The translations under genes were made by a program, and so were the position numbers. The notes beneath the pieces are model-generated. The model was given only the letters and a program-made list of their open reading frames with translations, had not been told where the DNA came from and made no database searches. Shown one piece after another: positions 1 to 64,000 of a DNA stretch of 64,000 bases. The number at the start of each line of letters is the position of its first letter. Positions within the stretch are counted from its first letter, which is position 1. Origin of the DNA: a candidate division FCPU426 bacterium (GTDB taxonomy: Bacteria > Oederibacteriota > JAAXVQ01 > JAUVAV01); the NCBI GenBank assembly GCA_030637655.1, contig DAOWGI010000031.1, forward strand, positions 3,706-67,705. The letters are read 5' to 3'.

Positions 1-2
1 TG

Positions 3-3000
3 AGAGGTTTATTAGAAGCTATTAGCCGGGAATGGGCAAACAGCCGTTTGGTCTGGGATACCGGCCAGGTTAATGAAGCACAGGTTATAGTAGCAGCAAC
101 AGCATTCCACGCAGCTCAAGCCTTTGTTTTGGGATCAATAAAAGGGATAAGAGCATGGCGCTTAAATAGTTCACCGCGTGCCAAGGCCAGAGCAATAAAT
201 CGGCTTAACCAAAATCGGCCCGGATTTGAGAACACTATCAAAGCAAATGATGTGCGCAGCGTTGAAATAAGCAGAGTAGCCAAAATGTTTGCCGGCAATC
301 CCAGGAAAACCCTGAAATTTTTGCAAGAGTTGAAACTGTCGCCCGCTGAAAAAGTTAATCTACTGCAAAACCGGGATTTTTCCAACGCTATGATTAAATA
401 TAGTCAGGAAAAAGGAAGAGCCGCATTTTTGCAGAAAGAACTGGGCAAATATTTCGGCCAAGAGGGCCAGGTCAGCGAGGCCATCAATAAATTAACTGCC
501 AAAGCAGAAATAGTTATTCGCGAGGCTATTGCCAAAGATTTAGCAAAAAGCATGGGCATTAAAAGCCTTGAAAAAGCCAATGGAATTACCCGAGGAGCAA
601 TCAGGAATATAGCCAAAGAGATAGCCAGTGCCAGAAAAACCGCGTATGGGCGTAAAGTAACAGCAAGTGAAAAAACAGCAATAGTAAGAAAGATTGCCAA
701 TGAATACCGCCGGGCTGAGCAGAATAACATTTCCCGGGCCGAAGCCAAGTCCAGAGCTGAAGTTTTTTTGAATGTGGAGCTGGGGAAAAAGGCAGCAACC
801 GACAAAGCTCAAGGTGTGCTAAAAAGTGAGGCAAAAGCTGAAAAAGCAGGAGAAAAAACCGGAACAAAATTCAGCCGTCTGAAAGAAACACTTAAAAAAG
901 CGCCAAATGCTGTTAAATCCTGGATAGAAGCGCTGGTTAACGCGCGGGCAGAAGCCAAAAACCGTATTTGGACAGAGAAACTTCACAAAGCTGAGCAAGC
1001 TTTAGAAATAGCCAACGACAAAGCTGCCTGGGATAAATCCGCGCTTCGGGAGATAAAGGCAGCCCAAAAACAGGTGGACCGCTTGACAGCTAAGCTGTTA
1101 AAAGTAACCGGCGATTTCAAAACCATTAATAGCACGGAAATTAAAAACAAGCTTAAAGAACTATCGATTGAGGACAAAAAAATATTAACTAAAAGCTTGG
1201 CAAATATAAATAAGTATGGAAAAAAGCTGGCGAAAGGCAGAAATGGCGGAACATTAAGGAAATTATGGGCATCAAGATACGCCAAAAAACTGGCTGACGC
1301 GATTGCCGAACTCCAGAAGCACAAGTTAATGGATAAAATTATGGAATCCGTGGGACTGGAAGGACTTACGGATATGAGCGAGGCAATAATCAAAGTCAAT
1401 GGGAAAGAGACCACCAGGATAAAAAATTTGGGAGAGAGTATAGCGGAAGTATTGAAAATGGTTAGAAATGAACTGGGTTTTGCCAAGCCGTTGGCAGGCA
1501 ACCGGGCGGAAATAAGAGATGAAATAGTAAAAACAATTATATCAGAAGGAGCCAAAGCTAAAGCTTTAAAACAATCAGTCGAGAGGCTGTTAAAAAAGAT
1601 GGAAAATACCCATGGCCGGATTACTGAGAAGGTTTTAAGGAAAATGATCAAAGAATCTTTGCACCTGGATACTAATGCTTATGTGGACAGCATATTTAAA
1701 GCTGTAAAAGAGGGCGTGACGTTATCGTTAAAAGATGGCGCGAAGTTAGAGGCATTAGGATACCAGGCGGTGTCGGCAAAAGAGGCGTCTCTGACAAATA
1801 AATCAGGACTTCGTACCCGGGTGGATATTGCCATAAAGAATCTCAATGAAGCCAGGGGCCTGAAACTGAACACGCAGGGAAAGAGAATCATGGCGGATGT
1901 GATCCTGCGCTTTCAAAAAGATGCTAACTACCGGAATTTCACCCGTGATGCGGACGCGCAGGCCTTCCTGTTTCGCCAGGCAGAGCTTCATTATCTAAAC
2001 CTGGAACTCCACGGCAAAAACAGCGGCATTAAAAATCTTATAGGCACGGCTTTACAACTGGCCATGGGCGGCGGAAAATCAGGTTCCGGCTTGTCCATGG
2101 AGGTGGGACGCGAGCTTTTCATGGCTAAACATCCGGGAAAAGAAGTTCCAGCCATGCTTTACATGACCAAAGACGCCACCCTGGTAATGCAGATGCTGAA
2201 GGAAGGAGCATTTAAAACCTGGGACAAACAGGGCATACTGGAAGTGCTGAGCAAAGATAATGCCGCCAAGGTAATTAAAAACGGTTTTGAAAACAACAAA
2301 GTATATATTATGGAAAATGAAACTCTAAAGCACATTGTGCTGGAAATGCGCAGCGCCGGCAAAAACGATGCCTGGATAGCAAATAAACTTCAGAAAAAAT
2401 TGGGCACAGTGGCTTGGGACGAATTTCACGCTATATTCCATACCACAGATACCATTATCGGCGCTTCGGGTGTGTGGAATAAGTTAAGCGACGGCGTGAG
2501 AGAGCAAGCGACTGATATGCTGCTGGACCTTACCCGCAGCTATGCTGAGGTAAGAAAATGGTATAAAGCAGCTGAAAAAAGCGGGATGAAATTTAATGAT
2601 ATGTTTGTAAGTATTGAAAGCGGGGTTAATAAGGAAATCCGCGGCCAGTTCACATTTAACAAAAAGGCTCGCGCGAGCCTGCTTAAAGCGACTGGATTTG
2701 ATTACAATAGATCCGGCGATGCCTTTATACTGGATAAAATGGTCAAGGTATTGTCCAGCAAAAACAAACATCAGTGGAGCGGGACCTATGTGAAAGGCAA
2801 AGGCACATCCTACGGTACTATGGAAGGCGGGGTAGGCAAACCCAACACTATAAAAGGCGACACCTTCGAGGCGGCGCTTACACATATTGAGATATTTTTA
2901 GCGGCCATGGCCAAGAAGAAGGGTTTTAATATTAATAGAATGACCAATAAAGAATTCGCGACAAAACATGATGATTTCATCAAAACCGCGGGCGACGCGC

Positions 3001-6000
3001 TGGCGCATACTACGACGGAAAGAGTTACCATGGCCGAAGCAGTACAATTAATCGGCGCGCATAATATTGTGGCTTTTTCCGGTACGTTTGAGGGGCTGGC
3101 CCAACGTACGCTTCGTGCCTGGGGCAAAACAGTGCTCAAAATTAATGCCGAGCCCCAGGTTGCCTTGAAAGAGGTGGCAAAGGGTGAGGCGACATTCACA
3201 GTCAAAATCGATGACAAGATTATATCTATTAAACAGGGTAAAAACGGCAATTTGGAGCTGGTACTAAACCGGGAAAGCGCCCGTGTAAACCGGTTTATGC
3301 TTAAAGAGGCAATGAGTCATTTAGATTCAGGAAAAGACTATGGCGGCAAGCTTACCAATCAGGCATATACGCATAGTGACGGAACTGTACTGGTACACGC
3401 ATTAAAAATTGCGAGACAGAAATATTGGGGCAATAAATCAAAGATGGTGGTAATAAACACAAAAACAGTGGAAAGATACATTGAAAGACACAAAAGAGAC
3501 ATTATGAAAAAAATCAAGGCCCAAGGCACGGATATTAAGCTTGTAAAGACCAGGGATGGCATGTTGGATATGGCGGATATTGTAACCAGAAAAGCGGTGG
3601 AAAAGGCAGTAGATATGATGTTGGAAGTTCAAGCCGGCAAGAATGTTGTCCAGTTGGTCTATGTTGACGGAATGGCCCCGGACCTCTGGAGTGTGGCTAT
3701 GGACAAAGTAGGCAAAAAAATCCAGACTCCGGAAGCAAAAAAGGACGGTAAGGTCATTCCAGCAGGCTGGAAGCAAAAGCGCATGCTTTTCGCGGCCAGA
3801 ATCGGGGAGGGCTTAAACACCTATAAAATAACCGCAGCCAATAAGGGCATGCGCGCTGAAATTATAGATATGCGCATGTCGCCTTTGGATGTGGCACGGC
3901 AGGCCGCGAAACGCGTAGGAGTATTTGATAAGAAAACCGGTGAGTTTAGACGGGCGCAGGGAACATACCACAATATAATTGATTTGAATGATACGGCCAA
4001 TGTCAAGACATCCGAAAAACAGGAATTCAAGACGTTTATTAAGAAAGCTGAAGCGAAAATGAAAAGCAGGCGTGGTGATGCGCGTTATTTTGAAATCAAA
4101 AACAAGGATGCCAAGGGCATAGAGGGTGATCTGATCCGGGAATTTTGCGATCTCTTGGTTAGTGAAGGCGGCGCTACTACGGGCATTACCAGGCGCATAT
4201 TGAACGAGGTGGATGCGGCAAAATCCGCGGATGCTTATAAAACCCAGGCCGGGATTCAGACTGAAAAAACCACTAAGTTGTCAGTAAGCAAGACCTCGGA
4301 CAAGTACATGCCGGAACTGGCGAAAAAGATTGAGAAAAATCTGCCGTCTAAGCTGCGTGAATTCCAGGGCGTGACAGATTGCCTGGCGCGGCGTACCCGG
4401 AACCAGGCAGGGCAATCAAAACTTCTGCAAAACCCCGCATTCCATACCTATCATATGCGTACCAAAGGTCTCGTGAATTGGATTCCGGGAATAGGCAGTG
4501 TGGTCAGCCACATGCAGATGCAGACTGCGGCTTTGAAAAACTCGGCAGCCCAAATATCTTTGGTCAGTGCGTATGCCAAAACCTGGAAAGAATGGAATCA
4601 GTTCGAAAATATTGACACGAAACAAGCGGAAATACGTGATCAGATGTCGGAGTTAACCAAAGAAGACCCAAAATTAGCCGAGAGTCAGGAACAAATGGTT
4701 GAGATGCAGATGGCAAAAACTTTTGGTTCAACCTGGCAGTCAGATCAGAAACAGTATGAAAAAATGAAAGCTGAGTATGGACGGAACTGGTTCGAAAAAG
4801 CTATGGCAGATAAATTTGGAGCAGATTGGCGGGTCTATCAGCGTCTGGAATCATCACTGAACGCGTTGAATATACCCTTTATTGGAAAGATCGCCGGAGG
4901 ATTTATGGCGGAATTTGTGCTTGCGCGTCAGCCCTATTTGGTGAGGTCCCTGTATAACCAATCCCTGCAAAACATAGCCCGGGTGAATGCCAAAATTCCG
5001 GTCTTGCGGGCAGATGCCGGAAAAACCATCACCTATCAGAACCAAACCATGGACAAGAACCAGGCAGTGCAGTATGTCCAGCAAAATTTGGTCATGGCGC
5101 AGTCATTGGCCAACCGGTACGAGTTTAAGCAGACACCGCAAATGGCAGGTTTACAGGCGCAGCCAAAAACATACGGAAATAACTCGCAGATACTGCAACG
5201 CGTGGTGAAAGAGCAGTTGGATTCCAGCGGTTCCGCGGCCCAGCTGGGCCTCGCTGCCAAGCAGCAATGGCACAACCTGGTGCGCGGCATCCACCGCGTT
5301 CAGTTCTTCACCCCGTTCTTTAATGTGAAAAACGGAGTGCTGATACCTTCCACGCCAACCAAACTGCTTGTGGGCGCAGCGGTTGTAGGCGCTTTTAGCT
5401 TTACCAGTCTTTGTCCCTGGGCCATGATGCTGGCGTTCATGGGTATCACTATTATTTCGGGATTTAAGAAGGACTCGGCTAAAACGGGCGCTGAAAGCAG
5501 TAATAAAATGCTGGGCTTCATGAAAAAGATGTCTGGCGGGGGCCCGGCTGCTGTGCCCATGGCCATAGTCGGTTTGGTGTCAAGTTTATTTTTTGCCCCG
5601 GCCTGGGCCGCGCCCTATGTGGTTGGTTTGGCGCTAGGAAAACTTAACAGTGAAGTTATGAATTACATCACGAAAGTGCCGGAGCAAGACAGTGAAACGG
5701 TTATTGTCAATAAAGCGTCCAAAGATACCGTGCAAGCTGTAGCAGGCGGCGGGGTGTTTGCGGAGTTTAAAAAACGCATGAAAGGCCGTGATAAGAGCGA
5801 GGCGGTTCCAGAGTTGACAGAAATTTTAAAGGAAAGCGGTGTGAAATTGGTGGCCGGAGAAAAGATGAATCATTACGGTTTTGCGCTCACACTGGCCGCG
5901 CTCTTTGACTTGGTGCCAAACGCGCTTGAAAGCGTAAAGCGCATTGCAGTTGACGCTGAAGCTGATAAAGCGGATCAACAAAAAACCAGTGTTACGGTAG

Positions 6001-7349
6001 ATAGCAGCTCTGTGAAATTCTTGGGTCAACAATTCTCAGAAAGCGTGCTTAACCAATTAATAATGGCCGCAACAACTAAGCTGTTTGGCGGCGGCACGGA
6101 AGAAACCTTAGATACCCTGACCAACTCCTATATCGTGAAATTAAAACAGCATCCGCGATTCAAGGGATTCGGCAACAACGCTTTTCAGGAATTTCTGAAA
6201 CAATACATAATGGACGGCGAAAATTTAAAAATTCTTTGCACCTCAGATATGAAATTAACAACGTTATATGAGAAAGTGAAAAGTAAAATGGGCCGCGAGT
6301 TTACAGAAAAGGATATGAGTAACCTGGCCGAAGCTTCCGTCGAATTGGAAACTGAGGCTTTTACTCTGATGAAGCAAAAAGCCGCTGAGATCAAAACAGC
6401 AGCAGCAGAAAATCAGCCGGGTATGGTGGTGGAGTTCAATACTATATTTGGTATGTCCTATGCCGCCTATCAAAAGATGATGAAGCCCTCCTGGTCACAG
6501 GAGATATTTACCAAAATTGTGGGCAAAGAACGTTTGCACAGCGAGCAAACGCCGCTTATCTTTATCCGCAGCAAATCCCAGCAGATGATCGGCTGGGGCG
6601 CGGTATCTTTGGCCGCCGGCGCGGCACTCATCCTGGGCGTAGGCACTGTTGCACCCATAATTCTAGGTATTGGCGCGGCTGTGTTCGGCGCGGCCCTGGC
6701 TTTGGAAGGCACAGCAACCTGGTTCCAGGCCAAAAAGATGGCCTTCCGTATCAATCCCACGGACACGGTGCAGGAGCAATTGGATAATGTTGTATTTGCT
6801 TCGCGCGATGTGAAGGTAGAAAGCCAGGCCAAGATGATCACTGGTAAAGAACTCAGAGCTGTAGAGGCGCTTAAGCAAAGCAAGGAATTCACCAAGGAGT
6901 ATGGCGTGCCGCCGCAAACCTATCAAGACATTTCAATCAATGCCTTGCTGAACAATGCCGGCTTTAAAAAGGCCATTGCCAATTTAAAGATCGCGGGAAC
7001 AGAACAGATAGTGTCCGAGGAAAGTCAGAACAGCGCCATCCGTCTGGCTTTGCTGCACCTTCTGCAGGCAGTGGAATCCGATGCCAAGTACAAGACCAAG
7101 ATAGCCATTGCCGGGGATATCACAAAAATCTTGGGCTTCCTGGGATTCAACATTAACATGACTTACAAGGAATACGCGGACGCGCTCTCCATTACCTTGA
7201 CACCTGAGGCAGTACCACGTACCTTGCTTGAGTATAAAAACCTCGGTCGAATTATCGAAAGTCTGGAAGGTTTTGGTGTGGGTATTAAGCTGGATATGGC
7301 GCCGCAAACACCCCAGCGGAAATTGAAGGCCGTAGGAGCGGCAGCGTAA
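3..7349 (+). CDS. Giant membrane-associated protein, 5'-truncated, with SecA/SF2 helicase-like ATPase domain and family C-terminal domain
   Basis: Frame is open from position 3 (no stop before the TTG at 48), so the true start is upstream of the window. Ordered SF2-like motifs: LAMGGGKS (~2058), WDEFH (~2415), FSGT (~3075), IGEGLN (~3801), RQAAKRVG (~3898). Hydrophobic hairpins in the C-terminal third; ends RKLKAVGAAA. Confidence 0.8.
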   Translation, partial: RGLLEAISREWANSRLVWDTGQVNEAQVIVAATAFHAAQAFVLGSIKGIRAWRLNSSPRAKARAINRLNQNRPGFENTIKANDVRSVEISRVAKMFAGNPRKTLKFLQELKLSPAEKVNLLQNRDFSNAMIKYSQEKGRAAFLQKELGKYFGQEGQVSEAINKLTAKAEIVIREAIAKDLAKSMGIKSLEKANGITRGAIRNIAKEIASARKTAYGRKVTASEKTAIVRKIANEYRRAEQNNISRAEAKSRAEVFLNVELGKKAATDKAQGVLKSEAKAEKAGEKTGTKFSRLKETLKKAPNAVKSWIEALVNARAEAKNRIWTEKLHKAEQALEIANDKAAWDKSALREIKAAQKQVDRLTAKLLKVTGDFKTINSTEIKNKLKELSIEDKKILTKSLANINKYGKKLAKGRNGGTLRKLWASRYAKKLADAIAELQKHKLMDKIMESVGLEGLTDMSEAIIKVNGKETTRIKNLGESIAEVLKMVRNELGFAKPLAGNRAEIRDEIVKTIISEGAKAKALKQSVERLLKKMENTHGRITEKVLRKMIKESLHLDTNAYVDSIFKAVKEGVTLSLKDGAKLEALGYQAVSAKEASLTNKSGLRTRVDIAIKNLNEARGLKLNTQGKRIMADVILRFQKDANYRNFTRDADAQAFLFRQAELHYLNLELHGKNSGIKNLIGTALQLAMGGGKSGSGLSMEVGRELFMAKHPGKEVPAMLYMTKDATLVMQMLKEGAFKTWDKQGILEVLSKDNAAKVIKNGFENNKVYIMENETLKHIVLEMRSAGKNDAWIANKLQKKLGTVAWDEFHAIFHTTDTIIGASGVWNKLSDGVREQATDMLLDLTRSYAEVRKWYKAAEKSGMKFNDMFVSIESGVNKEIRGQFTFNKKARASLLKATGFDYNRSGDAFILDKMVKVLSSKNKHQWSGTYVKGKGTSYGTMEGGVGKPNTIKGDTFEAALTHIEIFLAAMAKKKGFNINRMTNKEFATKHDDFIKTAGDALAHTTTERVTMAEAVQLIGAHNIVAFSGTFEGLAQRTLRAWGKTVLKINAEPQVALKEVAKGEATFTVKIDDKIISIKQGKNGNLELVLNRESARVNRFMLKEAMSHLDSGKDYGGKLTNQAYTHSDGTVLVHALKIARQKYWGNKSKMVVINTKTVERYIERHKRDIMKKIKAQGTDIKLVKTRDGMLDMADIVTRKAVEKAVDMMLEVQAGKNVVQLVYVDGMAPDLWSVAMDKVGKKIQTPEAKKDGKVIPAGWKQKRMLFAARIGEGLNTYKITAANKGMRAEIIDMRMSPLDVARQAAKRVGVFDKKTGEFRRAQGTYHNIIDLNDTANVKTSEKQEFKTFIKKAEAKMKSRRGDARYFEIKNKDAKGIEGDLIREFCDLLVSEGGATTGITRRILNEVDAAKSADAYKTQAGIQTEKTTKLSVSKTSDKYMPELAKKIEKNLPSKLREFQGVTDCLARRTRNQAGQSKLLQNPAFHTYHMRTKGLVNWIPGIGSVVSHMQMQTAALKNSAAQISLVSAYAKTWKEWNQFENIDTKQAEIRDQMSELTKEDPKLAESQEQMVEMQMAKTFGSTWQSDQKQYEKMKAEYGRNWFEKAMADKFGADWRVYQRLESSLNALNIPFIGKIAGGFMAEFVLARQPYLVRSLYNQSLQNIARVNAKIPVLRADAGKTITYQNQTMDKNQAVQYVQQNLVMAQSLANRYEFKQTPQMAGLQAQPKTYGNNSQILQRVVKEQLDSSGSAAQLGLAAKQQWHNLVRGIHRVQFFTPFFNVKNGVLIPSTPTKLLVGAAVVGAFSFTSLCPWAMMLAFMGITIISGFKKDSAKTGAESSNKMLGFMKKMSGGGPAAVPMAIVGLVSSLFFAPAWAAPYVVGLALGKLNSEVMNYITKVPEQDSETVIVNKASKDTVQAVAGGGVFAEFKKRMKGRDKSEAVPELTEILKESGVKLVAGEKMNHYGFALTLAALFDLVPNALESVKRIAVDAEADKADQQKTSVTVDSSSVKFLGQQFSESVLNQLIMAATTKLFGGGTEETLDTLTNSYIVKLKQHPRFKGFGNNAFQEFLKQYIMDGENLKILCTSDMKLTTLYEKVKSKMGREFTEKDMSNLAEASVELETEAFTLMKQKAAEIKTAAAENQPGMVVEFNTIFGMSYAAYQKMMKPSWSQEIFTKIVGKERLHSEQTPLIFIRSKSQQMIGWGAVSLAAGAALILGVGTVAPIILGIGAAVFGAALALEGTATWFQAKKMAFRINPTDTVQEQLDNVVFASRDVKVESQAKMITGKELRAVEALKQSKEFTKEYGVPPQTYQDISINALLNNAGFKKAIANLKIAGTEQIVSEESQNSAIRLALLHLLQAVESDAKYKTKIAIAGDITKILGFLGFNINMTYKEYADALSITLTPEAVPRTLLEYKNLGRIIESLEGFGVGIKLDMAPQTPQRKLKAVGAAA

Positions 7350-7381
7350 AAATTCGTTTTGGTCGTTGTGATTTTGATTTC

Positions 7382-7409
7382 GTAGGGGCACGGCATGCCG
7401 TGCCCCTAC
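7382..7409. repeat. GTAG-type REP palindrome
   Basis: Perfect palindrome gtaggggcacggcatgccgtgcccctac just downstream of the giant gene. Confidence 0.85.
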
Positions 7410-7542
7410 TGTTATTCAATACGCGCCCCCCTTAACAAACGTAAAATAATACGCAAGGATTTTGTTGTTTTCCAGTCTCAATTTGTGAGGAATTGGCAGT
7501 TGACAGAACCTGCCAAATATCACAAAATCAGGAGGCGCGAAA

Positions 7543-7812
7543 ATGACAGAAGAAGGAAAAATTACCATGAGCGAGTTTAAAACAGTTGTTGAAAGATTTG
7601 AGGACAATCAGAAGAAAATTATTGAAGTAATGAACCATCGCTTTGACAAAGTAGAGACGGATATGCACGCGATAAAAGAAGATGTTTCTTCGCTTAAAGA
7701 GGAAGTGGCCTTATTGCATGAGGGTCAAACCGCGATTCGTGCTGATCTGCGCCGGAAAGTCTCGTATGATGATTTTGAGATGCTGGAAAAACGGGTGGCG
7801 CGTATTGAATAA
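7543..7812 (+). CDS. Small coiled-coil hypothetical protein
   Basis: aggagg RBS before the ATG; heptad pattern (RFDKVETDMHAIKEDVSSLKEEV); ttgaca at 7500 upstream. Confidence 0.75.
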   Translation: MTEEGKITMSEFKTVVERFEDNQKKIIEVMNHRFDKVETDMHAIKEDVSSLKEEVALLHEGQTAIRADLRRKVSYDDFEMLEKRVARIE

Positions 7813-7813
7813 C

Positions 7814-7890
7814 GTAGGGGCGCGATTTATCGCGCCCAAAAATATGGGTGTGGAAACCGGAATGATGGGCGTGATAAATCACGCCCCTAC
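7814..7890. repeat. Inverted REP doublet (REPIN/BIME-like) between convergent genes
   Basis: gtaggggcgcgatttatcgcgccc ... gggcgtgataaatcacgcccctac; the lnt stop codon lies inside the second unit. Confidence 0.85.
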
Positions 7891-9551
7891 GATTTCTTTG
7901 GCTGATAAAAGGCCGCGGCCAACAGTCCGGAGAAGAGCAAGAGAAAGAAGAAGGGAATGATATTTCCAAAGCGGGTAAAGAAGGTGCGGAAAACGGCCGG
8001 GTAAATGGTTACGTGTTTAACACCCGCGATATAATATTCCAGGTGTTCTCCGATATTGCCCCAGGGATCTATCACGCAGGTCGGTCCGGTCATGTCCGCT
8101 TTAGCCACATAGGCGCGATGCTCCACAGCCAGGAAAACCGACATGGCTGAATGCTGATAACTCATGGCCGACTTGCCGGACCAACTGTTGTTGGCCATGC
8201 AGAGAAAGAAATCAGCTCCAGCCCGGGCCAAGTGAAACCCCAGTTCCTCAAAGAGATCTTCATAGCAGATCAAGGCGGCAAACGTGGATTTTCCGAGCTT
8301 AAATACAGAATAATCATCACCCGGCTCAAAATCAATGGGAATGGGTTCTTGTACCACGGTTTGCAAATGCTTTTTTAAAATTGTATAAGGTATGTATTCA
8401 CCAAAAGGAACCAAATGGATCTTGCGGTAGCGTCCGATGGTTTCTCCCAGCGAATCAAAATAAAAGGCGCTGTTGTAATGATGCCAGGTATGTTTGGCTT
8501 CCAGATTTTTTTCGCGCTGATATTCATTACTGGTCAGCAAGGTTGGTGTTTTGCCCTGTATGATCAGCGCGCGCAATTGATCTTCCCATTGCTGATAGCC
8601 GGGATGTTCGAGGATGCCCGGAAAGCAGGATTCCGCCCAGACAATTAAATCCGGCCGGCCTTGTGCTGCTTGCGCGTGCAAGGCGCTCATTTTTTTCATA
8701 GCCGCGTCGCGATACTTGCGATTCCATTTCTGGCGGGTATTGATATTGCCCTGTACCAGAGCCAGTTTTACTTCTGTGGTTTTAGTTTTGGCAAACTGTA
8801 TGGTTTCAGTAACACAAATGCCGCCCAGGATCAGCCACAAGAGAAGCATGCCAATACTGAGACCGGTTGCGAAAGGTTTTTCTTGAAACCATTGGGGAAA
8901 GGAAGGCCGACGAGGCAGAAAATAGCCTAAGGACCAGGTCTGGTCTTTGGGCTTGTGCAGTATTTTTTCCAGACCATTGGTAATCCAGATGTTTACCAGC
9001 AGCACTAAAAAAGAGATGCCGCCCACACCCACAACTGATGCCATCTGCCGGAGTACCACATTGCCATACTGTGTGTGTCCCAGGCTGCCCCAGGGCCAAC
9101 CGCCGGTCAGAATATGACCGCGCAGATATTCCCAGGCCACCCAGGCCAAAGGCAGTACCAGGGAGTCCGGTAGTTTCAGCCGGTTTTTGGTTAATCGGGC
9201 AGTCAGGCCAAAGAGAGCAAAATAAATACCACCGCATACGGCAAAGAAGATCCAGGCAAAAGCATTGTCAATATTGGTATTCCGGCCAATTAAACGGATC
9301 CAGGCCAGGATTCCGATAAAATAGAAAAAGCCCATGAGAAAGGAATAAACACCAGTGCCGACCCAGGTAGTTCTTCGCCATAGGTAGATGAAGGGAACAA
9401 AAGCAATAAGCGCGATCCAGGTGTGCCAGACGGAATGCCCGGTGAAAATCAGATTGGGAAAAGAGAACGCTTGTAAAAATCCAGCCAGGACTGCAAGTAG
9501 TACGCCATAACGGATTTGCAAGGGTTGCCATTGAGTGGTTGTGTCGGACAT
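7887..9551 (-). CDS. lnt: Apolipoprotein N-acyltransferase
   Basis: Multi-TM N-terminus with WEYLRG...GWPWGSLGHTQ; nitrilase-fold motifs VQGNI, WAES, YRKIHLVPFGEYIP, ICYED. ATG at 9551 with ggag upstream is preferred over TTG at 9563. Confidence 0.95.
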   Translation of the reverse strand: MSDTTTQWQPLQIRYGVLLAVLAGFLQAFSFPNLIFTGHSVWHTWIALIAFVPFIYLWRRTTWVGTGVYSFLMGFFYFIGILAWIRLIGRNTNIDNAFAWIFFAVCGGIYFALFGLTARLTKNRLKLPDSLVLPLAWVAWEYLRGHILTGGWPWGSLGHTQYGNVVLRQMASVVGVGGISFLVLLVNIWITNGLEKILHKPKDQTWSLGYFLPRRPSFPQWFQEKPFATGLSIGMLLLWLILGGICVTETIQFAKTKTTEVKLALVQGNINTRQKWNRKYRDAAMKKMSALHAQAAQGRPDLIVWAESCFPGILEHPGYQQWEDQLRALIIQGKTPTLLTSNEYQREKNLEAKHTWHHYNSAFYFDSLGETIGRYRKIHLVPFGEYIPYTILKKHLQTVVQEPIPIDFEPGDDYSVFKLGKSTFAALICYEDLFEELGFHLARAGADFFLCMANNSWSGKSAMSYQHSAMSVFLAVEHRAYVAKADMTGPTCVIDPWGNIGEHLEYYIAGVKHVTIYPAVFRTFFTRFGNIIPFFFLLLFSGLLAAAFYQPKKS

Positions 9552-9583
9552 ACGTGACTCCAAACAATTTTCATTAAGTATAG

Positions 9584-9795
9584 GTAACTGCTCAGGTGGG
9601 TAAAAAAAGTATTCAAATATTCACGCCTGGCAGGTCACTTTGGTCTTTTTCAAGCATTGCAAAGCGGAAAACCAAGGTCCAGGCTGGTAACGGGCAATAG
9701 GGGCATATGCTTTTCTAAACCACATCTCCGCAGTTACCGCTGCCACGCTTGAAAAAGACCAAAGCGCCCTGCTCCTTGCAGACTTGAGTAGTTAT
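9584..9795. mobile_element. MITE-like element with 12-bp imperfect TIRs and 8-bp target-site duplication
   Basis: Ends gtaactgctcag (9584-9595) and ttgagtagttat (9784-9795), flanked by direct repeat aagtatag at 9576-9583 and 9796-9803; internal 18-bp perfect IR at 9638-9655/9747-9764. Confidence 0.75.
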
Positions 9796-9828
9796 AAGTA
9801 TAGCATAAAAAAAATAAAAAAACGAAAT

Positions 9829-10031
9829 GTAGGGGCACCCTTTACGGGTGCCCGGTATCATTGCTTGAATCCAGGCATAAACCACAGTAGAATATATAAA
9901 GGCACAATAATTGGCGCCAATATACCAAAGGAATCCCCGACCTAAGTCCGGGATTACCGCATTCCCTCTACCTTTTAGGGAGAGGAATAAAGGGTGAGGG
10001 TTACCTGAATATTCCGCACTTCAGTGCGGGG
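9829..10031. repeat. Cluster of short palindromes (GTAG-REP and others)
   Basis: gtaggggcaccctttacgggtgccc (9829); aatccccgacctaagtccgggatt; ccctctaccttttagggagagg...gggtgaggg; ccgcacttcagtgcgg. Confidence 0.65.
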
Positions 10032-10064
10032 ATGATTTATTAAATGGAGAAAGGAAACTGACCT

Positions 10065-10700
10065 GTGCGCATTTTAGCAATTCTCTACATTATATCAATA
10101 AGCAACGTGATGGTATTGCCGGTTTCCGGCCATACCGGGGTGGGACCGACCCTGGGCGATGCTTTGCTCCAGGGAAAAATAGAAAACTGGCAGACTGCGG
10201 AAAAACATACGCAGGAGGTGGAGCAGGCAAATCGTTTGACGCAAAATTTTTCCTTGCCGGAAGAATACAGCCGTGTGGGCCGCTTGTTAAGCCGGGAACG
10301 CTTGGATGGCACGCGTGAAAAAATCACCTATGACCAAAACGGCAGACTGATTTCCGTCTGGGTAACCAGTCCGGACGGAAAATTTGAGAAAGAACGATTA
10401 TACGTAGATAATTATTTGCGGGCTATTTTGTATGTGGACAAGTCATTGAAAACTTTGCAGTATCTGGGTCCCTTGCAATTGGGGATCGAAAGTAAAGAGC
10501 AAAAGAGTGAAGCTGACCCGGCTTTGTGCATTATTGTTTCCGCGGGAGCCAAAGTGCGTATTCTGCAATATAACACCTATGGAAAATTGCTTGGTAGTTA
10601 TCAGCCCAACGGCAAAAAAAACATACAAACAACTCAGACCAACGCGAACGATTTGGATCAGGTAATTCCAATTAATGAACTGCAGTTTTTAAAACAGTAG
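10065..10700 (+). CDS. Secreted hypothetical protein with YD/RHS-like repeats
   Basis: GTG start after aaggaa; N-terminal hydrophobic signal-like segment; TYDQNGRLISV and QYNTYGKLLGSY. Confidence 0.65.
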   Translation: MRILAILYIISISNVMVLPVSGHTGVGPTLGDALLQGKIENWQTAEKHTQEVEQANRLTQNFSLPEEYSRVGRLLSRERLDGTREKITYDQNGRLISVWVTSPDGKFEKERLYVDNYLRAILYVDKSLKTLQYLGPLQLGIESKEQKSEADPALCIIVSAGAKVRILQYNTYGKLLGSYQPNGKKNIQTTQTNANDLDQVIPINELQFLKQ

Positions 10701-10711
10701 AAAGGGAAAAC

Positions 10712-13399
10712 ATGCTTGAGTTTGAGCAGAATCCCAAAATGAAGAAGCGTAATAAAAGCAGCGCGCTGCTTGGCGTCTGCTTAACTTTGCTGGGATTTAC
10801 CATTGCCGGATATGCCAGGGACGCAACCGCGAAAATAGAACCCCGTAAACAGGCTGAGCAGATGTACAACCTGCTCAAAGATCGTTGTTCCATTAAAAAT
10901 TACACCTGGGATCATTTGGCTGAGGATTTTACTGTTACTTTCACACTCTTGGATGGGAGCGTACTGACTTACAATGCGCGGGGTTGTCTCATCCGGCGTC
11001 AAGCGCCCAATGGTCTGGAAACCCACTATGAGAAAGGTTTTCCGGTTAAAAAAATATCGCCGCCAGGTGAGGTCATATCCCAAACCGAATATGTCCGGTC
11101 CTCCCAGGAAAAAATTAAATGCGCGGTAACCCGACAAAAAGGATTTCTGACAGCAAGTTTTTATACGGAAGACGGTGATATTCAGCACGAAACCATACAT
11201 ACGCCGGCCGGCCGGCTGTATCGTTACAACTTTACTTGGGCCGACGATCGCAGAACTTATAACTATTATGAGACGCGTGCCTGGGATGGGAAGACCAGCT
11301 ACTTTTGTGTTTCCGCGAACACAGGACTTATTAGGGAACAGTGGCGGGTAACGACGGACTTGCGGCAAGTGTGGGAAGAGCAGCATCGGGTATTTACAAA
11401 ATTGCTCATACGGAGATTTGAAGACGATTATTCGGATCGTTCACAATTTAAAAAAGATGAGCACGGACAAATCCGCGGTGATGTGCTTTTAAAAAATATA
11501 CAACCCAACAAAATGCTTCCGCTTGACGTTTTTGACAAATATATGCAAAAAGGCAACCTGCAGTTTGAGGCTGGATGGAAGTATATAGATTGCTCGGAGG
11601 TGGTGATCTTCCTGCCGTTAGTCGAATTTGTCGAACAAAAACGAGTGATCGCGCAAAAGGTGAAGGTGAAAAAAACCCAAGTATATGTCTGGGTGAAAAA
11701 ACGGCGAAAATGGGTCCAATATCCATATGATTCACGGAAGGAAAAGATAATTCCCGGCAACCGGCGGGGCGATGCGCGCCTTGAGGCTCGTTTCCCCAAA
11801 ACGGATTGGAAAGTTATTCCTGAAAAGATGGGGAAAATGAAATTAAATGTGCGCCTGCAGATCCCGCCGGAATTATTGGAGCAACAGCGTCTCCATCTCT
11901 CTCAGCAGCAATATGCTGATCCGGATTTTTATGACCTGTATGCTCTGATGCCTTCGGCTCAGGAAAAAAGCTCTGAGCCCACGCCGGCGGTCCGGGCGGG
12001 CCGGGTTGTGACCCGTTTCGCCGGGCAGGAACTAAAAACCTTCAAGTTGGAATTGATCCAGCAAATTAAAAATCAATTGCAGAACAGTCCGCAGCTTAAT
12101 CAACGCGATAGCCGGCAACAAACCCAAGCCCAGGTAATCTTGCGGGCCCTGCGGCCTGAGCAGGTACTCTTTGTAAAAGAACTCAAATCGCAGCTTAAAC
12201 AGTTGCGGTGTATAGAGCATCCGGCCTTTGCTGAAATACGGTATCGGGAATTGGAAATATTTTTACCCAAAGTACAAAAACAAAAAGTGTTTAAAATTAT
12301 CAATCGCGTAAAAGAAAACCGAGGTCTGGTAAAAATCTGGAAAGAAGATGCGGATCATCCGGCCGGTGGATATTGGACCACGTACACGTTGCGTCCTTTT
12401 CGCGATAAGTTGTGCCAACGAGGCGGCCACTTGATTATTCAAGTGGATGAAAGCCGTTTTGAGTGGATACTATCCTCAGAGCGGCAATCCCTGAGGGTTT
12501 CCGGTTCGGTCTTTCTGGCCAAGGGTTCCGGGAAAAAGATCATTCCGGCCAGGGCAACAACAACCGGGATTGCTGCTGCCACAGAAGATAAGCTGACGGC
12601 ATTGGAAAGCCTGGTGCCATTATCCGGTCCGGCCGGGCAAAACAAACTTCCCAAAGTGCTGCAGGCGGCAATTCCGGATATTCGTTTGGGAATAGGACTT
12701 CAGTGTTGGTTGCTTACCAAGACAGCCGGCTGGTTAGGGCGCGGACGCTCTGGAGTGCGGGTACTACAGAGCGCTACTCCTGCCAGGGGTGGTGAGGTTA
12801 AGGTCCTGGAAAAATTGGATTGGTGGGGACACGTAAATGGATACCAACGTGTATTCCTACAAAATCAAAAAGAGCGTTTGCTGGAAACCTACAATCAGGA
12901 AAAGCAGTTAACCTCAATGCGTGATCTTTTAGGGAGCACATACCAGGTTACGTATTTGGCAGACAATAAAATTGAGGTCGTACGCACACAGGGCGGGCAA
13001 CAACAGGTGCTGCGTTTTGAGCAGGGTCAGTTAAAAACCGTTTTGCTCAGTGCCGGCAATCAACTTGAGTATAACAGTAATGAGAAAATGCATCAGGTTA
13101 ATTTGCTTACTGAAAAAGGGGAAGTCGTTTTTGAGAAACTGTATTTAACTTCCGGGAAACAAGTAGGAATGAAGTTTGCGCAGGGTGAAAAGATTGCCTA
13201 TCATTACCAGAAAAATAAATTAATTCAAATTCTTTTAATGAACAAGGAAGGGCAAACAGCACGCTTGCTGGTCAACAAAAAAGGCCGGATAGTAAAACAA
13301 TCCGGCAATGGAAAAATAATTTATTTTGCCAAAAAGCAACTGGATTTCATTTTGCCGGATATTTTTACACCTGTAACAATTCAATTTGGGCTAAAATAA
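10712..13399 (+). CDS. Secreted protein with degenerate YD/RHS-like beta-hairpin repeats
   Basis: Signal peptide (MKKRNKSSALLGVCLTLLG...ATA); repeats TYNARGCLI, FYTEDGDI, TYNQEKQL, VNKKGRIV in N- and C-terminal blocks around a non-repeat core. Confidence 0.65.
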   Translation: MLEFEQNPKMKKRNKSSALLGVCLTLLGFTIAGYARDATAKIEPRKQAEQMYNLLKDRCSIKNYTWDHLAEDFTVTFTLLDGSVLTYNARGCLIRRQAPNGLETHYEKGFPVKKISPPGEVISQTEYVRSSQEKIKCAVTRQKGFLTASFYTEDGDIQHETIHTPAGRLYRYNFTWADDRRTYNYYETRAWDGKTSYFCVSANTGLIREQWRVTTDLRQVWEEQHRVFTKLLIRRFEDDYSDRSQFKKDEHGQIRGDVLLKNIQPNKMLPLDVFDKYMQKGNLQFEAGWKYIDCSEVVIFLPLVEFVEQKRVIAQKVKVKKTQVYVWVKKRRKWVQYPYDSRKEKIIPGNRRGDARLEARFPKTDWKVIPEKMGKMKLNVRLQIPPELLEQQRLHLSQQQYADPDFYDLYALMPSAQEKSSEPTPAVRAGRVVTRFAGQELKTFKLELIQQIKNQLQNSPQLNQRDSRQQTQAQVILRALRPEQVLFVKELKSQLKQLRCIEHPAFAEIRYRELEIFLPKVQKQKVFKIINRVKENRGLVKIWKEDADHPAGGYWTTYTLRPFRDKLCQRGGHLIIQVDESRFEWILSSERQSLRVSGSVFLAKGSGKKIIPARATTTGIAAATEDKLTALESLVPLSGPAGQNKLPKVLQAAIPDIRLGIGLQCWLLTKTAGWLGRGRSGVRVLQSATPARGGEVKVLEKLDWWGHVNGYQRVFLQNQKERLLETYNQEKQLTSMRDLLGSTYQVTYLADNKIEVVRTQGGQQQVLRFEQGQLKTVLLSAGNQLEYNSNEKMHQVNLLTEKGEVVFEKLYLTSGKQVGMKFAQGEKIAYHYQKNKLIQILLMNKEGQTARLLVNKKGRIVKQSGNGKIIYFAKKQLDFILPDIFTPVTIQFGLK

Positions 13400-13580
13400 A
13401 AAAATCAGCTATTATTCAGGAATATGATTGAAAGTATTGGTTTTTTTAGAATGGAGTAAAATTAATTTCCAGCGAACAATTGACAAAATACTTACATTAA
13501 CGTGGTTTTGCTATTTTTTTACAGTTATATATAGGTAATTTCCTGCTTGTTCCAATTCAAAACATTTTCGTTCCGCCTGT

Positions 13581-13609
13581 TTGCGAGTCTTGATTTCCTA
13601 TGCTATACT
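13581..13609 (+). promoter_or_regulatory. Putative sigma70 promoter of the 3306-aa gene
   Basis: ttgcga-17 bp-tatact with extended -10 TG. Confidence 0.45.
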
Positions 13610-13660
13610 AAAATTAGTATAATATTATTTATTATCTGTTGTGGAAGTGTGTTTTCTTAA

Positions 13661-13739
13661 GTTTGTCATTCCCGAGGGTTTAATCGGGAATCTGGTTTTT
13701 AAACCGTATCCCCGATACAAGCATTCGGGGATGACAAAC
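13661..13739. repeat. GTCATTCCC-type double-hairpin palindromic repeat
   Basis: gtttgtcattcccgagggtttaatcgggaat ... tccccgatacaagcattcggggatgacaaac. Confidence 0.75.
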
Positions 13740-13825
13740 AAAATAAATCGCGTGACTGATATTTTACGTTGTATTTTTGTATATGAATGTACGCGAAAGC
13801 ATAATAAAAAGGGAGAGTAATCCTT

Positions 13826-16800
13826 ATGTTGCCAAATATCAAATTCCCCAAATTGGATATCGCTGCCGCCTTGAGTTTGAGCGCCTGGCAGAAGTCCCAT
13901 CGTCAATTGTGGACCAAAGTCCTGGTCATCATGATATCCATAACATTCCTGTTACCCTATGTCTCCTTTGCTTTTCAACCGGGAACTTATCCAACAGACC
14001 TGGTAGGAGCGTTTGGGTACACACCATTAAAAGCCAATGGCGCGGCTATTCACATCAAACCCGAATGGGGACGCGTGACGAGCAGTTTCCACGGCACGTC
14101 AAACAAGACCATTGTATATATTCAAGACCTGCACTGCAATTACGAGGTCCAAAGCAATATTAGTTTCATGCTGGAACGTTTGCTGAAAAAAAACGGCCTG
14201 CGTTTGGTTGGTGTGGAAGGCGAGAGCACGCCCATCAATGTGAGCCAGCTTTCCTCCATACCTATTTTAGAAGTGAAAAAAAGCGTGGGCCAATACTTTT
14301 TACAGCGCGGCCGCATCACCGGGCCGGAATATCAATCCATAATGAGCAAGCAGCCGCTGATATTGCAGGGCATTGAATCGGAAAGCTTGTATTTGGACAA
14401 TAAAGACACCTTGTTGAAATTCTTAAATGAAGAAAGCCAGGGATATTGCGAGGATCTGCGCTATGCTTTGGAGCGCTTGAAAAGTCCCTTGTACAATATA
14501 GAACTGGCTAAGCTGGATCACAAGCAAGAAGATTATGACCTGGAAAACATCACACTGGAAAACTATTGCGATTTTCTCCTGCTGGAAGCGAAAAAAGCCG
14601 GGGTGGAGATCAAACCGTATAAGGTTATGCGTTTATATGCCATTGATCACAAACTTCCGATTACAGCGGCAGTGGATTATGAAAAACTTTTGGCAGAGGC
14701 TCAAGCTCTGGATCGCGCGATTCGCGGCAAATACTATACGTCACCAGAGCAGCGCCGTTTGGATCATTATATTTATGTGCTAAAGATAATGGAAAACCTG
14801 GTGAACATCAGCGCCACCCAGAAGGATCTCACCTATTTCCGCAGACACCGCGAGGAATTCAAGATCACCAACCTGCTGCATTTTCTGGAAGACATTAGTT
14901 ACCGTTTTGCCCTTCATCCGGATATGGATCCAGGAATTTTAAAAATGGATGAATATTTGAATCTGGCGGCAAAGTTCTACCTGGTGGCGGACGAGCGTTC
15001 GCATGCTTTTGTGGAAAACCTTACCCGCGCCATGAAAAAACACCAACAAAATACGTCCGTGCTAATCACCGGCGGTTTCCATGCCGCGCACGTGGAAAAA
15101 GCGCTGCGCAGCCAAAACATCTCCTTTATTACGGTCAAGCCGCGTATTACGCGCACAGATGTGGAGAACCCCTATTTTTCGCTATTGCGCAATCAAAAGA
15201 CGCCTCTGGAGCGGTTGCTGGCGCAGAATGAAAACATCTTTGCTGTGCGCAGTTTCTTTAGCCGGCTGCTTAATTTTAAATTAAATAGACGCTATATGGA
15301 GACCATGTGCGAAATAGTAACAGGGTATCAACTGGCTGTAAAACAAGGTTTGCGTGGCGATGATCTGCAAACAGCTTTCATAAACGCGCGCAAGAAAAAT
15401 CCTGCTGACAATCCAAATCTCAATATTCAATTAGTGGAGGAAAGTTCCAATCCTAAGAACAAGGTCTTTGTGTTCAGGTTTGTTAATGACGAAGAAAATA
15501 CTCATGTGGTGATCCGGCCCAACCAGACCACAAATTATCAGACCATGGTAGAGTCCGAGGTCCTGTATGGAAATAATTACCAGTTCGAGTTTGTAAGCGC
15601 GGAGTATTTTAAAGACAATAGGGCCGCAATCTTAGGCACACCAGCACCCAAGCGCGCGGGCGTCAAAGCTCTCACTGATATGGTGTTACAAATCAGCGGC
15701 ATTACCAATCCCATTACCCGGGCCATTGGCGGTTTGGCTCTCGCGCTGGGAGTGGGCAAACACCAGCCAACCTTGACTGTTGGTTTAGGCCGCCTGAGTT
15801 TGATCGCCTGGTTAATTAACGCGGGAAAACTGCTATCCGCGCTGGGTTCAGGTTTTTCGAATATTACTCAATCCATGGCCACGGGCTGGAGGCAATGGCA
15901 TGTCAATTTCGCCGAGCGCAATTCGCTGCTAATGGCCTGGATCGCGGGTATTTCTTTCACTTTGCTGGCCCACAGCGTAATAATGGGAGCAACGCCTCTG
16001 GTGCCAATAGCGTTTATGGCTGCTTTTACCTGGAGCATAGGTTCTTTAATGCATAACAACTGGTTTCAGCCCTTGGCAAGCTTGGTTTTGCTTCCGCGGG
16101 ACGATCTTATAGCCCGTGCCGTACAGTGGGGGCGCGAGGCATATGGTTTTGGTGAAAATGATATTGTCAGCACCCCCCGTGAAATTATCCTAGAAAGAAT
16201 CATGACCTTGGCCCAAGGCAATCCTGTACTGGCGGAGTTTATCGACAATCGCGCGGACCGTCTGGCCCTGGCAGGCATGGCCTACAACGAAGGCCAGAAA
16301 ACCTGGACAGCCGGCACGGCAATTGGAAATGTTGAGGCCCTGGCCCAGGATTTCATGGAAGCGGAGACCCTGGCTGAGCAGCTGGCAGCGGGAACTAAAA
16401 TCGCGAATTTAAAATCCACAGGCAATTCCCCGTTGGCTGAGCTGATTAGAAATCTGCAAGCCAAACCAAACCTTGAAACAGAGGAGATTATCTTAGGCAT
16501 GCAGCATGCTTTGAATCCGGAACGATTAATGCCTGAGTGCATCTCACCCGCGCAAAGAGAGGCAATCAAAACCGTGCTGGCTGATTTCAAGAATGTGAAA
16601 GTTAAATTAGTACAAGTGGGATTAATAAACGACGTGGATTTCACGCCTGGGGTCAAGCAATACGCTGCCATGGATGAAAAACTAAAAGAGCTGCTGGGCG
16701 AGTTTGGCAAGCAGATGGAAACATACGCTATTGAATATGTTTCAGGTGATATTGAGAGAAGAAGGACCGCCGTAGCCAAAGCAGAAGTTTTAGCTAAGTT

Positions 16801-19800
16801 GAAACCCTATTCCCTACAAGTAAAGTATTTAAGCGATATTATAACAAATGCTAAAGCAGTTATAAACAAAGCTGCTGATTTGGGCGATTTTCTGAAAGGC
16901 TCAGAAGCTGCCAGGATAGCAACGCAGAGTGTCCGGGCCATGATCGCGAATGCCACTCCGCTGGTAGAAGCATATGCTAATATTGAGCAAGCCCTGGCAG
17001 CGCAGGATTTTAGTGTGGAAAAAGCCCAAGCGCTATTGGAGGCAATTGATCGGGAATTTGCCGATATTGAGGCGGTGATGGCAATTTCTGATCAAACCTG
17101 GAAATTGCGAAATCAAATAACCGCATATAACGCGCAAGTAAAAGTTGAACAACCAGCAGCAGTAAAAGCAGCGTCCCGGCAAAAAGCTGAAAAAACAACC
17201 GAGGATATTCTGAACCGCGCCGCGCCTATGAATAAAGCAACAGATGAAAATGTGCTGAAAATTCTGGCAGCCAATTTAAAGATTTTGGGATTCAAAATTC
17301 TAAACAACGGACAGGCAGTGCTTAGCGCTAAGGCCATGAGGCAAAAGGTGAGGAAAATCAAGGGGCGGATTGCCAGGGAGAGAAAGATACTGGACAAGAG
17401 TTTCCGTATCTTATCGCGCAAAAAAGATTTAACCAAGAATGAGGACGAGGAATTGGGCAGGCTCCGCCGGGTTTTAAGCCAACATGACGACGCTCTTATG
17501 GAACTCCGGGAAATCAGCTTGGCATTTAAGGAAAGCGGCAACCTTACTTTTGATATCCGTGTGTCAGAGGAAATGGAGTCAGATCAGCAGGTCATTTTAT
17601 CAGCAGTTGGCAATGTGATTTGTTTTAACGCGAAGAATATTCCCCGGTTTTCCGCCAAAAAATCCCGCGCCCAGCTCATGCGGCGCATAGCGAGAGCAAG
17701 CGGTCATATTGAGGGCTTGGAACTGACTCAACTGGGAAAAGACCGGCTGAATATAATTAGCAAACTCCTGGCCGGTTATAAATTGAAGGGCACCGACATG
17801 GCCTTTGTTGCCGAGAGCAAGCGCGCGTTTATGGGCACACAAACAGCAGAAGGTCGTCCGGCGCTGGGAGTGTTCTGGACTGCGCAACAGCGCGATGTGA
17901 TGAAAGAATGGTTGAGCAGCCAGAGGTGGCAAGACTATTTGAATATTTTTGCCATGTTTGATAAAGCGATACCTACAGATGAGTTACAAAGTATGGTGCC
18001 GGGAAATGAAGCGGATAAAACACACCAGCTAGGCGTGGCCGCGCTCGAGCAAATTACCGAAGCCTTGGTACAAAGCGAAGCCAGGATGTTTTCCGGAGCC
18101 GATGTGCTGGAAGTTTTGAGGCATATGGTGGAAAGCCGCTTGTCTGTGCAAAATGCGGTTAAACTTTTCCAACAGGAACAGGTGGATTATACTGGAGAGA
18201 AACTACTGGTAGAATATGAAAATTACGAAGAAACCCAAGGACCTATCACCAGCGTTAAGGCTGTGCATTCCTTTATTAAAACGGTTTTTGAGGGAGAAGC
18301 CATTGCCATCACCCCGGCCCTGCGGATGTTTGTAGATCGCCTGATAGCCAATGAACAGGAAGCCTTGGGTGATGACAATTACGCAATGGAACTCTATTTG
18401 AATTTTGAAGAGCAAGCCGGACAAAAACTGGCCGGTTTGCCCACTGCCTGGCAGGTGCAAATAACAGAAAAGTTGCGCTCTGCTTTGGACAATGCCCTGA
18501 GCAGAAACGCAGAGTTAATAGACCTGCTGATTGCCAAAAAATTGGAAAGCCTATTCAAAACCCAGGAGGCAGTGGCTTACGCGCTGCGCAATTCCCCTCA
18601 ATTTCTGCGCGGTAATTTTCCGGACAAGATATTTAAGGGCAAGCAGAATCTAATTATTAGTAAAATGCGTCAAATAGACAGGTTTTGGTTTTTGAACCAG
18701 ACAGCTAAGCTAAATGATGAAGGCAGCTATAGCAACAGAGCGCCTCCGCTTATTGAACGCTTTATGCGTGATCTGCAAGCTGCCCTTACCAAATCCAGCT
18801 CTCAGCGCATCTATTTCGCGTTTTTCTTCTCACTTGCCCTTGTTCTCATAACCCAAGCGATCATCCTGGGTTTTCCAGTAACAGCCATGATTCTGGGACC
18901 GAATATTGTTCCAATTGCGATTATCTTGGTTTCCTCGCTCATACTCAGTATTCGATCCAAACTCCCTTCATCCTGGTTAAAAATAGGCACAACCGTGATA
19001 AGTCTCTTTGCTATCGTATTTAGCGGTTATATGATTTTAAGCGGCAACCTCTCTGCCGCGCCGCTGAGCAGCATGGCTCCTCAGCCGGAGGAAATTGCAA
19101 GCAGCCTATCAAGCAATTTCAAACCCTGGGCACCGGGCGCTTTAGTGTTCTTGGCTGGGATTTCCCGGCCAATTGGGCATGGCTTAGCTTCTATAAAAAA
19201 ATGGGCAGCCGGCAGCAAAGAACCAAGAATGCTGGACGCTGTTGAAGGTGAGGCCAAATTAATAGAGATGCTGAAAGAAACCGGCAATGCTTGGATCGTT
19301 TCCAGCGATGTCGATTCTTTAAAATTATATAATAACTTTTACGGCAAAAAGATCACGAATGTGATTTTGGATGAAATAATAGAGACACGGGTAAACGCGC
19401 TGCATTCACCCCAAGTAAAGGAAATTATTAAGAAATATGGAATTACTTCAGATGAGCTTTATGCCTCCCGGCCCAGCGGAGATGAAGGCATGGATATTCT
19501 GCCCGAGAAGTTAAGTTCAGAGGATGTCACCGCGATAATGAACATTGTCCGCCAGGCCATTCCTCAAGCCTTGCACCTTAAATATATGGCCTATGATATT
19601 AAAGGGAAACAGACCCCGGACCAGGAGAAAAAATTAAGGAAAGCGGCAAATGCCTATAATGCCAAGGCCAAAGACGAACAAAAAGTTCGGGTGTTTAGGG
19701 ATTCTGATTCTGATTTGCGGCTCTTAGTAAAAGTGGAAGGCAAAACAGATTTGGGCAATAAAATAATTGAAGAATTAAATTTAGCAGATGAAAAGGGAGC

Positions 19801-22800
19801 GCTGCACGCGGTTCCCATCACTTTGTCCCAGAATATTACCAAATTGGATTATCCGGACAATGGATATATGTTGACGCCCACCTGCACCTTTGGAGCGAGC
19901 CAAGCCGGCCGGGTTTTGGATAAGGAAGAGGATTTTAAAAAATGGGCTCTGGCTGCCTTTAAGCTGGCGGACAGGCTTCTCTTGCGGGGCAAAGACGAGG
20001 GCAAAAATAAAGTTGTGGTTGATGATTTGGAAGAGAAGTTTGAAAAATTATCGCGCCCGCCGCCTAAAGAAGGATTTATGGATAAAGACCAGATAGCCGG
20101 GATAACCGAGGCCAGGGAAGCGCATTTGAAAAATCTGGACAAGAAGGACGCGGCCGGCAATAAACTATATGATCAGCTGGTTCCTTACCACTTTAGTATT
20201 GATGGTTTAAAACAAAAAATTAAAGAGAGATTGCAAGAACTTAAAGGAAGGGATGATTTTGAGCCTGAAATCCATTTTGCCCGCGCTTCTTCGGATAGAG
20301 GCCCGGACAAAATACTGGTTTTTGTTCTCACACCACAAGGCAGCGCTAGTTTTAAATTAGAAGGCAGCACTGGTGTGGAATTGGAAGGCAGTTATGCTTT
20401 TGAAGGCGAGGAAAATCAAGGATTCGCGGCAGTCAATGAGAGATATGACCATGCCGGCGGAAATGTTGTAATCTCGCTGCCCCACTATATTATCCACCAG
20501 ATGACACAAGCGAATAGACATAATTGGTTAAACCCGAATGATTTACAGGGTTCATTTGAAATTTTTGTAAAACAGCTCGAGCAAGAAATGAATTTGCCGG
20601 ACAATCAGGTCGAAATTAATCTGTCCGGCGCTTGTTGTGGTGTTTCGACCAATGATTTATTCGCTCATTTAGAAGACGAAGCTGAAATTGATGCCACTAT
20701 CGGTGAAATGTTTAGAAGCCTGGAAGAAACAATGCTGGCAAAAAGTGAGGAAGACTTAGGCAAGATCACAGCTCATGATCACGAAGAACATCAGCCCCTG
20801 GCGCTTGCCCGTCGGGCAAGACTCGGAAAACAAGCAACAATAAAGCTTTTTAAAAATAAACAAGCACAGCTGCGTATGGTGAAAGAAGTAAGAGAAGCCA
20901 GGGCTGAGTTAGCTAAAGCAAAAGCAGACAAAGCCCCCGTCTTTCTAAGCGCCGCATCCCTCCTGGGCCTGGCATCGCCATTTTTAAGTGGATTGGATAT
21001 TTCGCCCATCATTACAGCCGTCCTGGCTTTTGGCGGGATTATTGGCAGCCTGTTTTTACTGGAAAACAGCTTTAAAACCTTTAGCACTATATTCAGACAA
21101 TTGAAAACAGCCTTCACGCCTGCGGCCTGGCGTCAATACTTGGCCTGGGCGCGAGCCAACCCCATGATCATATTAGCTATCGGCGCGGGCCTGTACGCGC
21201 TGTTCAACCCGGAGGCTAGCGGAGAGACCGGCTACCTGGCGGCCATGGGCATCATCGGTCCGTCCTTAGAATTAGTGGATAAAGATATCAGGGTAAAGGA
21301 TACAAACAGCGAAGAATTTGAAAAGTTTGTCCAGGAAAATACAGAATCAAGGGAGTTGAGAAAATTAAAAATATGGGTTAGCGACCAAACTGGATCAGCT
21401 GGTTATAATGTTTTCAGCCCTGCGCAGCCGCTTACGGAAACAAGAATTAGTGAAAAAGTGTCCAAACTGACAGATGAGAGTTTAGAAACAATGGCCAAAA
21501 AAGGCTTAATGGCCATCAGAACAGAACTGGAGGTTAAACTCGGCTTTTATTCCGAGGCCGATTTGAATGAAGCGTTTAAATATTGTGTAAGAAAAAATAA
21601 TACAATGAAAGTAGCAGATGCAGTTGCGACAATCAAAAAAAAGCGTTTGGAATATGCTGCGCAAAACAGTGAGCAGGTGGATTTTTATCTTAAAGTTAAA
21701 TTCTTTTTAAACAATGTGAAGAACGAGAATATTAAGAATATTAAGCCCGAAGTGGTTAAAAATTTCCTGGATTTTATCCGGGAGCAAGGTTATTCCGTAG
21801 AACATATGCAGCACACTCCCGAAAAATTCATTGAAAAATTTATAACGGCAAAAAACCCATCCAACGAGTTGGGTGAGAGTGAAGAAATAAAAACCCAGAT
21901 TAATCAGATAATAGCTGCGTTACCTGAAAAGAGAGAGAGCGAAGAGTATTCTATAGATGGGCCGGCAATAGCAGAGGCGATAAATGGATTTAAGGCATTT
22001 TATTTAGATACTTTTAGCAGTCTCGGTCAAAATAATCCGGAGGCTATTGGTTTTGTTTATTCCCGCTTGGAGGCGTGGAAATTCAGGGTGAATGAGAATG
22101 AACGTGAAAAGGTGGATGGGGTTGCAGTAAATGTAAATGACGTAAAATATGGGAGACTGTCTTCCGATATTAAAAAGACCGTAGGAATGTTAAAAGCGTT
22201 CATAGCTAAACAACAGGTCATACGCTTAGAAAAGCAGGCTGTTGATGTTGTTTTAACCACTTCAGAGGATCAGAAATGTTGGACGAAGTTCGGAAATGAC
22301 GATTATGCGGCGCTGGAAAAACTTGTAACTGCCCGTGAACAAGCAAGGGCTGCTGCGGATTTTGAAAAAATAAAGCAAACATTTTTAAAACGTATTGCGG
22401 AGGTTTCATACTTCGGGACCATGGCAGATCTGCGAAATCTCAATTATTTTTATCAGCTAATACTCGCAGCGATTACCGACCAGGAATACAAAGAATTGTT
22501 GGAAAACGGAAAAATAGAGAAAGACTCTCAAGAAAACCAGCGAAAGGTGCTGCTGGGGTTAGAAGAAAACGGCCATCCTGAAATTGCAGCGCAATTGGTA
22601 TTGTATTATGAGGTGATAAACGAAGTTTTGGAAGGCATAGACGAAATAGACGTAGACTGGGACCAAGTGCGGCAAAATATTGAAAGGGTGTGCCTGGAAA
22701 AAAGCATAGCCAACGGAGTTATGGCGCCAAAAGTAGCAGGATCGAATATACTGGGGAAACCTGAAGCGGGGAATATTCCGGGTGTTTCATTATTCACGCT

Positions 22801-23746
22801 GGGAAGCTTATCTCTGCTCAGTGGCGGAGCAGTCACCGTTGCTCTGGCCGGTGGTTCCGCGGCTATGTTCATTGGGGGCGGAGTGGCTGCTGCCCTAGGA
22901 TTGATGGTATTAATTGGGACCGCTTTTATGGTTTATCGCCAAACCAAAATTCCGGCAGTGGCAGATTCTGGTGAAGGTGCTCCGGCGGGTGCGTTGGCAA
23001 AAACAGGACTCCTTACTAAACTAATATCGAACATCAAAGACCGCCAAGTCTTGGGTGAAGCAGCGCAACCCGGAGCCAAAAAAGTCAACCCCTTCCTGCT
23101 CAATTTACGCGAGAGCCGGATTGGCCGGGCGTTGCTGTCTCGCCGCGGCATGCCAACTGGACTTCGCTTGATGATGCTCTTACCCAGCCCGGCCATACGC
23201 GGCTTGCTGCGGGTAGTGGTGGCCGGCGCTATGGCTGCGGCCTGGATAGGTATGGTCGTGTTAGTCGGAAACGCTAATAGTGAACTGGCAATACTTGTAA
23301 TTGTGTCCGGCATTGCGGCCCTGGCGCCGGCTAAGTATCTCAGTTACCAGCTACGTACAACAGTTTATTCACAAGTGGGTGGACAGCTTGTCAATAGCCC
23401 ATGGATGAAAAACAAATTAGCGAATATGGAACAGAATTGGAATGAAGCCAAGGTAATCAGCATGCTGCAAGGTCTGCTCACTATACTGGAAGCTGTGAAG
23501 GACAATGCTCAGGCTCGCGAAGGTGTGCTGGAAGTTATGGCGCAAGTGCCATATAAAGAACGGAAGACCGTGCTATTAACAACCAAAGATGGACAGAAGA
23601 TGACCACCCGATCATTGCCAACAGTAATATTTGAACCATATTTGGCATGGAGAATGCTGCGAATATTCCCATCAATAATTATTGATGGGAAGGAATTTAA
23701 GATGCCGCAACTACGTCAGCCCAGAGCTATGGACAGTTCTGCATAA
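13826..23746 (+). CDS. Giant modular membrane protein (3306 aa): TIKI/TraB-like N-domain, GGDEF domain(s), multiple TM hairpins, family C-terminal domain
   Basis: gggaga RBS; long signal peptide ending VSFA; QDLH...VEG...ERSH...GGFH; GGDEF fold DVDSLKLYNNFYG...RPSGDEG...GKNKV at ~19290-20017; ends RAMDSSA. Confidence 0.85.
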   Translation: MLPNIKFPKLDIAAALSLSAWQKSHRQLWTKVLVIMISITFLLPYVSFAFQPGTYPTDLVGAFGYTPLKANGAAIHIKPEWGRVTSSFHGTSNKTIVYIQDLHCNYEVQSNISFMLERLLKKNGLRLVGVEGESTPINVSQLSSIPILEVKKSVGQYFLQRGRITGPEYQSIMSKQPLILQGIESESLYLDNKDTLLKFLNEESQGYCEDLRYALERLKSPLYNIELAKLDHKQEDYDLENITLENYCDFLLLEAKKAGVEIKPYKVMRLYAIDHKLPITAAVDYEKLLAEAQALDRAIRGKYYTSPEQRRLDHYIYVLKIMENLVNISATQKDLTYFRRHREEFKITNLLHFLEDISYRFALHPDMDPGILKMDEYLNLAAKFYLVADERSHAFVENLTRAMKKHQQNTSVLITGGFHAAHVEKALRSQNISFITVKPRITRTDVENPYFSLLRNQKTPLERLLAQNENIFAVRSFFSRLLNFKLNRRYMETMCEIVTGYQLAVKQGLRGDDLQTAFINARKKNPADNPNLNIQLVEESSNPKNKVFVFRFVNDEENTHVVIRPNQTTNYQTMVESEVLYGNNYQFEFVSAEYFKDNRAAILGTPAPKRAGVKALTDMVLQISGITNPITRAIGGLALALGVGKHQPTLTVGLGRLSLIAWLINAGKLLSALGSGFSNITQSMATGWRQWHVNFAERNSLLMAWIAGISFTLLAHSVIMGATPLVPIAFMAAFTWSIGSLMHNNWFQPLASLVLLPRDDLIARAVQWGREAYGFGENDIVSTPREIILERIMTLAQGNPVLAEFIDNRADRLALAGMAYNEGQKTWTAGTAIGNVEALAQDFMEAETLAEQLAAGTKIANLKSTGNSPLAELIRNLQAKPNLETEEIILGMQHALNPERLMPECISPAQREAIKTVLADFKNVKVKLVQVGLINDVDFTPGVKQYAAMDEKLKELLGEFGKQMETYAIEYVSGDIERRRTAVAKAEVLAKLKPYSLQVKYLSDIITNAKAVINKAADLGDFLKGSEAARIATQSVRAMIANATPLVEAYANIEQALAAQDFSVEKAQALLEAIDREFADIEAVMAISDQTWKLRNQITAYNAQVKVEQPAAVKAASRQKAEKTTEDILNRAAPMNKATDENVLKILAANLKILGFKILNNGQAVLSAKAMRQKVRKIKGRIARERKILDKSFRILSRKKDLTKNEDEELGRLRRVLSQHDDALMELREISLAFKESGNLTFDIRVSEEMESDQQVILSAVGNVICFNAKNIPRFSAKKSRAQLMRRIARASGHIEGLELTQLGKDRLNIISKLLAGYKLKGTDMAFVAESKRAFMGTQTAEGRPALGVFWTAQQRDVMKEWLSSQRWQDYLNIFAMFDKAIPTDELQSMVPGNEADKTHQLGVAALEQITEALVQSEARMFSGADVLEVLRHMVESRLSVQNAVKLFQQEQVDYTGEKLLVEYENYEETQGPITSVKAVHSFIKTVFEGEAIAITPALRMFVDRLIANEQEALGDDNYAMELYLNFEEQAGQKLAGLPTAWQVQITEKLRSALDNALSRNAELIDLLIAKKLESLFKTQEAVAYALRNSPQFLRGNFPDKIFKGKQNLIISKMRQIDRFWFLNQTAKLNDEGSYSNRAPPLIERFMRDLQAALTKSSSQRIYFAFFFSLALVLITQAIILGFPVTAMILGPNIVPIAIILVSSLILSIRSKLPSSWLKIGTTVISLFAIVFSGYMILSGNLSAAPLSSMAPQPEEIASSLSSNFKPWAPGALVFLAGISRPIGHGLASIKKWAAGSKEPRMLDAVEGEAKLIEMLKETGNAWIVSSDVDSLKLYNNFYGKKITNVILDEIIETRVNALHSPQVKEIIKKYGITSDELYASRPSGDEGMDILPEKLSSEDVTAIMNIVRQAIPQALHLKYMAYDIKGKQTPDQEKKLRKAANAYNAKAKDEQKVRVFRDSDSDLRLLVKVEGKTDLGNKIIEELNLADEKGALHAVPITLSQNITKLDYPDNGYMLTPTCTFGASQAGRVLDKEEDFKKWALAAFKLADRLLLRGKDEGKNKVVVDDLEEKFEKLSRPPPKEGFMDKDQIAGITEAREAHLKNLDKKDAAGNKLYDQLVPYHFSIDGLKQKIKERLQELKGRDDFEPEIHFARASSDRGPDKILVFVLTPQGSASFKLEGSTGVELEGSYAFEGEENQGFAAVNERYDHAGGNVVISLPHYIIHQMTQANRHNWLNPNDLQGSFEIFVKQLEQEMNLPDNQVEINLSGACCGVSTNDLFAHLEDEAEIDATIGEMFRSLEETMLAKSEEDLGKITAHDHEEHQPLALARRARLGKQATIKLFKNKQAQLRMVKEVREARAELAKAKADKAPVFLSAASLLGLASPFLSGLDISPIITAVLAFGGIIGSLFLLENSFKTFSTIFRQLKTAFTPAAWRQYLAWARANPMIILAIGAGLYALFNPEASGETGYLAAMGIIGPSLELVDKDIRVKDTNSEEFEKFVQENTESRELRKLKIWVSDQTGSAGYNVFSPAQPLTETRISEKVSKLTDESLETMAKKGLMAIRTELEVKLGFYSEADLNEAFKYCVRKNNTMKVADAVATIKKKRLEYAAQNSEQVDFYLKVKFFLNNVKNENIKNIKPEVVKNFLDFIREQGYSVEHMQHTPEKFIEKFITAKNPSNELGESEEIKTQINQIIAALPEKRESEEYSIDGPAIAEAINGFKAFYLDTFSSLGQNNPEAIGFVYSRLEAWKFRVNENEREKVDGVAVNVNDVKYGRLSSDIKKTVGMLKAFIAKQQVIRLEKQAVDVVLTTSEDQKCWTKFGNDDYAALEKLVTAREQARAAADFEKIKQTFLKRIAEVSYFGTMADLRNLNYFYQLILAAITDQEYKELLENGKIEKDSQENQRKVLLGLEENGHPEIAAQLVLYYEVINEVLEGIDEIDVDWDQVRQNIERVCLEKSIANGVMAPKVAGSNILGKPEAGNIPGVSLFTLGSLSLLSGGAVTVALAGGSAAMFIGGGVAAALGLMVLIGTAFMVYRQTKIPAVADSGEGAPAGALAKTGLLTKLISNIKDRQVLGEAAQPGAKKVNPFLLNLRESRIGRALLSRRGMPTGLRLMMLLPSPAIRGLLRVVVAGAMAAAWIGMVVLVGNANSELAILVIVSGIAALAPAKYLSYQLRTTVYSQVGGQLVNSPWMKNKLANMEQNWNEAKVISMLQGLLTILEAVKDNAQAREGVLEVMAQVPYKERKTVLLTTKDGQKMTTRSLPTVIFEPYLAWRMLRIFPSIIIDGKEFKMPQLRQPRAMDSSA

Positions 23747-23828
23747 AAGTGTAGGAGCTTATTGAAAAACGCTTATTATATAATGATTTTATGTAGGAAT
23801 TGCAAAAAAATATAAAAACAGTCGCAAT

Positions 23829-23877
23829 TTGAAATACGAGTTAAAATGTGCTATATATTATATGTATAATATAGCAC
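23829..23877 (+). promoter_or_regulatory. Putative sigma70 promoter overlapped by an inverted repeat
   Basis: ttgaaa-17 bp-tatata with extended TG; IR gtgctatat (23848-23856) / atatagcac (23869-23877). Confidence 0.45.
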
Positions 23878-23917
23878 GTTTAAAAACAAAACAATTATAG
23901 AACGGTTTATTAATTAA

Positions 23918-26900
23918 TTGGAGGATATGATTATGTTGCCTTTTCTTTCATTCAAAAAAGTCTCAAGCTTTAACTTGAGTCTATCTCAGTGGTATTTGCC
24001 ACGCAGGCAGAAGCTCAAACGCGCGGTGGCTCTGCTTATTGCGCTCTGTTTTGTGCTGCCTACAGTGAGCTGGGCGTTTACTGTGGATAGTTATTTTTAT
24101 CCGGATATGCAAAACATCCGGCTGGGTGATAAAGGCAGCAAACAATTGGCTTTGGATTATTCTATTCCCGCGCATCTGGGTAAAGTGGTGGAAGCCGGTT
24201 TTGCGCCCGGGGATTTGACCTTTATTCTGATTCAGGACTTGCACTGTAATTACGAGATTCAATCCAATATTCAAGCCATGCTTAACCGCCTGATTAGAAG
24301 ACATCCTGAGATAAAATTGGTGGCTGTCGAAGGCGCCAGTGGGATTATTCCCACCATGGAATTGGCCTATATTCCGGATTCGCCGGCCAAGCGCGCGGTG
24401 GCGGATTATTTTATGCGGGAGGGCAAACTAACCGGCGCGGATTGCCTGGTGATCTGCGACCGGCCCGCGATTGAGCTGTTTGGCGCTGAGGACGGGCAAC
24501 TGTATGACCGCAGCCTGGAATTGATCCAGGAATTTACTACTGCGGAAAACCAGGGGCTGATTCTGGAATTGATGGATCAACTGGATATGCTCCAGGACAA
24601 AATTTATAATCCTCAGTTATTGGCTTGGGAACAAAGACGACGGGCCTATTTGCAGGGAAACATAGGCACTGAGGAATATCACTACAGCCTGATCCAAAAT
24701 GCCCGCAGTCTGAGAATTCCGGAGATTCCTCCGGTTTTGCGTAAATCCGGCCGCAGGCACAATCTGGATTATCAAGAGCGCGAAATCCAGGCTCAATATC
24801 TTGAAACCGAGATCCGCGCCCGCCTGGCAAAGAGTGTTGCAGAGAGGCGGCTCATTGAGTACCAGGATTTTGTGGAGATTTTAGAGCGGATTTTAAATGT
24901 CTCAGCCGCGCGTGAAGATATTCTCAAGTATCAAACCCAATCCCGAAAAATTTCCCTGAAACTTATCTTAAAAGAATTAAAAGCTTCATTGGGAGATATT
25001 TATTTCACCACCGTGGAAGATATGGACATGCTGGAGACGGCTGTAGGTAAATCTTTGAAATTTTATCAATTAGCTGAAGAGCGCAACCACGCGCTTTTGG
25101 GAAATGCGGCCCAGCGGGCGCGCAGCCGTAAGGAACAACACGTGGTTTTGGTTACCGGCGGATTTCATACCCCGGCGATTATTGATCTGATTAAGGCCCA
25201 GGGCCAGTCCTATGTCAGCCTGCGCCCGGCTATGACCAAAGTCGATACTTCCAGCAATTATTTTGAATTACTGCGCAATCCCGAGCAGCCCACAGACCTG
25301 GAAAGACTGCTGGCTGCCGGCCAGGCTACCCCAACTTCTGCCATGGCGGTAATAAATTTAGTGAATACAGTTTTATTTAAGCCTGCCGTGAAATTTATAA
25401 GGGAAAAGCCGGCAAAAATGTACCGCAGCGCTATACATCGGATGCAGAGCGGCCCATTCACGCTGAAACGAACAGAAAAAAAATTCATCGAGGCTTCTAC
25501 TTCGGGCGGGGATAAAATAGGATTTTCGTTTGAAAGAATATGGCGCATTGTAGGGCTGGAGGAGTTTGGCCAGATTCCCCAAACGAGTCTCTTGGCTTCA
25601 GAGAGGATGCGTGTTGGCGCGTTAGCTTTGCTGGGCTTAAGCCTGATAGTGGTGATTCCGGCGGTTTTAGGCGTTTTAGGCGTCACGGCAACCGGTGTAG
25701 TGACAGTCGGACTGGCCGGATTCGGGCTAAGTGTAGCGGCAGGGATGCTTTGGAGTGAAGCAAAGTATATGAAAGCCATATCCGAATTTTTTAGACAAAA
25801 TCCCAACGCATTAAAAGGGGTTGCAGTAACAACATGTATACTGTTGGCGCTCCTTCCTTTATATATGGTTGCAGGTGCCGCGGCAGCAGAAACAAGCGTA
25901 GAATTTGCGGGCGCGATTCAGGGCGTCCCGGCGGCGACATTCACGCCGACATTAGCTGGGGTTCATGGAGCAATCGGCGTGGCACTAAATTACACGCCGG
26001 GTATAGAGGGCTTAAGTATACAGCCACACTCAGGCCAGTTAGGAATTAATTTAAAAAAAATGATTAATTTGTTAGGAACAATTTTTCCGGTTTTTATATT
26101 TGGTGCAGTAATAGATAGTATACGCGCTTTACTTGTTACGGATCCAAAAATTATTGAAAACACTCAGGATAAAAGTTTCCTAGAGGTACAAGGTATGGAG
26201 CGGAAAAAGATTCCCCTTGGCAAAATAGAACAGGAGATAGAGTACGCTGAGAAGTTTATGTACGGCAACAAAGTCGATTCATGGCAAGATTTGCCGTCTA
26301 GAGGATATGATGTTGTAATAGAAGAAAAACATGTAATAACAATGAGAAAAATATTGAATTTATTGGGTATGGCAGAATTTCAAAAAAAGATAGGAACGCG
26401 ACTATTTTTTAAAAATAATCATTTTCAAGGAATTTTATCTGCAGGAATCGATGAATTAATAAAGGGAGACACAATAGAATTGGCACCTAGTTTGACAATA
26501 GTCAGACCTAAACCAGGAATGTTTGATCCAATATCAGAAGTTGACAACTATAATCCTGCAGGGTATCGGGCAAAGATCGGTGAAGAAAGATGGAAAGAGT
26601 ATTTGGAAATATGGGACAAAAAGGTAGTTCAGCCTGCCATAGCAAGAGGTGAAGCTGATCTGTTCATCACAAAGAAACAATTAGAGGATTTGTCTAGAAT
26701 AGAATCTACTCAAATAGCCCAAATGGGAAATGATGAAAAAGCACATTTGGGAACAATAATAGAGCAGTATCATGCTATGTTGCATGAAATATTTCATTTT
26801 ATGGCTCATGAACTTGTTTTTCTCCGGGAAGATGTAGATGGCGTAAAACGTCCATGGTGGAAAATATTTGCCAGGCATTTCGCGCAGGACCCCGGAATAC

Positions 26901-29900
26901 ACGAGTATAAAAGTAATACTAGGGTGCTTGAGGAAGAACCTTGGGAATTGATGGGTATAGAGAGTTTTCTTGAGACTTTTTGCAATAAAGGGTCGGATGT
27001 GCTATTAAAATTAGCTTTTCCTTATAACGATGAGCTAAAGCTAGGGCTTGACGAAGGCGTAAAAAAAGTAATTGAATTATTTGACGGGCAAGTGAGCCCA
27101 GAGCTGGAAGCTGAATATATCGCATTCATGGAGCATATAAAGGCAAGAAGTGACCTGGTTCTAAAGTATAAAAAAAAATCGAATATAACAAACGGACCAA
27201 TATATAAAGCAAGTACACATACAATAACATCTGGGTTTCCAGAAGAAACAGAAGAGCTGAGACTTAATGTTAATATTTCCTGGATGAAAGCCATTACTCG
27301 GGCATTATTTATCGGAATTATTGTAACATTCGCGGCTCACTCTATTTTGTTTGGCTTTATAGGCGGTATAGTGTATGGGCTTTGGCAGATCGCGAAAGTT
27401 GGTTTTTTTGCAATATATGAAGGGAAAAAAGAAAAAATTGATACAGCTCTTAAGGATTGGCAGGATAAAAAGGAAAAAGGCCCAAATAAATGGCTAAAAG
27501 AGCATTCATGGATTGGTCAACTTTGTGAAACGCATAACTTTGAGCTGGATAAATTAAGAATCATGGATGAAAAAGGAAGCGTTTTTCGGCAATTTTTAAG
27601 CAAGGGATTTAGCCCGGCAAATTTTGTCGAAAGGACAGATAAGAACACAGGGAAAAAAATCCGCACGATCAACTTACATCCTGTTTTTTTAATTTTACCT
27701 CGCATATTTGCCGAGAGCCTATTAATCCATGAATTGAAACATTTAGAAGACATTCAAGCTTCTCCAACCAGGCCTCCTGAATGGCAACTGGAACTTAGGG
27801 CGGAACACGCAGCTTTAATGGCGATAATATTGTATCCTAAGAAAATCCGGCAGGAAAAAAATTCCATCCCTAATTATTCTGCTGATATTACTTCAGATAT
27901 TGTCAAAAAGGTCGCGCCACGAAGTGTAAAAACATCTACCCCGATCTATGAGGAAGGCATGTTTCATGCTAGAAGTAAAATGCCAATAGATGAGGTGGCG
28001 GGTGTGCCGGATTCGACACCTAAAGAATTGAATTTAGTCTCAGCAAAAGCATATAGTGGTAGTGTTAAAGGCAAACCAATAAAAAGTCCTGGGATTATGG
28101 CTGTAGAATTGACAATCGATGATGATAGTTATAGGCGGACGAAGACGGTAATGCCGGAAGTAGAGGCTATATCCCCGGGAAATAAGAAAACAGTAGGTAA
28201 GGAATTCAAAAAGTATGTAAACGCAAAAGGATATTCAAGAGTCTCAACCCCAGACGATATGGCTCAGGTTAGCGTAGGTGTTGAGCAGCAATCAGATTTG
28301 CAAGAAATCCCGGCCGCCACCGAACAAACTTCCGACGCGCGGCCTGCTGCCTATCAAGCGAGCAGCACAGATACCCAAACAACCCAGCCCTACTCCGCCG
28401 GCCAAAGAAACGTCACCCCTGTCCCGCCGCCGGTGGGAGCTATGAATTATCTATGGAATACTTTTAGTCGATTAATAAACGCCACCGGACCGCCGCAAGT
28501 GCAAACCTGGCCAACTGCCGGCCGTATTGCCCGGGATGCTTTGTATTTATGGCAAGCTGCAAAAGCCGGTCTTAGTCCGGGAGAGGTCTTTACTGTTTAT
28601 ATGGATAATGAAGACTTACTAAAAATTACAATTTATATTATAAATAAAATGGCAGACGCAGATGACGCTTCTTATAAAGCGCTGCAAACCGCGATCCAAA
28701 ACGGAACCGTCCAATTCAGCATGCTTCCTTCAGACAAGTTCGGCCGGCCCAGCGCATCTGGAATAAAAGCTACGCCGGGCACGGTTATTTTAACTGATCA
28801 GTCGACCCGCAAAGACTACTGTGTAGTCCGCGCTGATAAGACTGCCAGTGTTATAACCTCGTCACTTATGCTCAGATTAGATATTTTACATCAATTGTTT
28901 CCAGATGCAGTTGTAGCTGAACTGCTGAAGCAGAACAAAATGCTGATTAAGAGTTTAGGACAATTACGAAACCTAAATGAACTCGAGCGTCGGCTAAGCC
29001 AAGGATATGTTTTCCTGACATCTGAATGGCTGGACCAGCACCTGACGCAAGTGCAGCAAAATCAGGCGCAATTATTTGCTCCTGGAAAGTGCAGAGTTTT
29101 TAATGGTGAACAAGACATAGCCACGCGGTCTGATCTTCAACGGAGGATAAAGGCGGAAATGGATAAATATTTAGCCAGGATGGATAAGGAGAAAAAAACC
29201 GAACTGCATATTACTCTAGAGGAGATTCAGGCCGCGGTGGAGGCTGCTTCGCTGGCAACAGAAGGTCCTGTATTGCTAATCAGCGCTGATGCGGAGGTGT
29301 TTGAGGCAAGCGCGAGGGTAGTTGAGAAACAAAAAAGTCCGGGAACTTTCCTGAACATGCAGGAATGGTTGGAAAGCACAACAGGTGAAGAAAAACTCAG
29401 AGTTATTATCAATGAACTAATGATGGCGCGGCTGGAAAGCGGACAATTTGGCATTGGTGCAGAAGAGCTGAAAAGGCTTGCCGAAGAAGAAGTAAGCCCA
29501 ACAAGTTGGTTTGAAGAGCAAGCCGAAAAAGCAAATGTTAATGCTAAAGTGCTATTGCTCAGCAAGCATGGCGTGAAGCTTCCGCCCGGCTTCAGAGAGC
29601 GGGGGACACCTATGTTACTCCGTGGTCAATACATGGGCCCGGTCGTAGAAGGGCGTAAATTGGAGTTCGAAGCAGTCGGCAGGCAGCCGGTGCCGGAATT
29701 TACAACTCCACTCATGAAGACGAAAGGCGGAGAAAAGGTTCTTTCTCTGATCTTTCTCCTGATTACCGCTGGTTTTAACACTGTGACCACAGGATTTGCA
29801 ACAGCTACTAAGTCACGGATTGAAAATCTCCGCCGGGTGGCTGCAGCAAAAGCTCGGACGCCAATTCCTTTTGTCACTATCTCAATGCATTATATTATTG

Positions 29901-30700
29901 GTATTACGACCGGTTTTAAAATCGTATTAAGCCCGAAGTTTTTTAAGGCCTTAAGGATGATATGGGAGATTTCGTCTGGCCGCGGTATAAATATTTCAGA
30001 ATTATGGGTTGGCGGGCATCTGGAAAAATCTTTGGCAGCGCTTGCGGAACATAAAGATTTGGTAAACAAAGGGGAAACTAAAAATCTTCCCTCAAGCTTG
30101 CAGATGCTGGTAAGCTTTAAGCAGGAATTTTTACAGAAGAGATTCGGGTTTTTAATGAAGTTGCTGAACATCTCGTCATTGGATCGCTATAACCAGGAAC
30201 TGCTGATAATTCTGCACGCTTTAGAAGAAACTGTGCAGTACATTATGGCGGAGATTGATCCGGCCATGGTCATTCAGGTGGAACTCGAGAAATTAGCGCG
30301 ATCAAAGCCGGAAGATGCTCTCAGACTGGAAACCAAGCTCGCTTTGGTTTTAAAGCAACTGGCGCGCAAGCCTTCCAAAAAGTATCTGCACCGCCTGCTT
30401 AGAACTCTGTTAACACAAGCAGGGAACGCGGCGGACGCGACCCCGGCGGAATATAGATACTGTGAAAACGTTTTTCGGCTTATGGGAAAAGTCACTCCTG
30501 ACAAGCAGAGATTATGCCGCATCAGGCTATCGCATGCTGAGCCGGCTCTGGAAGTAAATCTGCCTGAAATGATTTTTAAAGACAAATTTTTATTTAACCA
30601 GTTGCATGGCATGTTTCCATACGCTGTTTACAATGAAAACAATAAGCTAATAGAACCTCTCTCTGAGCCGCAGTTATTGCGTTTCACAGGCGCTGCTTAA
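23918..30700 (+). CDS. Giant modular membrane protein (2260 aa): TIKI/TraB-like N-domain, two HExxH motifs, family C-terminal domain
   Basis: N-terminus paralogous to the 13826 gene (IQDLHCNYEIQSNI, VAVEG, ERNH, GGFH); HEIFH (~26783) and HELKH (~27728); ends LLRFTGAA. True start is probably ATG 23927 or 23933, after ggagga. Confidence 0.85.
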   Translation: MEDMIMLPFLSFKKVSSFNLSLSQWYLPRRQKLKRAVALLIALCFVLPTVSWAFTVDSYFYPDMQNIRLGDKGSKQLALDYSIPAHLGKVVEAGFAPGDLTFILIQDLHCNYEIQSNIQAMLNRLIRRHPEIKLVAVEGASGIIPTMELAYIPDSPAKRAVADYFMREGKLTGADCLVICDRPAIELFGAEDGQLYDRSLELIQEFTTAENQGLILELMDQLDMLQDKIYNPQLLAWEQRRRAYLQGNIGTEEYHYSLIQNARSLRIPEIPPVLRKSGRRHNLDYQEREIQAQYLETEIRARLAKSVAERRLIEYQDFVEILERILNVSAAREDILKYQTQSRKISLKLILKELKASLGDIYFTTVEDMDMLETAVGKSLKFYQLAEERNHALLGNAAQRARSRKEQHVVLVTGGFHTPAIIDLIKAQGQSYVSLRPAMTKVDTSSNYFELLRNPEQPTDLERLLAAGQATPTSAMAVINLVNTVLFKPAVKFIREKPAKMYRSAIHRMQSGPFTLKRTEKKFIEASTSGGDKIGFSFERIWRIVGLEEFGQIPQTSLLASERMRVGALALLGLSLIVVIPAVLGVLGVTATGVVTVGLAGFGLSVAAGMLWSEAKYMKAISEFFRQNPNALKGVAVTTCILLALLPLYMVAGAAAAETSVEFAGAIQGVPAATFTPTLAGVHGAIGVALNYTPGIEGLSIQPHSGQLGINLKKMINLLGTIFPVFIFGAVIDSIRALLVTDPKIIENTQDKSFLEVQGMERKKIPLGKIEQEIEYAEKFMYGNKVDSWQDLPSRGYDVVIEEKHVITMRKILNLLGMAEFQKKIGTRLFFKNNHFQGILSAGIDELIKGDTIELAPSLTIVRPKPGMFDPISEVDNYNPAGYRAKIGEERWKEYLEIWDKKVVQPAIARGEADLFITKKQLEDLSRIESTQIAQMGNDEKAHLGTIIEQYHAMLHEIFHFMAHELVFLREDVDGVKRPWWKIFARHFAQDPGIHEYKSNTRVLEEEPWELMGIESFLETFCNKGSDVLLKLAFPYNDELKLGLDEGVKKVIELFDGQVSPELEAEYIAFMEHIKARSDLVLKYKKKSNITNGPIYKASTHTITSGFPEETEELRLNVNISWMKAITRALFIGIIVTFAAHSILFGFIGGIVYGLWQIAKVGFFAIYEGKKEKIDTALKDWQDKKEKGPNKWLKEHSWIGQLCETHNFELDKLRIMDEKGSVFRQFLSKGFSPANFVERTDKNTGKKIRTINLHPVFLILPRIFAESLLIHELKHLEDIQASPTRPPEWQLELRAEHAALMAIILYPKKIRQEKNSIPNYSADITSDIVKKVAPRSVKTSTPIYEEGMFHARSKMPIDEVAGVPDSTPKELNLVSAKAYSGSVKGKPIKSPGIMAVELTIDDDSYRRTKTVMPEVEAISPGNKKTVGKEFKKYVNAKGYSRVSTPDDMAQVSVGVEQQSDLQEIPAATEQTSDARPAAYQASSTDTQTTQPYSAGQRNVTPVPPPVGAMNYLWNTFSRLINATGPPQVQTWPTAGRIARDALYLWQAAKAGLSPGEVFTVYMDNEDLLKITIYIINKMADADDASYKALQTAIQNGTVQFSMLPSDKFGRPSASGIKATPGTVILTDQSTRKDYCVVRADKTASVITSSLMLRLDILHQLFPDAVVAELLKQNKMLIKSLGQLRNLNELERRLSQGYVFLTSEWLDQHLTQVQQNQAQLFAPGKCRVFNGEQDIATRSDLQRRIKAEMDKYLARMDKEKKTELHITLEEIQAAVEAASLATEGPVLLISADAEVFEASARVVEKQKSPGTFLNMQEWLESTTGEEKLRVIINELMMARLESGQFGIGAEELKRLAEEEVSPTSWFEEQAEKANVNAKVLLLSKHGVKLPPGFRERGTPMLLRGQYMGPVVEGRKLEFEAVGRQPVPEFTTPLMKTKGGEKVLSLIFLLITAGFNTVTTGFATATKSRIENLRRVAAAKARTPIPFVTISMHYIIGITTGFKIVLSPKFFKALRMIWEISSGRGINISELWVGGHLEKSLAALAEHKDLVNKGETKNLPSSLQMLVSFKQEFLQKRFGFLMKLLNISSLDRYNQELLIILHALEETVQYIMAEIDPAMVIQVELEKLARSKPEDALRLETKLALVLKQLARKPSKKYLHRLLRTLLTQAGNAADATPAEYRYCENVFRLMGKVTPDKQRLCRIRLSHAEPALEVNLPEMIFKDKFLFNQLHGMFPYAVYNENNKLIEPLSEPQLLRFTGAA

Positions 30701-30744
30701 TATCAGCGCGCACAGCAGCGGATACAGATGGACCTTTGATATTT

Positions 30745-31071
30745 GTAGGGGCGCCCTTTACGGGCGCCCTGAATTATTTTACTCCATGCATTTCCTTCCC
30801 CCGGCGTGTCATAAATGTTATTATTAAGGTTATTATTGTCCAAATTAAAAATCAGTAACCACGGATGAACACAGATTAACACGGATTTTAAAAGCTGTTT
30901 CAGCATACTCTGGTTTTCCGCAACAGAAACCAGGAGCCTGTAGGACTTAAGTATAAAATCGGAGTTTGAGCGATCTTCCCCCTTTGAAAAAGGGGGATTG
31001 AGGGGGATTTTGCATATGAAAGCGGGCGTTTTATTGATTAAATCCCCCCTGCCCCCTTTACAAACGGGGGA
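30745..31071. repeat. Intergenic repeat cluster (GTAG-REP, 9-bp tandem unit, CCCCCTTT...GGGGG pair)
   Basis: gtaggggcgccctttacgggcgccc (30745); ccacggatgaacacagattaacacggat (~30859); tccccctttgaaaaaggggga ... aaatcccccctgccccctttacaaacggggga (30977-31071). Confidence 0.7.
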
Positions 31072-31128
31072 GAATAACTTAAATTCGACAGGCTCCTGGT
31101 TAAAATTTTTAAATAGGAGGTTGAGCCG

Positions 31129-33705
31129 GTGCGTTATGATCGATTCACAATTAAAAGCCAGGAAGCCATTCAACAGGCGGCTGAAACAGCCCAAGAGAAC
31201 GGCAATCCGGAGCTGACGCCTTTACATTTGTTATTCTCTCTACTCCAGGAGGAAGGTGTCATCCGTTCCTGGTTAAGCAAATTGGGTGTGGAGGCCCAAA
31301 CACTGTTGAGAATCGCGCAAGCGGAAGTAGATCATCTGCCCAAGGTCAGCGGCGCCAACGCCCAGCCGGCGCCCAGCCAGGAGTTTAGCTTGCTGCTGGA
31401 TTTGGCCTGGAAAAAATCACAAGCCATGCAGGATGAGTATGTGTCAACCGAGCATTTGTTTCTCGCTGCGGCGGAAGATAAAGGCGCGGCCGGCAAGGTT
31501 TTATCAGCTTCAGGAATACAAAAAGAGGCGCTCCTGTCGGCTTTGCAGGAAATTCGCGGCACGCACCGCGTGACTGATCAGAATCCGGAGGATAAATACC
31601 AGGCCTTAAAACGCTATTGTCTGGATTTGACTGAGCAGGCGCGTTTGGGCAAACTCGATCCGGTGATCGGGCGGGATCAGGAAATCCGCCGCGTTATTCA
31701 AGTGTTATCCAGACGCAAAAAAAACAATCCCGTGCTTTTAGGTGAACCCGGCGTGGGTAAGACAGCCATTGCCGAAGGACTGGCCAAAAGAATTGTGGAC
31801 CAGGATGTGCCTGAAGGATTGAAAAAGAAACAGGTGTTGTCTTTGGACCTGGGCGCGCTTTTGGCCGGCGCCAAATACCGGGGAGAATTTGAAGACCGGC
31901 TCAAAGCAGTGCTCAAAGAGATTGCCGCTGCCAGTGGAGAAGTTATTTTATTTATTGATGAATTGCATACGGTGGTGGGCGCGGGCGCGGCGGAAGGCGC
32001 CATTGATGCTTCGAACATGCTCAAACCCGCCCTGGCACGGGGTGAATTGCGCTGTGTTGGCGCCACGACCTTGAATGAATATAAGAAATATATTGAAAAA
32101 GACGCGGCTTTGGAAAGACGCTTCCAAGTCGTTTTGGTGGGCGAACCTACGGTTGCGGATACGGTTTCCATTCTGCGCGGTTTGCGCGAGCGCTATGAGT
32201 TGCATCATGGCGTAAAAATTAAGGATGCCGCCCTGGTCGCGGCAGCAGAACTAAGTCACCGGTATATTCAAGGACGTTTTTTACCGGATAAAGCTATTGA
32301 TCTGGTGGATGAGTCGGCAGCCTGTTTGCGTACGGAAATCGACAGCCTGCCGGCTGAATTGGATGAAGTGGAGCGAAAGGCGCGTCAATTGGAAATCGAG
32401 CGCCAGGCGCTCAAACGGGAAAGCGGTCAGGCCGCGCAAGCGCGCAGTCAGGAATTGGAAAAAGAGTTGAAAATACATACTCAAAAGCGTGATACCATGC
32501 GCCAACAGTGGCAGCAGGAAAAACAGGATATTGAACAGGTGCAAAAGATCAAGGAGCAACTGGACCGGTTAAAGCAGGAAGAAGCCAACGCGGAACGGGA
32601 AGGCAATTTGGAGCGTGTGGCGGAAATTCGTTACGGCCGTTTGCGGGAACTGCAGGCTGAATTGGAGAAAACCGAACAGGCGTTAACAGAAAAAAGCCAG
32701 GGCCAGGCCTTGCTCAAGGATGATGTGGATGAGGAAGATGTGGCTGAAGTGGTGGCACGCTGGACTGGAATTCCGGTAACTAAACTATTGCAAGGCGATA
32801 TGACCAAACTAATGACTATGGAAGAGGTGTTGAAAAAACGTGTGGTCGGACAGGATGAAGCGGTACAAGCGGTTTCAGACGCTGTGCGCCGGGCGCGGTC
32901 AGGTTTGGCTGAACCCAACCGGCCGGTGGGATCGTTCATGTTCTTAGGACCCACGGGTGTGGGTAAAACCGAATTGGCGCGGGCTTTGGCGGAATTTCTG
33001 TTCAATGACGAAGCAGCTATGGTGCGGATTGACATGTCCGAATACATGGAAAAGCATTCAGTGGCACGCTTGATTGGCGCTCCGCCCGGATACGTGGGCT
33101 ATGAAGAAGGGGGTCAATTAACCGAAGCAGTGCGGCGCAAACCATACAGCCTTATTCTATTCGATGAAATTGAAAAAGCGCATTCTGAAGTATTTTCTGT
33201 TTTGTTGCAGGTATTGGATGATGGCCGCTTAACTGACGGCCAGGGCCGGACAGTGGATTTTCGCCAGTCCCTGATCATTATGACCAGTAATATAGGCGGT
33301 CAAACCATATCTCAGATGAGCGGGCGTTCGGAAGAGGAAATGCGCCAAGCGGTTATGACGGAATTGCGTGCGCAGTTCAAACCGGAATTTTTAAACCGTT
33401 TGGATGATCTGATTCTGTTTCACCGATTGTCCGAACAGGTTATCGCGCGGATTGTTGACCGCCAAGTAGCCCGGTTGCAGGCGCGGTTGGCCCCAAGGCA
33501 TCTGCGAATTGAACTGGATGATAAAGCCCGGCAATTGTTGGCCAAAGAAGGATATGATCCGGTTTATGGCGCGCGTCCCTTGAAGCGCGTGCTGCAGCGC
33601 CTGGTGACTGATCCACTGGCCAAACGTTTGATTGCCGGAGAGTTTGTTGTGGGGGATAAAATTCTAGTGCAGGTTGTGGATGGAAACCTGAAGTTGTTAA
33701 AGTAG
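31129..33705 (+). CDS. clpB: ATP-dependent chaperone ClpB
   Basis: Clp N-domain, [14 protein letters not shown], long coiled-coil M domain, [20 protein letters not shown]; aggagg RBS before the GTG. Confidence 0.98.
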
Positions 33706-33871
33706 GGGCGCCCTTTACGGGTGTCCTTAAAAGCAATAGGGGAGAACCTTGCTTGCCTTGCCGAAGCTTTAGCATAGGCAGGTGTTCGCTCTTAAAGTAG
33801 GGAACAAATTGTCATGTAGGGGCGAACCTTGTGTTCGCCCTAAAGGCAGTAGGGGCGCACTGAGTGCGCCC
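33702..33871. repeat. Tandem GTAG-REP cluster
   Basis: Units at 33702, ~33757 (interrupted), 33816 and 33849; the first supplies the clpB TAG stop. Confidence 0.8.
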
Positions 33872-33906
33872 GTGGCTAAACCGGTTATTCAAAAGGTGCC
33901 TGGCTG

Positions 33907-34040
33907 AAGGATGGTGGCATGTCTGTTTTTTCCAAACGCCGCTTGAGCGTCGGATCAACGGGCAACACTATGGCTGCAAATCAACGATTGAGGTTGTTTT
34001 CCGCTTACCATTTGGAAAAAACAGACATGCCACCATCCTT
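33907..34040. repeat. Long hairpin element copy 1 (30-bp perfect stem)
   Basis: aaggatggtggcatgtctgttttttccaaa (33907-33936) and its exact reverse complement (34011-34040). Confidence 0.85.
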
Positions 34041-34142
34041 TTAAAAAGTACGTTGTACTATGATCGCTTTTGAGAATTAGATTATTAAGAAGAAGGTGTT
34101 TGGTTAATAATATACGGAGATGGTATAATAAACCACTGCTAT

Positions 34143-34276
34143 AGGTATGAGGCATGTGAGTTTTTTCACAACGGGAAGCCGAAAAACCAGTACATCCTGT
34201 TGCTTTTCAATCGTCCCCTTGCCTGTTTGCCTGACGCTCAAGCGGCGTTGTGAAAAAACTCACATGCCTCATACCT
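34143..34276. repeat. Long hairpin element copy 2 (31-bp perfect stem), inverted homolog of copy 1
   Basis: aggtatgaggcatgtgagttttttcacaacg (34143-34173) and its exact reverse complement (34246-34276); shares cgccgcttgagcgtc with copy 1 on the opposite strand. Confidence 0.85.
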
Positions 34277-34318
34277 GTACACACCCGGCTATAGTATATT
34301 TATCATAAGGATTATCGT

Positions 34319-35917
34319 ATGCGCCACAACATCGCAGGAATTACACTGCTATTCATGCTTTTTGCGCAATCCGTATTAGCCGGCGAACCGGCGTTGATAC
34401 CTGTGAAGCAACCTCTCAAGAAAAAAGCCGTTGAAATTTTGGTAAAGTATAGTCAGGGGAGCCGATTCACCAAGCAAAGCGGTTACTTGGGAAAGCTTCC
34501 GGCTTTGCAATGCGAACGCTTTTGTGTTCCAAAACAGCAGACCGCTGAGGCCATGGCCAAAAGCAGGCAGGCGGATCCGCAGGTGGAATGGGTTCAACCT
34601 AATTATTGGCGTTATGCCTTGGCCACTGAAGTGGTTCCTGATGATCCGTACTATCGTCCGGAACAAAATCAACGTCAGTATCAGCAATGGTATCTTTCCA
34701 AAGTGAATGCCAATTTTGCCTGGTCTGTGGCAGATGGCAGTGAGAATATCACTGTTGCGGTGGTGGACTCAGGAGTGGATTTGAACCATCCGGATTTAAA
34801 AAATCGTCTGGTGCGCGGCGCGACTTTGGTAAGCCAAGAAGATTATTCTCCAACTTCCGAAGGTATGGATGATCATGGTCATGGCACCCATGTGGCTGGT
34901 ATTATCGCGGCGCAAAGTAACAACAACCTCGGGATCAGCGGCTGTGCCTGGAAGGGCAAAATCATGCCCATCAAAGTTTTGAACAATAAAGGCGAAGGAC
35001 TGGATTCGGATATTGCTGTTGGCATTCGTTGGGCAGTAGACGCGGGAGCGAAAATTATTAATCTCTCCCTTGGCGGATATGGCGACGATGGCAGTCCACC
35101 GCCGGTATTGCAGGAGGCAGTAGATTACGCGTACTCTCAAGGATGTTTAGTCATTGCTGCTGCGGGAAATACCGGCGATAATACAGTTCACTATCCAGGC
35201 GCCCTGGAACATGTTATAGCAGTTGCTGCTACAGATCCGTGGGATCAGCGCGCTGCTTATTCCACCTATGGTTCCTATGTGGATTTGGCAGCGCCCGGAG
35301 GCGCCGGCGCAGATCAATTTTCCCGAGCCACAGGTATGTTAAGCACCTATTGGAATGAAAACAGCCATATTACCGATAAATCCTCCGGGTCTGAGGCAGG
35401 AGAGTACGCAATCATGGCAGGCACTTCCTTTGCGGCGGCCGTGGTTTCCGGAGCCGCGCTGGTGGTCTGGGGAAATCAACCAAGCTATACAGTGGACGAG
35501 GTTGAAAATGTTTTATTGGATAGTGCTGTGGATGTGGGAGCAATTGGCGCGGATATCCGGACCGGTAATGGCCGAATAGATCTTTTGGCTGCTCTGGGTA
35601 ATCCGGTAGTTGAACGGACGGCCTTAACCTCATACAACTATCCCAATCCGTTTTATCCGGAAAAAGATACTACTACCCGGATTGTTTTTTTTCTGGATGA
35701 GCCTGCTGAAACAAAAGTCAGGATATATGATTCAGCGCGGGAATTGGTCTGGCACAAAAAAATAGCGGCCGCGGAAACCCTGGCAGGTAAAAATACGCTG
35801 ACTTGGGATGGAACCAATGATTTAGGACAAAGGGTCGCAAATGGCGTGTATTTTTACCGGTTAACCACAGCCCCAGGATTAGCCGGTAAATTAAAAACCA
35901 TCGCGGTGGTGCGATGA
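34319..35917 (+). CDS. S8 (subtilisin/thermitase-like) serine peptidase with T9SS-type-A/FlgD-Ig-like C-terminal domain
   Basis: Signal peptide; catalytic VVDSG, HGTH, GTSFA; C-terminal YNYPNPF...WDGTNDLG..VANGVYFY. Confidence 0.92.
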   Translation: MRHNIAGITLLFMLFAQSVLAGEPALIPVKQPLKKKAVEILVKYSQGSRFTKQSGYLGKLPALQCERFCVPKQQTAEAMAKSRQADPQVEWVQPNYWRYALATEVVPDDPYYRPEQNQRQYQQWYLSKVNANFAWSVADGSENITVAVVDSGVDLNHPDLKNRLVRGATLVSQEDYSPTSEGMDDHGHGTHVAGIIAAQSNNNLGISGCAWKGKIMPIKVLNNKGEGLDSDIAVGIRWAVDAGAKIINLSLGGYGDDGSPPPVLQEAVDYAYSQGCLVIAAAGNTGDNTVHYPGALEHVIAVAATDPWDQRAAYSTYGSYVDLAAPGGAGADQFSRATGMLSTYWNENSHITDKSSGSEAGEYAIMAGTSFAAAVVSGAALVVWGNQPSYTVDEVENVLLDSAVDVGAIGADIRTGNGRIDLLAALGNPVVERTALTSYNYPNPFYPEKDTTTRIVFFLDEPAETKVRIYDSARELVWHKKIAAAETLAGKNTLTWDGTNDLGQRVANGVYFYRLTTAPGLAGKLKTIAVVR

Positions 35918-36894
35918 GAAACGTATGTCAACCAACAGGATGGTTGCTCAGCCTCGTAGTACTGCTGGTTGCTGGAACTGTTTATGCGGAAGGGACCGGC
36001 GGACAGGCCGGCGCGTATTTGAAGCTGGGTATGGATGCGCGTGCCAAGGCTTTGGGCAGCGCTTATACCGCAGTGGCCACGGATGCTGCTGCCGGATATT
36101 GGAATCCGGCAGGTTTGGGATTGGCGTTGCGCCAGCAGGTCATGGCCGCCTACACGGCCTTTCCTGAGGGCGGTGATTATTCACAAATCGCCTATGTCCT
36201 GCCTGTGAGCGAGTTCACATTTCCTGAGGATCAGCGATCCGCCGGTACGGGTCAATTTTCACTAGGATCTTTGGGCATTACGATCCTGAGGTACGCGGCG
36301 GCTTATAATATTGAAGCGCGCCAGGTGGATTCCATCAATCCGGATTATTATTTTTCAGACATTGAAGGCTGCTATGGATTCGCCTATGGTATATCATTGA
36401 ATCCGGAGTGGAGCGTGGGGTTGGGTGTGAAAGGATTGTATCATGAATTGGATCAGGTGGATGCCACCGGGTTTGGGATGGATGCAGGTGTAGTTTGGCA
36501 GGGATTTCCCGGGCTTTCCGTGGGGTTCGCGGTTCGCGATGCCTACAGTAAATTGCAGTGGTCTACCGGCTGCCAAGAAGTGTTTCCCGCCACACTGAAA
36601 GCCGGCGCAGCGTACCAGCGCGAGTTTGGAAAAGCCCAGGTAGTTTTGGTGAGTGTTGAAGCTACACACAATTTAACTTCAGCGCTTCTAAGGCTGCACG
36701 CTGGTTTGGAATATGCCTTTGAAAAAATACTTTTTATACGGATGGGTTATGATGACGGGGTTTTGGCCGCGGGCGGCGGGGTACGTATTCCTTGGTTGGG
36801 TTGGGAACAAGCTGCCTGGCGGATTGACTATTGTGCCCAGGAAGATCGTATTGTAGGCTGGGACCATTGGTTTAGCTTGAAACTGGAGTTGTGA
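35914..36894 (+). CDS. PorV/PorQ-family outer-membrane beta-barrel protein
   Basis: GMDARAKALGSAYTAVATDAAAGYWNPAGL signature; alternating beta-strand pattern; ATGA overlap with the S8 gene. Confidence 0.85.
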   Translation: MRNVCQPTGWLLSLVVLLVAGTVYAEGTGGQAGAYLKLGMDARAKALGSAYTAVATDAAAGYWNPAGLGLALRQQVMAAYTAFPEGGDYSQIAYVLPVSEFTFPEDQRSAGTGQFSLGSLGITILRYAAAYNIEARQVDSINPDYYFSDIEGCYGFAYGISLNPEWSVGLGVKGLYHELDQVDATGFGMDAGVVWQGFPGLSVGFAVRDAYSKLQWSTGCQEVFPATLKAGAAYQREFGKAQVVLVSVEATHNLTSALLRLHAGLEYAFEKILFIRMGYDDGVLAAGGGVRIPWLGWEQAAWRIDYCAQEDRIVGWDHWFSLKLEL

Positions 36895-36914
36895 ATTTAT
36901 TTTCAAAGGGCATT

Positions 36915-36940
36915 CGCAAGGGGTGCCCCTGCGGTTTTTA
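36915..36940 (+). terminator. Putative intrinsic terminator
   Basis: cgcaaggggtgcccctgcg hairpin followed by a T run. Confidence 0.55.
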
Positions 36941-36964
36941 ATTTTCTGTACCCGGGAAGCGGTA

Positions 36965-36993
36965 TTGACAAAAAGCTCATTTTTAAGTAAAAT
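36965..36993 (+). promoter_or_regulatory. Sigma70 promoter for the yicC-gmk operon
   Basis: ttgaca-17 bp-taaaat, near consensus. Confidence 0.7.
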
Positions 36994-37013
36994 CTTTTAT
37001 TCTCTTTATATCT

Positions 37014-37105
37014 GTAGGGAACGGTCCCCAACTGGAATGCCTGTAGGGAACGGTCGCGACCGAAGGGAATCCCATTTGTAGGGAACGGTCGCGACCGTTC
37101 CCTAC
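37014..37105. repeat. Three tandem gtagggaacggtc REP units
   Basis: Units at 37014, 37043 and 37078; the last is the full palindrome gtagggaacggtcgcgaccgttccctac. A similar pair occurs at ~57687-57744. Confidence 0.8.
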
Positions 37106-37134
37106 AGGATAATTAAAATCAGGAAACGGAGTGC

Positions 37135-37380
37135 ATGAAAACAAAAACAAAACCTCAGGAAATCCGGATTAATACTTCTTTCCTGGTTATTTTGCTGGTC
37201 ATGGGATTACTGGGTCTTATCACTCTGATTACGATTTTATCCATTCAACCGGTTGGATCGGCAATTATCAAAGTGATTTTCATATATGCCATCGGTTTTT
37301 TGGGAGCCGGACTTTTAATCGCGGCGCTGGTTAATCGTTTGGTGGATCATCGTGATTCCGAGACAGGAGAGCCGGCATGA
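37135..37380 (+). CDS. Small two-TM membrane protein
   Basis: ggag RBS; two hydrophobic segments; ATGA coupling to yicC. Confidence 0.7.
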   Translation: MKTKTKPQEIRINTSFLVILLVMGLLGLITLITILSIQPVGSAIIKVIFIYAIGFLGAGLLIAALVNRLVDHRDSETGEPA

Positions 37381-38255
37381 TAACAAGCATGACAGGCTAT
37401 GGTCGCGGCGAAGCCAGGAATGGCCGTTTGGCTGTGGCGCTGGAGGTAAAAACCGTCAATCACCGGCATCTTGAAGTGATGGTTAAATTGCCAGGCGGTC
37501 TCTGGGAACTGGAACCGCTAATTAAAAAGAAAGCGCGCGAGATGGTACGTCGCGGACGTGCGGAAGTATATTTGCATTTGCTTTCTCCGGTAGCCGGGAC
37601 GCGGGAACCGGTCGTAGATGTGGATCTGGCAGCCAAATATTTACGCGCTTTGAGCAAAGCGGGCAGTTGCTTAGGGATTACGGGCAATGTGGATCTCTCC
37701 ATGATTGCGCGTTTGCCGGAAGTGGTTCGGGTGGAGGATCGTCCGATTCAGACCACCATGGTCAGCTCTTTGGTGGAACGCGCCCTGCAGCAAGCGTTAA
37801 AGCGTGTGAGCACCATGCGCCGTACTGAGGGCAAACGGTTGGCTGTGGATATTAAGCAACGCTTGAATTCCATCCGGAGATTATTGCCTAAAATTCAGCA
37901 ACGCTTGCGGAGCAGTATGCGACAACAGGAAAAACGTTTGCGTAAGAAGATCGCTTTATGGTTAAGCACGGACAATGTCGAAGCCAAACGCATCACACAG
38001 GATGCGATGCTCAAGCATATACGTTCCGATGTCACAGAAGAAATTGTTCGTCTCAACTCACATTTAAGTCAGTTTTTGGTTTTTATGCGCCAATGTGAAC
38101 CTGTGGGCAGGCGTTTGGATTTTTTGATCCAGGAAATGAACCGTGAAATTAATACTATTGGAGCCAAAGCTGCTGACGCGGTCATAGCCCAGTTTGTTGT
38201 GACTGTGAAAGAGGAAATTGAGAAAATTCGCGAGCAGGTCCAAAATTTAGAATAA
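37377..38255 (+). CDS. yicC: YicC/YloC family endoribonuclease
   Basis: SMTGYGRG, VNHRHLE, EEIVRLNSH, GRRLDFLIQEMNREINTIGAK, EKIREQVQNLE. Confidence 0.96.
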   Translation: MITSMTGYGRGEARNGRLAVALEVKTVNHRHLEVMVKLPGGLWELEPLIKKKAREMVRRGRAEVYLHLLSPVAGTREPVVDVDLAAKYLRALSKAGSCLGITGNVDLSMIARLPEVVRVEDRPIQTTMVSSLVERALQQALKRVSTMRRTEGKRLAVDIKQRLNSIRRLLPKIQQRLRSSMRQQEKRLRKKIALWLSTDNVEAKRITQDAMLKHIRSDVTEEIVRLNSHLSQFLVFMRQCEPVGRRLDFLIQEMNREINTIGAKAADAVIAQFVVTVKEEIEKIREQVQNLE

Positions 38256-38351
38256 ACGGATGTCCGGCGTACGCCCAATAATATTGTAGGGACGCACTGA
38301 GTGCGCCCGCGGTGTTGCGCACTGAGTGCGCCCGCAACGAGCAGGTGTCTT

Positions 38352-38642
38352 ATGGAATTAACGCTCATCCCAATCGGGTACGGCAATATAGTGGTCGGCC
38401 AAAGAATAGTTGCTATTATTGCTCCGGATTCTTCTCCGGTCAAACGACTGCGGGAAGAAGCCGCTGCGCATGGGAAACTTATTGATGCCACGCACGGACG
38501 ACGAACACGGGCGGTGATTATTACGGATTCGGATCATGTTGTGCTTTCGGCCCTGCAGCCGGAAACCATTTCGCAGCGATTTGGCGGCAATGGAACGCAG
38601 GAGTCCAACTCCACTGAGACCCGGACCCGGAACAAAAAATGA
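38352..38642 (+). CDS. remA: DUF370 / RemA family regulator
   Basis: [22 protein letters not shown]...[34 protein letters not shown] 38352 preferred because the upstream extension is REP sequence. Confidence 0.92.
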
Positions 38643-39277
38643 AGCGCCAAGGAGTACTCATTGTGGTTTCTTCCCCGTCCGGTGGCGGCAAGACAACCAT
38701 TTGTGAACAGTTGTTAAAGCAAGACCGGAATTTGGTGCGCAGCATATCTGTGACTACCCGGGAACCACGTGGTTGTGAAAGCCAAGGACGTGATTATTAC
38801 TATATGGATATGCTCAAATTCCGGCAATTAAAAAAACAAGCTGCTTTTTTGGAATGGGCGCAAGTGCACGGACATTGTTACGGAACCTTGCGGCAAGCGG
38901 TTGCCAAAGAGCAACAACGCGGCAAAGATGTTCTGCTGGTCATTGATGTACAGGGCGGAATGGCAGTGAAAAAAAAAGATCCCCGGGCAGCATTGATTTT
39001 TGTGCAGCCGCCTACACTTAAAGCCTTACAGTCCCGCTTACAAGGACGCGGGACCGATGGCCAAGACACTATTCGAAAGCGTCTGCAAAACGCGCGCTGG
39101 GAAATGTCCTGTGCGCAATATTATGACTATGTGGTCGTGAATGAGTATTTGCCCAAAGCAGTGGAACAGGTACAGGCGATTATTACGGCAGAGCGATTGC
39201 GGGTAATGCCAACCCCGAAAAGCAGAGAAAGATGGGATAAAAACCGTAGAGACGCGATTAATCGCGTCTCTACATAG
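38639..39277 (+). CDS. gmk: Guanylate kinase
   Basis: [36 protein letters not shown]. Confidence 0.97.
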
Positions 39278-39360
39278 AACAATCCATGTATCCTCTGCGT
39301 GTATCGGCGGCTAAATTTAATTCCGGCTTGTCCGGGCTATAGTGAAAGGAGATAAAGAAG

Positions 39361-39570
39361 ATGCATCATCTGGATTTTGAAAAAATTATCGACAAATTGG
39401 GCAGTAGGTACGAAGCCGTGATTCGTATGTCCGTGATTGCCCGTAAAATGGCTGATGAGGGAATTACTGAAGAGAATACCGGTGGCAAGAAAATCACCAG
39501 CGCAGCTTTAAATCAGTATTTGGAAGAAAATAAGCTGCTGATGACCGACAAAGCCGAAATCAAGGAGTAA
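39361..39570 (+). CDS. rpoZ: RNA polymerase omega subunit
   Basis: DKLGSRYEAV...AR...K.TS.AL; canonical position between gmk and coaBC; aaggag RBS. Confidence 0.8.
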   Translation: MHHLDFEKIIDKLGSRYEAVIRMSVIARKMADEGITEENTGGKKITSAALNQYLEENKLLMTDKAEIKE

Positions 39571-39573
39571 GCC

Positions 39574-40839
39574 ATGCTTAGCGGCCGCCGTATTGTTCTG
39601 GGAATTACCGGGAGTATTGCGGCCTATAAAGCCGCGGATTTGGCACGTCAATTGGTAAAAGCCGGAGCAGAAGTTACGGTCGTGATGACGGAAAACGCCT
39701 GTCGTTTTATCACTCCCTTGACCTTTCGCACGCTAACCCGTGGACCGGTGATCACCGGTTTTTTTGCCGAGCAGGCTGAACCTGTGCCGCATATAGCGTT
39801 GGCACAGTGGGCTGAGCTTATTCTAATAGCGCCGGCTACCGCGGATACCATTGCCAAAACAGCCGTTGGCCGGGCTGATGATCTATTGACCGCAATGCTG
39901 TTGGATACTACGGCGCCGATTCTCTGGGCTCCGGCTATGAACACCCGCATGTGGGACAATTCAGTTACCCGGGAAAATGTCAAAAAGCTTACCCAGCGTG
40001 GTCATCACTGGGTCCAGCCAACAGAAGGGGAACTAGCCTGCGCTGAAACCGGCAGAGGACGATTGGCGGAAGTTGAGGACATTGTCGCGGCTGTACAGAA
40101 TCTATTGCTTCCTGCGAGCCGTTTGACCGGCAAGCAGGTGCTCATCACAGCCGGACCGACACGCGAACCCTGGGATGCGATTCGTTTTTTATCCAACCGT
40201 TCTTCAGGCAAAATGGGGTATGCACTGGCTGAGGAAGCGAGGCGCAGAGGAGCGAAGGTTACCTTGCTGTCCGGACCGGTGGCCTTAATTCCTCCGGCTG
40301 GAATTGATCTGGTAACTGTAAACACAGCCCGGGAAATGTATGCTGCCGCTAAAAAAGCATTTGTACAGACCGATATATTTATGGCCGCTGCTGCAGTAGC
40401 GGATTTTCGTCCGGCCGAAAGCAAAACAAATAAAATAAAAAAATCCAAAGCCCCGGAAACAATTGCGCTGGTTCCGAATCCTGATATACTCCTGGAATTA
40501 GGCCAACACAAGGGTGAGAAAATTGTGGTCGGTTTTGCCGCGGAAAGCGATAAGGTAGTGGACGCAGCCAAACAAAAACGGGTTAAAAAAAATTGTGATC
40601 TGATGGTAGCCAACGCGGCAGGTGGAGAAGCTGATGCTTTTGCTGCTGATCACGCCCAGGTTTTTATACTGGATAACCAGGATCAGGTGGAAGCCTTGCC
40701 GTCCTTGCCCAAGGCGCAGGTGGCGTCTGTAATCTGCGACCGGATTGAGACGCTGATAAAAGAAAAGAATTCACCGCATACCCAAAAAACGGGCACGCGG
40801 AGACGCAGAGGACGCAAAGAAAACGAAGAGGAAAAATAA
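39574..40839 (+). CDS. coaBC: Bifunctional phosphopantothenoylcysteine decarboxylase/synthase
   Basis: GITGSIAAYKA, APATAD, PAMN, TAGPTRE, NRSSGKMG, AAAVADF, GFAAE. Confidence 0.97.
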   Translation: MLSGRRIVLGITGSIAAYKAADLARQLVKAGAEVTVVMTENACRFITPLTFRTLTRGPVITGFFAEQAEPVPHIALAQWAELILIAPATADTIAKTAVGRADDLLTAMLLDTTAPILWAPAMNTRMWDNSVTRENVKKLTQRGHHWVQPTEGELACAETGRGRLAEVEDIVAAVQNLLLPASRLTGKQVLITAGPTREPWDAIRFLSNRSSGKMGYALAEEARRRGAKVTLLSGPVALIPPAGIDLVTVNTAREMYAAAKKAFVQTDIFMAAAAVADFRPAESKTNKIKKSKAPETIALVPNPDILLELGQHKGEKIVVGFAAESDKVVDAAKQKRVKKNCDLMVANAAGGEADAFAADHAQVFILDNQDQVEALPSLPKAQVASVICDRIETLIKEKNSPHTQKTGTRRRRGRKENEEEK

Positions 40840-40850
40840 AATTAATAATA

Positions 40851-40920
40851 GTAGGGGCGCACCGAGTGAGCCCGCCGCATACGTCCGCAATGAACATGTA
40901 GGGGCGCACTGAGTGCGCCC
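40851..40920. repeat. GTAG-REP pair
   Basis: gtaggggcgcaccgagtgagccc and gtaggggcgcactgagtgcgccc. Confidence 0.8.
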
Positions 40921-40940
40921 GTAAGAAAGAGTAATTATTT

Positions 40941-42566
40941 ATGAAGCAAACACTAAGCCGTATTCTAATTGCTTCCTTTTTATCACTGTTGATTTTTTCC
41001 TCAAGCTTTGCCCGGCAGCCATTGCCCGGACCGGAAGACTTTGAACCCGGTGTGCTGTTAGTAAAATTCAAAGCTGCTGTGTCTGCTGAAACAATTTCCG
41101 AAACAGCGACAACATTCGGAGTACAGACCAATCAGCTTGCCGATGTACTGCAAGCCATGCGCGCGCAATATAAAGTCGTTGCCTCCACAACTTTAACTCC
41201 TCTTAACATTGAGCGTTGGCAATTTTTAGACCAACACGCTTTAACCCGGACCAGGCAAACCATTCTGCACACCGGTTTAGTGGAGTATGTGGAGCCGAAT
41301 TACCAGCGCGTGGCACAGGCGCCGCGAACGGATGGTCCGAATGACACCTATTATCAAGCAGGTAACCAATGGTGGTTGGAAGCCGTTTCCGCGGACCGGG
41401 TTTTTGCGGAAAATATTTTGCCGGTCGGACAGGAAGTGATTGTGGCTGTTTTGGACAGCGGGATTTTATTAACGCACGAAGATCTAACGGCTAACCTGGT
41501 GTTGGGAAAAGATTATGTGATACAAAATGGCGTGGGTAATGATGATGATGGTCATGGTACGCATGTCGCGGGTATTGCCGGCGCGGTGACCAATAATAAT
41601 CTGGGCATGGCCGGAATAGCAGGAACCGCCAATGTCAAACTTATGCCAATAAAAATATTGGATCATGATGGTTTTGGGTATGACTCTGATATTGCCCAGG
41701 GAGTGATCTGGGCGGTGGACCATGGCGCCCGGGTTCTTAACCTGAGCTTTGGCAGTACAGCCATGGGAAAAGTATTGGAAGATGCCATTGCTTATGCCTA
41801 TCAAAAAAAATGTGTGATTATCGCGTCTGCTGGAAATGATGGAGACCTGGATAACCCGGTTATTTATCCGGCTGCGTATGACAAAGTGATTGCGGTCGCG
41901 GCGTGTACCTTGGCAGGAGTTCGGGCCGCCTATTCCGAGTATCATGATTATGTGGATTTGGCAGCGCCGGGCGGTGATGACGGCACGAACGCGGAAAGAA
42001 TGTTAAGTACCTATAACCAAACAAACGATTCGTACGCCTATGCTTTCGGCACTTCCATGGCCGCACCGGTGGTTTCCGGAGTGGCGGCCTTGCTGGTTCT
42101 CCAGGATCCGAGACGCACGGCCGAAGAAATTAAACAATTGCTGGTCAGCACAGCTGATAAAATCGGCAGCCTGCAAAATGATACTGATGGTTGGAATCGC
42201 TATTTGGGTTGGGGCCGGGTGAATTGCTTTCAGGCCTTAACGCGTTTTATTACGTTTCAAAGCCGGACAACCGGCCGCGCATCCTACAATTACCCTAATC
42301 CATTTAGTCCGGTGGTGGGAGAGCAAACGCATATTTTAATTCCTGTTGCGGAAACCGGAGCGCGCGCGCGTTTGCGGATCTTTGATAGTCTGGGATACTT
42401 GGTTTGTGAAAAGGATAATACCGGCACACAGATCTGGGCAGGCAGCATTATTACGTGGGACGGCCACGATAAAAACGGTGATTGGGTGGCCAATGGTGTG
42501 TATCCGTATATTTTGGATGTGGACGGCAAACGTTATAAAAATAAAATAGTGGTTTTGAACAAATGA
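40941..42566 (+). CDS. S8 serine peptidase with T9SS-type-A/FlgD-Ig-like C-terminal domain
   Basis: Signal peptide; LDSG, HGTH, GTSMAAP; C-terminal YNYPNPF...WDGHDKNG..VANGVY. Confidence 0.93.
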   Translation: MKQTLSRILIASFLSLLIFSSSFARQPLPGPEDFEPGVLLVKFKAAVSAETISETATTFGVQTNQLADVLQAMRAQYKVVASTTLTPLNIERWQFLDQHALTRTRQTILHTGLVEYVEPNYQRVAQAPRTDGPNDTYYQAGNQWWLEAVSADRVFAENILPVGQEVIVAVLDSGILLTHEDLTANLVLGKDYVIQNGVGNDDDGHGTHVAGIAGAVTNNNLGMAGIAGTANVKLMPIKILDHDGFGYDSDIAQGVIWAVDHGARVLNLSFGSTAMGKVLEDAIAYAYQKKCVIIASAGNDGDLDNPVIYPAAYDKVIAVAACTLAGVRAAYSEYHDYVDLAAPGGDDGTNAERMLSTYNQTNDSYAYAFGTSMAAPVVSGVAALLVLQDPRRTAEEIKQLLVSTADKIGSLQNDTDGWNRYLGWGRVNCFQALTRFITFQSRTTGRASYNYPNPFSPVVGEQTHILIPVAETGARARLRIFDSLGYLVCEKDNTGTQIWAGSIITWDGHDKNGDWVANGVYPYILDVDGKRYKNKIVVLNK

Positions 42567-42646
42567 TTGTAGGGGCACGATGCTTGTCCGACATCACTTT
42601 AGCGACGTCGGATGCCGTGCCCCTACCGCCAAAGGAAAAATGGCAC

Positions 42647-43612
42647 ATGGATTCATATTGGACACGAAAAACATTGCTCGGCATTTTAACGGGTTTGTGC
42701 ATTCTGCTAACAGTTGTAGTGCCAAATCGCATGGAGGCTGCCGGCCAGGCAGCGGCGTATCTGCGCGAAGGCGTAGGTGCCCGGGCTTTGGGCATGGGTA
42801 ATGCGGGAACCGCGGTGTCGCAGGATGCTTCTGCTGCCTATTGGAATCCGGCTTCCCTGGCCTTTATGCCTCTGCCTGCCAGTTTTGTCGCGCAGACTGT
42901 GATCTTGGGCTGGGAACGCTCTTGGAGTTATCTGAGTATTGCGTATTCCGACTTCACCACTGGTGATGAAAAATTTTCCTATGCCGCGAGTTGGATCAGT
43001 TTTTCAGCCGGTGGTGATCTGGAAGCCCGTGCGGTCAACCGTCCGGAACCGGATCACATCTTTCGTGATTCCCAAAACATGATTTCGTTTTCTGTCAGTG
43101 CCGGAAGTTTGAGGGATCTCTTTTCCCTTGGCCTGAATGTAAAAATGATTTTTCACAGTTTGGATACGGAATCAGCCAATGGTTTTGGTTTTGACCTGGG
43201 GTTGTGGAACGAGATCGCGGTGGGCACACAATGGGGAGTTGTATGGCAGGATGTGTACACTACCTTGGGTTGGGAAGATTGGCACGCGGATCGGGTGCCG
43301 GCCTATGTGCGCCTGGGTGCGGCGCAGTATTTTTTGGACAAACAACTGCTCCTGACCGGTGATTTGGGTCTGGAATTTTTTCACGCGGCCGGGGCTTTTC
43401 GGGATATGCGAGTTCATCTGGGTTTGGAATATTTTCTTATGCCGGCTCTGGCGCTGCGTGCCGGGTGGGACACGGACCGCTGGACCACAGGAGTTGGTTG
43501 GGAATTTTATATTCAAAAAGCGGCTTGGGTACATCTGGATTATGCCTTGGCCGGAGAACGTTTAAGCGACGAGGGCATCACCCAATTTATCTCTCTGACG
43601 GTAAATTTTTAA
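42647..43612 (+). CDS. PorV/PorQ-family outer-membrane beta-barrel protein
   Basis: GVGARALGMGNAGTAVSQDASAAYWNPASL; terminal Phe. ATG 42647 after aagga preferred; the longer start runs through a REP. Confidence 0.85.
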   Translation: MDSYWTRKTLLGILTGLCILLTVVVPNRMEAAGQAAAYLREGVGARALGMGNAGTAVSQDASAAYWNPASLAFMPLPASFVAQTVILGWERSWSYLSIAYSDFTTGDEKFSYAASWISFSAGGDLEARAVNRPEPDHIFRDSQNMISFSVSAGSLRDLFSLGLNVKMIFHSLDTESANGFGFDLGLWNEIAVGTQWGVVWQDVYTTLGWEDWHADRVPAYVRLGAAQYFLDKQLLLTGDLGLEFFHAAGAFRDMRVHLGLEYFLMPALALRAGWDTDRWTTGVGWEFYIQKAAWVHLDYALAGERLSDEGITQFISLTVNF

Positions 43613-43614
43613 AA

Positions 43615-43746
43615 CCTAACCCGGACCAGCCGGAACAAAAATATAACCGCCGATACACGCCGATATACGCAAATTAAAAATCTTTTTTATCCATTATGCA
43701 ATAAACATTTGCGTTTATCTGCGTGTATCGGCGGTTAATTTTCTTT
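43615..43746 (-). repeat. ~130-bp hairpin element with 9-bp tandem arms and GTTAGG tail (family copy)
   Basis: Reverse-complement homolog of 53855-53985 and 61460-61590. Confidence 0.85.
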
Positions 43747-43787
43747 CCATTTTGTAAGATACTAAGCCACCGAAAGGAGCCGAAAAT

Positions 43788-44528
43788 ATGGCAAGTGTTA
43801 AAGCGGAATTACTATTGCATGTACAGCGTTTGAAACATTACCTGCGTAAGCGCATGCATAATGGCGAGCCGGCCACTGTGTTTCAAAAAATCCGGCCGGC
43901 TCAACCGGGCAGCTCAACTGCCGCGACGGCAGCTGCTTCCGGAAGCACAGCGGCAAAACTGTATTCGGAATTTGAGCAATTGGCACAGACTGTACAATCG
44001 TGCACTCAATGTAAATTGGCGCAAACACGAAAACACGTAGTTTTTGGCGAGGGGGATATACAGGCCAAATTGGTTTTTGTGGGTGAAGCGCCGGGAGTGG
44101 ATGAAGATAGTGAAGGCCGGATTTTTGTGGGCGCGGCCGGCAAATTGCTTACCCGGATTATTGAATCTATCGGTCTGGCCAGAGAGGAAGTCTATATCTG
44201 CAATGTCTTGAAATGCCGTCCGCCGGGAAATCGAAATCCGGCTCCGGATGAAATTACAGCTTGCCAAAACTATTTGATCAAGCAACTTGAATTTTTACAG
44301 CCCAAACTCATATGCGTTCTGGGCACCTTTGCCGCGCAAACTCTGCTGGGATCACAGGAACCGATCGGACGTTTGCGAGGGAAAACGTATACCTATCAGA
44401 ACATACCCGTGATACCTACCTTTCATCCGGCTGCACTGCTCTATCATCCACAGAATAAAAAATTGGTCTGGGAAGATATGAAACGAGTGGCAAAAGCGTT
44501 GGGCATAACAATTTCTGCCAGAAAATAA
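43788..44528 (+). CDS. udg: Uracil-DNA glycosylase, family 4 (Fe-S)
   Basis: CTQCKL, FVGEAPG, FVGAAGKLL, NVLKCRPPGNR, TFHPAALL. Confidence 0.96.
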   Translation: MASVKAELLLHVQRLKHYLRKRMHNGEPATVFQKIRPAQPGSSTAATAAASGSTAAKLYSEFEQLAQTVQSCTQCKLAQTRKHVVFGEGDIQAKLVFVGEAPGVDEDSEGRIFVGAAGKLLTRIIESIGLAREEVYICNVLKCRPPGNRNPAPDEITACQNYLIKQLEFLQPKLICVLGTFAAQTLLGSQEPIGRLRGKTYTYQNIPVIPTFHPAALLYHPQNKKLVWEDMKRVAKALGITISARK

Positions 44529-44611
44529 AATCCAATTCTTCATTAGACACTTAAAAAACGCATCATAACTATAATATTTACAGCAAAAACTAAACAACTA
44601 CAATTTTGTTA

Positions 44612-44639
44612 TTGACATCCACTATATAATGGGTATTAT
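44612..44639 (+). promoter_or_regulatory. Putative sigma70 promoter
   Basis: ttgaca-16 bp-tattat upstream of the TolB-like gene. Confidence 0.4.
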
Positions 44640-44678
44640 CGTAAAAAGGAGCACAATATAATAGGGAGGTTAGGATTT

Positions 44679-45779
44679 GTGAAAATCCGGTTCACTTCTT
44701 CTCCTTTTGATGATGACGGAACTCTCTTAAAAGCATTGCTTCTTTTTGTGTTGCTTATTATTATACTTGTTTTTCTTTTTGGGCCGCCGGTCTATCCTGT
44801 GCCAACAGGACGTACTGCAAATGTTCCTGGGATAATATTGTCTTCTAAAATTGTGCCTATCATGAAGATTACTACGAAACCAAAAGTTTTATACCTTGCG
44901 GAAAAATCCTCGTTTCCACCGGTGATTGCGAACACGCCTCAGCCAACACCAACTCCAGCCGGCGGCGGGATTCTGCATAAAATTGCTTTTGCTTCCAACC
45001 GGGCTGATGGCCGGCATTATCAATTATATATGATGGATGCCAATGGAAAAAAAATGGAACGCTTGCATGAGTCCAATAGTTTTGATCGTGATCCGCATTT
45101 TTCCTATGACGGAACACGCTTGGCATTTACCTCGAACCGGACTGGGCGCTATCAAATTTACATTCTTGACTTAGCTACCCGGGCAGTGAAGCAGATTACG
45201 CACGGTAGAAACGATAAAACCAATCCCTTTTGGAGTCCGAACAATCAGCAAATTCTCTTTACCAGCCACAACCAGGAATCAGCTGAATTAGGCATCATGA
45301 ACGCGGAAGGAACCGGTATCCGGCAGCTGACCAATGATTTTGGCCACAGCCATGGTTACGGGTTTTCACCCAATGGTAGTTGGATCTCTTTTGAATCGAC
45401 CAGGAACAATCGGAATGAAATTTTTATGTATGACATTTTGGCTAAAACTTCAACACCTATTATTGCAAACGATGAGCTGACCTATCAGGGTGATCCGGTC
45501 TTCTCGCCGGCAGGCCGTAAACTGGTATTTACTTCCAATAATTCGGATAAAAATAAAAGGCAACTGTATATCTACGATCTGGACTGGAAGAAATATTATC
45601 GAATTACGCATGATGATATGGATAAAGACGACCCGATTTTTTCGCCGGACGGATCAAAGATAGCCTATGTGGCGTGTTGGGAAAATGCCTGGAATATTTT
45701 CATCACGGACGCAGACGGCAAGCATGCGCGCAATGTGACCAAAAGCTATTATGACAATGTAGTCCCCAGTTGGCGTTAA
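44679..45779 (+). CDS. Membrane-anchored TolB-like beta-propeller (PD40 repeats)
   Basis: N-terminal TM, PTPTP linker, repeated P.FS.DG..(I/L)AF.S units. Confidence 0.88.
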   Translation: MKIRFTSSPFDDDGTLLKALLLFVLLIIILVFLFGPPVYPVPTGRTANVPGIILSSKIVPIMKITTKPKVLYLAEKSSFPPVIANTPQPTPTPAGGGILHKIAFASNRADGRHYQLYMMDANGKKMERLHESNSFDRDPHFSYDGTRLAFTSNRTGRYQIYILDLATRAVKQITHGRNDKTNPFWSPNNQQILFTSHNQESAELGIMNAEGTGIRQLTNDFGHSHGYGFSPNGSWISFESTRNNRNEIFMYDILAKTSTPIIANDELTYQGDPVFSPAGRKLVFTSNNSDKNKRQLYIYDLDWKKYYRITHDDMDKDDPIFSPDGSKIAYVACWENAWNIFITDADGKHARNVTKSYYDNVVPSWR

Positions 45780-45850
45780 TTGTTCACAATCAGCTTGACG
45801 AAGTAGAAAAAGAGGCATAAAAAATATAGTGGGCTGTTGCTGCTTTCCGC

Positions 45851-45925
45851 GTAGAGACGCGATTAATCGCGTCTCTACAACAGATTGAAATAAAAGGTAG
45901 GGGCGCGATTAATCGCGCCCCTACA
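45851..45925. repeat. Two perfect REP palindromes
   Basis: gtagagacgcgattaatcgcgtctctac and gtaggggcgcgattaatcgcgcccctac. Confidence 0.85.
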
Positions 45926-45959
45926 AGATACTAAAAACTAAAGGGGGATAAAAGATTAT

Positions 45960-47306
45960 ATGAAAAAAGCGCTTGTTCTACTCACAGCACTGTTGTTACT
46001 GGTTGGCAGTGTAAACCCGGCGGATGCCAAGAAGGCCGAAAAAGCCGCAAGTAAAACCAGCACAGCGTATACACCACTCACTGCCGCGGAACAAATTACC
46101 GATATGACCGCTGGTTTTGCCTTCAATGGCGGGATTGATATTAAAATATTTGATATGGTAAATACGAATTATAGCGAGACTTCAGACTGGTATTTTTATC
46201 CGGTCTATCGCATGGCAGTGGCACAGGTTTTTGACAAGCGGAATTTTGGGTTGTATGCTGATATTGAGAAACCCGGTTATGCCAACATCACTTATCCCTT
46301 CATTAAAGTGAATGAACTCTATGCCAAATTTCAACAAGATACGTTTTATGTCAAACTCGGTCGTCAGGTGTTTGGCGACAAAGATGATCTCCTGCTGGGT
46401 CTGCAAAACGATGCTATTTCTCTGGGATTTGATCTGGGAACCACAGATCTCTTATTCTTCCTGGCCAGAACACAGATTACAACTCCCTGGAATACGGGTG
46501 GGAATATTGAGAGTGTGATCGGATTTGTGCCGTATTTTGGTTTGGGTGATACGATGGGTCTGCGTGGTTATCTTTTGATTGGTATGGAGCCGATTACCAT
46601 CACCACCGGGACCCCACCCGACACGTCGACCAAAGATACAGTCAACACCGCGATTCAGGCCGGAGGAAAATACTCCCTGGATATGCCGGTCGGATCCAAC
46701 GGCACGTTCGATTTGGATGCTCAGTTGGGCATTCAATTCGGACTGGCTCGAACCGCCGGTGATGATTCCATTGATGCCATGGGTTTGGGTCTCAAGCTGG
46801 ATGCCGCCTATGCTTCACAAGTTGAGACATTTGGATTTATGGTGGGCGCTCATGTTGTCTACACCAGCGGTGATCCGGATCCGGCAGTGAATACCAAATG
46901 CGGATTTGGAAGTTCTAATGCTTTGCCTGGTTCAGGTCCGGGATTGTTCTCGAAAATTCAGGATGGCGCCGGACCCTATACCTATTTGGACGGACACTTG
47001 GTAAGTGATAATAAAACCCAGAATTATGTTGGAGTGATGGCTCTGGGTGTGACAGGTGAATTTTCGTTTGGCGCCTGGAAACCAGGTTTGGGGATCTGGA
47101 TATATTCCAATACCGATGATGAGGGCAAGAGTCTGGGCACGGAATTGAACGAGTGGCTGATCTGGGAACTTTCCCAAGTGATCTCTTTTTATCAGCAAGC
47201 CGCGCTCTTTATCCCCAATCGCGATGGTATTGGGTGGCCGCCCTCGCCGGCCGATGCTCCCAAGAGCGCGATGAAGCTATTGTTTGGCAGTTCCATTACT
47301 TTTTAG
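45960..47306 (+). CDS. Outer-membrane beta-barrel protein (possibly alginate-export/porin-like)
   Basis: Signal peptide; NELYAK...VKLGRQ, YTSGD, LGTELN; terminal Phe. Confidence 0.7.
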   Translation: MKKALVLLTALLLLVGSVNPADAKKAEKAASKTSTAYTPLTAAEQITDMTAGFAFNGGIDIKIFDMVNTNYSETSDWYFYPVYRMAVAQVFDKRNFGLYADIEKPGYANITYPFIKVNELYAKFQQDTFYVKLGRQVFGDKDDLLLGLQNDAISLGFDLGTTDLLFFLARTQITTPWNTGGNIESVIGFVPYFGLGDTMGLRGYLLIGMEPITITTGTPPDTSTKDTVNTAIQAGGKYSLDMPVGSNGTFDLDAQLGIQFGLARTAGDDSIDAMGLGLKLDAAYASQVETFGFMVGAHVVYTSGDPDPAVNTKCGFGSSNALPGSGPGLFSKIQDGAGPYTYLDGHLVSDNKTQNYVGVMALGVTGEFSFGAWKPGLGIWIYSNTDDEGKSLGTELNEWLIWELSQVISFYQQAALFIPNRDGIGWPPSPADAPKSAMKLLFGSSITF

Positions 47307-47325
47307 TATCTTAGTTCTCAAATTC

Positions 47326-47365
47326 GTGCTTTTTATGGCGGAAAACTATTCGCCGTAAAGAGCGC
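47326..47365. terminator. Putative terminator hairpin
   Basis: gtgctttttatggcg...cgccgtaaagagcgc followed by A and T runs. Confidence 0.45.
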
Positions 47366-47377
47366 AAAAATTTTTTT

Positions 47378-47472
47378 TTGACAGGATAACAGGATTGATA
47401 GGATTTATTTAAAATCCCGTATATCCTGATAATCCTGTCAAAGATTTTCAGTTCCGGCTGGTCCGGGTTAGG
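47378..47472 (+). repeat. Variant 9-bp-arm hairpin element with the same ttccggctggtccgggttagg tail
   Basis: ttgacaggataacaggattgataggat ... atcctgataatcctgtcaa, followed by the shared tail. Confidence 0.75.
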
Positions 47473-47481
47473 AGTTGAATT

Positions 47482-47940
47482 ATGAATACGAAAGCTTGGT
47501 TACTTCTGTGGGGATTTTTTCTGTGTGCCGGGATTATGCTTAGCGCCGGTTGTTTTACCATGCCCACCTCACCGGCCTTGCTCACCAGTGGTGGTAGTGC
47601 TGACAGTAGCGGCGGTCACCATCATCCGGGAGATGACCCGGAGGGCGTGTTTGTGCCAACACCCACACCTGCTCCAACCTATGGCGGGGGAACAGGCAAT
47701 GGATCGATCAGCGGAACGGTTTCCAATTCCGCCGGCGGACAGATTATTGTTTTCGCGGTTCTCGGTAGCACGAGTGTTTTTGCAGAAGTGCACATTGTGG
47801 GAGACGGTCCGTTTACGCTTAGCGGTTTGTCTGACGGAGATTACGAGGTAACGGCGCTGGAAGGTACGAGTATGACCAATGAAGAACGGGTAACCATTAG
47901 TGGTGAAAATGCGGTCACCGATGTGCGTTTGAGTTTTTAG
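47482..47940 (+). CDS. Lipoprotein with carboxypeptidase-regulatory-like Ig domain
   Basis: Lipobox LSAGC; Pro/Thr/Gly linker; GSISGTV...GPFTLSGLSDGDYEVTA. Confidence 0.75.
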   Translation: MNTKAWLLLWGFFLCAGIMLSAGCFTMPTSPALLTSGGSADSSGGHHHPGDDPEGVFVPTPTPAPTYGGGTGNGSISGTVSNSAGGQIIVFAVLGSTSVFAEVHIVGDGPFTLSGLSDGDYEVTALEGTSMTNEERVTISGENAVTDVRLSF

Positions 47941-48086
47941 CCCGGGGAATTTTTGAAAGAGGGTAAAGGTTATATAAGGAAAAGCAAAAAGGCGATGGGT
48001 ATGATGCTCATGTTTGCCCAAAACAATAGAAATCCGGCAATAATCTTTTGCCGTAAGCGGAAAATATAGCTGTGGCGGTAAAAATT

Positions 48087-48126
48087 AAGGGGCGGAAAGT
48101 GCGAAGCATTTTTCCGCCCCTTTTTG
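48087..48126 (+). terminator. Intrinsic terminator
   Basis: aggggcggaaa...tttccgcccct stem followed by ttttgtttt. Confidence 0.75.
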
Positions 48127-48190
48127 TTTTATATTTCGATCACTTACCGGATAAACATGGCGCTGTATTTTATAAAGGGGAAATTATTTC

Positions 48191-50365
48191 ATGCTTGTTT
48201 TCGTTGCTTTAGCCATACCGCGTTTGCAACCGCTGACCTATAGCTGGCCGGAAAGCACTCCATTGCTTCCGGGTATGCGGGTTACGGTTCCTTTGGGGCG
48301 CAGGACAGTGGTGGGAGTAGTGGTTGGAGAGGCTGCGGAGAGCAAAGGCCGCGTGCTGAAAAATGTGATCAATACCTTGGATGAGAAGCCGGCCCTAACC
48401 AAAGAGCTGCTCAAACTTGGCCGGTGGATGGCGGAGTATTATCAGTGTACCTGGGGTGAGGCTTTGGCAGCCATGCTGCCGGTTAATGTTCCGGTAAAAA
48501 AAATGGAGCGTTTCTCTATGGCTGCTCTTGCGCCGGAAAAACAGTTGTCGCGAGGTATTGCGCAACGGCTGGTGGAACGTTTACAGGCCGGACCGTGCTT
48601 GCGTGCTGAGCTGTTGGAAGGGTTTTCAACCCAGGCTGCGCGTGTTTTGCAAAGCCTGATCAAACAGGGCTGGGTCCAATCTGAATTTATTTCTGTGCCG
48701 GCCAAGCCCGAACCGGTCTATTCCAGGCAACCGCGCACACGAAGTACGCCCTTGCAGCTGAATGACCATCAAGCCAAGGCGTTGAGCGCTATTCAATCGG
48801 CATTGCAGCGGCAAGAATATGCCGGTTTTCTTTTACACGGAGTGACTGGTAGTGGTAAGACAGAAGTCTATTTGCAGGCAATCGCGCAGACTTTGGAACA
48901 AAAACGCGGGGCGATTTTTTTAGTACCTGAGATTTCACTCACACCCCAGACGCGCGCGCGCATCGCAGATCGTTTTGGCGCTCACGTAGAAGTCTTGCAT
49001 TCCGGGATAACCACCAAAGAACGGAGTGGAGCCTGGAGGCGCATACGAGCAGGAACTTCCCAGGTCGTGTTGGGTGCGCGCTCAGCCATTTTTGCGCCAG
49101 TGCATGATCTGGGCTTGATTGTGGTAGACGAGGAATATGAGAGTTCTTACAAACAAGAGGACTCGCCCCGTTATCATGCCCGTGATATTGCTGCGGTGAG
49201 GGCCAAAGCCGGCCAGGCTGTGTTGGTTCTGGGGTCCGCTACACCAGCCGTTGAAACGTATTACAATGCGCAATTCGGAAAGTATCAATTATTGGAAATG
49301 CCCGAACGTGTGGATGCTAAGCAACTCCCAAAAGTTCGCATTGTGGACATGAGTCGTGAAATCAATCCGCAGCCCGGGTTGCCTATTTTTTCTCAAGTAT
49401 TATTAGAGGAAATCGAGAAACGTCTGGATGCTAAAGAACAAAGTATTTTATTCTTGAATCGGCGCGGATATGCGCCTCTGGTGATGTGTCCGGAGTGCCG
49501 GCATATTTTGACCTGTCCGGATTGCAGTATCTCGCTGGTCTATCATCAATCCAGTGACCGCTTGCTGTGTCATAGCTGTGGAAAATCCCAGTCACCACGA
49601 CCTGCTTGTCCCAAGTGCGGGACAGCTTGCATCCGTTTGGCTGGAGCCGGGACACAACGTGTGGAAGCAGAATTGCAAAAATATTTTCCTCGCGCCGGGA
49701 TACTGCGTTTGGACCAGGACACAGTCCGCAAACGCGGGGTATTGGAAAAAATCATGGATCAATTTGGAAAAAGGCAAGGTGATATTCTGGTAGGAACACA
49801 GATGGTAGCCAAAGGCATTGATTTTCCGGGCGTGACTTTAGTGGGCATTATATCCACAGATACGGCGCTGCATTTTCCGGATTTTCGGGCGGAAGAAAGA
49901 ACTTTTCAATTACTCGTACAAGTTGCCGGACGTGCCGGACGGGGTGGTAAGCCCGGCCTGGTCTTGGCACAAACACTCAACAGCGGGCATCCGATCATTG
50001 CTTTGGCACAAAAGCAGAATTATCTTGATTTTTACAACCGGGAAATTGAACAGCGCCGGGATCTTCTTTATCCGCCGTTTGCGCGTATGGCCAATATTAT
50101 ACTCCAAGGTAAAAATTCCACAGCTGTTCGGAATTTTGCCAAACGCGTGGTTGCAACAATGCGAAAATCAGCCGGCAAACGTGATATTATTCTCGGACCG
50201 GCGCCTTCGCCCAGAGAGCGAATCGCCCAAGAGAGTCGCTTTCAAATACTGGTTAAAAGTATTAACTACGCGGCCCGGAGCCGTGTTTTGAGTTCTGTGG
50301 CGCAAATTAAAGTGCCTTTTGGGATTCGTTTTATCGTAGATGTTGATCCGCAAAATATGTTATAA
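48191..50365 (+). CDS. priA: Primosomal protein N'
   Basis: GVTGSGKTEVY, VPEISLTPQ, DEEYE, GSATP, four CxxC pairs, GTQMVAKG, QVAGRAGR, DVDP. Confidence 0.97.
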   Translation: MLVFVALAIPRLQPLTYSWPESTPLLPGMRVTVPLGRRTVVGVVVGEAAESKGRVLKNVINTLDEKPALTKELLKLGRWMAEYYQCTWGEALAAMLPVNVPVKKMERFSMAALAPEKQLSRGIAQRLVERLQAGPCLRAELLEGFSTQAARVLQSLIKQGWVQSEFISVPAKPEPVYSRQPRTRSTPLQLNDHQAKALSAIQSALQRQEYAGFLLHGVTGSGKTEVYLQAIAQTLEQKRGAIFLVPEISLTPQTRARIADRFGAHVEVLHSGITTKERSGAWRRIRAGTSQVVLGARSAIFAPVHDLGLIVVDEEYESSYKQEDSPRYHARDIAAVRAKAGQAVLVLGSATPAVETYYNAQFGKYQLLEMPERVDAKQLPKVRIVDMSREINPQPGLPIFSQVLLEEIEKRLDAKEQSILFLNRRGYAPLVMCPECRHILTCPDCSISLVYHQSSDRLLCHSCGKSQSPRPACPKCGTACIRLAGAGTQRVEAELQKYFPRAGILRLDQDTVRKRGVLEKIMDQFGKRQGDILVGTQMVAKGIDFPGVTLVGIISTDTALHFPDFRAEERTFQLLVQVAGRAGRGGKPGLVLAQTLNSGHPIIALAQKQNYLDFYNREIEQRRDLLYPPFARMANIILQGKNSTAVRNFAKRVVATMRKSAGKRDIILGPAPSPRERIAQESRFQILVKSINYAARSRVLSSVAQIKVPFGIRFIVDVDPQNML

Positions 50366-50461
50366 AAAAGCACGTTTTTTTTTTACATTTACATAAGTGT
50401 GCCTTGAAACTAAGGGAAAAGATGTTATATAATATAATGCTGGTTGAAGAAGGTGATTAAA

Positions 50462-51007
50462 ATGGCAATAGTACCGGTATGCACGTGGGGTCATCCGGTT
50501 TTAAAAACTCGGGCCCAAAAAGTGGTTGAAATTACGGATGATATTCGTTGCTTGGTTCGGGATATGCAGGAAACCATGCAAGCACAAAACGGTGTCGGTT
50601 TGGCAGCCAATCAAGTTGGTGAAGCCATACGGATATTTGTGGTTGAAATTCCGCAAAAAACCACTGAGCCGATCCGTTATACTTTGATTAATCCTGAATT
50701 GACGTACAAGAGTAAAACCAAAGAGAGTCAAGATGAAGGTTGTTTATCTTTTCCGGAAATATACGGTCCGGTTGAGAGGTTTTTGGAGGTGGAAGTGCGA
50801 GGTACGGATTTGGACAACCAACCGGTCGTGGTACGCGGGAGCGGATTGTTGGCGCGCGCCATGCAGCATGAATTGGATCATTTGGATGGTATGGTCTTTG
50901 TGGAGCGCATGAATATTGTGCACCGCCTGTGTCTGAAAAAACAATTGAAAGCCTTGGCGCAAAAGACCAAAGCCAGGTTGGCCGGACAAGGGATAAAGAA
51001 ATATTAA
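50462..51007 (+). CDS. def: Peptide deformylase
   Basis: GVGLAANQVG, EGCLS, QHELDHLDG. Confidence 0.97.
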   Translation: MAIVPVCTWGHPVLKTRAQKVVEITDDIRCLVRDMQETMQAQNGVGLAANQVGEAIRIFVVEIPQKTTEPIRYTLINPELTYKSKTKESQDEGCLSFPEIYGPVERFLEVEVRGTDLDNQPVVVRGSGLLARAMQHELDHLDGMVFVERMNIVHRLCLKKQLKALAQKTKARLAGQGIKKY

Positions 51008-51029
51008 TGGTGAAAAGAGAAAGGACGTT

Positions 51030-51992
51030 ATGCGTCCTCGTTTGATTTTTATGGGGACACCGGATTTCGGGGTTCCTACATTTCGGTATTTAGTGGAGAA
51101 CCACTATCCGGTTGCAGCGGTGGTAACCCGTCCGGACAAACCCAAAGGACGCGGTTATCAATCGTCCGTGTCTGCTGTGAAAGCCATGGCCCTGGAATTG
51201 GGATTGCCGGTGTTGCAACCCTTGGATGTGAATCACCGGGAATTTTTAGAACAATTAAAGGCGTTACAAGCAAAGGTTATTGTAGTCGCGGCTTTTGGCC
51301 GGATTTTAAAAACGGAATTGTTGTACTTGTTACCCTTAGGCTGCATTAACCTGCATGGATCCTTGCTTCCCAACTACCGGGGAGCGGCTCCGATCCAGTG
51401 GGCAATCGCCCAAGGGGAAAAGGAAACCGGAATCACGGTTCAGATTATGGCGGAAGAAGTAGACAGCGGAGCGATTCTGGTGCAGCGAGCAATTCCGATC
51501 GGACCGGACGAGTGTTGTCAGGAGGTATACCAAAAATTGGCTGCTGTGGGAGGTCCGGCAACAGCAGAAGCATTGGAGAAGCTGGCGGAAAAGGGCAGGG
51601 CAGCCGGTATGGCTCAGGATGAGACCCAGGCTACTTTAGCACCCCGGCTGCGCCGGGAAGACGGCTGCCTGGACTGGACTCAGCCGGCAGAGCGGATTCA
51701 TAATCGAGTACGTGCGTTTAATCCCTGGCCAGGCACCTATTCCTTTGCCAGGGGAAAACGATTGAAAATTATAACCACGCAAAGAGCAAAACGATCCCTG
51801 CCCAAAGACACACCTCCGGGAAGCATCCTGGAAGTGGACAATGCGACTGGGTGGTTGGTTGCCGCGGGACATGGTACCACGCTGCGAGTGGTGCGAGTAC
51901 AATGCGACAATGCCAAAGAGATGGCGGCGCAATCTTTTACCTGCGGGTATCGTGTCGGAGTAGGTAGCGTGCTGGGACTAAGGAGGGAATAA
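51030..51992 (+). CDS. fmt: Methionyl-tRNA formyltransferase
   Basis: FMGTPDF, INLHGSLLPNYRGAAPIQ, DSG, RAFNPWP. Confidence 0.97.
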   Translation: MRPRLIFMGTPDFGVPTFRYLVENHYPVAAVVTRPDKPKGRGYQSSVSAVKAMALELGLPVLQPLDVNHREFLEQLKALQAKVIVVAAFGRILKTELLYLLPLGCINLHGSLLPNYRGAAPIQWAIAQGEKETGITVQIMAEEVDSGAILVQRAIPIGPDECCQEVYQKLAAVGGPATAEALEKLAEKGRAAGMAQDETQATLAPRLRREDGCLDWTQPAERIHNRVRAFNPWPGTYSFARGKRLKIITTQRAKRSLPKDTPPGSILEVDNATGWLVAAGHGTTLRVVRVQCDNAKEMAAQSFTCGYRVGVGSVLGLRRE

Positions 51993-51994
51993 AA

Positions 51995-52384
51995 GTGGCG
52001 TCAAAACGTATCATCATTGTGGACGATGATCCTGGTATAGTGGAATTGTTTCAGGATATTTTGGAAGGGAAGGGATACGAAGTCCAGACTTTTCATCGTG
52101 GTTGGGAAGCTTTGCAGGCAGTATCGCGTCAACGTCCGGATTTGATGATTCTGGATATCATGATGCCGCGGGTGAATGGTTATGAAGTCTGTCAGATCAT
52201 GAAAGAAAATCCCAAGACCAAACAAATTCCGGTTATTTTTTTGACCGCGCTTTCCCACCAGGAGGCGTTGCGCCTGGCAGCCGAAGGTGGCGCGGATGAT
52301 TTTTTGGTAAAGCCATGTACTCCGGAGCGGTTGATCCGGCACGTGGAAAGGCATTTAAGTATGCTTAAAACCGAGGAAGAATAG
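51995..52384 (+). CDS. Single-domain response regulator
   Basis: VDDD, LDIMMP, FLTA, KP receiver motifs. Confidence 0.92.
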   Translation: MASKRIIIVDDDPGIVELFQDILEGKGYEVQTFHRGWEALQAVSRQRPDLMILDIMMPRVNGYEVCQIMKENPKTKQIPVIFLTALSHQEALRLAAEGGADDFLVKPCTPERLIRHVERHLSMLKTEEE

Positions 52385-52394
52385 AGGAAGCATA

Positions 52395-53105
52395 ATGGAA
52401 CTGGACAAAATTCTCCACCAAGCGCAGGCAGAATTAAAAAAAAGTTTTGGCGATGATTTGGAAAGTCTTTTGGTGTATGGTTCAGCGGCTATTGGTGATT
52501 ATACACCCGGTGTCTCGGATATAAATTTGTTGGTAGTGCTGAAAAGAGTAAACATTTATATTCTGGACAGTATGCGCGATTTCATGAAAAAAATGGGCCG
52601 GGCATTTGTGACCGCGCCGTTGGTGATGACCCGGGAGCACATTCGCACGTCAGCGGATGTTTTTCCCATTGAATTTTTGGAAATCAAAGAGAAGCACCGT
52701 ATGCTTATAGGTGAAGATTATTTTGCTGATCTGAAAATTGACATAAAAAACTTGAGGCACGAATGCGAGCATGAATTAAAGGGCCGGGTCATCCGAATCC
52801 GGCAGAGTTTTATAGAAGCCAAGGGATCGAGTCATGAATTGAAAGAACTGCTCATATCCGCACACACAGCCAATTTCCCGGCCTTTCGGACGGCCTTGCG
52901 GTTGAAAGAAGCAGCGCCGCCCATGAAAAAAGAGGAAGTGACTGCGGCCTTGTCCGTGCACTTTGACTTGGATGTGGAATTATTTCATACCATCAAACGG
53001 CTCCGGATGCATGAGATCAAATTGAATGCGGGCAGCTTGCGTGAATTGATAGGTAAATATTTAAGTGAGGTTGAAAAACTTGCAGCCATTGTGGACCGTT
53101 TGTAA
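52395..53105 (+). CDS. Nucleotidyltransferase-domain protein
   Basis: YGSAA.GDY.PG.SDINLLVV and DVFPIEF; adjacent to TPM and LemA genes. Confidence 0.8.
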   Translation: MELDKILHQAQAELKKSFGDDLESLLVYGSAAIGDYTPGVSDINLLVVLKRVNIYILDSMRDFMKKMGRAFVTAPLVMTREHIRTSADVFPIEFLEIKEKHRMLIGEDYFADLKIDIKNLRHECEHELKGRVIRIRQSFIEAKGSSHELKELLISAHTANFPAFRTALRLKEAAPPMKKEEVTAALSVHFDLDVELFHTIKRLRMHEIKLNAGSLRELIGKYLSEVEKLAAIVDRL

Positions 53106-53856
53106 AACCTTTTTTGCTGTTCTGCTCCTTTCCGTACTGCTTGTCAATCCGGTACCCGGAGCAACTGCCGCGAAGGCGCCTCAGGTGCCGCGACCAGTCG
53201 GTTTTGTAAATGATTATGCCCAGGTGCTTAGTGAACCGGCTAAAGCGCAACTAAATGCTCTCTCAACCAGTCTGGCGCAAGCTACCGGCGCGCAGATGGT
53301 TTTTGTGATTATGCCCAGCATTGCTCCTTACGATGAATTTACCTATGGCCAGGCTATTTTTGATGCTTGGGGCATTGGTCAAAAAGGCAAGGATAATGGA
53401 CTCTTGTTTTTAATTGCCATCAAAGAAAAGCGTCTTCGTATTCATACGGGGTACGGTGTAGAGGGAGTGTTGCCGGACGGCAAGTTGGGACGTTATCGGG
53501 ATGAATACTTGCGGCCCTATTTAAAGAAAAACGAGATAGGCGCCGGCTTGGCCAACATTGGTCTGGTCTGTGCTCAGGATCTGGCCCAAGAGGCCGAGGT
53601 ACAGTTGAATATCAACGGAACACCAAAGCGGTTTCCGCGCCAAAAAAGTCAGGGGACCCCCGGGCGCCTGATTATCATGATTGTTTTATTGGTGTTCCTC
53701 AGTGTGATTTCGAGACTAAACCGGCGTCGTCGTTCTGTGACCGGTGCCTATATTCCAGGGGGCTACTATCGCAGCGGTGGCGGTGGTTTTGGTGGCGGCT
53801 TCTCGGGTTTTGGCGGCGGTTTTTCCGGTGGCGGCGGCGTGGGTGGCGGCTGGTAA
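53065..53856 (+). CDS. TPM-domain (DUF477) membrane protein
   Basis: VNDYAQVL, WGIGQKGKDNGLL, GYGVEGVLPD, one TM and a Gly-rich tail ending GGGW. Confidence 0.92.
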   Translation: MRLKNLQPLWTVCKTFFAVLLLSVLLVNPVPGATAAKAPQVPRPVGFVNDYAQVLSEPAKAQLNALSTSLAQATGAQMVFVIMPSIAPYDEFTYGQAIFDAWGIGQKGKDNGLLFLIAIKEKRLRIHTGYGVEGVLPDGKLGRYRDEYLRPYLKKNEIGAGLANIGLVCAQDLAQEAEVQLNINGTPKRFPRQKSQGTPGRLIIMIVLLVFLSVISRLNRRRRSVTGAYIPGGYYRSGGGGFGGGFSGFGGGFSGGGGVGGGW

Positions 53857-53985
53857 AGAAAATTAACCGCCGATGAACGCCGATAAACGCGGATATTTAT
53901 AGCTTAAGGGATAAAAAAGATTTTTAATTTGCGTATATCGGCGTGCATCGGCGGCTAAATTTGGTTCCGGCTGGTCCGGGTTAGG
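53855..53985 (+). repeat. ~130-bp hairpin element (family copy)
   Basis: aaccgccgatgaacgccgataaacgcg ... tgcgtatatcggcgtgcatcggcggc plus ttccggctggtccgggttagg. Confidence 0.85.
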
Positions 53986-54003
53986 AAAAAAATAGGAGGT
54001 GTT

Positions 54004-54597
54004 ATGGAAAAAACAGGATTGGCAGTACTTTCGATTGTGGGTGTTGTCCTGGCAGTGTTTTTGTTGGTCTTGCTGGGTGTGGTTTTTTATGTAATCGGAA
54101 GTTATAACAGTTTGGTCAAAATGGATGAGTCCGTAAAAACCGCATGGTCACAAGTCGAGAATCAATTGCAGCGGCGCAATGACCTGATTCCCAATTTGGT
54201 TAATACGGTCAAAGGGTACGCCTCACATGAGAAGGGGATTTTTGAGAATGTGGCTGAAGCCCGGGCCAAGTTGGCCGGGGCTCAAAACCGGAATGAAAAA
54301 ATTGCTGCGGCCGGTGAAATGTCAAGTGTACTGGGACGTTTGTTTGCCATTGTAGAAAATTATCCACAACTCAAAGCGGACATGAATTTTCGGCAACTAC
54401 AGGATGAATTGGCCGGTACAGAGAACCGGATTGCGGTTGAACGTATGCGGTACAATGAGACTGTGAAGCTTTTTAATCAGAGCATCCGCGTTTTTCCCAA
54501 GAATATCATTGCCGGTATGTTCGGTTTTGAAAAAGCCAATTTATTTGAGGCGGAAGAAGGAAGCAAAGAAGTGCCGAAGGTTGATTTTACACAGTAG
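54004..54597 (+). CDS. lemA: LemA family protein
   Basis: YNSLV, QRRNDLIPNLVNTVKGY, ENYPQLKA, ENRIAVERMRYN, FP. Confidence 0.96.
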   Translation: MEKTGLAVLSIVGVVLAVFLLVLLGVVFYVIGSYNSLVKMDESVKTAWSQVENQLQRRNDLIPNLVNTVKGYASHEKGIFENVAEARAKLAGAQNRNEKIAAAGEMSSVLGRLFAIVENYPQLKADMNFRQLQDELAGTENRIAVERMRYNETVKLFNQSIRVFPKNIIAGMFGFEKANLFEAEEGSKEVPKVDFTQ

Positions 54598-54613
54598 GGA
54601 CGATTGGGGACGT

Positions 54614-54716
54614 GGGGACGTTGATCGGTAATACGGTTATCCAGAATCACTAATATTTATGAAGAAATCCAAAGAGTCAGCAAATAAAGATAACCGTATT
54701 ACCGATCAACGTCCCC
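54614..54716. mobile_element. 103-bp MITE-like element with 28-bp perfect TIRs (copy A)
   Basis: ggggacgttgatcggtaatacggttatc ... gataaccgtattaccgatcaacgtcccc. Confidence 0.8.
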
Positions 54717-54722
54717 CGAGGT

Positions 54723-55116
54723 GGAGTAGTCCGGGCGGCCGCTCTTGTGAGGGCGCGATGACCGCGCCCCTACAGGGGAGGAAAGTCCGAGCTCCCAGGG
54801 CAGAGTGCTGGGTAACACCCAGTCGCGGTGACGTGAAGGAAAGTGCCACAGAAAATATACCGCCCTGCACCCTTGTGGTGCAGGGTAAGGGTGAAATGGT
54901 GAGGTAAGAGCTCACCGCGCTCCGGGTGACCGGAGTGGCAGGGCAAACCCCGCTTGGAGCAAGACCAAATAGGAGGGATGTGTCTGGCAACAGACACAAA
55001 CCACGGCCCGTGGTTCCCTCGGGTTGGTCGCTTGAGGCGCAGCGTAAGTTGCGTCCCAGATAAATGGTCGCCATCTCTGGCAACAGAGAGACAGAACTCG
55101 GCTTATGGACTACTCC
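54723..55116 (+). ncRNA. rnpB: RNase P RNA (probably type A)
   Basis: P1 ggagtagtcc/ggactactcc; GAGGAAAGTCC; AGTGCCACAGAAAA; GGTAAGAGC; GGCAAACCC; AGATAAATG; ACAGAACTCGGCTTA (P4 compensatory pair ccgAg/cTcgg). Confidence 0.97.
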
Positions 55117-55144
55117 TTAATTTTTTTTCGCTTTACGAATGATT

Positions 55145-55247
55145 GGGGACGTTGATCGGTAATACGGTTATCCAAAATCACTAATATTTATGAAAAAATC
55201 CAAAGAGTCAGCAAATAAAGATAACCGTATTACCGATCAACGTCCCC
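55145..55247. mobile_element. 103-bp MITE-like element (copy B)
   Basis: Same orientation as copy A; I see only two substitutions, both in the spacer. Confidence 0.8.
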
Positions 55248-55269
55248 CCGTTACTTTGAGGTGGTTCCG

Positions 55270-56283
55270 ATGATTATTGTCATGAAACCAGGCGTGCCCA
55301 TGCAGGAAATTCGTCAGATCATGGAGCGCATAAAGAAAATGAAGTTAGCGCCGCATCTGCTGCGTGGTACTGAGCGCAATGTCATTGCAGTGATTGGTGA
55401 TGAACGGAATTTGCAGCGAGAGCCCTTGGAAGCGATTCCCGGGGTGGAAAATGTCATGTCCGTACTCAAGCCCTATAAGCTGGCCAGTCTGGAAGGGCAT
55501 CAAGAAAGAACAGTAATCAGCACCGGAGGTTTTGTAATTGGCGAAAAAAAAATAGCTGTCATCGCCGGTCCCTGTACAGTTGAAAACCAAAAGATGTTGC
55601 TGCAAACAGCACGTCATATCCAACGTCAGGGGGCCTGCGGTTTGCGGGGCGGGGTTTTTAAGCCGCGTACCAGTCCTTATGCTTTTCAGGGTTTGAAAAA
55701 TGCCGGATTAAAAGTACTTGCTCAAGTACGCAAGAGTTGCCGGATTCCGGTGGTTACCGAAGTGTTGGATCCCCGCGATGTGAAAGCGGTTGCCAAGTGT
55801 GCGGATATATTGCAAGTGGGCACGCGTAATATGCAGAATTATGAACTTTTGAAAGCAGTTGGCAAACAGAAAAAGCCGGTACTTCTCAAGCGCGGTATGG
55901 CCGCAGGGGTTGATGATTTTCTAATGTCAGCTGAATACATTATGGCGCAAGGAAATTATAAAGTGATTTTATGTGAGCGTGGGATTCGCACGTTTAATGA
56001 TTATGCCCGGAACACTTTGGATTTAACCATCATCCCCGCCTTAAAAGAGAGAACACACTTGCCGGTTATCGTGGATCCGTCACATGGTACGGGTAAGAGA
56101 AAATATGTGATGCCCATGGCGAGGGCCGCGATTGCCGCCGGAGCGGATGGGCTGTTGATTGAGGTGCATCCGCATCCGGAGCGGGCCTGGGTAGATGGCC
56201 GGCAATCACTTTCTTTGCAAGAATTCACAGAATTGATGAGAGAAATACAGAGTATAGCCCATGCTATTGGCAGGACTTTATAA
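55270..56283 (+). CDS. aroF: 3-deoxy-7-phosphoheptulonate synthase (type I-beta, N-terminal regulatory domain)
   Basis: IAGPCTVE, FKPRTSPYAFQG, GTRNMQN, LCERGIRTF, DPSHGTG, EVHP. Confidence 0.95.
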   Translation: MIIVMKPGVPMQEIRQIMERIKKMKLAPHLLRGTERNVIAVIGDERNLQREPLEAIPGVENVMSVLKPYKLASLEGHQERTVISTGGFVIGEKKIAVIAGPCTVENQKMLLQTARHIQRQGACGLRGGVFKPRTSPYAFQGLKNAGLKVLAQVRKSCRIPVVTEVLDPRDVKAVAKCADILQVGTRNMQNYELLKAVGKQKKPVLLKRGMAAGVDDFLMSAEYIMAQGNYKVILCERGIRTFNDYARNTLDLTIIPALKERTHLPVIVDPSHGTGKRKYVMPMARAAIAAGADGLLIEVHPHPERAWVDGRQSLSLQEFTELMREIQSIAHAIGRTL

Positions 56284-56375
56284 TTGCGCGGTATGGGTGT
56301 ATGAAAATTAAATATTTATAGGTATTTTATTGGCAATCCAGGGGAAAAAGAAAAATCCAGGAAGGATTCAAGCAG

Positions 56376-57659
56376 ATGAATCTTCGTATTATAATAACTA
56401 CTGTTTTTATTTTTTTGATAGGAGCTTTAACCGTTCAGGCGGCAGCTTTTGGCGAACAAGGGAGCGGCACAGGAGACTTGTCCGGTCTTGACGGTTATCT
56501 TTATGCAACCCAGTACAACAATTCCACGGCTGGTAATATCAATCGTATTTTTGTGTATTTAACAGCCGCCGGCGCTACCGGAGCGCAGGGGAGAATGGCG
56601 GTTTACGACAATGGCGGAACCAACCTGCCGGAAAGTCTGGTAGTACAAAGCAATACCCAAACCCTGGTAGCTGGATGGAATGAATTCGTGGTGGCCTCAG
56701 CGGCAGTATCCGCTGGTACGTATTGGATTTCTTTTCAATTTGACACATCCAATACCCGGATTGGGTATTATATCGGCACTGTACAACAAACACAATATAG
56801 AGCGTTTTCTCCTGTGCAATCGTTTCCTGCTTCTTGGGGCACACCCGATGGCAATGGTGCTTTTGATATCTGCATGTATGCTACGGAAATCACTCCCACC
56901 CTAACAGTTACACCCACCTATACCGGAACTGCAACACCCACCTATACCCGGACAGCTACCCATTCGCCAACCAGTACAAATACACCAACCTATACAATGA
57001 CGAATACTGCTACTATAACTCCTACCAATACTGTAACCTCCACCTTGACTTCCACCTTAACACCCACACCGACCGGCACGATTACACCAACATATACCGG
57101 TACGGTTTCACCGACACCGTTTATTTCCAGAACCTATACACCGACCGCTACATTTACGGCCACATCTTCTTTCACTCCCACTTCAACCATTACCATAACT
57201 TCGACCATTTCGCAAACAGCTACCGTGACTCCAACTTATACAGTTACTTTAACTTCAACCCCGGTCTATTCGCCGACCGTGACACGTACCGGCACCATAA
57301 CTCCCACGCTCACCACCACACCCACACCCCGTCAGGCCTATAATGATCTGACCGAAGTACGGGTGTTTCCCAATCCCTGGCGCGGCGATATTGTTAGGGT
57401 GCAAAGACGGGTTGTGATTGAAAATTTGACTAGGGATGCCACTGTGTATATCTATACTATAGACAGTCGACTGGTGAAGGAGATTCCACCCGGAGCCAAT
57501 GAAGACAATGGCCGGACCAACAATCCGGGTAACAATGGACGTGCGGAATGGGGCCTGGCCAACCAAGACGGCGATCCGGTGGCCTCAGGGGTGTATGTGT
57601 ATGTGATTAAAGATCCGGCTGGTAATTTCAGACGAGGGAAAATTGCGATTTTAAAATGA
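56376..57659 (+). CDS. Secreted Thr/Pro-rich repeat protein with T9SS-like C-terminal domain
   Basis: Signal peptide; ~150-aa TPTxTxTxTP repeat tract (~56885-57330); VFPNPW...IYTIDSRLVK...WGLANQDG.PVASGVYVY...GKIAILK. Confidence 0.85.
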   Translation: MNLRIIITTVFIFLIGALTVQAAAFGEQGSGTGDLSGLDGYLYATQYNNSTAGNINRIFVYLTAAGATGAQGRMAVYDNGGTNLPESLVVQSNTQTLVAGWNEFVVASAAVSAGTYWISFQFDTSNTRIGYYIGTVQQTQYRAFSPVQSFPASWGTPDGNGAFDICMYATEITPTLTVTPTYTGTATPTYTRTATHSPTSTNTPTYTMTNTATITPTNTVTSTLTSTLTPTPTGTITPTYTGTVSPTPFISRTYTPTATFTATSSFTPTSTITITSTISQTATVTPTYTVTLTSTPVYSPTVTRTGTITPTLTTTPTPRQAYNDLTEVRVFPNPWRGDIVRVQRRVVIENLTRDATVYIYTIDSRLVKEIPPGANEDNGRTNNPGNNGRAEWGLANQDGDPVASGVYVYVIKDPAGNFRRGKIAILK

Positions 57660-57768
57660 TTCACCGCGGCGAAATTAAATATTTCTGTAGGGAACGGTCC
57701 CCCAACCGGAATTTTTGTAGGGAACGGTCGCGACCGTTCCCTACTTCGGGCAAGGAGGAGTTATTTCT

Positions 57769-58398
57769 ATGCCTCGCATTACGGCCATTGAGATACAATC
57801 CAAACAAAAAAATCGACGTTCGATTTTTGTGGACCAGGAATTTATTTGCGGCCTGGATCAGTCAATAGTTGCCAAGCTGCGTTTGACGACCGGACAAGCA
57901 GTTGCGATCAAAGAGCTCAAGAACATAGTTCGGGAAGAAGAAATAAATTGGGCCAAGGAAAAATGTTTGCGTTGGTTGGATCATCGGGCGCGAACTCGCC
58001 GGGAATTAGCCGGGCGTTTACAACAGCATGGGGTTGAACCTGAAGTGTCGGAAGCTGTTCTCAAGCGGTTGCAGGAAATCAAACTGGTTGATGATGAAGC
58101 CTACGCGCGAGGGTTTATTCAAGAACGTGTGCGCTTACAAGGTGTTGGCCGGCGCCGGCTGCGTTTGGAATTAAGCAAACGTGGGCTAGATCATGAAATA
58201 ATAGAGATGGCCCTGCAAGAGAACGTGGCTGAGGACGAGAACCAAGCCTGTGAGGCAGAGGCTAAAAGAAAGGTCCGAACGTATGCCCGGTTGCCTGTTT
58301 TTGTTGCCAGGCGGCGGTTAATTGCTTTTTTAAGCCGTAAAGGATTTGATTTTGAGACCATAAACCCCATTGTGCGCCTGGTGCTGCCGGAAGAGTAA
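57769..58398 (+). CDS. recX: Regulatory protein RecX
   Basis: RARTRREL..RL, LVDDEAYA, G.RRL..EL.KRG, FLSRKGF; aggagg RBS. Confidence 0.92.
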   Translation: MPRITAIEIQSKQKNRRSIFVDQEFICGLDQSIVAKLRLTTGQAVAIKELKNIVREEEINWAKEKCLRWLDHRARTRRELAGRLQQHGVEPEVSEAVLKRLQEIKLVDDEAYARGFIQERVRLQGVGRRRLRLELSKRGLDHEIIEMALQENVAEDENQACEAEAKRKVRTYARLPVFVARRRLIAFLSRKGFDFETINPIVRLVLPEE

Positions 58399-58480
58399 AC
58401 GGCGCGCGGTACTATATTTATTAAAAACGGGTACTGTCAAAAATAACATGAAAGAAAAATGAAATAATTTTCTGAAAATA

Positions 58481-58615
58481 TCCACCACAAAGGCACAAAG
58501 AACACTAAGGAGCACTAAGGAAAAATTAAGTGATAAGAGTAAAACAATAAACATTAATAAATATTAATTTTGTGTTTCTTTGTGAACCTTTGAGCCTTTG
58601 TGCCTTTGTGGTGGA
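58481..58615. repeat. Hairpin element with 9-bp tandem arms
   Basis: ccaccacaaaggcacaaagaacactaagg ... ctttgagcctttgtgcctttgtggtgg. Confidence 0.75.
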
Positions 58616-58741
58616 TCTTTTTAAGATATTTTATTATGGGGGAGATACCTATAAAACAAGAAAAATCCTGAATTACCAATAGTTTAAAGAATTGAAGATA
58701 AAATATTTTGACAATACCTAAAAACGCTGTTGGAGGCAAGT

Positions 58742-61369
58742 ATGCAAAGCAATGAAATCCGTCGAAAATTCATTGAGTATTTTAAAGAGCGTGGTCATAT
58801 CCATCAACCCAGCGCCGGCCTGGTGCCGGATGATCCGACTGTGCTTTTTACAGTGGCAGGTATGGTCCAGTTCAAGCCGTATTTTATGGGAACCGGTGCC
58901 AAACCCTTTACCCGGGCCGTGACTTCACAGAAATGCCTGCGAACCAATGATATTGAAAATGTAGGTTTTACGCCCCGGCACCATACTTTTTTTGAGATGC
59001 TGGGTAATTTTTCTTTTGGTGATTATTTTAAAAAGGAGGCCATTGTCTGGTCCTGGGAGTTTTTAACCAAGGTTATTGGTTTGGATCAGGACAAACTCTG
59101 GGTTACTATTCACCGTGAGGATGATGAAGCGTATACGATCTGGAAAGAAGAGGTTAAAATTCCCGAAAAACGGATTGTGCGTATGGGAGAGGAAACTAAC
59201 TTCTGGACCATGGGAGAGACCGGGCCGTGTGGTCCCTGCAGTGAAATTCTCTATGATATTGGTCCGGTAGCCGGCAAACCCGAAGCCGGACCGGATGAGG
59301 ATGAGGATCGCTATTTGGAAGTATGGAATTTGGTGTTTACTCAATACGACCGGCAGGCGGACGGCAGCAGGCAACCTTTGCCCCAAAAAAATATTGATAC
59401 CGGCATGGGGTTGGAGCGTTTGGTCGCGGTCAGTCAAGGAGTTCCAACCAATTTTGATACGGATTTGTTCCAGCCGTTGATTCAAGCCATTGCCAAAGAA
59501 ACCATGACGCGATATGGCAAGGATGCCAAAAGTGACAGCTCCCTGCGCGTGATCGCGGATCACATTCGCTGCGCTGCCTTTCTGATAACAGACGGCATAT
59601 TGCCCGGCAATGAGGGTCGCGGCTATGTGTTGCGCCGGATTTTGCGCAGGGCAGTGCGGCATGGGAAATTGTTGGGGACCAGTGATGTTTTTCTGTATCG
59701 CTTAGTTCCTTATGTGGTGGAGCTGATGAAAGGCGCCTATGGGGAGATTGCCGAACGTCGCGAGCATGTAGTGGCTGTGGTCAAGGGGGAAGAAGACCGC
59801 TTTCAACATACGCTGGATTCCGGTCTGGCCATATTAAACGATATTATTGCGGAGATGAAAAAGGAGAAAAAAAGCAGTATTCCCGGCAAACAAATTTTTC
59901 AACTGTATGATACCTACGGTTTTCCTCTGGATTTGACCAGGGAAATTGCGCAGGAGCATAAACTGGTTTTAGATGAGGCAGGTTTTGAGCAGGCCATGAA
60001 AGAACAACGTGAGCGCGCTCGTTCTGCCTGGGTGGGTAGCGGTGAGAAAGATTTCGCGCCCCTGATTCGTGAGCTGGGCGGGAAATTGACGCCTACTCAT
60101 TTTTGCGGATACCAGGAGTACAATACCAATGCGCAGGTTATGGCCGTGATCCATAAAGATAAGCAGGTTGAGCAGGCACAGGCCGGGGATGATATTATTG
60201 TGGTTCTCAACCACTCCACTTTCTATGCGGCTTCCGGCGGTCAAGTGGCGGATCAGGGAGAAATTATTACCGCGAACGGTAAAATGGAAGTCACTAATGT
60301 GTTGAAAAGTCCGGAAGGCTTGTATTTGCATTACGGCCAGGTAAGGCAGGGCAAGATAAGGCTGAATGAATCCGTAAAGGCGGCGATTAAACATTCCGAG
60401 CGTCGCGCTACAGTCCGGAATCATACGGGTACGCATCTTTTACACGCAGCTTTGCGTCAGGTATTGGGCAAGCATGTGGAACAAGCCGGATCAGAAGTGC
60501 GGCCGGCTGGCTTCCGTTTTGACTTTAGCCATTTCCAGGCAGTCACGCAACGGGAATTGGATCGCGTTGAAGAAATTGTGAATGTCCATATTCTGGAAAA
60601 TCAACCGGTTGTGATCCAGGAAGTAGCAATCGAGGAAGCCAAAGCCAGGGGCGCGATGGCTTTGTTCGGTGAAAAGTACGGAGACGTAGTGCGCATGGTA
60701 CAAATCGAAGAATTTTCCTGTGAATTATGCGGTGGCACGCATGTGCGGGCAACCGGAGATATCGGTATGGTTCGCATTACTTCTGAAGCCGGCGTGGCGG
60801 CCGGTGTGCGTCGGATCGAGGCCATTACCGGGGACTATGCTTTTCGGGAAACTAAACGCCAACAGTTGGTGCTGCGGGATGTGAGTGGAATTCTGCGTAC
60901 CGCGGAAGCCGAGATTCCCACCCGGGTCGAGAAATTGCTGGCACGGGTCCGGGAACTGGAAAAAGAGAAGGAAAAAAATCAGCTCAAGCAAGCCGGTAAA
61001 AATGTTGACGATTTGGTAAAGCAGGCGCAGAATATAAACGGCATTACCTACATTGCGGCGGAATTGTCCGGATTTAATTCCAATGCCTTGCGGGCTGCAG
61101 CAGATATACTAAAACAAAAGCTGGGTTCAGGTATGGTGGTCTTGGGCAGTGTGGCAGAAGGCAAAGCCTCATTGATTGCCGCGGCGACCAAAGATCTAGC
61201 CGGTAAAAAGATACATGCCGGGAATTTGGTGCGTGAAATTGCCAAGCAGATTGAGGGGTCGGGCGGTGGCCGGCCTGATTTTGGACAAGCAGGCGGAAAA
61301 AAACCTGAACAGATGGCTAAAGCGTTGGAAGCCACCAAGGCCGTTATTGAAAAAATGACGGCGAATTAA
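58742..61369 (+). CDS. alaS: Alanine--tRNA ligase
   Basis: LFTVAGMVQFK, HHTFFEMLGNFSFGDYFK, DTGMGLER, editing HTGTH and ELCGGTH, GGG.P C-terminus. Confidence 0.99.
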   Translation: MQSNEIRRKFIEYFKERGHIHQPSAGLVPDDPTVLFTVAGMVQFKPYFMGTGAKPFTRAVTSQKCLRTNDIENVGFTPRHHTFFEMLGNFSFGDYFKKEAIVWSWEFLTKVIGLDQDKLWVTIHREDDEAYTIWKEEVKIPEKRIVRMGEETNFWTMGETGPCGPCSEILYDIGPVAGKPEAGPDEDEDRYLEVWNLVFTQYDRQADGSRQPLPQKNIDTGMGLERLVAVSQGVPTNFDTDLFQPLIQAIAKETMTRYGKDAKSDSSLRVIADHIRCAAFLITDGILPGNEGRGYVLRRILRRAVRHGKLLGTSDVFLYRLVPYVVELMKGAYGEIAERREHVVAVVKGEEDRFQHTLDSGLAILNDIIAEMKKEKKSSIPGKQIFQLYDTYGFPLDLTREIAQEHKLVLDEAGFEQAMKEQRERARSAWVGSGEKDFAPLIRELGGKLTPTHFCGYQEYNTNAQVMAVIHKDKQVEQAQAGDDIIVVLNHSTFYAASGGQVADQGEIITANGKMEVTNVLKSPEGLYLHYGQVRQGKIRLNESVKAAIKHSERRATVRNHTGTHLLHAALRQVLGKHVEQAGSEVRPAGFRFDFSHFQAVTQRELDRVEEIVNVHILENQPVVIQEVAIEEAKARGAMALFGEKYGDVVRMVQIEEFSCELCGGTHVRATGDIGMVRITSEAGVAAGVRRIEAITGDYAFRETKRQQLVLRDVSGILRTAEAEIPTRVEKLLARVRELEKEKEKNQLKQAGKNVDDLVKQAQNINGITYIAAELSGFNSNALRAAADILKQKLGSGMVVLGSVAEGKASLIAAATKDLAGKKIHAGNLVREIAKQIEGSGGGRPDFGQAGGKKPEQMAKALEATKAVIEKMTAN

Positions 61370-61371
61370 CC

Positions 61372-61682
61372 GTAGGGGCGCACTGAGTGCGCCCGATCAA
61401 CATATGCCTGTAGGGGCGAGATGACCTCGCCCACACAACTGAAATTCTTTGCAAAATGGAAAGAAAATTAACCGCCGATACACGCAGATAAACGCAGATA
61501 TTTATAGCTTAATGGATAAAAAAGATTTTTAATTTGCGTATATCGGCGTGTATCGGCGGCTAAATTTGATTCCGGCTTGTCCGGGTTAGGTTATTAGAAT
61601 TTCGAATTTGCATTAATGTGTAGGGGCGACCCTGGCGGTCGCCCGATCAACAAATGCCGTAGGGGCGAGGTCACCTCGCCCA
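61372..61682. repeat. REP doublets flanking a ~130-bp hairpin element
   Basis: GTAG-REPs at 61372, 61410, 61620 and 61659; hairpin element at 61460-61590. Confidence 0.85.
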
Positions 61683-61704
61683 CACAATTCAAGGAGGTTT
61701 TACC

Positions 61705-62076
61705 ATGGATCATTTTAAAAAAATCTTTTTAGCAGGTGTAGGGGCGCTTAGTCTTTCCAAGGACCGAGCTAAAATTGTGGTCCGGGAACTTATTGCCCAA
61801 GGCAAAATCCGGGAAAAAGAGGGCCGCAAATTGGTGAACGATATGATGAAACGCGCTGAAAGCACGCGCAAAGATGTTGAGCATACCATCAATGAACAAG
61901 TGGCTGTTGCTGTTAAGAAGATCAATCTGGTAACCCAAGATCAGCTAAAAAAAACGGAACGTCGCATCCATGATTTGGAGCGTGAACTGGCCAGGAAAAA
62001 CAAGACCGCGTCGACTGCCAGGAAGACAGTAAAAAAAACCACGACTGTTCAAAAAAAATCTAGTGAAAACAGTTAA
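61705..62076 (+). CDS. Phasin/PhaF-like (DUF-type) coiled-coil protein
   Basis: KKIFLAGVGALSLSKD...ELIAQGKI..KEG pattern; upstream of an AarF kinase. Confidence 0.75.
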   Translation: MDHFKKIFLAGVGALSLSKDRAKIVVRELIAQGKIREKEGRKLVNDMMKRAESTRKDVEHTINEQVAVAVKKINLVTQDQLKKTERRIHDLERELARKNKTASTARKTVKKTTTVQKKSSENS

Positions 62077-63750
62077 ATGATTCTGCTTCCAAATATTGGC
62101 AATGCCATTCAGGATATCAATCGTTTTGGTGAGATTCTGACAATTTTAACCCGTCATGGGTTTGGTTTTTTTATTGATCGCTTGCATTTGGAAGGGTATT
62201 TGCCGGCTAAAAGCCGGGTAACACGCCAAAAAAAAATCACAGCCTCAGTACCAACACGTATACGTCTCATGCTGGAGGAATTGGGTCCTACCTTTATTAA
62301 AATGGGCCAAATACTTTCCATGCGTCCGGACCTCCTGCCCCCGGACTTTATCAAGGAATTATCCAAATTACAAGACCGGGTCGCTCCCTTTACAGAACCC
62401 AGCGCAGAAAGTATTGTTTACGATGCCTTGGGCGGTCCGGTGAGTAAAATATTTAAATCCTTTACTAAAACTCCGTTCGCAGCTGCCTCCATTTCCCAGG
62501 TGCATGCGGCTGTGACCAAAGACAATAAAAAAGTAGTGGTAAAAGTACAGCGGCCCGGATTAAAACGTGTAGTGGAGTCGGATCTGGAGATTTTACGGTT
62601 TTTGGCTCGAGCTTGGGAAAAGCTGGGAGACGTGGCTCTACCGCGAAAGCCGGTTGAGTTTATCGATGAATTTGAACAAATTATTATCGCGGAATTGGAT
62701 TTTATGACCGAGGCCCGGCATCTGGAACACTTTACCAAAAATTTTAAAAACCGTCCAGGCTATCATTTTACCAAAGTATATTGGTCCCTGACATCCTCCC
62801 GGTGCTTGACTTTAGAGTATATCGAAGGCAGGAAACTGACCGATTTACCCAACCGTATGACCACAGACGCGAAAAGCAAACTAGCTCAATCCTTGTTTGA
62901 TGCCTACATTTACATGACTTTGGAGGATCGCTTTTTTCACGCTGACCCGCATGCCGGTAATTTCATACTGACGGTCGAGAACAAATTGGCTTTTTTGGAT
63001 GCCGGACAAGTAGGACGTTTAGATACGGAAACAGTGGTCGCATTTACCGATATGCTCCTGGCCTTGGTAAGTAAAGACAGCGACAATTTGGTGGACGCCT
63101 ATTTGCGCTTGGGTACCGCGGATGAGGGTGTTGATCGCCGGAGGTTAAAGCGCGATACCGGAATTTTTTTAGAACAGTATTATGATTTTCCAGTGGAACG
63201 GATATCATTTGGCAAAGCCTTGCAGGATTTGATCGGCTTGAGTATGAAATACCGCATTACCTTGCCGCCGGATTTTGTCATTCTGGCTAAAACTTTTCTA
63301 GGTGTGGAAGGCCTGGCCAGAAAACTGAACCCAGAATTGAACTTGATAGATGCAGTCCAACCCATGGCTGAGGTTATTCTACGCCGTCGTTACAAGCCGG
63401 AACAGATTGCCCGCGTGTTGTATGACCAACTGCAGGATCTTTGGCGGTTTTTAAAAGGTTTGCCCAATCAATTGCAGGACCTGTTGGGAAAGTTGCAGCA
63501 TGGCCGGTTAAAGATTGAATTTGAGCACAAAGGACTGGAAGAGCTGCAGCACAAGCTGGATCGAGTCGGAAATCGGCTCTCGTTTTCCCTGGTCATTGCG
63601 GCCTTGATTGTGGGCTCTTCCTTGATTTTATCTTCGCAGATTGGTCCTAAGTGGGGAGGATTTTCCATCTTAGGCTTGATTGGCTTTTTGATGTCAGGTT
63701 TTTTTGGCTTTCTGCTGATCATCGCCATATTGCGTTCCGGCCGCATGTGA
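62077..63750 (+). CDS. AarF/UbiB (ABC1) family atypical kinase
   Basis: EELGPTFIKMGQ, LQD, AASISQVH, VKVQRP, ELDF, FFHADPHAGN, LDAG; two C-terminal TMs. Confidence 0.94.
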   Translation: MILLPNIGNAIQDINRFGEILTILTRHGFGFFIDRLHLEGYLPAKSRVTRQKKITASVPTRIRLMLEELGPTFIKMGQILSMRPDLLPPDFIKELSKLQDRVAPFTEPSAESIVYDALGGPVSKIFKSFTKTPFAAASISQVHAAVTKDNKKVVVKVQRPGLKRVVESDLEILRFLARAWEKLGDVALPRKPVEFIDEFEQIIIAELDFMTEARHLEHFTKNFKNRPGYHFTKVYWSLTSSRCLTLEYIEGRKLTDLPNRMTTDAKSKLAQSLFDAYIYMTLEDRFFHADPHAGNFILTVENKLAFLDAGQVGRLDTETVVAFTDMLLALVSKDSDNLVDAYLRLGTADEGVDRRRLKRDTGIFLEQYYDFPVERISFGKALQDLIGLSMKYRITLPPDFVILAKTFLGVEGLARKLNPELNLIDAVQPMAEVILRRRYKPEQIARVLYDQLQDLWRFLKGLPNQLQDLLGKLQHGRLKIEFEHKGLEELQHKLDRVGNRLSFSLVIAALIVGSSLILSSQIGPKWGGFSILGLIGFLMSGFFGFLLIIAILRSGRM

Positions 63751-64000
63751 TGAAAAAAACCGGACGTGTCCTGGGTCTGGATTTTGGCGCTCGCCGGATT
63801 GGAGTGGCTATATCAGATCCTTTGGGCATTACTGCCCAGCCACTTACCACCATTCGCAATAAAAAAGCGACCTGCCTGTCAGAACTGACCCAACTTATTC
63901 TGGAGAAAGAGGTCATCCTGTTGGTGGTCGGCTTACCGCGGCACATGAGTGGCCAGGAGGGTGAAAAAGCGCTGGCTGCCAGGGAGTTTGGGGAACGCTT
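63750..64000 (+). CDS. ruvX: Holliday junction resolvase-like RuvX/YqgF, 3'-truncated
   Basis: Hand translation from ATG 63750: MKKTGRVLGLDFGARRIGVAISDPLG...LVVGLPRHMSG; absent from the ORF track because it runs off the window. Confidence 0.93.
   Translation, partial: MKKTGRVLGLDFGARRIGVAISDPLGITAQPLTTIRNKKATCLSELTQLILEKEVILLVVGLPRHMSGQEGEKALAAREFGER

What the first reader, a model, noticed from the sequence alone, without database searches (positions are those of the whole stretch)
14100..15240. Shared N-terminal domain has a TIKI/TraB/ChaN/EreA-type motif series
Seen in both complete giants: IQDLHCNYE(V/I)QSNI, (G/A)VEG, TG(P/A)(E/D), G(I/A)E...LY, ER(S/N)H, TGGFH, N(P/-)YF.LLRN...LERLLA (second copy ~24210-25320). 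Established: the TIKI/TraB/ChaN/EreA superfamily, which includes the MARTX Ras/Rap1 peptidase, uses an early His, a Glu after a strand, an R(N/D) helix and a late GxxH. Inference: this is an exported metal-dependent hydrolase, possibly a protease that matures the polyprotein or acts on a target cell.
Basis: partly seen in the sequence, partly recalled or inferred. Interest (0 to 1): 0.8.

Follow-up and report, generated by a model that had tools for sequence, protein, structure and literature searches.

The report
Tiki-like hydrolase head on giant proteins
Both complete giant genes in this window begin with the same exported, enzyme-like domain, an unannotated distant relative of the Tiki/erythromycin-esterase hydrolases that heads thousands of giant bacterial membrane proteins; it may cut or modify them, but no activity has been shown.

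Summary
P0001 (13826-23746) and P0002 (23918-30700) share only their first ~480 residues (32% identity, E 8e-61), and every listed motif is present.

The domain recurs 28 times in this 3.3-Mb genome, almost always at the start of 1,159-12,216-aa frames. It matches 7,454 metagenomic cluster representatives. Pfam, NCBIfam and PDB sequence searches find nothing.

Profile comparisons are not significant, and 3D clustering of the residues could not be measured.

Metal dependence and self-processing are untested, and junction tags reported elsewhere are absent here.

The scan has reported this head before on other DNA.

The parts
13826..23746 (+). Giant gene P0001 (3306 aa): signal peptide, head, unique multi-pass membrane body, C-terminal tail module.
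   Evidence: ORF list and translation. Apart from the first ~683 residues, its body matches no other large ORF of the genome at E 1e-5/1e-6.
13826..13972 (+). Extended signal-peptide-like leader (residues 1-49): long basic n-region with a conserved Trp, a hydrophobic core, then VSFA|FQ.
   Evidence: Conserved across paralogues and metagenomic homologues as ...S.W..P..R...(L/I)(T/S)F(V/I)(L/F)P.(L/V)(T/S)WA|F(E/D). The cleavage site was inferred by eye; no predictor was run.
13973..15265 (+). Head domain of P0001 (residues ~50-480), which contains the finding (14100-15240). It has an alpha/beta core split by a ~220-residue helical insertion.
   Evidence: AlphaFold2 model: pLDDT 85.3, pTM 0.82. 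Strands at 48-54, 80-83, 132-135, 363-369 and 386-392 of the 433-aa query; helices fill 139-358. Fold matches.
14126..14146 (+). First catalytic motif, D101-L-H103-C104-N-Y-E107 (query D54, H56, C57, E60), directly after strand 1.
   Evidence: D, H and C are each present in 170 of 171 sequences. The motif aligns collinearly with T-H-G-T-R-E of an Ere-family protein.
14216..14218 (+). E131 (query E84) of VEG, directly after strand 2 and 28 residues after the His.
   Evidence: 171 of 171. The same +28 spacing occurs in Ere-family P0154 (H26 to E54), in Bcr135 (H85 to E113) and in RRSP (H3902 to E3930) (PMC6254334 passages).
14375..14377 (+). E184 (query E137) of GIE, after strand 3.
   Evidence: 169 of 171 are E and 2 are D. 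Most distant Omnitrophota heads have D here.
14996..15001 (+). R391-S392 (query R344-S345) on the long helix that precedes strand 4.
   Evidence: R in 171 of 171 and S in 169 of 171. Ere-family P0154 has R218-S219 27 residues before its second His; here the distance is 28.
15071..15082 (+). G-G-F-H419 (query G369, G370, H372), at the end of strand 4. This is the second, Gly-x-His-type motif.
   Evidence: G, G and H are each 171 of 171 and invariant in the wider 36-sequence alignment that includes Omnitrophota.
15167..15223 (+). Conserved C-terminal edge of the head, NPYF.LL.N..TPLE(K/R)LLA.
   Evidence: N401, P402, Y403, F404, L414, E415 and L418 are each conserved in >=85% of 171 sequences. 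Model confidence is lower here, pLDDT ~60-63. Stand-alone Omnitrophota heads end ~28 residues after this NPY motif.
23918..30700 (+). Giant gene P0002 (2260 aa from the TTG at 23918; the homology-supported start is MLPF... at ~23933), in tandem 172 nt after P0001.
24077..25357 (+). Head domain of P0002, the second copy in the finding.
   Evidence: 32% identical to the P0001 head. It is a row of alignment A1, and all motifs are present.
23399..23743 (+). C-terminal tail module of P0001 (last 115 aa, ends ...AMDSSA).
   Evidence: Alignable with the last ~115 aa of 23 other giants. The end motif is shown.
30353..30697 (+). C-terminal tail module of P0002 (ends ...RFTGAA).
7002..7346 (+). C-terminal tail module of the third giant, P0003 (ORF 3-7349; its N-terminus is lost at the contig start; ends ...AVGAAA).

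Best explanation
Residues ~50-480 of both giants form an exported catalytic domain. Its build is closest to the erythromycin-esterase type: an alpha/beta core plus a large helical insertion.

Shown:
- The domain is the single constant part of ~27 otherwise mosaic giant membrane proteins in this genome, and of thousands elsewhere.
- It follows a conserved signal-peptide-like leader.
- It keeps an acidic residue-x-His, a Glu 28 residues later, an Arg-Ser and a Gly-x-His, all essentially invariant.

Inferred:
- These residues sit at the C-terminal ends of the parallel strands and form a His-Glu water-activating site like that of Ere enzymes and RRSP. The head would then hydrolyse a peptide or ester bond outside the cytoplasm.

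More weakly inferred (about 0.3):
- Its substrate is the giant protein itself or its siblings, cut as their exported parts emerge. This rests on three points: every giant carries exactly one head at the end that is made and exported first; one Omnitrophota clade encodes the head as a separate secreted protein immediately upstream of a variable large membrane protein; and the head and the conserved C-terminal module appear to lie on the same side of the membrane.

Whether a metal is needed is open.
For: Family and position:
- There are 28 matches in the own genome, and all N-terminally complete ones sit at residues ~42-85 to ~453-486 of their frames.
- In all 150 best rows of 7,454 representatives the match begins at residue 1-144, and 121 of those 150 proteins are >=1000 aa.
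- P0001 shares only the head with 26 other large ORFs. The bodies are mosaic or unique.

Fold:
- Model 1 has pLDDT 85.3.
- Foldseek against the PDB ranks EreC 6xcs and 6xcq at ranks 1-2 (E 2.4e-3 and 6.3e-3, probability 0.96 and 0.91) and Bcr135 at ranks 4, 6 and 8.
- The second-look search puts six Ere/ChaN entries on top.
- PMC6254334 (passages) names HopBA1, Bcr135 and ChaN as TIKI-superfamily members with a five-stranded parallel core.

Motifs:
- H56 to E60 (+4) to E84 (+28), and R344-S345 to H372 (+28). An Ere-family protein has H26, E30, E54 and R218-S219 to H245 (+27).
- The top hhalign alignment of head 30-150 is exactly this collinear one.
- Bcr135 H85/E113 and RRSP H3902/E3930 have the same +28 spacing, and RRSP E3900-x-H3902 parallels D54-x-H56.
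- Invariance is shown.

Links to function:
- In 14 of 14 loci of one Omnitrophota clade the head is a 526-575-aa ORF with its own signal peptide. The next ORF starts 4 nt after its stop in the two loci read. That next ORF is variable: only 1 other locus matched the L099 downstream ORF.
- A crude hydropathy count gives an even number of membrane segments after the head in 19 of 24 giants (binomial p 0.0066).
- Tiki/TraB-type peptidases have been predicted as maturation peptidases of graspetide precursors (PMC8939145 passages).
- N-terminal C39 or S8 peptidase domains on Omnitrophota giants were proposed to cut them (bioRxiv 10.1101/2023.11.21.568195 passages).
Against: No sequence method links the head to any known TIKI family at significance:
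- Pfam and NCBIfam find no family.
- Only 1 of 32 members touches PF04187, at E 0.062.
- The HMMs PF01963, PF04187 and PF05139 find none of the 28 copies at E <= 0.01.
- PDB sequence and profile searches find nothing.
- hhalign against TraB gives E 0.62. Against a 92-sequence Ere profile it gives E 0.062 and aligns the head's first half to the second Ere repeat. The collinear N-terminal alignment reaches only E 0.024, and the C-terminal part gives nothing.
- hmmsearch in both directions gives nothing consistent.

The structural scores are middling:
- Foldseek finds no match with E <= 0.001 for either model, and TM-scores are 0.2-0.26.
- For model 2 an unrelated chain (AddAB) is rank 1.
- Both models come from the same family, so they are not independent.

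Other points:
- Clustering of the residues in 3D was not measured.
- For self-processing there is no conserved cleavage tag. RSE.R occurs 2 times and GAR[LM]A 0 times in 100,318 giant residues, and no exact 5- or 6-mer beyond residue 560 is shared by >= 6 giants. The bodies are unrelated. No activity data exist.
- TIKI-fold proteins can be non-enzymes, such as ChaN and PMT C1/C2.
Confidence: 0.6

Rival explanations
1. The head is an active TIKI/Ere-type hydrolase, but its substrate is not the giant protein. It would act on a common extracytoplasmic target, such as an ester or peptide bond in the cell envelope, a secreted small molecule or peptide (as proposed for PrgY), or a neighbouring or prey cell. 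The variable body would supply localisation or further activities.
For: - The closest structural matches are esterases (EreC) and Bcr135/136-type proteins.
- There is no conserved cleavage tag in the bodies.
- The bodies are unrelated, so a sequence-specific self-protease would lack common sites.
- In one Omnitrophota clade the head is a free secreted protein.
- The giant-gene preprint links Omnitrophota giants to predation and cell-wall degradation (title and abstract start).
Against: A common external substrate does not explain two things: why each of ~27 giants needs its own copy, and why the copy is always at the N-terminus. No substrate-binding module or envelope-related neighbour gene is consistently linked.
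Confidence: 0.22
2. The head is a non-catalytic TIKI-fold module. It would be a ligand- or cofactor-binding domain like ChaN, or a structural export or assembly handle that keeps the nascent giant at the membrane and is recognised by a partner. This would resemble the constant N-terminal domains of other polymorphic exoproteins.
For: - PMT C1/C2 has the fold without the catalytic motif and is inactive (PMC6254334 passages).
- A constant head with variable tails in many paralogues is the layout of secretion-targeting domains (own knowledge).
- The conserved NPYF...LEKLLA edge has lower model confidence, as a docking peptide might.
Against: The exact residues that make up the 2His/2Glu site and the Arg are invariant in 169-171 of 171 sequences, and also in the 22-31%-identical Omnitrophota branch. 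That is expected for catalysis rather than mere binding. No conserved partner gene was found next to the giants.
Confidence: 0.1
3. The resemblance to TIKI/Ere proteins is convergent or generic. The head would be a different Rossmann-like alpha/beta enzyme whose His/Glu/Arg/His pattern merely looks similar.
For: - All profile comparisons are non-significant.
- Foldseek TM-scores are 0.2-0.26.
Against: - In two searches of 48,161 chains the top five are the same five entries, all of one small superfamily.
- Foldseek independently ranks EreC first, with probability 0.96.
- Motif order and spacing match with at most a one-residue difference, and the best hhalign alignment is the predicted collinear one.
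Confidence: 0.08

Closest known systems
Erythromycin-esterase family (EreA-D; Bacillus cereus Bcr135/Bcr136; Pfam PF05139; PDB 6xcq/6xcs, 3b55/2rad, 2qgm)
   Same: - Best Foldseek and VIA-align matches.
- Similar size (~400-430 aa) and layout: alpha/beta core, helical insertion, then a return to the core.
- Same motif order and spacing: His, Glu at +4, Glu at +28, Arg-Ser, then Gly-x-His at +27/28.
- The His-Glu pair is described as essential for hydrolysis (PMC6254334 passages).
   Different: - Not detected by the PF05139 HMM or at significance by hhalign or hmmsearch.
- The helical insertion is longer: ~260 residues between the Glu and the Arg, against ~165 in P0154.
- Only ~60 residues follow the second His.
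- An invariant Cys sits next to the first His (DLHC against ATHG).
- The head is exported and fused to giant membrane proteins instead of being a free ~400-aa enzyme.
Tiki1/2 and TraB/PrgY/GumN (Pfam PF01963)
   Same: The head shares the acid/His, Glu, Arg-(Asn/Ser) and Gly-x-His series, as seen in TraB-family proteins of the same phylum: GSIH, FE, RN, GSAH. From recall, not checked here: Tiki and PrgY are also built as signal peptide, extracytoplasmic domain and membrane anchor, and they act on peptides or proteins.
   Different: - hhalign against 8 TraB domains gives E 0.62, and the PF01963 HMM finds no head.
- TraB domains are ~270 aa and lack the large helical insertion.
- In this phylum TraB-family genes occur in 7 of 99 genomes, none of them in the families that carry heads.
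ChaN / Cofac_haem_bdg (PF04187; PDB 2g5g) and HopBA1 (PDB 5t09)
   Different: ChaN is a haem-binding lipoprotein and HopBA1 is a plant-pathogen effector. Both are ~220-255 aa minimal cores. Sequence identity in the structural alignments is 8-15%.
RRSP (MARTX Ras/Rap1-specific endopeptidase)
   Same: The head has the same pattern as the 2His/2Glu site E3900-x-H3902, E3930 (+28) and H4030, namely D54-x-H56, E84 (+28) and H372. RRSP shows that this fold can be a site-specific, metal-independent endopeptidase (PMC6254334 passages).
   Different: RRSP did not appear among the 50 rows listed in any of the five fold searches. It is an intracellular effector domain inside a toxin, not an N-terminal exported head.
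N-terminal C39 and S8 peptidase domains of Omnitrophota giant proteins (bioRxiv 10.1101/2023.11.21.568195)
   Same: A peptidase-type domain sits near the signal peptide at the N-terminus of giant multi-pass proteins, and the authors propose that it cuts them into pieces (passages).
   Different: The fold is different. The preprint states that the N-terminal regions 'generally lack identifiable domains' apart from these. The words erythromycin, TraB and Tiki are absent from it and from bioRxiv 10.64898/2026.06.07.730766.

Membership tests
TIKI superfamily (Tiki / TraB / ChaN / Ere / RRSP / HopBA1) | Alpha/beta core with a parallel five-stranded sheet flanked by helices (PMC6254334 passages). 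| tested here: met
TIKI superfamily | 2His/2Glu catalytic set: acid-x-His after strand 1, Glu ~28 residues later after strand 2, and a second His in a Gly-x-His motif after a later strand. | tested here: met
   D54-L-H56, E84 (+28) and G370-F-H372 are each present in 170-171 of 171 sequences and are invariant in the 36-sequence alignment that includes Omnitrophota. The spacing equals that of Bcr135 H85/E113, RRSP H3902/E3930 and Ere-family P0154 H26/E54.
TIKI superfamily | Conserved Arg on the helix before the second His motif.
   R344 is present in 171 of 171 sequences and lies 28 residues before H372. The Ere-family protein has R218 at +27 from its second His. TraB domains have an invariant R-N.
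TIKI superfamily | The catalytic residues lie together in 3D at one edge of the sheet. | not testable with these tools
   Model coordinates and residue-level structural alignments are not exposed. The only indirect support is that H56, E84, E137 and H372 each lie 1-3 residues after the end of a predicted strand.
TIKI superfamily | Statistically significant profile-profile similarity to a member family. | tested here: inconclusive
   - hhalign E 0.62 against TraB.
- hhalign E 0.38 against one Ere sequence.
- hhalign E 0.062 against a 92-sequence Ere profile.
- hhalign E 0.024 for the collinear N-terminal piece.
- hmmsearch gave nothing consistent.
The alignments were shallow (Neff 3.2-4.5) and no secondary-structure scoring was used.
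Pfam PF05139 Erythro_esteras | Match to the family HMM above the gathering score. | tested here: not met
   No match at E <= 0.01 in the whole genome, while the control rang in 4 of 14 genomes. There was no hit in hmmscan of 32 heads at E <= 10.
Pfam PF01963 TraB_PrgY_gumN | Match to the family HMM above the gathering score. | tested here: not met
   No match at E <= 0.01 in the whole genome, while the control rang in 6 of 14 genomes.
Pfam PF04187 Cofac_haem_bdg (ChaN) | Match to the family HMM above the gathering score. | tested here: inconclusive
   No match in the genome, but the control rang in 0 of 14 genomes, so the genome test is uninformative. In hmmscan 1 of 32 heads matched, at E 0.062, below the cut-off.
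Any hydrolase family | Hydrolytic activity, and dependence on a metal. | not testable with these tools
   No experiment was possible. The superfamily contains both metal-dependent and metal-independent enzymes.

The most novel reading that the evidence does not exclude
The head is the dedicated maturation enzyme of a whole class of giant mosaic membrane proteins. It is exported first and then acts in cis, during the minutes-long synthesis of the giant, on later exported parts. These include the conserved C-terminal module, which appears to end up on the same side of the membrane. Its family-specific invariant Cys next to the catalytic His could make it a covalent (thioester-forming) peptidase or transpeptidase rather than a plain water-activating hydrolase. 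If so, 'one giant gene' would really be a self-processing polyprotein system in bacteria. The stand-alone head plus variable downstream gene of Omnitrophota would be its split form.
Probability: 0.2. Interest if true: 0.85.

Novelty: new variant of a known kind. Interest (0 to 1): 0.6.

Why it matters
Giant genes make up a large share of some uncultured bacterial genomes. Here, ORFs of >=1000 aa cover 19% of the bases. Their biology is essentially unknown.

The two giant-protein preprints I searched do not name this domain, and one states that the N-terminal regions generally lack identifiable domains. I found no paper linking TIKI or Ere folds to giant proteins.

A single constant, apparently catalytic, exported head on thousands of otherwise unrelated giants gives a concrete handle: four point mutants and a soluble ~430-aa domain. 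With these one can ask whether such proteins are cut, modified or assembled after export.

The head also defines a large protein family that the domain databases miss. All 17 named homologues among the 43 of near length are called 'hypothetical protein', and none of the 43 carries a relevant Pfam domain.

Tried and rejected
- Sequence searches of the head against Pfam, NCBIfam and PDB found nothing.
- The ESM Atlas search of named clusters returned only a 'hypothetical protein' cluster from Omnitrophota, score 0.93.
- hhalign of the head against 8 TraB domains, one Ere protein and a 92-sequence Ere profile was not significant. The same was true for the head pieces 30-150 and 320-410.
- hmmsearch in both directions gave nothing consistent.
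- I looked for a conserved gene next to the giants. No cluster of flanking ORFs >=150 aa within 7 kb is shared by more than 7 giants, and none is consistently adjacent. No conserved small ORF of 45-260 aa lies within 1.5 kb.
- The 895-aa ORF upstream of P0001 is not related to the conserved ORF upstream of the Omnitrophota heads.
- Junction tags reported by earlier notes for other genomes (RSExR, GAR[L/M]A) are absent or not enriched here, and no shared 5- or 6-mers were found.
- Complex prediction of the head alignment with the C-terminal tail alignment gave no answer. The score was 0.00 against a mark of 0.32, and the controls were not run. This is neither evidence for nor against binding.
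- The Pfam scan of the tail module found nothing.
- PDB and Pfam searches of the P-loop-like region of P0003 found nothing.
- One Pfam call failed because I gave out-of-frame coordinates. It was not repeated, because one search had already covered those proteins.
- A look-up of earlier scan findings by sequence found nothing. Look-ups by place and by words did.
- RRSP and PMT did not appear among the rows listed by the fold searches.
Full report
**The observation**

The window holds three giant ORFs on the + strand:
- 3-7349 (P0003), whose 5' end is open and runs to the contig start;
- 13826-23746 (P0001, 3306 aa);
- 23918-30700 (P0002, 2260 aa).

The finding covers residues ~92-471 of P0001 and its stated second copy covers residues ~98-468 of P0002. 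BLASTP of the two giants gives a single significant segment covering their first ~470-480 residues: 153 of 479 identical, E 8e-61. Nothing else scores below E 0.29.

**How widespread the domain is**

The window is part of a 3.28-Mb, 120-contig genome that is 91.6% complete. A six-frame search with the 433-aa domain finds 28 matches at E <= 0.001, at 33-43% identity apart from self. They lie in open frames of 173-12,216 aa.

In every frame whose N-terminus is intact, the match runs from residues ~42-85 to ~453-486. ORFs of >=1000 aa (96 of them) cover 19% of the genome. P0001 shares only this region with 26 other large ORFs. Beyond it the giants are mosaics whose bodies are unique or shared by a few paralogues, and 6-9% of the P0001 and P0002 bodies match anything else.

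Against 1.84 billion cluster representatives the domain finds 7,454 proteins at E <= 0.001 and 1,245 at E <= 1e-30. In all 150 listed rows the match starts at residue 1-144, and 121 of those 150 proteins are >=1000 aa, the longest 7,768 aa.

Within the window's GTDB phylum the head is found in 15 of 99 genomes at E <= 1e-10. These are all 11 genomes of the window's own family and all 4 of a second family of the same order, with 0 of 84 elsewhere. Each positive genome has 6 to at least 17 copies.

Named records with relatives are MAGs labelled Candidatus Firestonebacteria and Goldiibacteriota (34-42% identity). More distant ones (27-37%) are labelled Omnitrophota, 'uncultured Planctomycetia' and Endomicrobiales. 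That scan was seeded with the pattern [HCY][IV]QDLHCN, so it is biased towards that motif.

**Annotation status**

- Pfam and NCBIfam give no family for the heads or for the giants.
- PDB sequence and profile searches give nothing.
- The Pfam HMMs for TraB/PrgY/GumN, ChaN and erythromycin esterase detect none of the 28 copies. The ChaN control rang nowhere, so that one test is uninformative.
- Of 43 homologues of near length in the 5.8-billion-protein collection, all 17 that carry a name are called 'hypothetical protein', and 41 of the 43 have no Pfam domain. The other two hits are a spurious short helical match and an unrelated fused enzyme.

**Fold**

An AlphaFold2 model was built from a 32-sequence alignment (A1). 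It is confident, with pLDDT 85.3 and pTM 0.82. It shows:
- strands at 35-41, 48-54, 80-83, 132-135, 363-369 and 386-392;
- a ~220-residue all-helical insertion at 139-358.

Foldseek against the PDB finds no match at E <= 0.001. However, it ranks EreC 6xcs and 6xcq first and second (E 2.4e-3 and 6.3e-3, probability 0.96 and 0.91) and Bcr135 at ranks 4, 6 and 8. Global TM-scores are only 0.23-0.25.

VIA-align against 48,161 representative chains puts these first:

|---|---|---|---|
| HopBA1 5t09 | 9.2 | 166 | 4.0 |
| EreC 6xcq | 9.0 | 168 | 3.9 |
| 2qgm | 8.6 | not quoted | not quoted |
| ChaN 2g5g | 8.1 | not quoted | not quoted |
| 2rad | 7.9 | not quoted | not quoted |

The RRSP structure paper (PMC6254334, passages read) lists HopBA1, Bcr135 and ChaN, together with PMT and RRSP, as TIKI-superfamily proteins. 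They share a five-stranded parallel sheet flanked by helices.

**Motifs**

| Residue | Count of 171 |
|---|---|
| D54 | 170 |
| H56 | 170 |
| C57 | 170 |
| E84 | 171 |
| E137 | 169 (plus 2 D) |
| R344 | 171 |
| S345 | 169 |
| G369, G370, H372 | 171 each |

D, H, C, the Glu after strand 2, the Arg and G-G-x-H stay invariant when 16 distant Omnitrophota/Endomicrobiales sequences are added. There E137 is often Asp and S345 is Asp.

H56, E84, E137 and H372 each lie 1-3 residues after a predicted strand.

I took an Ere-family protein (P0154) from a genome of the same phylum. It has H26, E30 (+4) and E54 (+28), and R218-S219 27 residues before H245. The head has H56, E60 (+4) and E84 (+28), and R344-S345 28 residues before H372.

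The paper gives Bcr135 H85/E113 and RRSP H3902/E3930 as the His-Glu pair, again +28. It gives RRSP E3900-x-H3902 and H4030 as the rest of the 2His/2Glu set. This parallels D54-x-H56 and H372.

**Negative results on homology**

- hhalign of the head against 8 TraB domains of the same phylum gave E 0.62.
- Against P0154 alone it gave E 0.38.
- Against a 92-sequence Ere profile, built from the hits, it gave E 0.062. That alignment places the head's first half on the second Ere repeat.
- For head residues 30-150 alone the best alignment is exactly the collinear H/E/E one, but only at E 0.024. Residues 320-410 gave nothing.
- hmmsearch in both directions gave only weak, inconsistent hits.

So membership of the superfamily rests on predicted structure plus motif geometry, not on sequence statistics. 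The head is not a member of PF05139 or PF01963 by their own criteria.

**Context and topology**

A conserved leader precedes every head. It has a long basic n-region with a conserved Trp, a hydrophobic core, and then ...(T/S)(W/F)A|F(E/D/Q/T). I read this as a Sec signal peptide with a signal-peptidase-I site (VSFA|FQ in P0001, VSWA|FT in P0002), but no predictor was available.

The giants then have many hydrophobic segments. A crude Kyte-Doolittle count gives an even number after the head in 19 of 24 N-terminally complete giants (binomial p 0.0066). That would put the C-terminus on the same side as the head. This is a rough estimate only.

The giants also share a weakly conserved ~110-aa C-terminal module. 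It ends in a basic stretch plus small residues, such as ...FANAA...FAGSA...FTGAA...MDSSA and ...VGAAA. Twenty of the 96 ORFs of >=1000 aa end in [AS]A, against 14 of 1,844 ORFs of 200-999 aa.

No conserved neighbour or companion gene accompanies the giants.

**Stand-alone heads**

In the 14 loci L091-L104, 10 of them labelled Omnitrophota and 4 'uncultured Planctomycetia', the head is a separate 526-575-aa ORF that stops ~28 residues after the NPY motif. The one translated (L099) has an ordinary signal peptide.

Upstream lies a conserved large ORF, present in 10 of the 14 loci. In the two loci listed (L096, L099), a downstream ORF of >=835 aa starts 4 nt after the stop. This downstream ORF is membrane-anchored and variable: only one other locus has a homologue of the L099 one.

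This looks like a split version of 'constant head plus variable body'. It shows that the head can work as an independent secreted protein.

**Mechanism**

Best-supported reading, about 0.6: an exported, catalytically competent TIKI/Ere-type hydrolase with a His-Glu water-activating site.

What it cuts is open. Self- or sibling-processing of the giants is the leading idea, at about 0.3. The reasons are:
- one head per giant, at the end made first;
- the split operon form in Omnitrophota;
- the same-side topology of head and tail;
- precedents of predicted Tiki/TraB maturation peptidases in graspetide loci (PMC8939145 passages);
- N-terminal C39/S8 peptidases proposed to cut Omnitrophota giants (bioRxiv 10.1101/2023.11.21.568195 passages).

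Against this idea, the junction tags that earlier notes of this scan reported for other genomes are absent here. RSE.R occurs 2 times and GAR[LM]A 0 times in 100,318 residues, and there are no shared 5- or 6-mers.

A head-tail complex prediction gave no answer (listed under Tried and rejected only).

Tiki needs metal, while RRSP and the Ere enzymes do not. The family-specific invariant Cys next to the first His is unexplained.

**Novelty**

I found no paper that names this domain:
- searches for Omnitrophota plus 'giant genes';
- Firestonebacteria plus giant;
- 'TIKI superfamily' plus giant (0 papers);
- Omnitrophota plus 'erythromycin esterase' (0 papers);
- term searches inside both giant-protein preprints.

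Their supplements were closed. Within this scan the same head has been reported repeatedly. One report is on another piece of this genome (e1-4545756). In all, 46 findings in at least 36 genomes hold the words I searched, and the 8 shown all describe this head.

Papers recalled but not read here: Sanchez-Pulido & Ponting 2013 (TIKI superfamily), Zhang et al. 2012 and 2016 (Tiki), Morar et al. 2012 (Ere mechanism), and the EreC structure paper.

Noticed in passing
window 23399-23743, 30353-30697, 7002-7346 (and the last ~115 aa of 21 other giants of the genome): The head-bearing giants share a weakly conserved ~110-aa C-terminal module. It has a near-invariant Pro in a (I/V)x(I/L/V)P motif, a basic stretch, and a final tripeptide of small residues (GAA, NAA, GSA, SSA, QAA). 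Twenty of 96 ORFs >=1000 aa end in [AS]A, against 14 of 1,844 ORFs of 200-999 aa. Pfam finds nothing. It could be a sorting, processing or degron-like signal.
   Followed up: partly
window 13826-13972 and 23933-24076: The leader is unusually long (~50 aa) and conserved. It has a Trp and basic residues in the n-region, conserved across Firestonebacteria/Goldbacteria-type homologues. This is more than a plain signal peptide would need.
   Followed up: partly
L096:2860-4467, L099:2845-4548 and 12 further Omnitrophota-type loci (L091-L104): In one Omnitrophota clade the head is a stand-alone secreted ~530-aa protein. It lies between a conserved large upstream ORF (48-82% identical in 10 of 14 loci; a weak MtrB/PioB-like hit in one) and a variable downstream membrane protein whose start is 4 nt after the head's stop.
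   Followed up: partly
window 26783-26797 and 27728-27742: The body of P0002 contains two HExxH motifs (HEIFH and HELKH), which may be zincin-type metallopeptidase modules. Pfam gives no hit for P0002.
   Followed up: no
inside window 1800-3302 (P0003): P0003 carries a Walker-A-like GGGKSGSG and, further on, a DEFH motif. These recall the divergent SecA/DEAD-like domains reported in Omnitrophota giants. Neither the PDB sequence search nor Pfam matched.
   Followed up: partly
window 14135-14137 (C104 of P0001) and 24245-24247 (C110 of P0002): A Cys directly after the first catalytic His is invariant (170 of 171 sequences) in this exported domain. It has no counterpart in the Ere (THG) or TraB (SIHV) motifs. 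Its role is unknown; it could be a metal ligand, a nucleophile or a redox site.
   Followed up: no
window 34319-36894 and 40941-42566: Two S8 subtilases carry T9SS-type C-terminal domains (FlgD_ig/CHU_C), and a weakly PorV-like ORF lies downstream of the giants. Relatives of the PorV-like ORF lie within 7 kb of 5 other giants, but not consistently.
   Followed up: partly
L109-L116 (genomes G048-G073 of the same phylum): The canonical TraB/GumN domains in this phylum sit at the C-terminus of 555-618-aa secreted proteins, behind a ~290-aa conserved N-terminal domain of unknown family. They occur only in a family (f12) that lacks the giant heads.
   Followed up: no
genome contigs C73, C115: The 12,216-aa giant (C73) and a 3,806-aa giant (C115) end in nearly the same sequence, without the small-residue tail. 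The shorter one stops a few residues earlier. This may reflect a recent duplication or an assembly or frameshift effect.
   Followed up: no

Follow-up and report, generated by a model that had tools for sequence, protein, structure and literature searches.

The PDZ domain of the periplasmic tail-specific protease Tsp/Prc (Ctp) reads small, uncharged last residues as a free end, and the type IV signal of the Bartonella Bep proteins consists of a BID domain of ~100-140 residues and, at the extreme C-terminus, a short stretch of positive charge. Giant bacterial proteins, which range from several thousand to more than 100,000 residues, have been discovered only recently and are poorly understood.

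A further C-terminal signal is the degron recognized by ClpX, for which one section of PMC7652416 gives Ala-Ala-COO- as the main determinant. As described in part of PMC10862746, ssrA-like ClpX degrons carry a hydrophobic residue (Leu) at position -3, where neither Gly nor a short polar residue is present. Ala-Ala-ended tags with one of the latter at this position proved to be weak in an E. coli screen, Gly or Ser before Ala-Ala being enriched just 0-2-fold, and Ala-Ala alone was insufficient.

Here we analyze a stretch of 64,000 nucleotides from a candidate division FCPU426 bacterium (the window), which encodes three giant proteins (giants 1-3, Table 1). The tails of these proteins and those of their homologues are referred to as types 1-3. 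An initial annotation had suggested that all three giants share a conserved C-terminal domain that ends in small residues and might serve as a sorting signal.

Results

Giant proteins of the window

Giant 1 starts with an N-terminal signal anchor and a hydrolase-like head; its middle is polytopic and variable, and the tail module concludes the protein. In whole-protein BLASTP, giants 1 and 2 are homologous in their N-terminal regions only (32% identity, E 8e-61). The frame of giant 3 is open up to the contig start, i.e. the 5' end of the gene is unassembled; its relatives comprise 5516-8131 residues and possess the signal anchor, the head being absent. The adjacency of giant 2 and the ClpB gene is conserved in 7 of the 8 related genomes examined. 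REP-like palindromes are plentiful in this DNA, and subtilases neighbouring giants match the CHU_C model.

Table 1. Positions of the giants, their parts and neighbouring genes in the window
Feature	Position	Strand	Description
Giant 3	3-7349	+	3' part of the gene, open frame of 3683 aa, ends ...QRKLKAVGAAA
Tail, giant 3	6867-7346	+	last 160 aa; predicted order helix-helix-strand-strand-helix-strand
895-aa protein	10712-13399	+	function unknown; between type-3 and type-1 giants in related genomes too
Giant 1	13826-23746	+	3306 aa, ends DSSA; stop codon 23744-23746
Head, giant 1	13826-15265	+	first ~480 aa
Folded tail domain, giant 1	23339-23692	+	~118 aa; predicted as five helices, then strand-strand-helix-strand
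Flexible basic linker and free end, giant 1	23693-23743	+	...KMPQLRQPRAMDSSA-COOH; predicted coil, pLDDT 61-80
Giant 2	23918-30700	+	2260 aa, ends ...LLRFTGAA; head of the giant 1 type, different middle
Tail module, giant 2	30293-30697	+	last 135 aa; profile homology to type 1
ClpB disaggregase gene	31129-33705	+	directly 3' of giant 2

Homology of the tails

Local alignment scores of the last 130 residues were compared with those of 1000 shuffles. The score of tails 1 and 2 (z 3.9) was reached by 3/1000 shuffles and that of tails 1 and 3 (z 3.2) by 4/1000 (66/1000, z 1.8, for the last 100 residues), whereas 920/1000 shuffles reached the score of tails 2 and 3 (z -1.1). In profile-profile comparisons (hhalign), for which the tails were enlarged by orthologues from related genomes, type 1 matches type 2 with a probability of 96.9% (E 2e-10), and type 2 aligns to 24 other tails of the genome up to the last column (82.6%, E 9.7e-6). 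An HMM from 22 other tails of the genome found no tail of the window at E ≤ 10. The 3.3-Mb genome harbours a family of 26 tail copies, to which both type-1 and type-2 tails are linked. Comparisons of type 3 with other tails resulted in E values of 0.33, 0.031 and 0.039, and in an E value of 0.0018 at a probability of 15% when enlarged alignments were used. The domain initially ascribed to all three giants is thus confirmed for giants 1 and 2, but the sequence similarity of giant 3 is not significant; its tail resembles the others in the predicted order of helices and strands and in its ending, sequence homology not being established.

Predicted structure of the end module

The end module spans the last ~135 residues and consists of three parts, namely a small alpha/beta domain, a flexible Arg/Lys-rich linker of ~15-20 residues and an obligatory free (Ala/Ser)-Ala-COOH. 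The folded domain of giant 1, predicted by AlphaFold2 from a 39-row alignment with a pLDDT of 91.3 and a pTM of 0.81, begins near 23339, ~110 nt upstream of the start originally placed at 23450. The ~15 residues preceding the terminal pair are variable, basic and predicted to be flexible, the last 20 residues of the tails containing 4.2 Lys/Arg on average with a net charge of +2.0. In the model of the giant 3 tail the last 17 residues are disordered (pLDDT <50).

A Foldseek search of the PDB with the tail domain yielded 0 matches at E ≤ 0.001, and the best match of a wide fold search (VIA) had a Z of 6.4 and covered helices only, a level rated as common. The ESM Atlas contained no usable match to the tail, PDB sequence searches with giants 1 and 3 gave 0 matches, and Pfam and NCBIfam scans of the three giants detected neither a match to the tail nor a secretion-signal model. 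Judged by its model, the alpha/beta domain defines a new family, its fold being predicted with confidence and lacking a solved relative.

Conservation of the ending

In agreement with the initial annotation, small-residue endings are conserved among homologues: [SN][SA]A is found in 8/8 type-1 homologues, xAA or xSA in 8/8 type-2 homologues, and the last residue of the type-3 homologues (n=21) is Ala in 18, Val in 2 and Ser in 1. A profile search of 1.84 billion protein representatives returned 73 tail-family matches, nearly all of which reach the last residue, with Ala being last in 69 and Ala or Ser being penultimate in 54 and 14, respectively; a recognisable tail domain was seen in one bacterial order only. 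AA is the ending of 65 and SA that of 17 among 86 unique tails, as compared to 12/2384 AA-ended and 155/2384 A-ended frames among the remaining ORFs of ≥100 aa in the genome, and 0/64 AA-ended frames among those of ≥1000 aa. Position -3 of the 86 tails is mostly Gln (18), Ser or Gly (15 each) or Asn (10), followed by Ala (9), Arg (8) and Val (7), and is Leu in a single tail.

The codons of the terminal Ala residues vary synonymously (GCG, GCC, GCT or GCA), and the terminal residues are under strong selection at the protein level. That REP-like palindromes supply the AA-stop ending could be ruled out, since neither codons nor stop codons are constant and the sequences downstream are unrelated.

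Head, topology and gene neighbourhood of the carriers

The head is conserved at the N-terminus of 30 frames in the genome, and D101, H103, C104, N105, E107, Q109, G416, G417 and H419 (GG.H) are invariant across 20 paralogues. In the genome, the head is present on each of the 22 complete carriers of a main, type-1 or type-2 tail, and the head-grouped frames with a complete 3' end (n=23) finish with A in 20 cases, 14 of them with AA. When giants were selected by the N-terminal head only, 44/51 were Ala-ended; some of these 51 are source-labelled Firestonebacteria, FCPU426, Elusimicrobia or Omnitrophota. Distant head-bearing giants, one of them source-labelled Elusimicrobia, end in ...TAA or ...TQA after a helical-looking stretch that contains Arg. 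None of the N-terminal regions of type-3 relatives (n=7) is recognized by the model of the head (E ≤ 1e-3); word-index searches aimed at relatives of type 3, with length windows that exclude most giants, returned one 399-aa fragment and otherwise the query itself.

The carriers have an N-terminal signal anchor and, according to hydrophobicity scans, which are crude, 4-17 predicted membrane segments. Their middles contain PGK, NTP-transferase, protein-kinase, DnaJ, methyltransferase, AAA and HATPase domains, i.e. ATP-, SAM- or NTP-using enzyme domains of cytoplasm type. In type-1 homologues with both helices found and in 10 type-3 homologues, the hairpin preceding the tail is flanked by Lys/Arg on either outer side and contains 0 in the turn, which, by the positive-inside rule, suggests that the tail is probably cytoplasmic. 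In a paralogue of 3627 aa on contig 43, kinase domain and tail are separated by a single strong membrane helix, so that its tail would be outside if the kinase is inside, and an equally crude scan of the last membrane helix over 90 proteins gave mixed charge patterns. The head, as it follows the signal anchor, should lie outside. When the ORFs in a range of 4 kb around the 27 carriers were compared with each other by BLAST, they formed small clusters only (one of 6, six of 2), none of them common to the carriers, and no gene for an ABC exporter, membrane-fusion or coupling protein is recurrent in this range.

Discussion

The tail looks like an apparently undescribed end-of-protein recognition signal. 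No description of it was found in the accessible portion of the literature on giant proteins, Omnitrophota, FCPU426 and TraB/Tiki transmembrane proteins, nor in those parts of the main texts of the preprints 10.1101/2023.11.21.568195 and 10.64898/2026.06.07.730766 that mention "C-terminal" or "C-terminus". As suggested by the initial annotation, its terminal pair has the features of a free terminus that is recognized as such, being near-invariant next to variable, flexible flanks, but the likeness to ssrA is incomplete. The tails resemble C-motif 1 degrons of the ssrA/ClpX type in that they are accessible and unstructured (here by prediction) and expose a free carboxyl end of Ala-Ala, yet they lack the hydrophobic Leu at position -3 in all but one of the 86 cases. 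Moreover, in contrast to the ssrA tag, the ending is encoded in the genome as part of complete giant membrane proteins, the residues in front of it are basic and not acidic or neutral, and a conserved domain of 115 residues is located upstream. The last two residues also fit the non-polar free C-terminus of Tsp/Prc PDZ ligands, although that reader is periplasmic and the tail more likely cytoplasmic. With the Bep signal the giants share the folded domain plus basic tail at the very end; however, the carriers are polytopic membrane proteins, an invariant Ala-Ala end is not known to belong to the Bep signal, and BID structures are not among the fold-search matches of the tail domain.

We tentatively favour the idea that the tail is a cytoplasmic tag whose free carboxyl end is read by an AAA+ motor, e.g. 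ClpX or FtsH, in analogy to a weakened ssrA tag. Such a motor would recognize Ala-Ala-COOH and engage the exposed end, with ClpX being the prime candidate and membrane-bound FtsH an alternative, and the folded domain may present or gate the free end, perhaps via docking of an adaptor. As a polar or small residue takes the place of Leu at position -3, the tail might represent a weak, conditional version of the ssrA degron, which would be suited to removing or extracting these very costly membrane giants in a regulated manner and not to destroying them constantly. The genome contains clpP-clpX, its ClpX retains GYVG, the pore-2 stretch and the RKH loop, and its own tmRNA (ssrA) tag ends in LAA. 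ClpB, the conserved neighbour of giant 2, is to our knowledge not a reader of Ala-Ala ends. Still, it is difficult to see why 26 proteins that are so costly should carry a degron of their own, which counts against a tag of this kind.

Instead of being an entry point for an unfoldase, the small-residue end could be the ligand of a protein that binds C-terminal peptides without unfolding, and might thus function in processing, docking or head-to-tail assembly, a scenario that we regard as rather unlikely. Candidate binders are the head of a giant, either of the one that carries the tail or of one nearby, the PDZ domain of a tail-specific protease of the periplasm (Ctp/Prc type), or some other partner that binds carboxylates. 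The genome encodes one S41 (Ctp-type) peptidase, for which the small, uncharged last residues would be appropriate, the head and the Ala-Ala end co-occur across distant lineages, the linker is of similar length in the aligned tails as judged by eye, and the topology of the contig 43 paralogue would agree with an outside position. However, the hairpin flanks put type-1 and type-3 tails into the cytoplasm, i.e. opposite to the expected side of the head, type-3 giants retain the ending in spite of having no head, and an Arg/Lys-rich floppy tail is, in our judgement, unusual for a periplasmic protein. Complex prediction for the head (residues 52-480) and the tail gave scores of 0.18 and 0.30, as compared to a mark of 0.32, which speaks neither for nor against such a complex.

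Quite unlikely is that the tail is merely the conserved structural end of one paralogous family, with Ala-Ala being kept for folding, packing or the efficient termination of translation of very long genes and not being read at all. Since the tail carriers (main, type-1 and type-2 tails) all bear the head, common descent explains much of the co-occurrence of head and tail, and neither the neighbour genes nor the head-tail complex prediction identified a partner. Nevertheless, the terminal pair is fixed while the ~15 flanking residues vary and are predicted to be disordered, which argues against the pair being packed; the ending persists in tails that have diverged beyond detection and in the headless type-3 giants, and the other long genes of the genome do without AA.

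That the tail is an uncleaved C-terminal export signal for a translocase ATPase, working in the manner of type I or of BID-plus-tail type IV secretion, is very unlikely, as the end-fixed, two-part arrangement (domain of ~115 residues plus basic tail), its presence on two giant families with different N-termini and the paired hydrophobic segments, which are reminiscent of secreted membrane-inserting effectors, are opposed by the N-terminal signal anchors, the predicted membrane segments, the cytoplasm-type enzyme domains, the lack of a recurrent exporter or coupling gene around the carriers and the lack of a match to a secretion-signal model. A type I secretion signal is argued against by the signal anchor, the 4-17 hydrophobic segments and the lack of a recurrent transporter within 4 kb; a type IX CTD by the lack of a Pfam/NCBIfam CTD match in the three giants and by the alpha/beta model, which has five helices and is not a beta-sandwich; and a signal of the PEP-CTERM/LPXTG type by the basic/polar last 20 residues with a small-residue end and no terminal hydrophobic helix. 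The initially proposed sorting function, understood as a classical secretion signal, is therefore unlikely for these polytopic, anchored proteins with a putatively cytoplasmic tail.

Returning to recognition by an AAA+ motor, a bolder and rather improbable version of it is that Ala-Ala-COOH and its presenting module constitute a dedicated end-of-giant mark across at least four little-known phyla, with the motor licensing, timing or extracting the giants. If this was true, the mark would be displayed by fully translated giants only, the chemistry of the ssrA tag would be used for completed instead of failed proteins, and the mark would constitute a new C-terminal targeting system. For annotation, the Ala-Ala end separates complete giant genes from truncated ones. 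The near-invariant Ala-Ala end on otherwise unrelated giants ties these proteins to the best-understood C-terminal recognition chemistry in bacteria and provides a testable handle on how cells make, check and dispose of giants.

Three giant frames and their tails

None of the three giant membrane-protein frames of the window (Table) matched a Pfam or NCBIfam family. Giants 1 and 2 have their N-terminal ~470 residues in common (BLASTP, 32% identity, E 8e-61), i.e. the hydrolase-like region termed head. Giant 3 lacks its 5' end, as its open frame of 3683 aa reaches the first bases of its contig; its relatives comprise 5516-8131 aa.

Table. Giant genes, conserved gene order and neighbouring or related loci (G000, own genome; G002, G005, G009, related genomes; C, contig)
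Feature	Location	Strand	Remark
Giant 1	13826-23746	+	3306 aa
Giant 2	23918-30700	+	2260 aa
Giant 3	3-7349	+	5' end missing
Conserved gene order	window 3-36894; G009:C1:204145-273765; G002:C3:131253-159996; G005:C4:45359-70200		
895-aa protein, first ~250 aa	window 10712-11480		
Example of a copy of this region	G000:C56:38540-39181		
Subtilase pairs	window 34319-36894; 40941-43612		
REP-like palindrome	window ~7381-7409		just past a stop codon
Example of loci L133-L156	G000:C115:147-15695		
Longest head-bearing gene of the assembly	G000:C73, 3062-39709 (reverse-complement coordinates)	reverse	>12,216 aa, incomplete, exits contig; head at start

The initial annotation had proposed that all three giants share a C-terminal domain ending in small residues. 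From the three sequences alone this similarity is marginal, tails 1-2 and 1-3 being weakly alike and tails 2-3 not: BLASTP of the last 130 aa yields 20.8 bits, 20.0 bits and nothing, respectively, and in a shuffle control (1000) tails 1-2 stand out (z 3.9), for tails 1-3 z is 3.2 over 130 aa but 1.8 over 100 aa, and tails 2-3 fail (z -1.1). The small terminal residues, on the other part of the proposal, are indeed kept in homologues. When related genomes were searched with each tail (counts include the window's own genome), type 1 matched in 12/41 genomes (10/10 of the same family; ends DSSA, DSAA, LSSA, DNAA, NSSA, DSAA, GSAA, ENAA), type 2 in 8/17, with xAA or xSA ends in 8/8 homologues, and type 3 in 13/17, with homologues ending in A (18/21), V (2) or S (1).

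In profile-profile comparisons types 1 and 2 match each other (probability 96.9%, E 2e-10), and the main tail family, i.e. the other tails of the own genome, is matched end to end by type 2 (82.6%, E 9.7e-6) and weakly by type 1 (E 0.0033). Type 3 is never significant against the other tails; enlarged alignments (21 vs 86 sequences) give E 0.0018 at 15% probability over 108 columns. An HMM from 22 other tails of the own genome recovered none of the three window tails. Judged from these comparisons, the window tails appear to be divergent members of the tail family.

The gene order type-3 giant, 895-aa protein, type-1 giant, type-2 giant, ClpB, S8 subtilase is kept across genera of the family, the 895-aa gene being flanked by the type-3 and type-1 giants at least in G009, G002 and G005. 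The N-terminal ~250 aa of the 895-aa protein recur (25-34% identity) within further very long frames (1205-6179 aa), both in the own and in related genomes. The ClpB gene is directly 3' of the type-2 giant in the window and in 7/8 relatives, which is suggestive but no evidence of ClpB reading the end. Each of the two subtilase pairs consists of a subtilase whose C-terminal domain is type IX-like (CHU_C / FlgD_ig) and, after it, a PorV-like protein whose weak match (E 9e-6 and 1.7e-5) does not reach the Pfam cut-off.

Fold and location of the tail

The AlphaFold2 model of the type-1 tail (39-row alignment; pLDDT 91.3, pTM 0.81) is built of five helices, then a pair of strands, one more helix and a last strand, its final ~15 residues being coil (pLDDT 61-80). 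In the type-3 model (10 rows; pLDDT 76.4) the last 110 residues are arranged as helix, helix, strand, strand, helix, strand, in the order seen in type 1, and 17 residues at pLDDT <50 come after the last strand. By element order, without superposition, the models are consistent with a shared fold. Foldseek returned no solved structure for the tail model at E <= 0.001, and the best hit of the wide VIA search (Z 6.4) was confined to helices. The last 20 residues contain on average 4.2 Lys/Arg (net charge +2.0), and all types, including type 3, have a recurring hydrophobic-x-hydrophobic-Asp/Asn strand motif and a basic pair ~8-12 residues before the end. A DNA repeat as source of the ending was rejected since different synonymous codons encode the terminal residues and the DNA 3' of the genes is dissimilar. 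REP-like GTAGGGGC...GCCCCTAC palindromes lie just past the stop codons of giant 3 and several other giant genes.

Carriers possess an N-terminal signal anchor and 4-17 hydrophobic segments, often paired, and their middles hold ATP-, SAM- or NTP-using domains, including PGK, NTP-transferase, protein kinase, DnaJ, methyltransferase, AAA_5, HATPase_c, GT1 and metallophosphoesterase. In the variable middles of the head-and-tail giants at own-genome loci L133-L156 single copies of ordinary cytoplasmic enzyme domains, phosphoglycerate kinase and aldose epimerase among them, are set apart by membrane hairpins, and LRR/Arm repeats also occur; (d)CMP kinase, PEP-utilising and SecA domains are among those found in addition in the middles of database relatives. 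Types 1 and 3 have a membrane hairpin upstream of the tail, which in type 1 it immediately precedes. Across the type-1/type-3 homologues this hairpin has Lys/Arg on both outer flanks and none in the tight turn, which, by the positive-inside rule, would place the tail in the cytoplasm. As a counter-case, in one paralogue just one strong helix separates the kinase domain from the tail, and a wider, crude hydrophobicity scan gave a mixed result. On balance, the tail is probably cytoplasmic.

Ala-terminated giants within and beyond the genome

An enrichment of xAA/xSA ends in the own genome (3.28 Mb assembly) is evident among its 30 longest ORFs, 15 of which end in AA, four in SA and 21 in A; AA ends are rare in shorter ORFs (1/59 at 1000-1999 aa; 0/396 at 500-999 aa). 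Frames were also grouped by head alone, so that the group is not defined by the ending itself. In the 23 head-bearing frames with complete 3' end the last residue is A in 20 (exceptions: AV, AV, SS) and the last two are AA in 14 and [AS]A in 18, the background being 155/2384 (A) and 12/2384 (AA) for other ORFs >=100 aa and 0/64 (AA) for those >=1000 aa. The head is present in 22/22 complete carriers of main, type-1 and type-2 tails. For type-3 genes in relatives, 0/7 N-terminal regions match the head model at E <= 1e-3, i.e. type-3 giants appear to be without the head; at their start all seven regions have a basic stretch plus a hydrophobic helix.

A profile of 39 tails, run against 1.84 billion representatives, matched 73 proteins at E <= 0.001 (35 at E <= 1e-10), nearly always up to the protein's last residue, which is A in 69/73 (position -2: A 54, S 14, M 3); of the four non-Ala matches, one resembles a spurious hit and another a protein whose end was called differently. 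In the phylum the profile matched 15/99 genomes, namely 10/10 and 4/4 from two families that belong to one order and the window's own genome, and 0/84 of the remainder. The own genome contains 26 tail copies vs 2-11 in relatives, copy numbers being lower bounds since the assembly tends to break around paralogous giant genes; tail-bearing frames reach 13,678 aa. On own-genome contigs C4, C21, C40, C46 and others giant genes stop 230-490 nt from the contig end, and several begin at a contig edge. Finally, 51 giants (1818-5786 aa) chosen by head similarity alone, with source labels including Firestonebacteria, FCPU426, Elusimicrobia and Omnitrophota, end in A in 44/51 cases (AA 31, SA 7, QA 4, MA 1, DA 1), and the sources mark at least two of the seven others as partial. 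By these sequences, the ending seems to spread further than the recognisable tail profile.

Discussion

Proteins bearing the ending have middles that are unrelated, and they differ even in their N-termini. An invariant free end that is presented by a linker and combined with unrelated middles points to a reader of free C-termini: the two invariant small residues would be read by such a recogniser, to which the flexible linker and the conserved domain may present them. Among bacterial readers of Ala-Ala-COO-, ClpX is the best known (PMC7652416). The own genome encodes clpP-clpX, its ClpX retains GYVG, the pore-2 stretch and the RKH loop, and its tmRNA tag is DEPQLALAA. Position -3 (n=86 tails) is occupied by Gln (18), Ser (15), Gly (15), Asn (10), Ala (9), Arg (8), Val (7) or Leu (1), and residues favoured here weakened Ala-Ala tags when these were screened in E. 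coli (PMC10862746). Both the scarcity of Leu at this position and the bias towards tag-weakening residues argue for the tail end being a weak or adaptor-gated tag, or for another reader. FtsH, which begins on flexible cytoplasmic tails of membrane proteins, would suit a floppy cytoplasmic end as candidate reader.

Three rivals are to be set beside recognition by such a reader. The free end may be the ligand of a PDZ-type or head domain, the tail may be an export signal, or it may be a purely structural end.

Terminal recognition tags are of an already known kind. In the parts of the literature covered by our search we found no account of the tail module. The tail module is a new domain family, and the Ala-Ala rule on giants crosses phyla.
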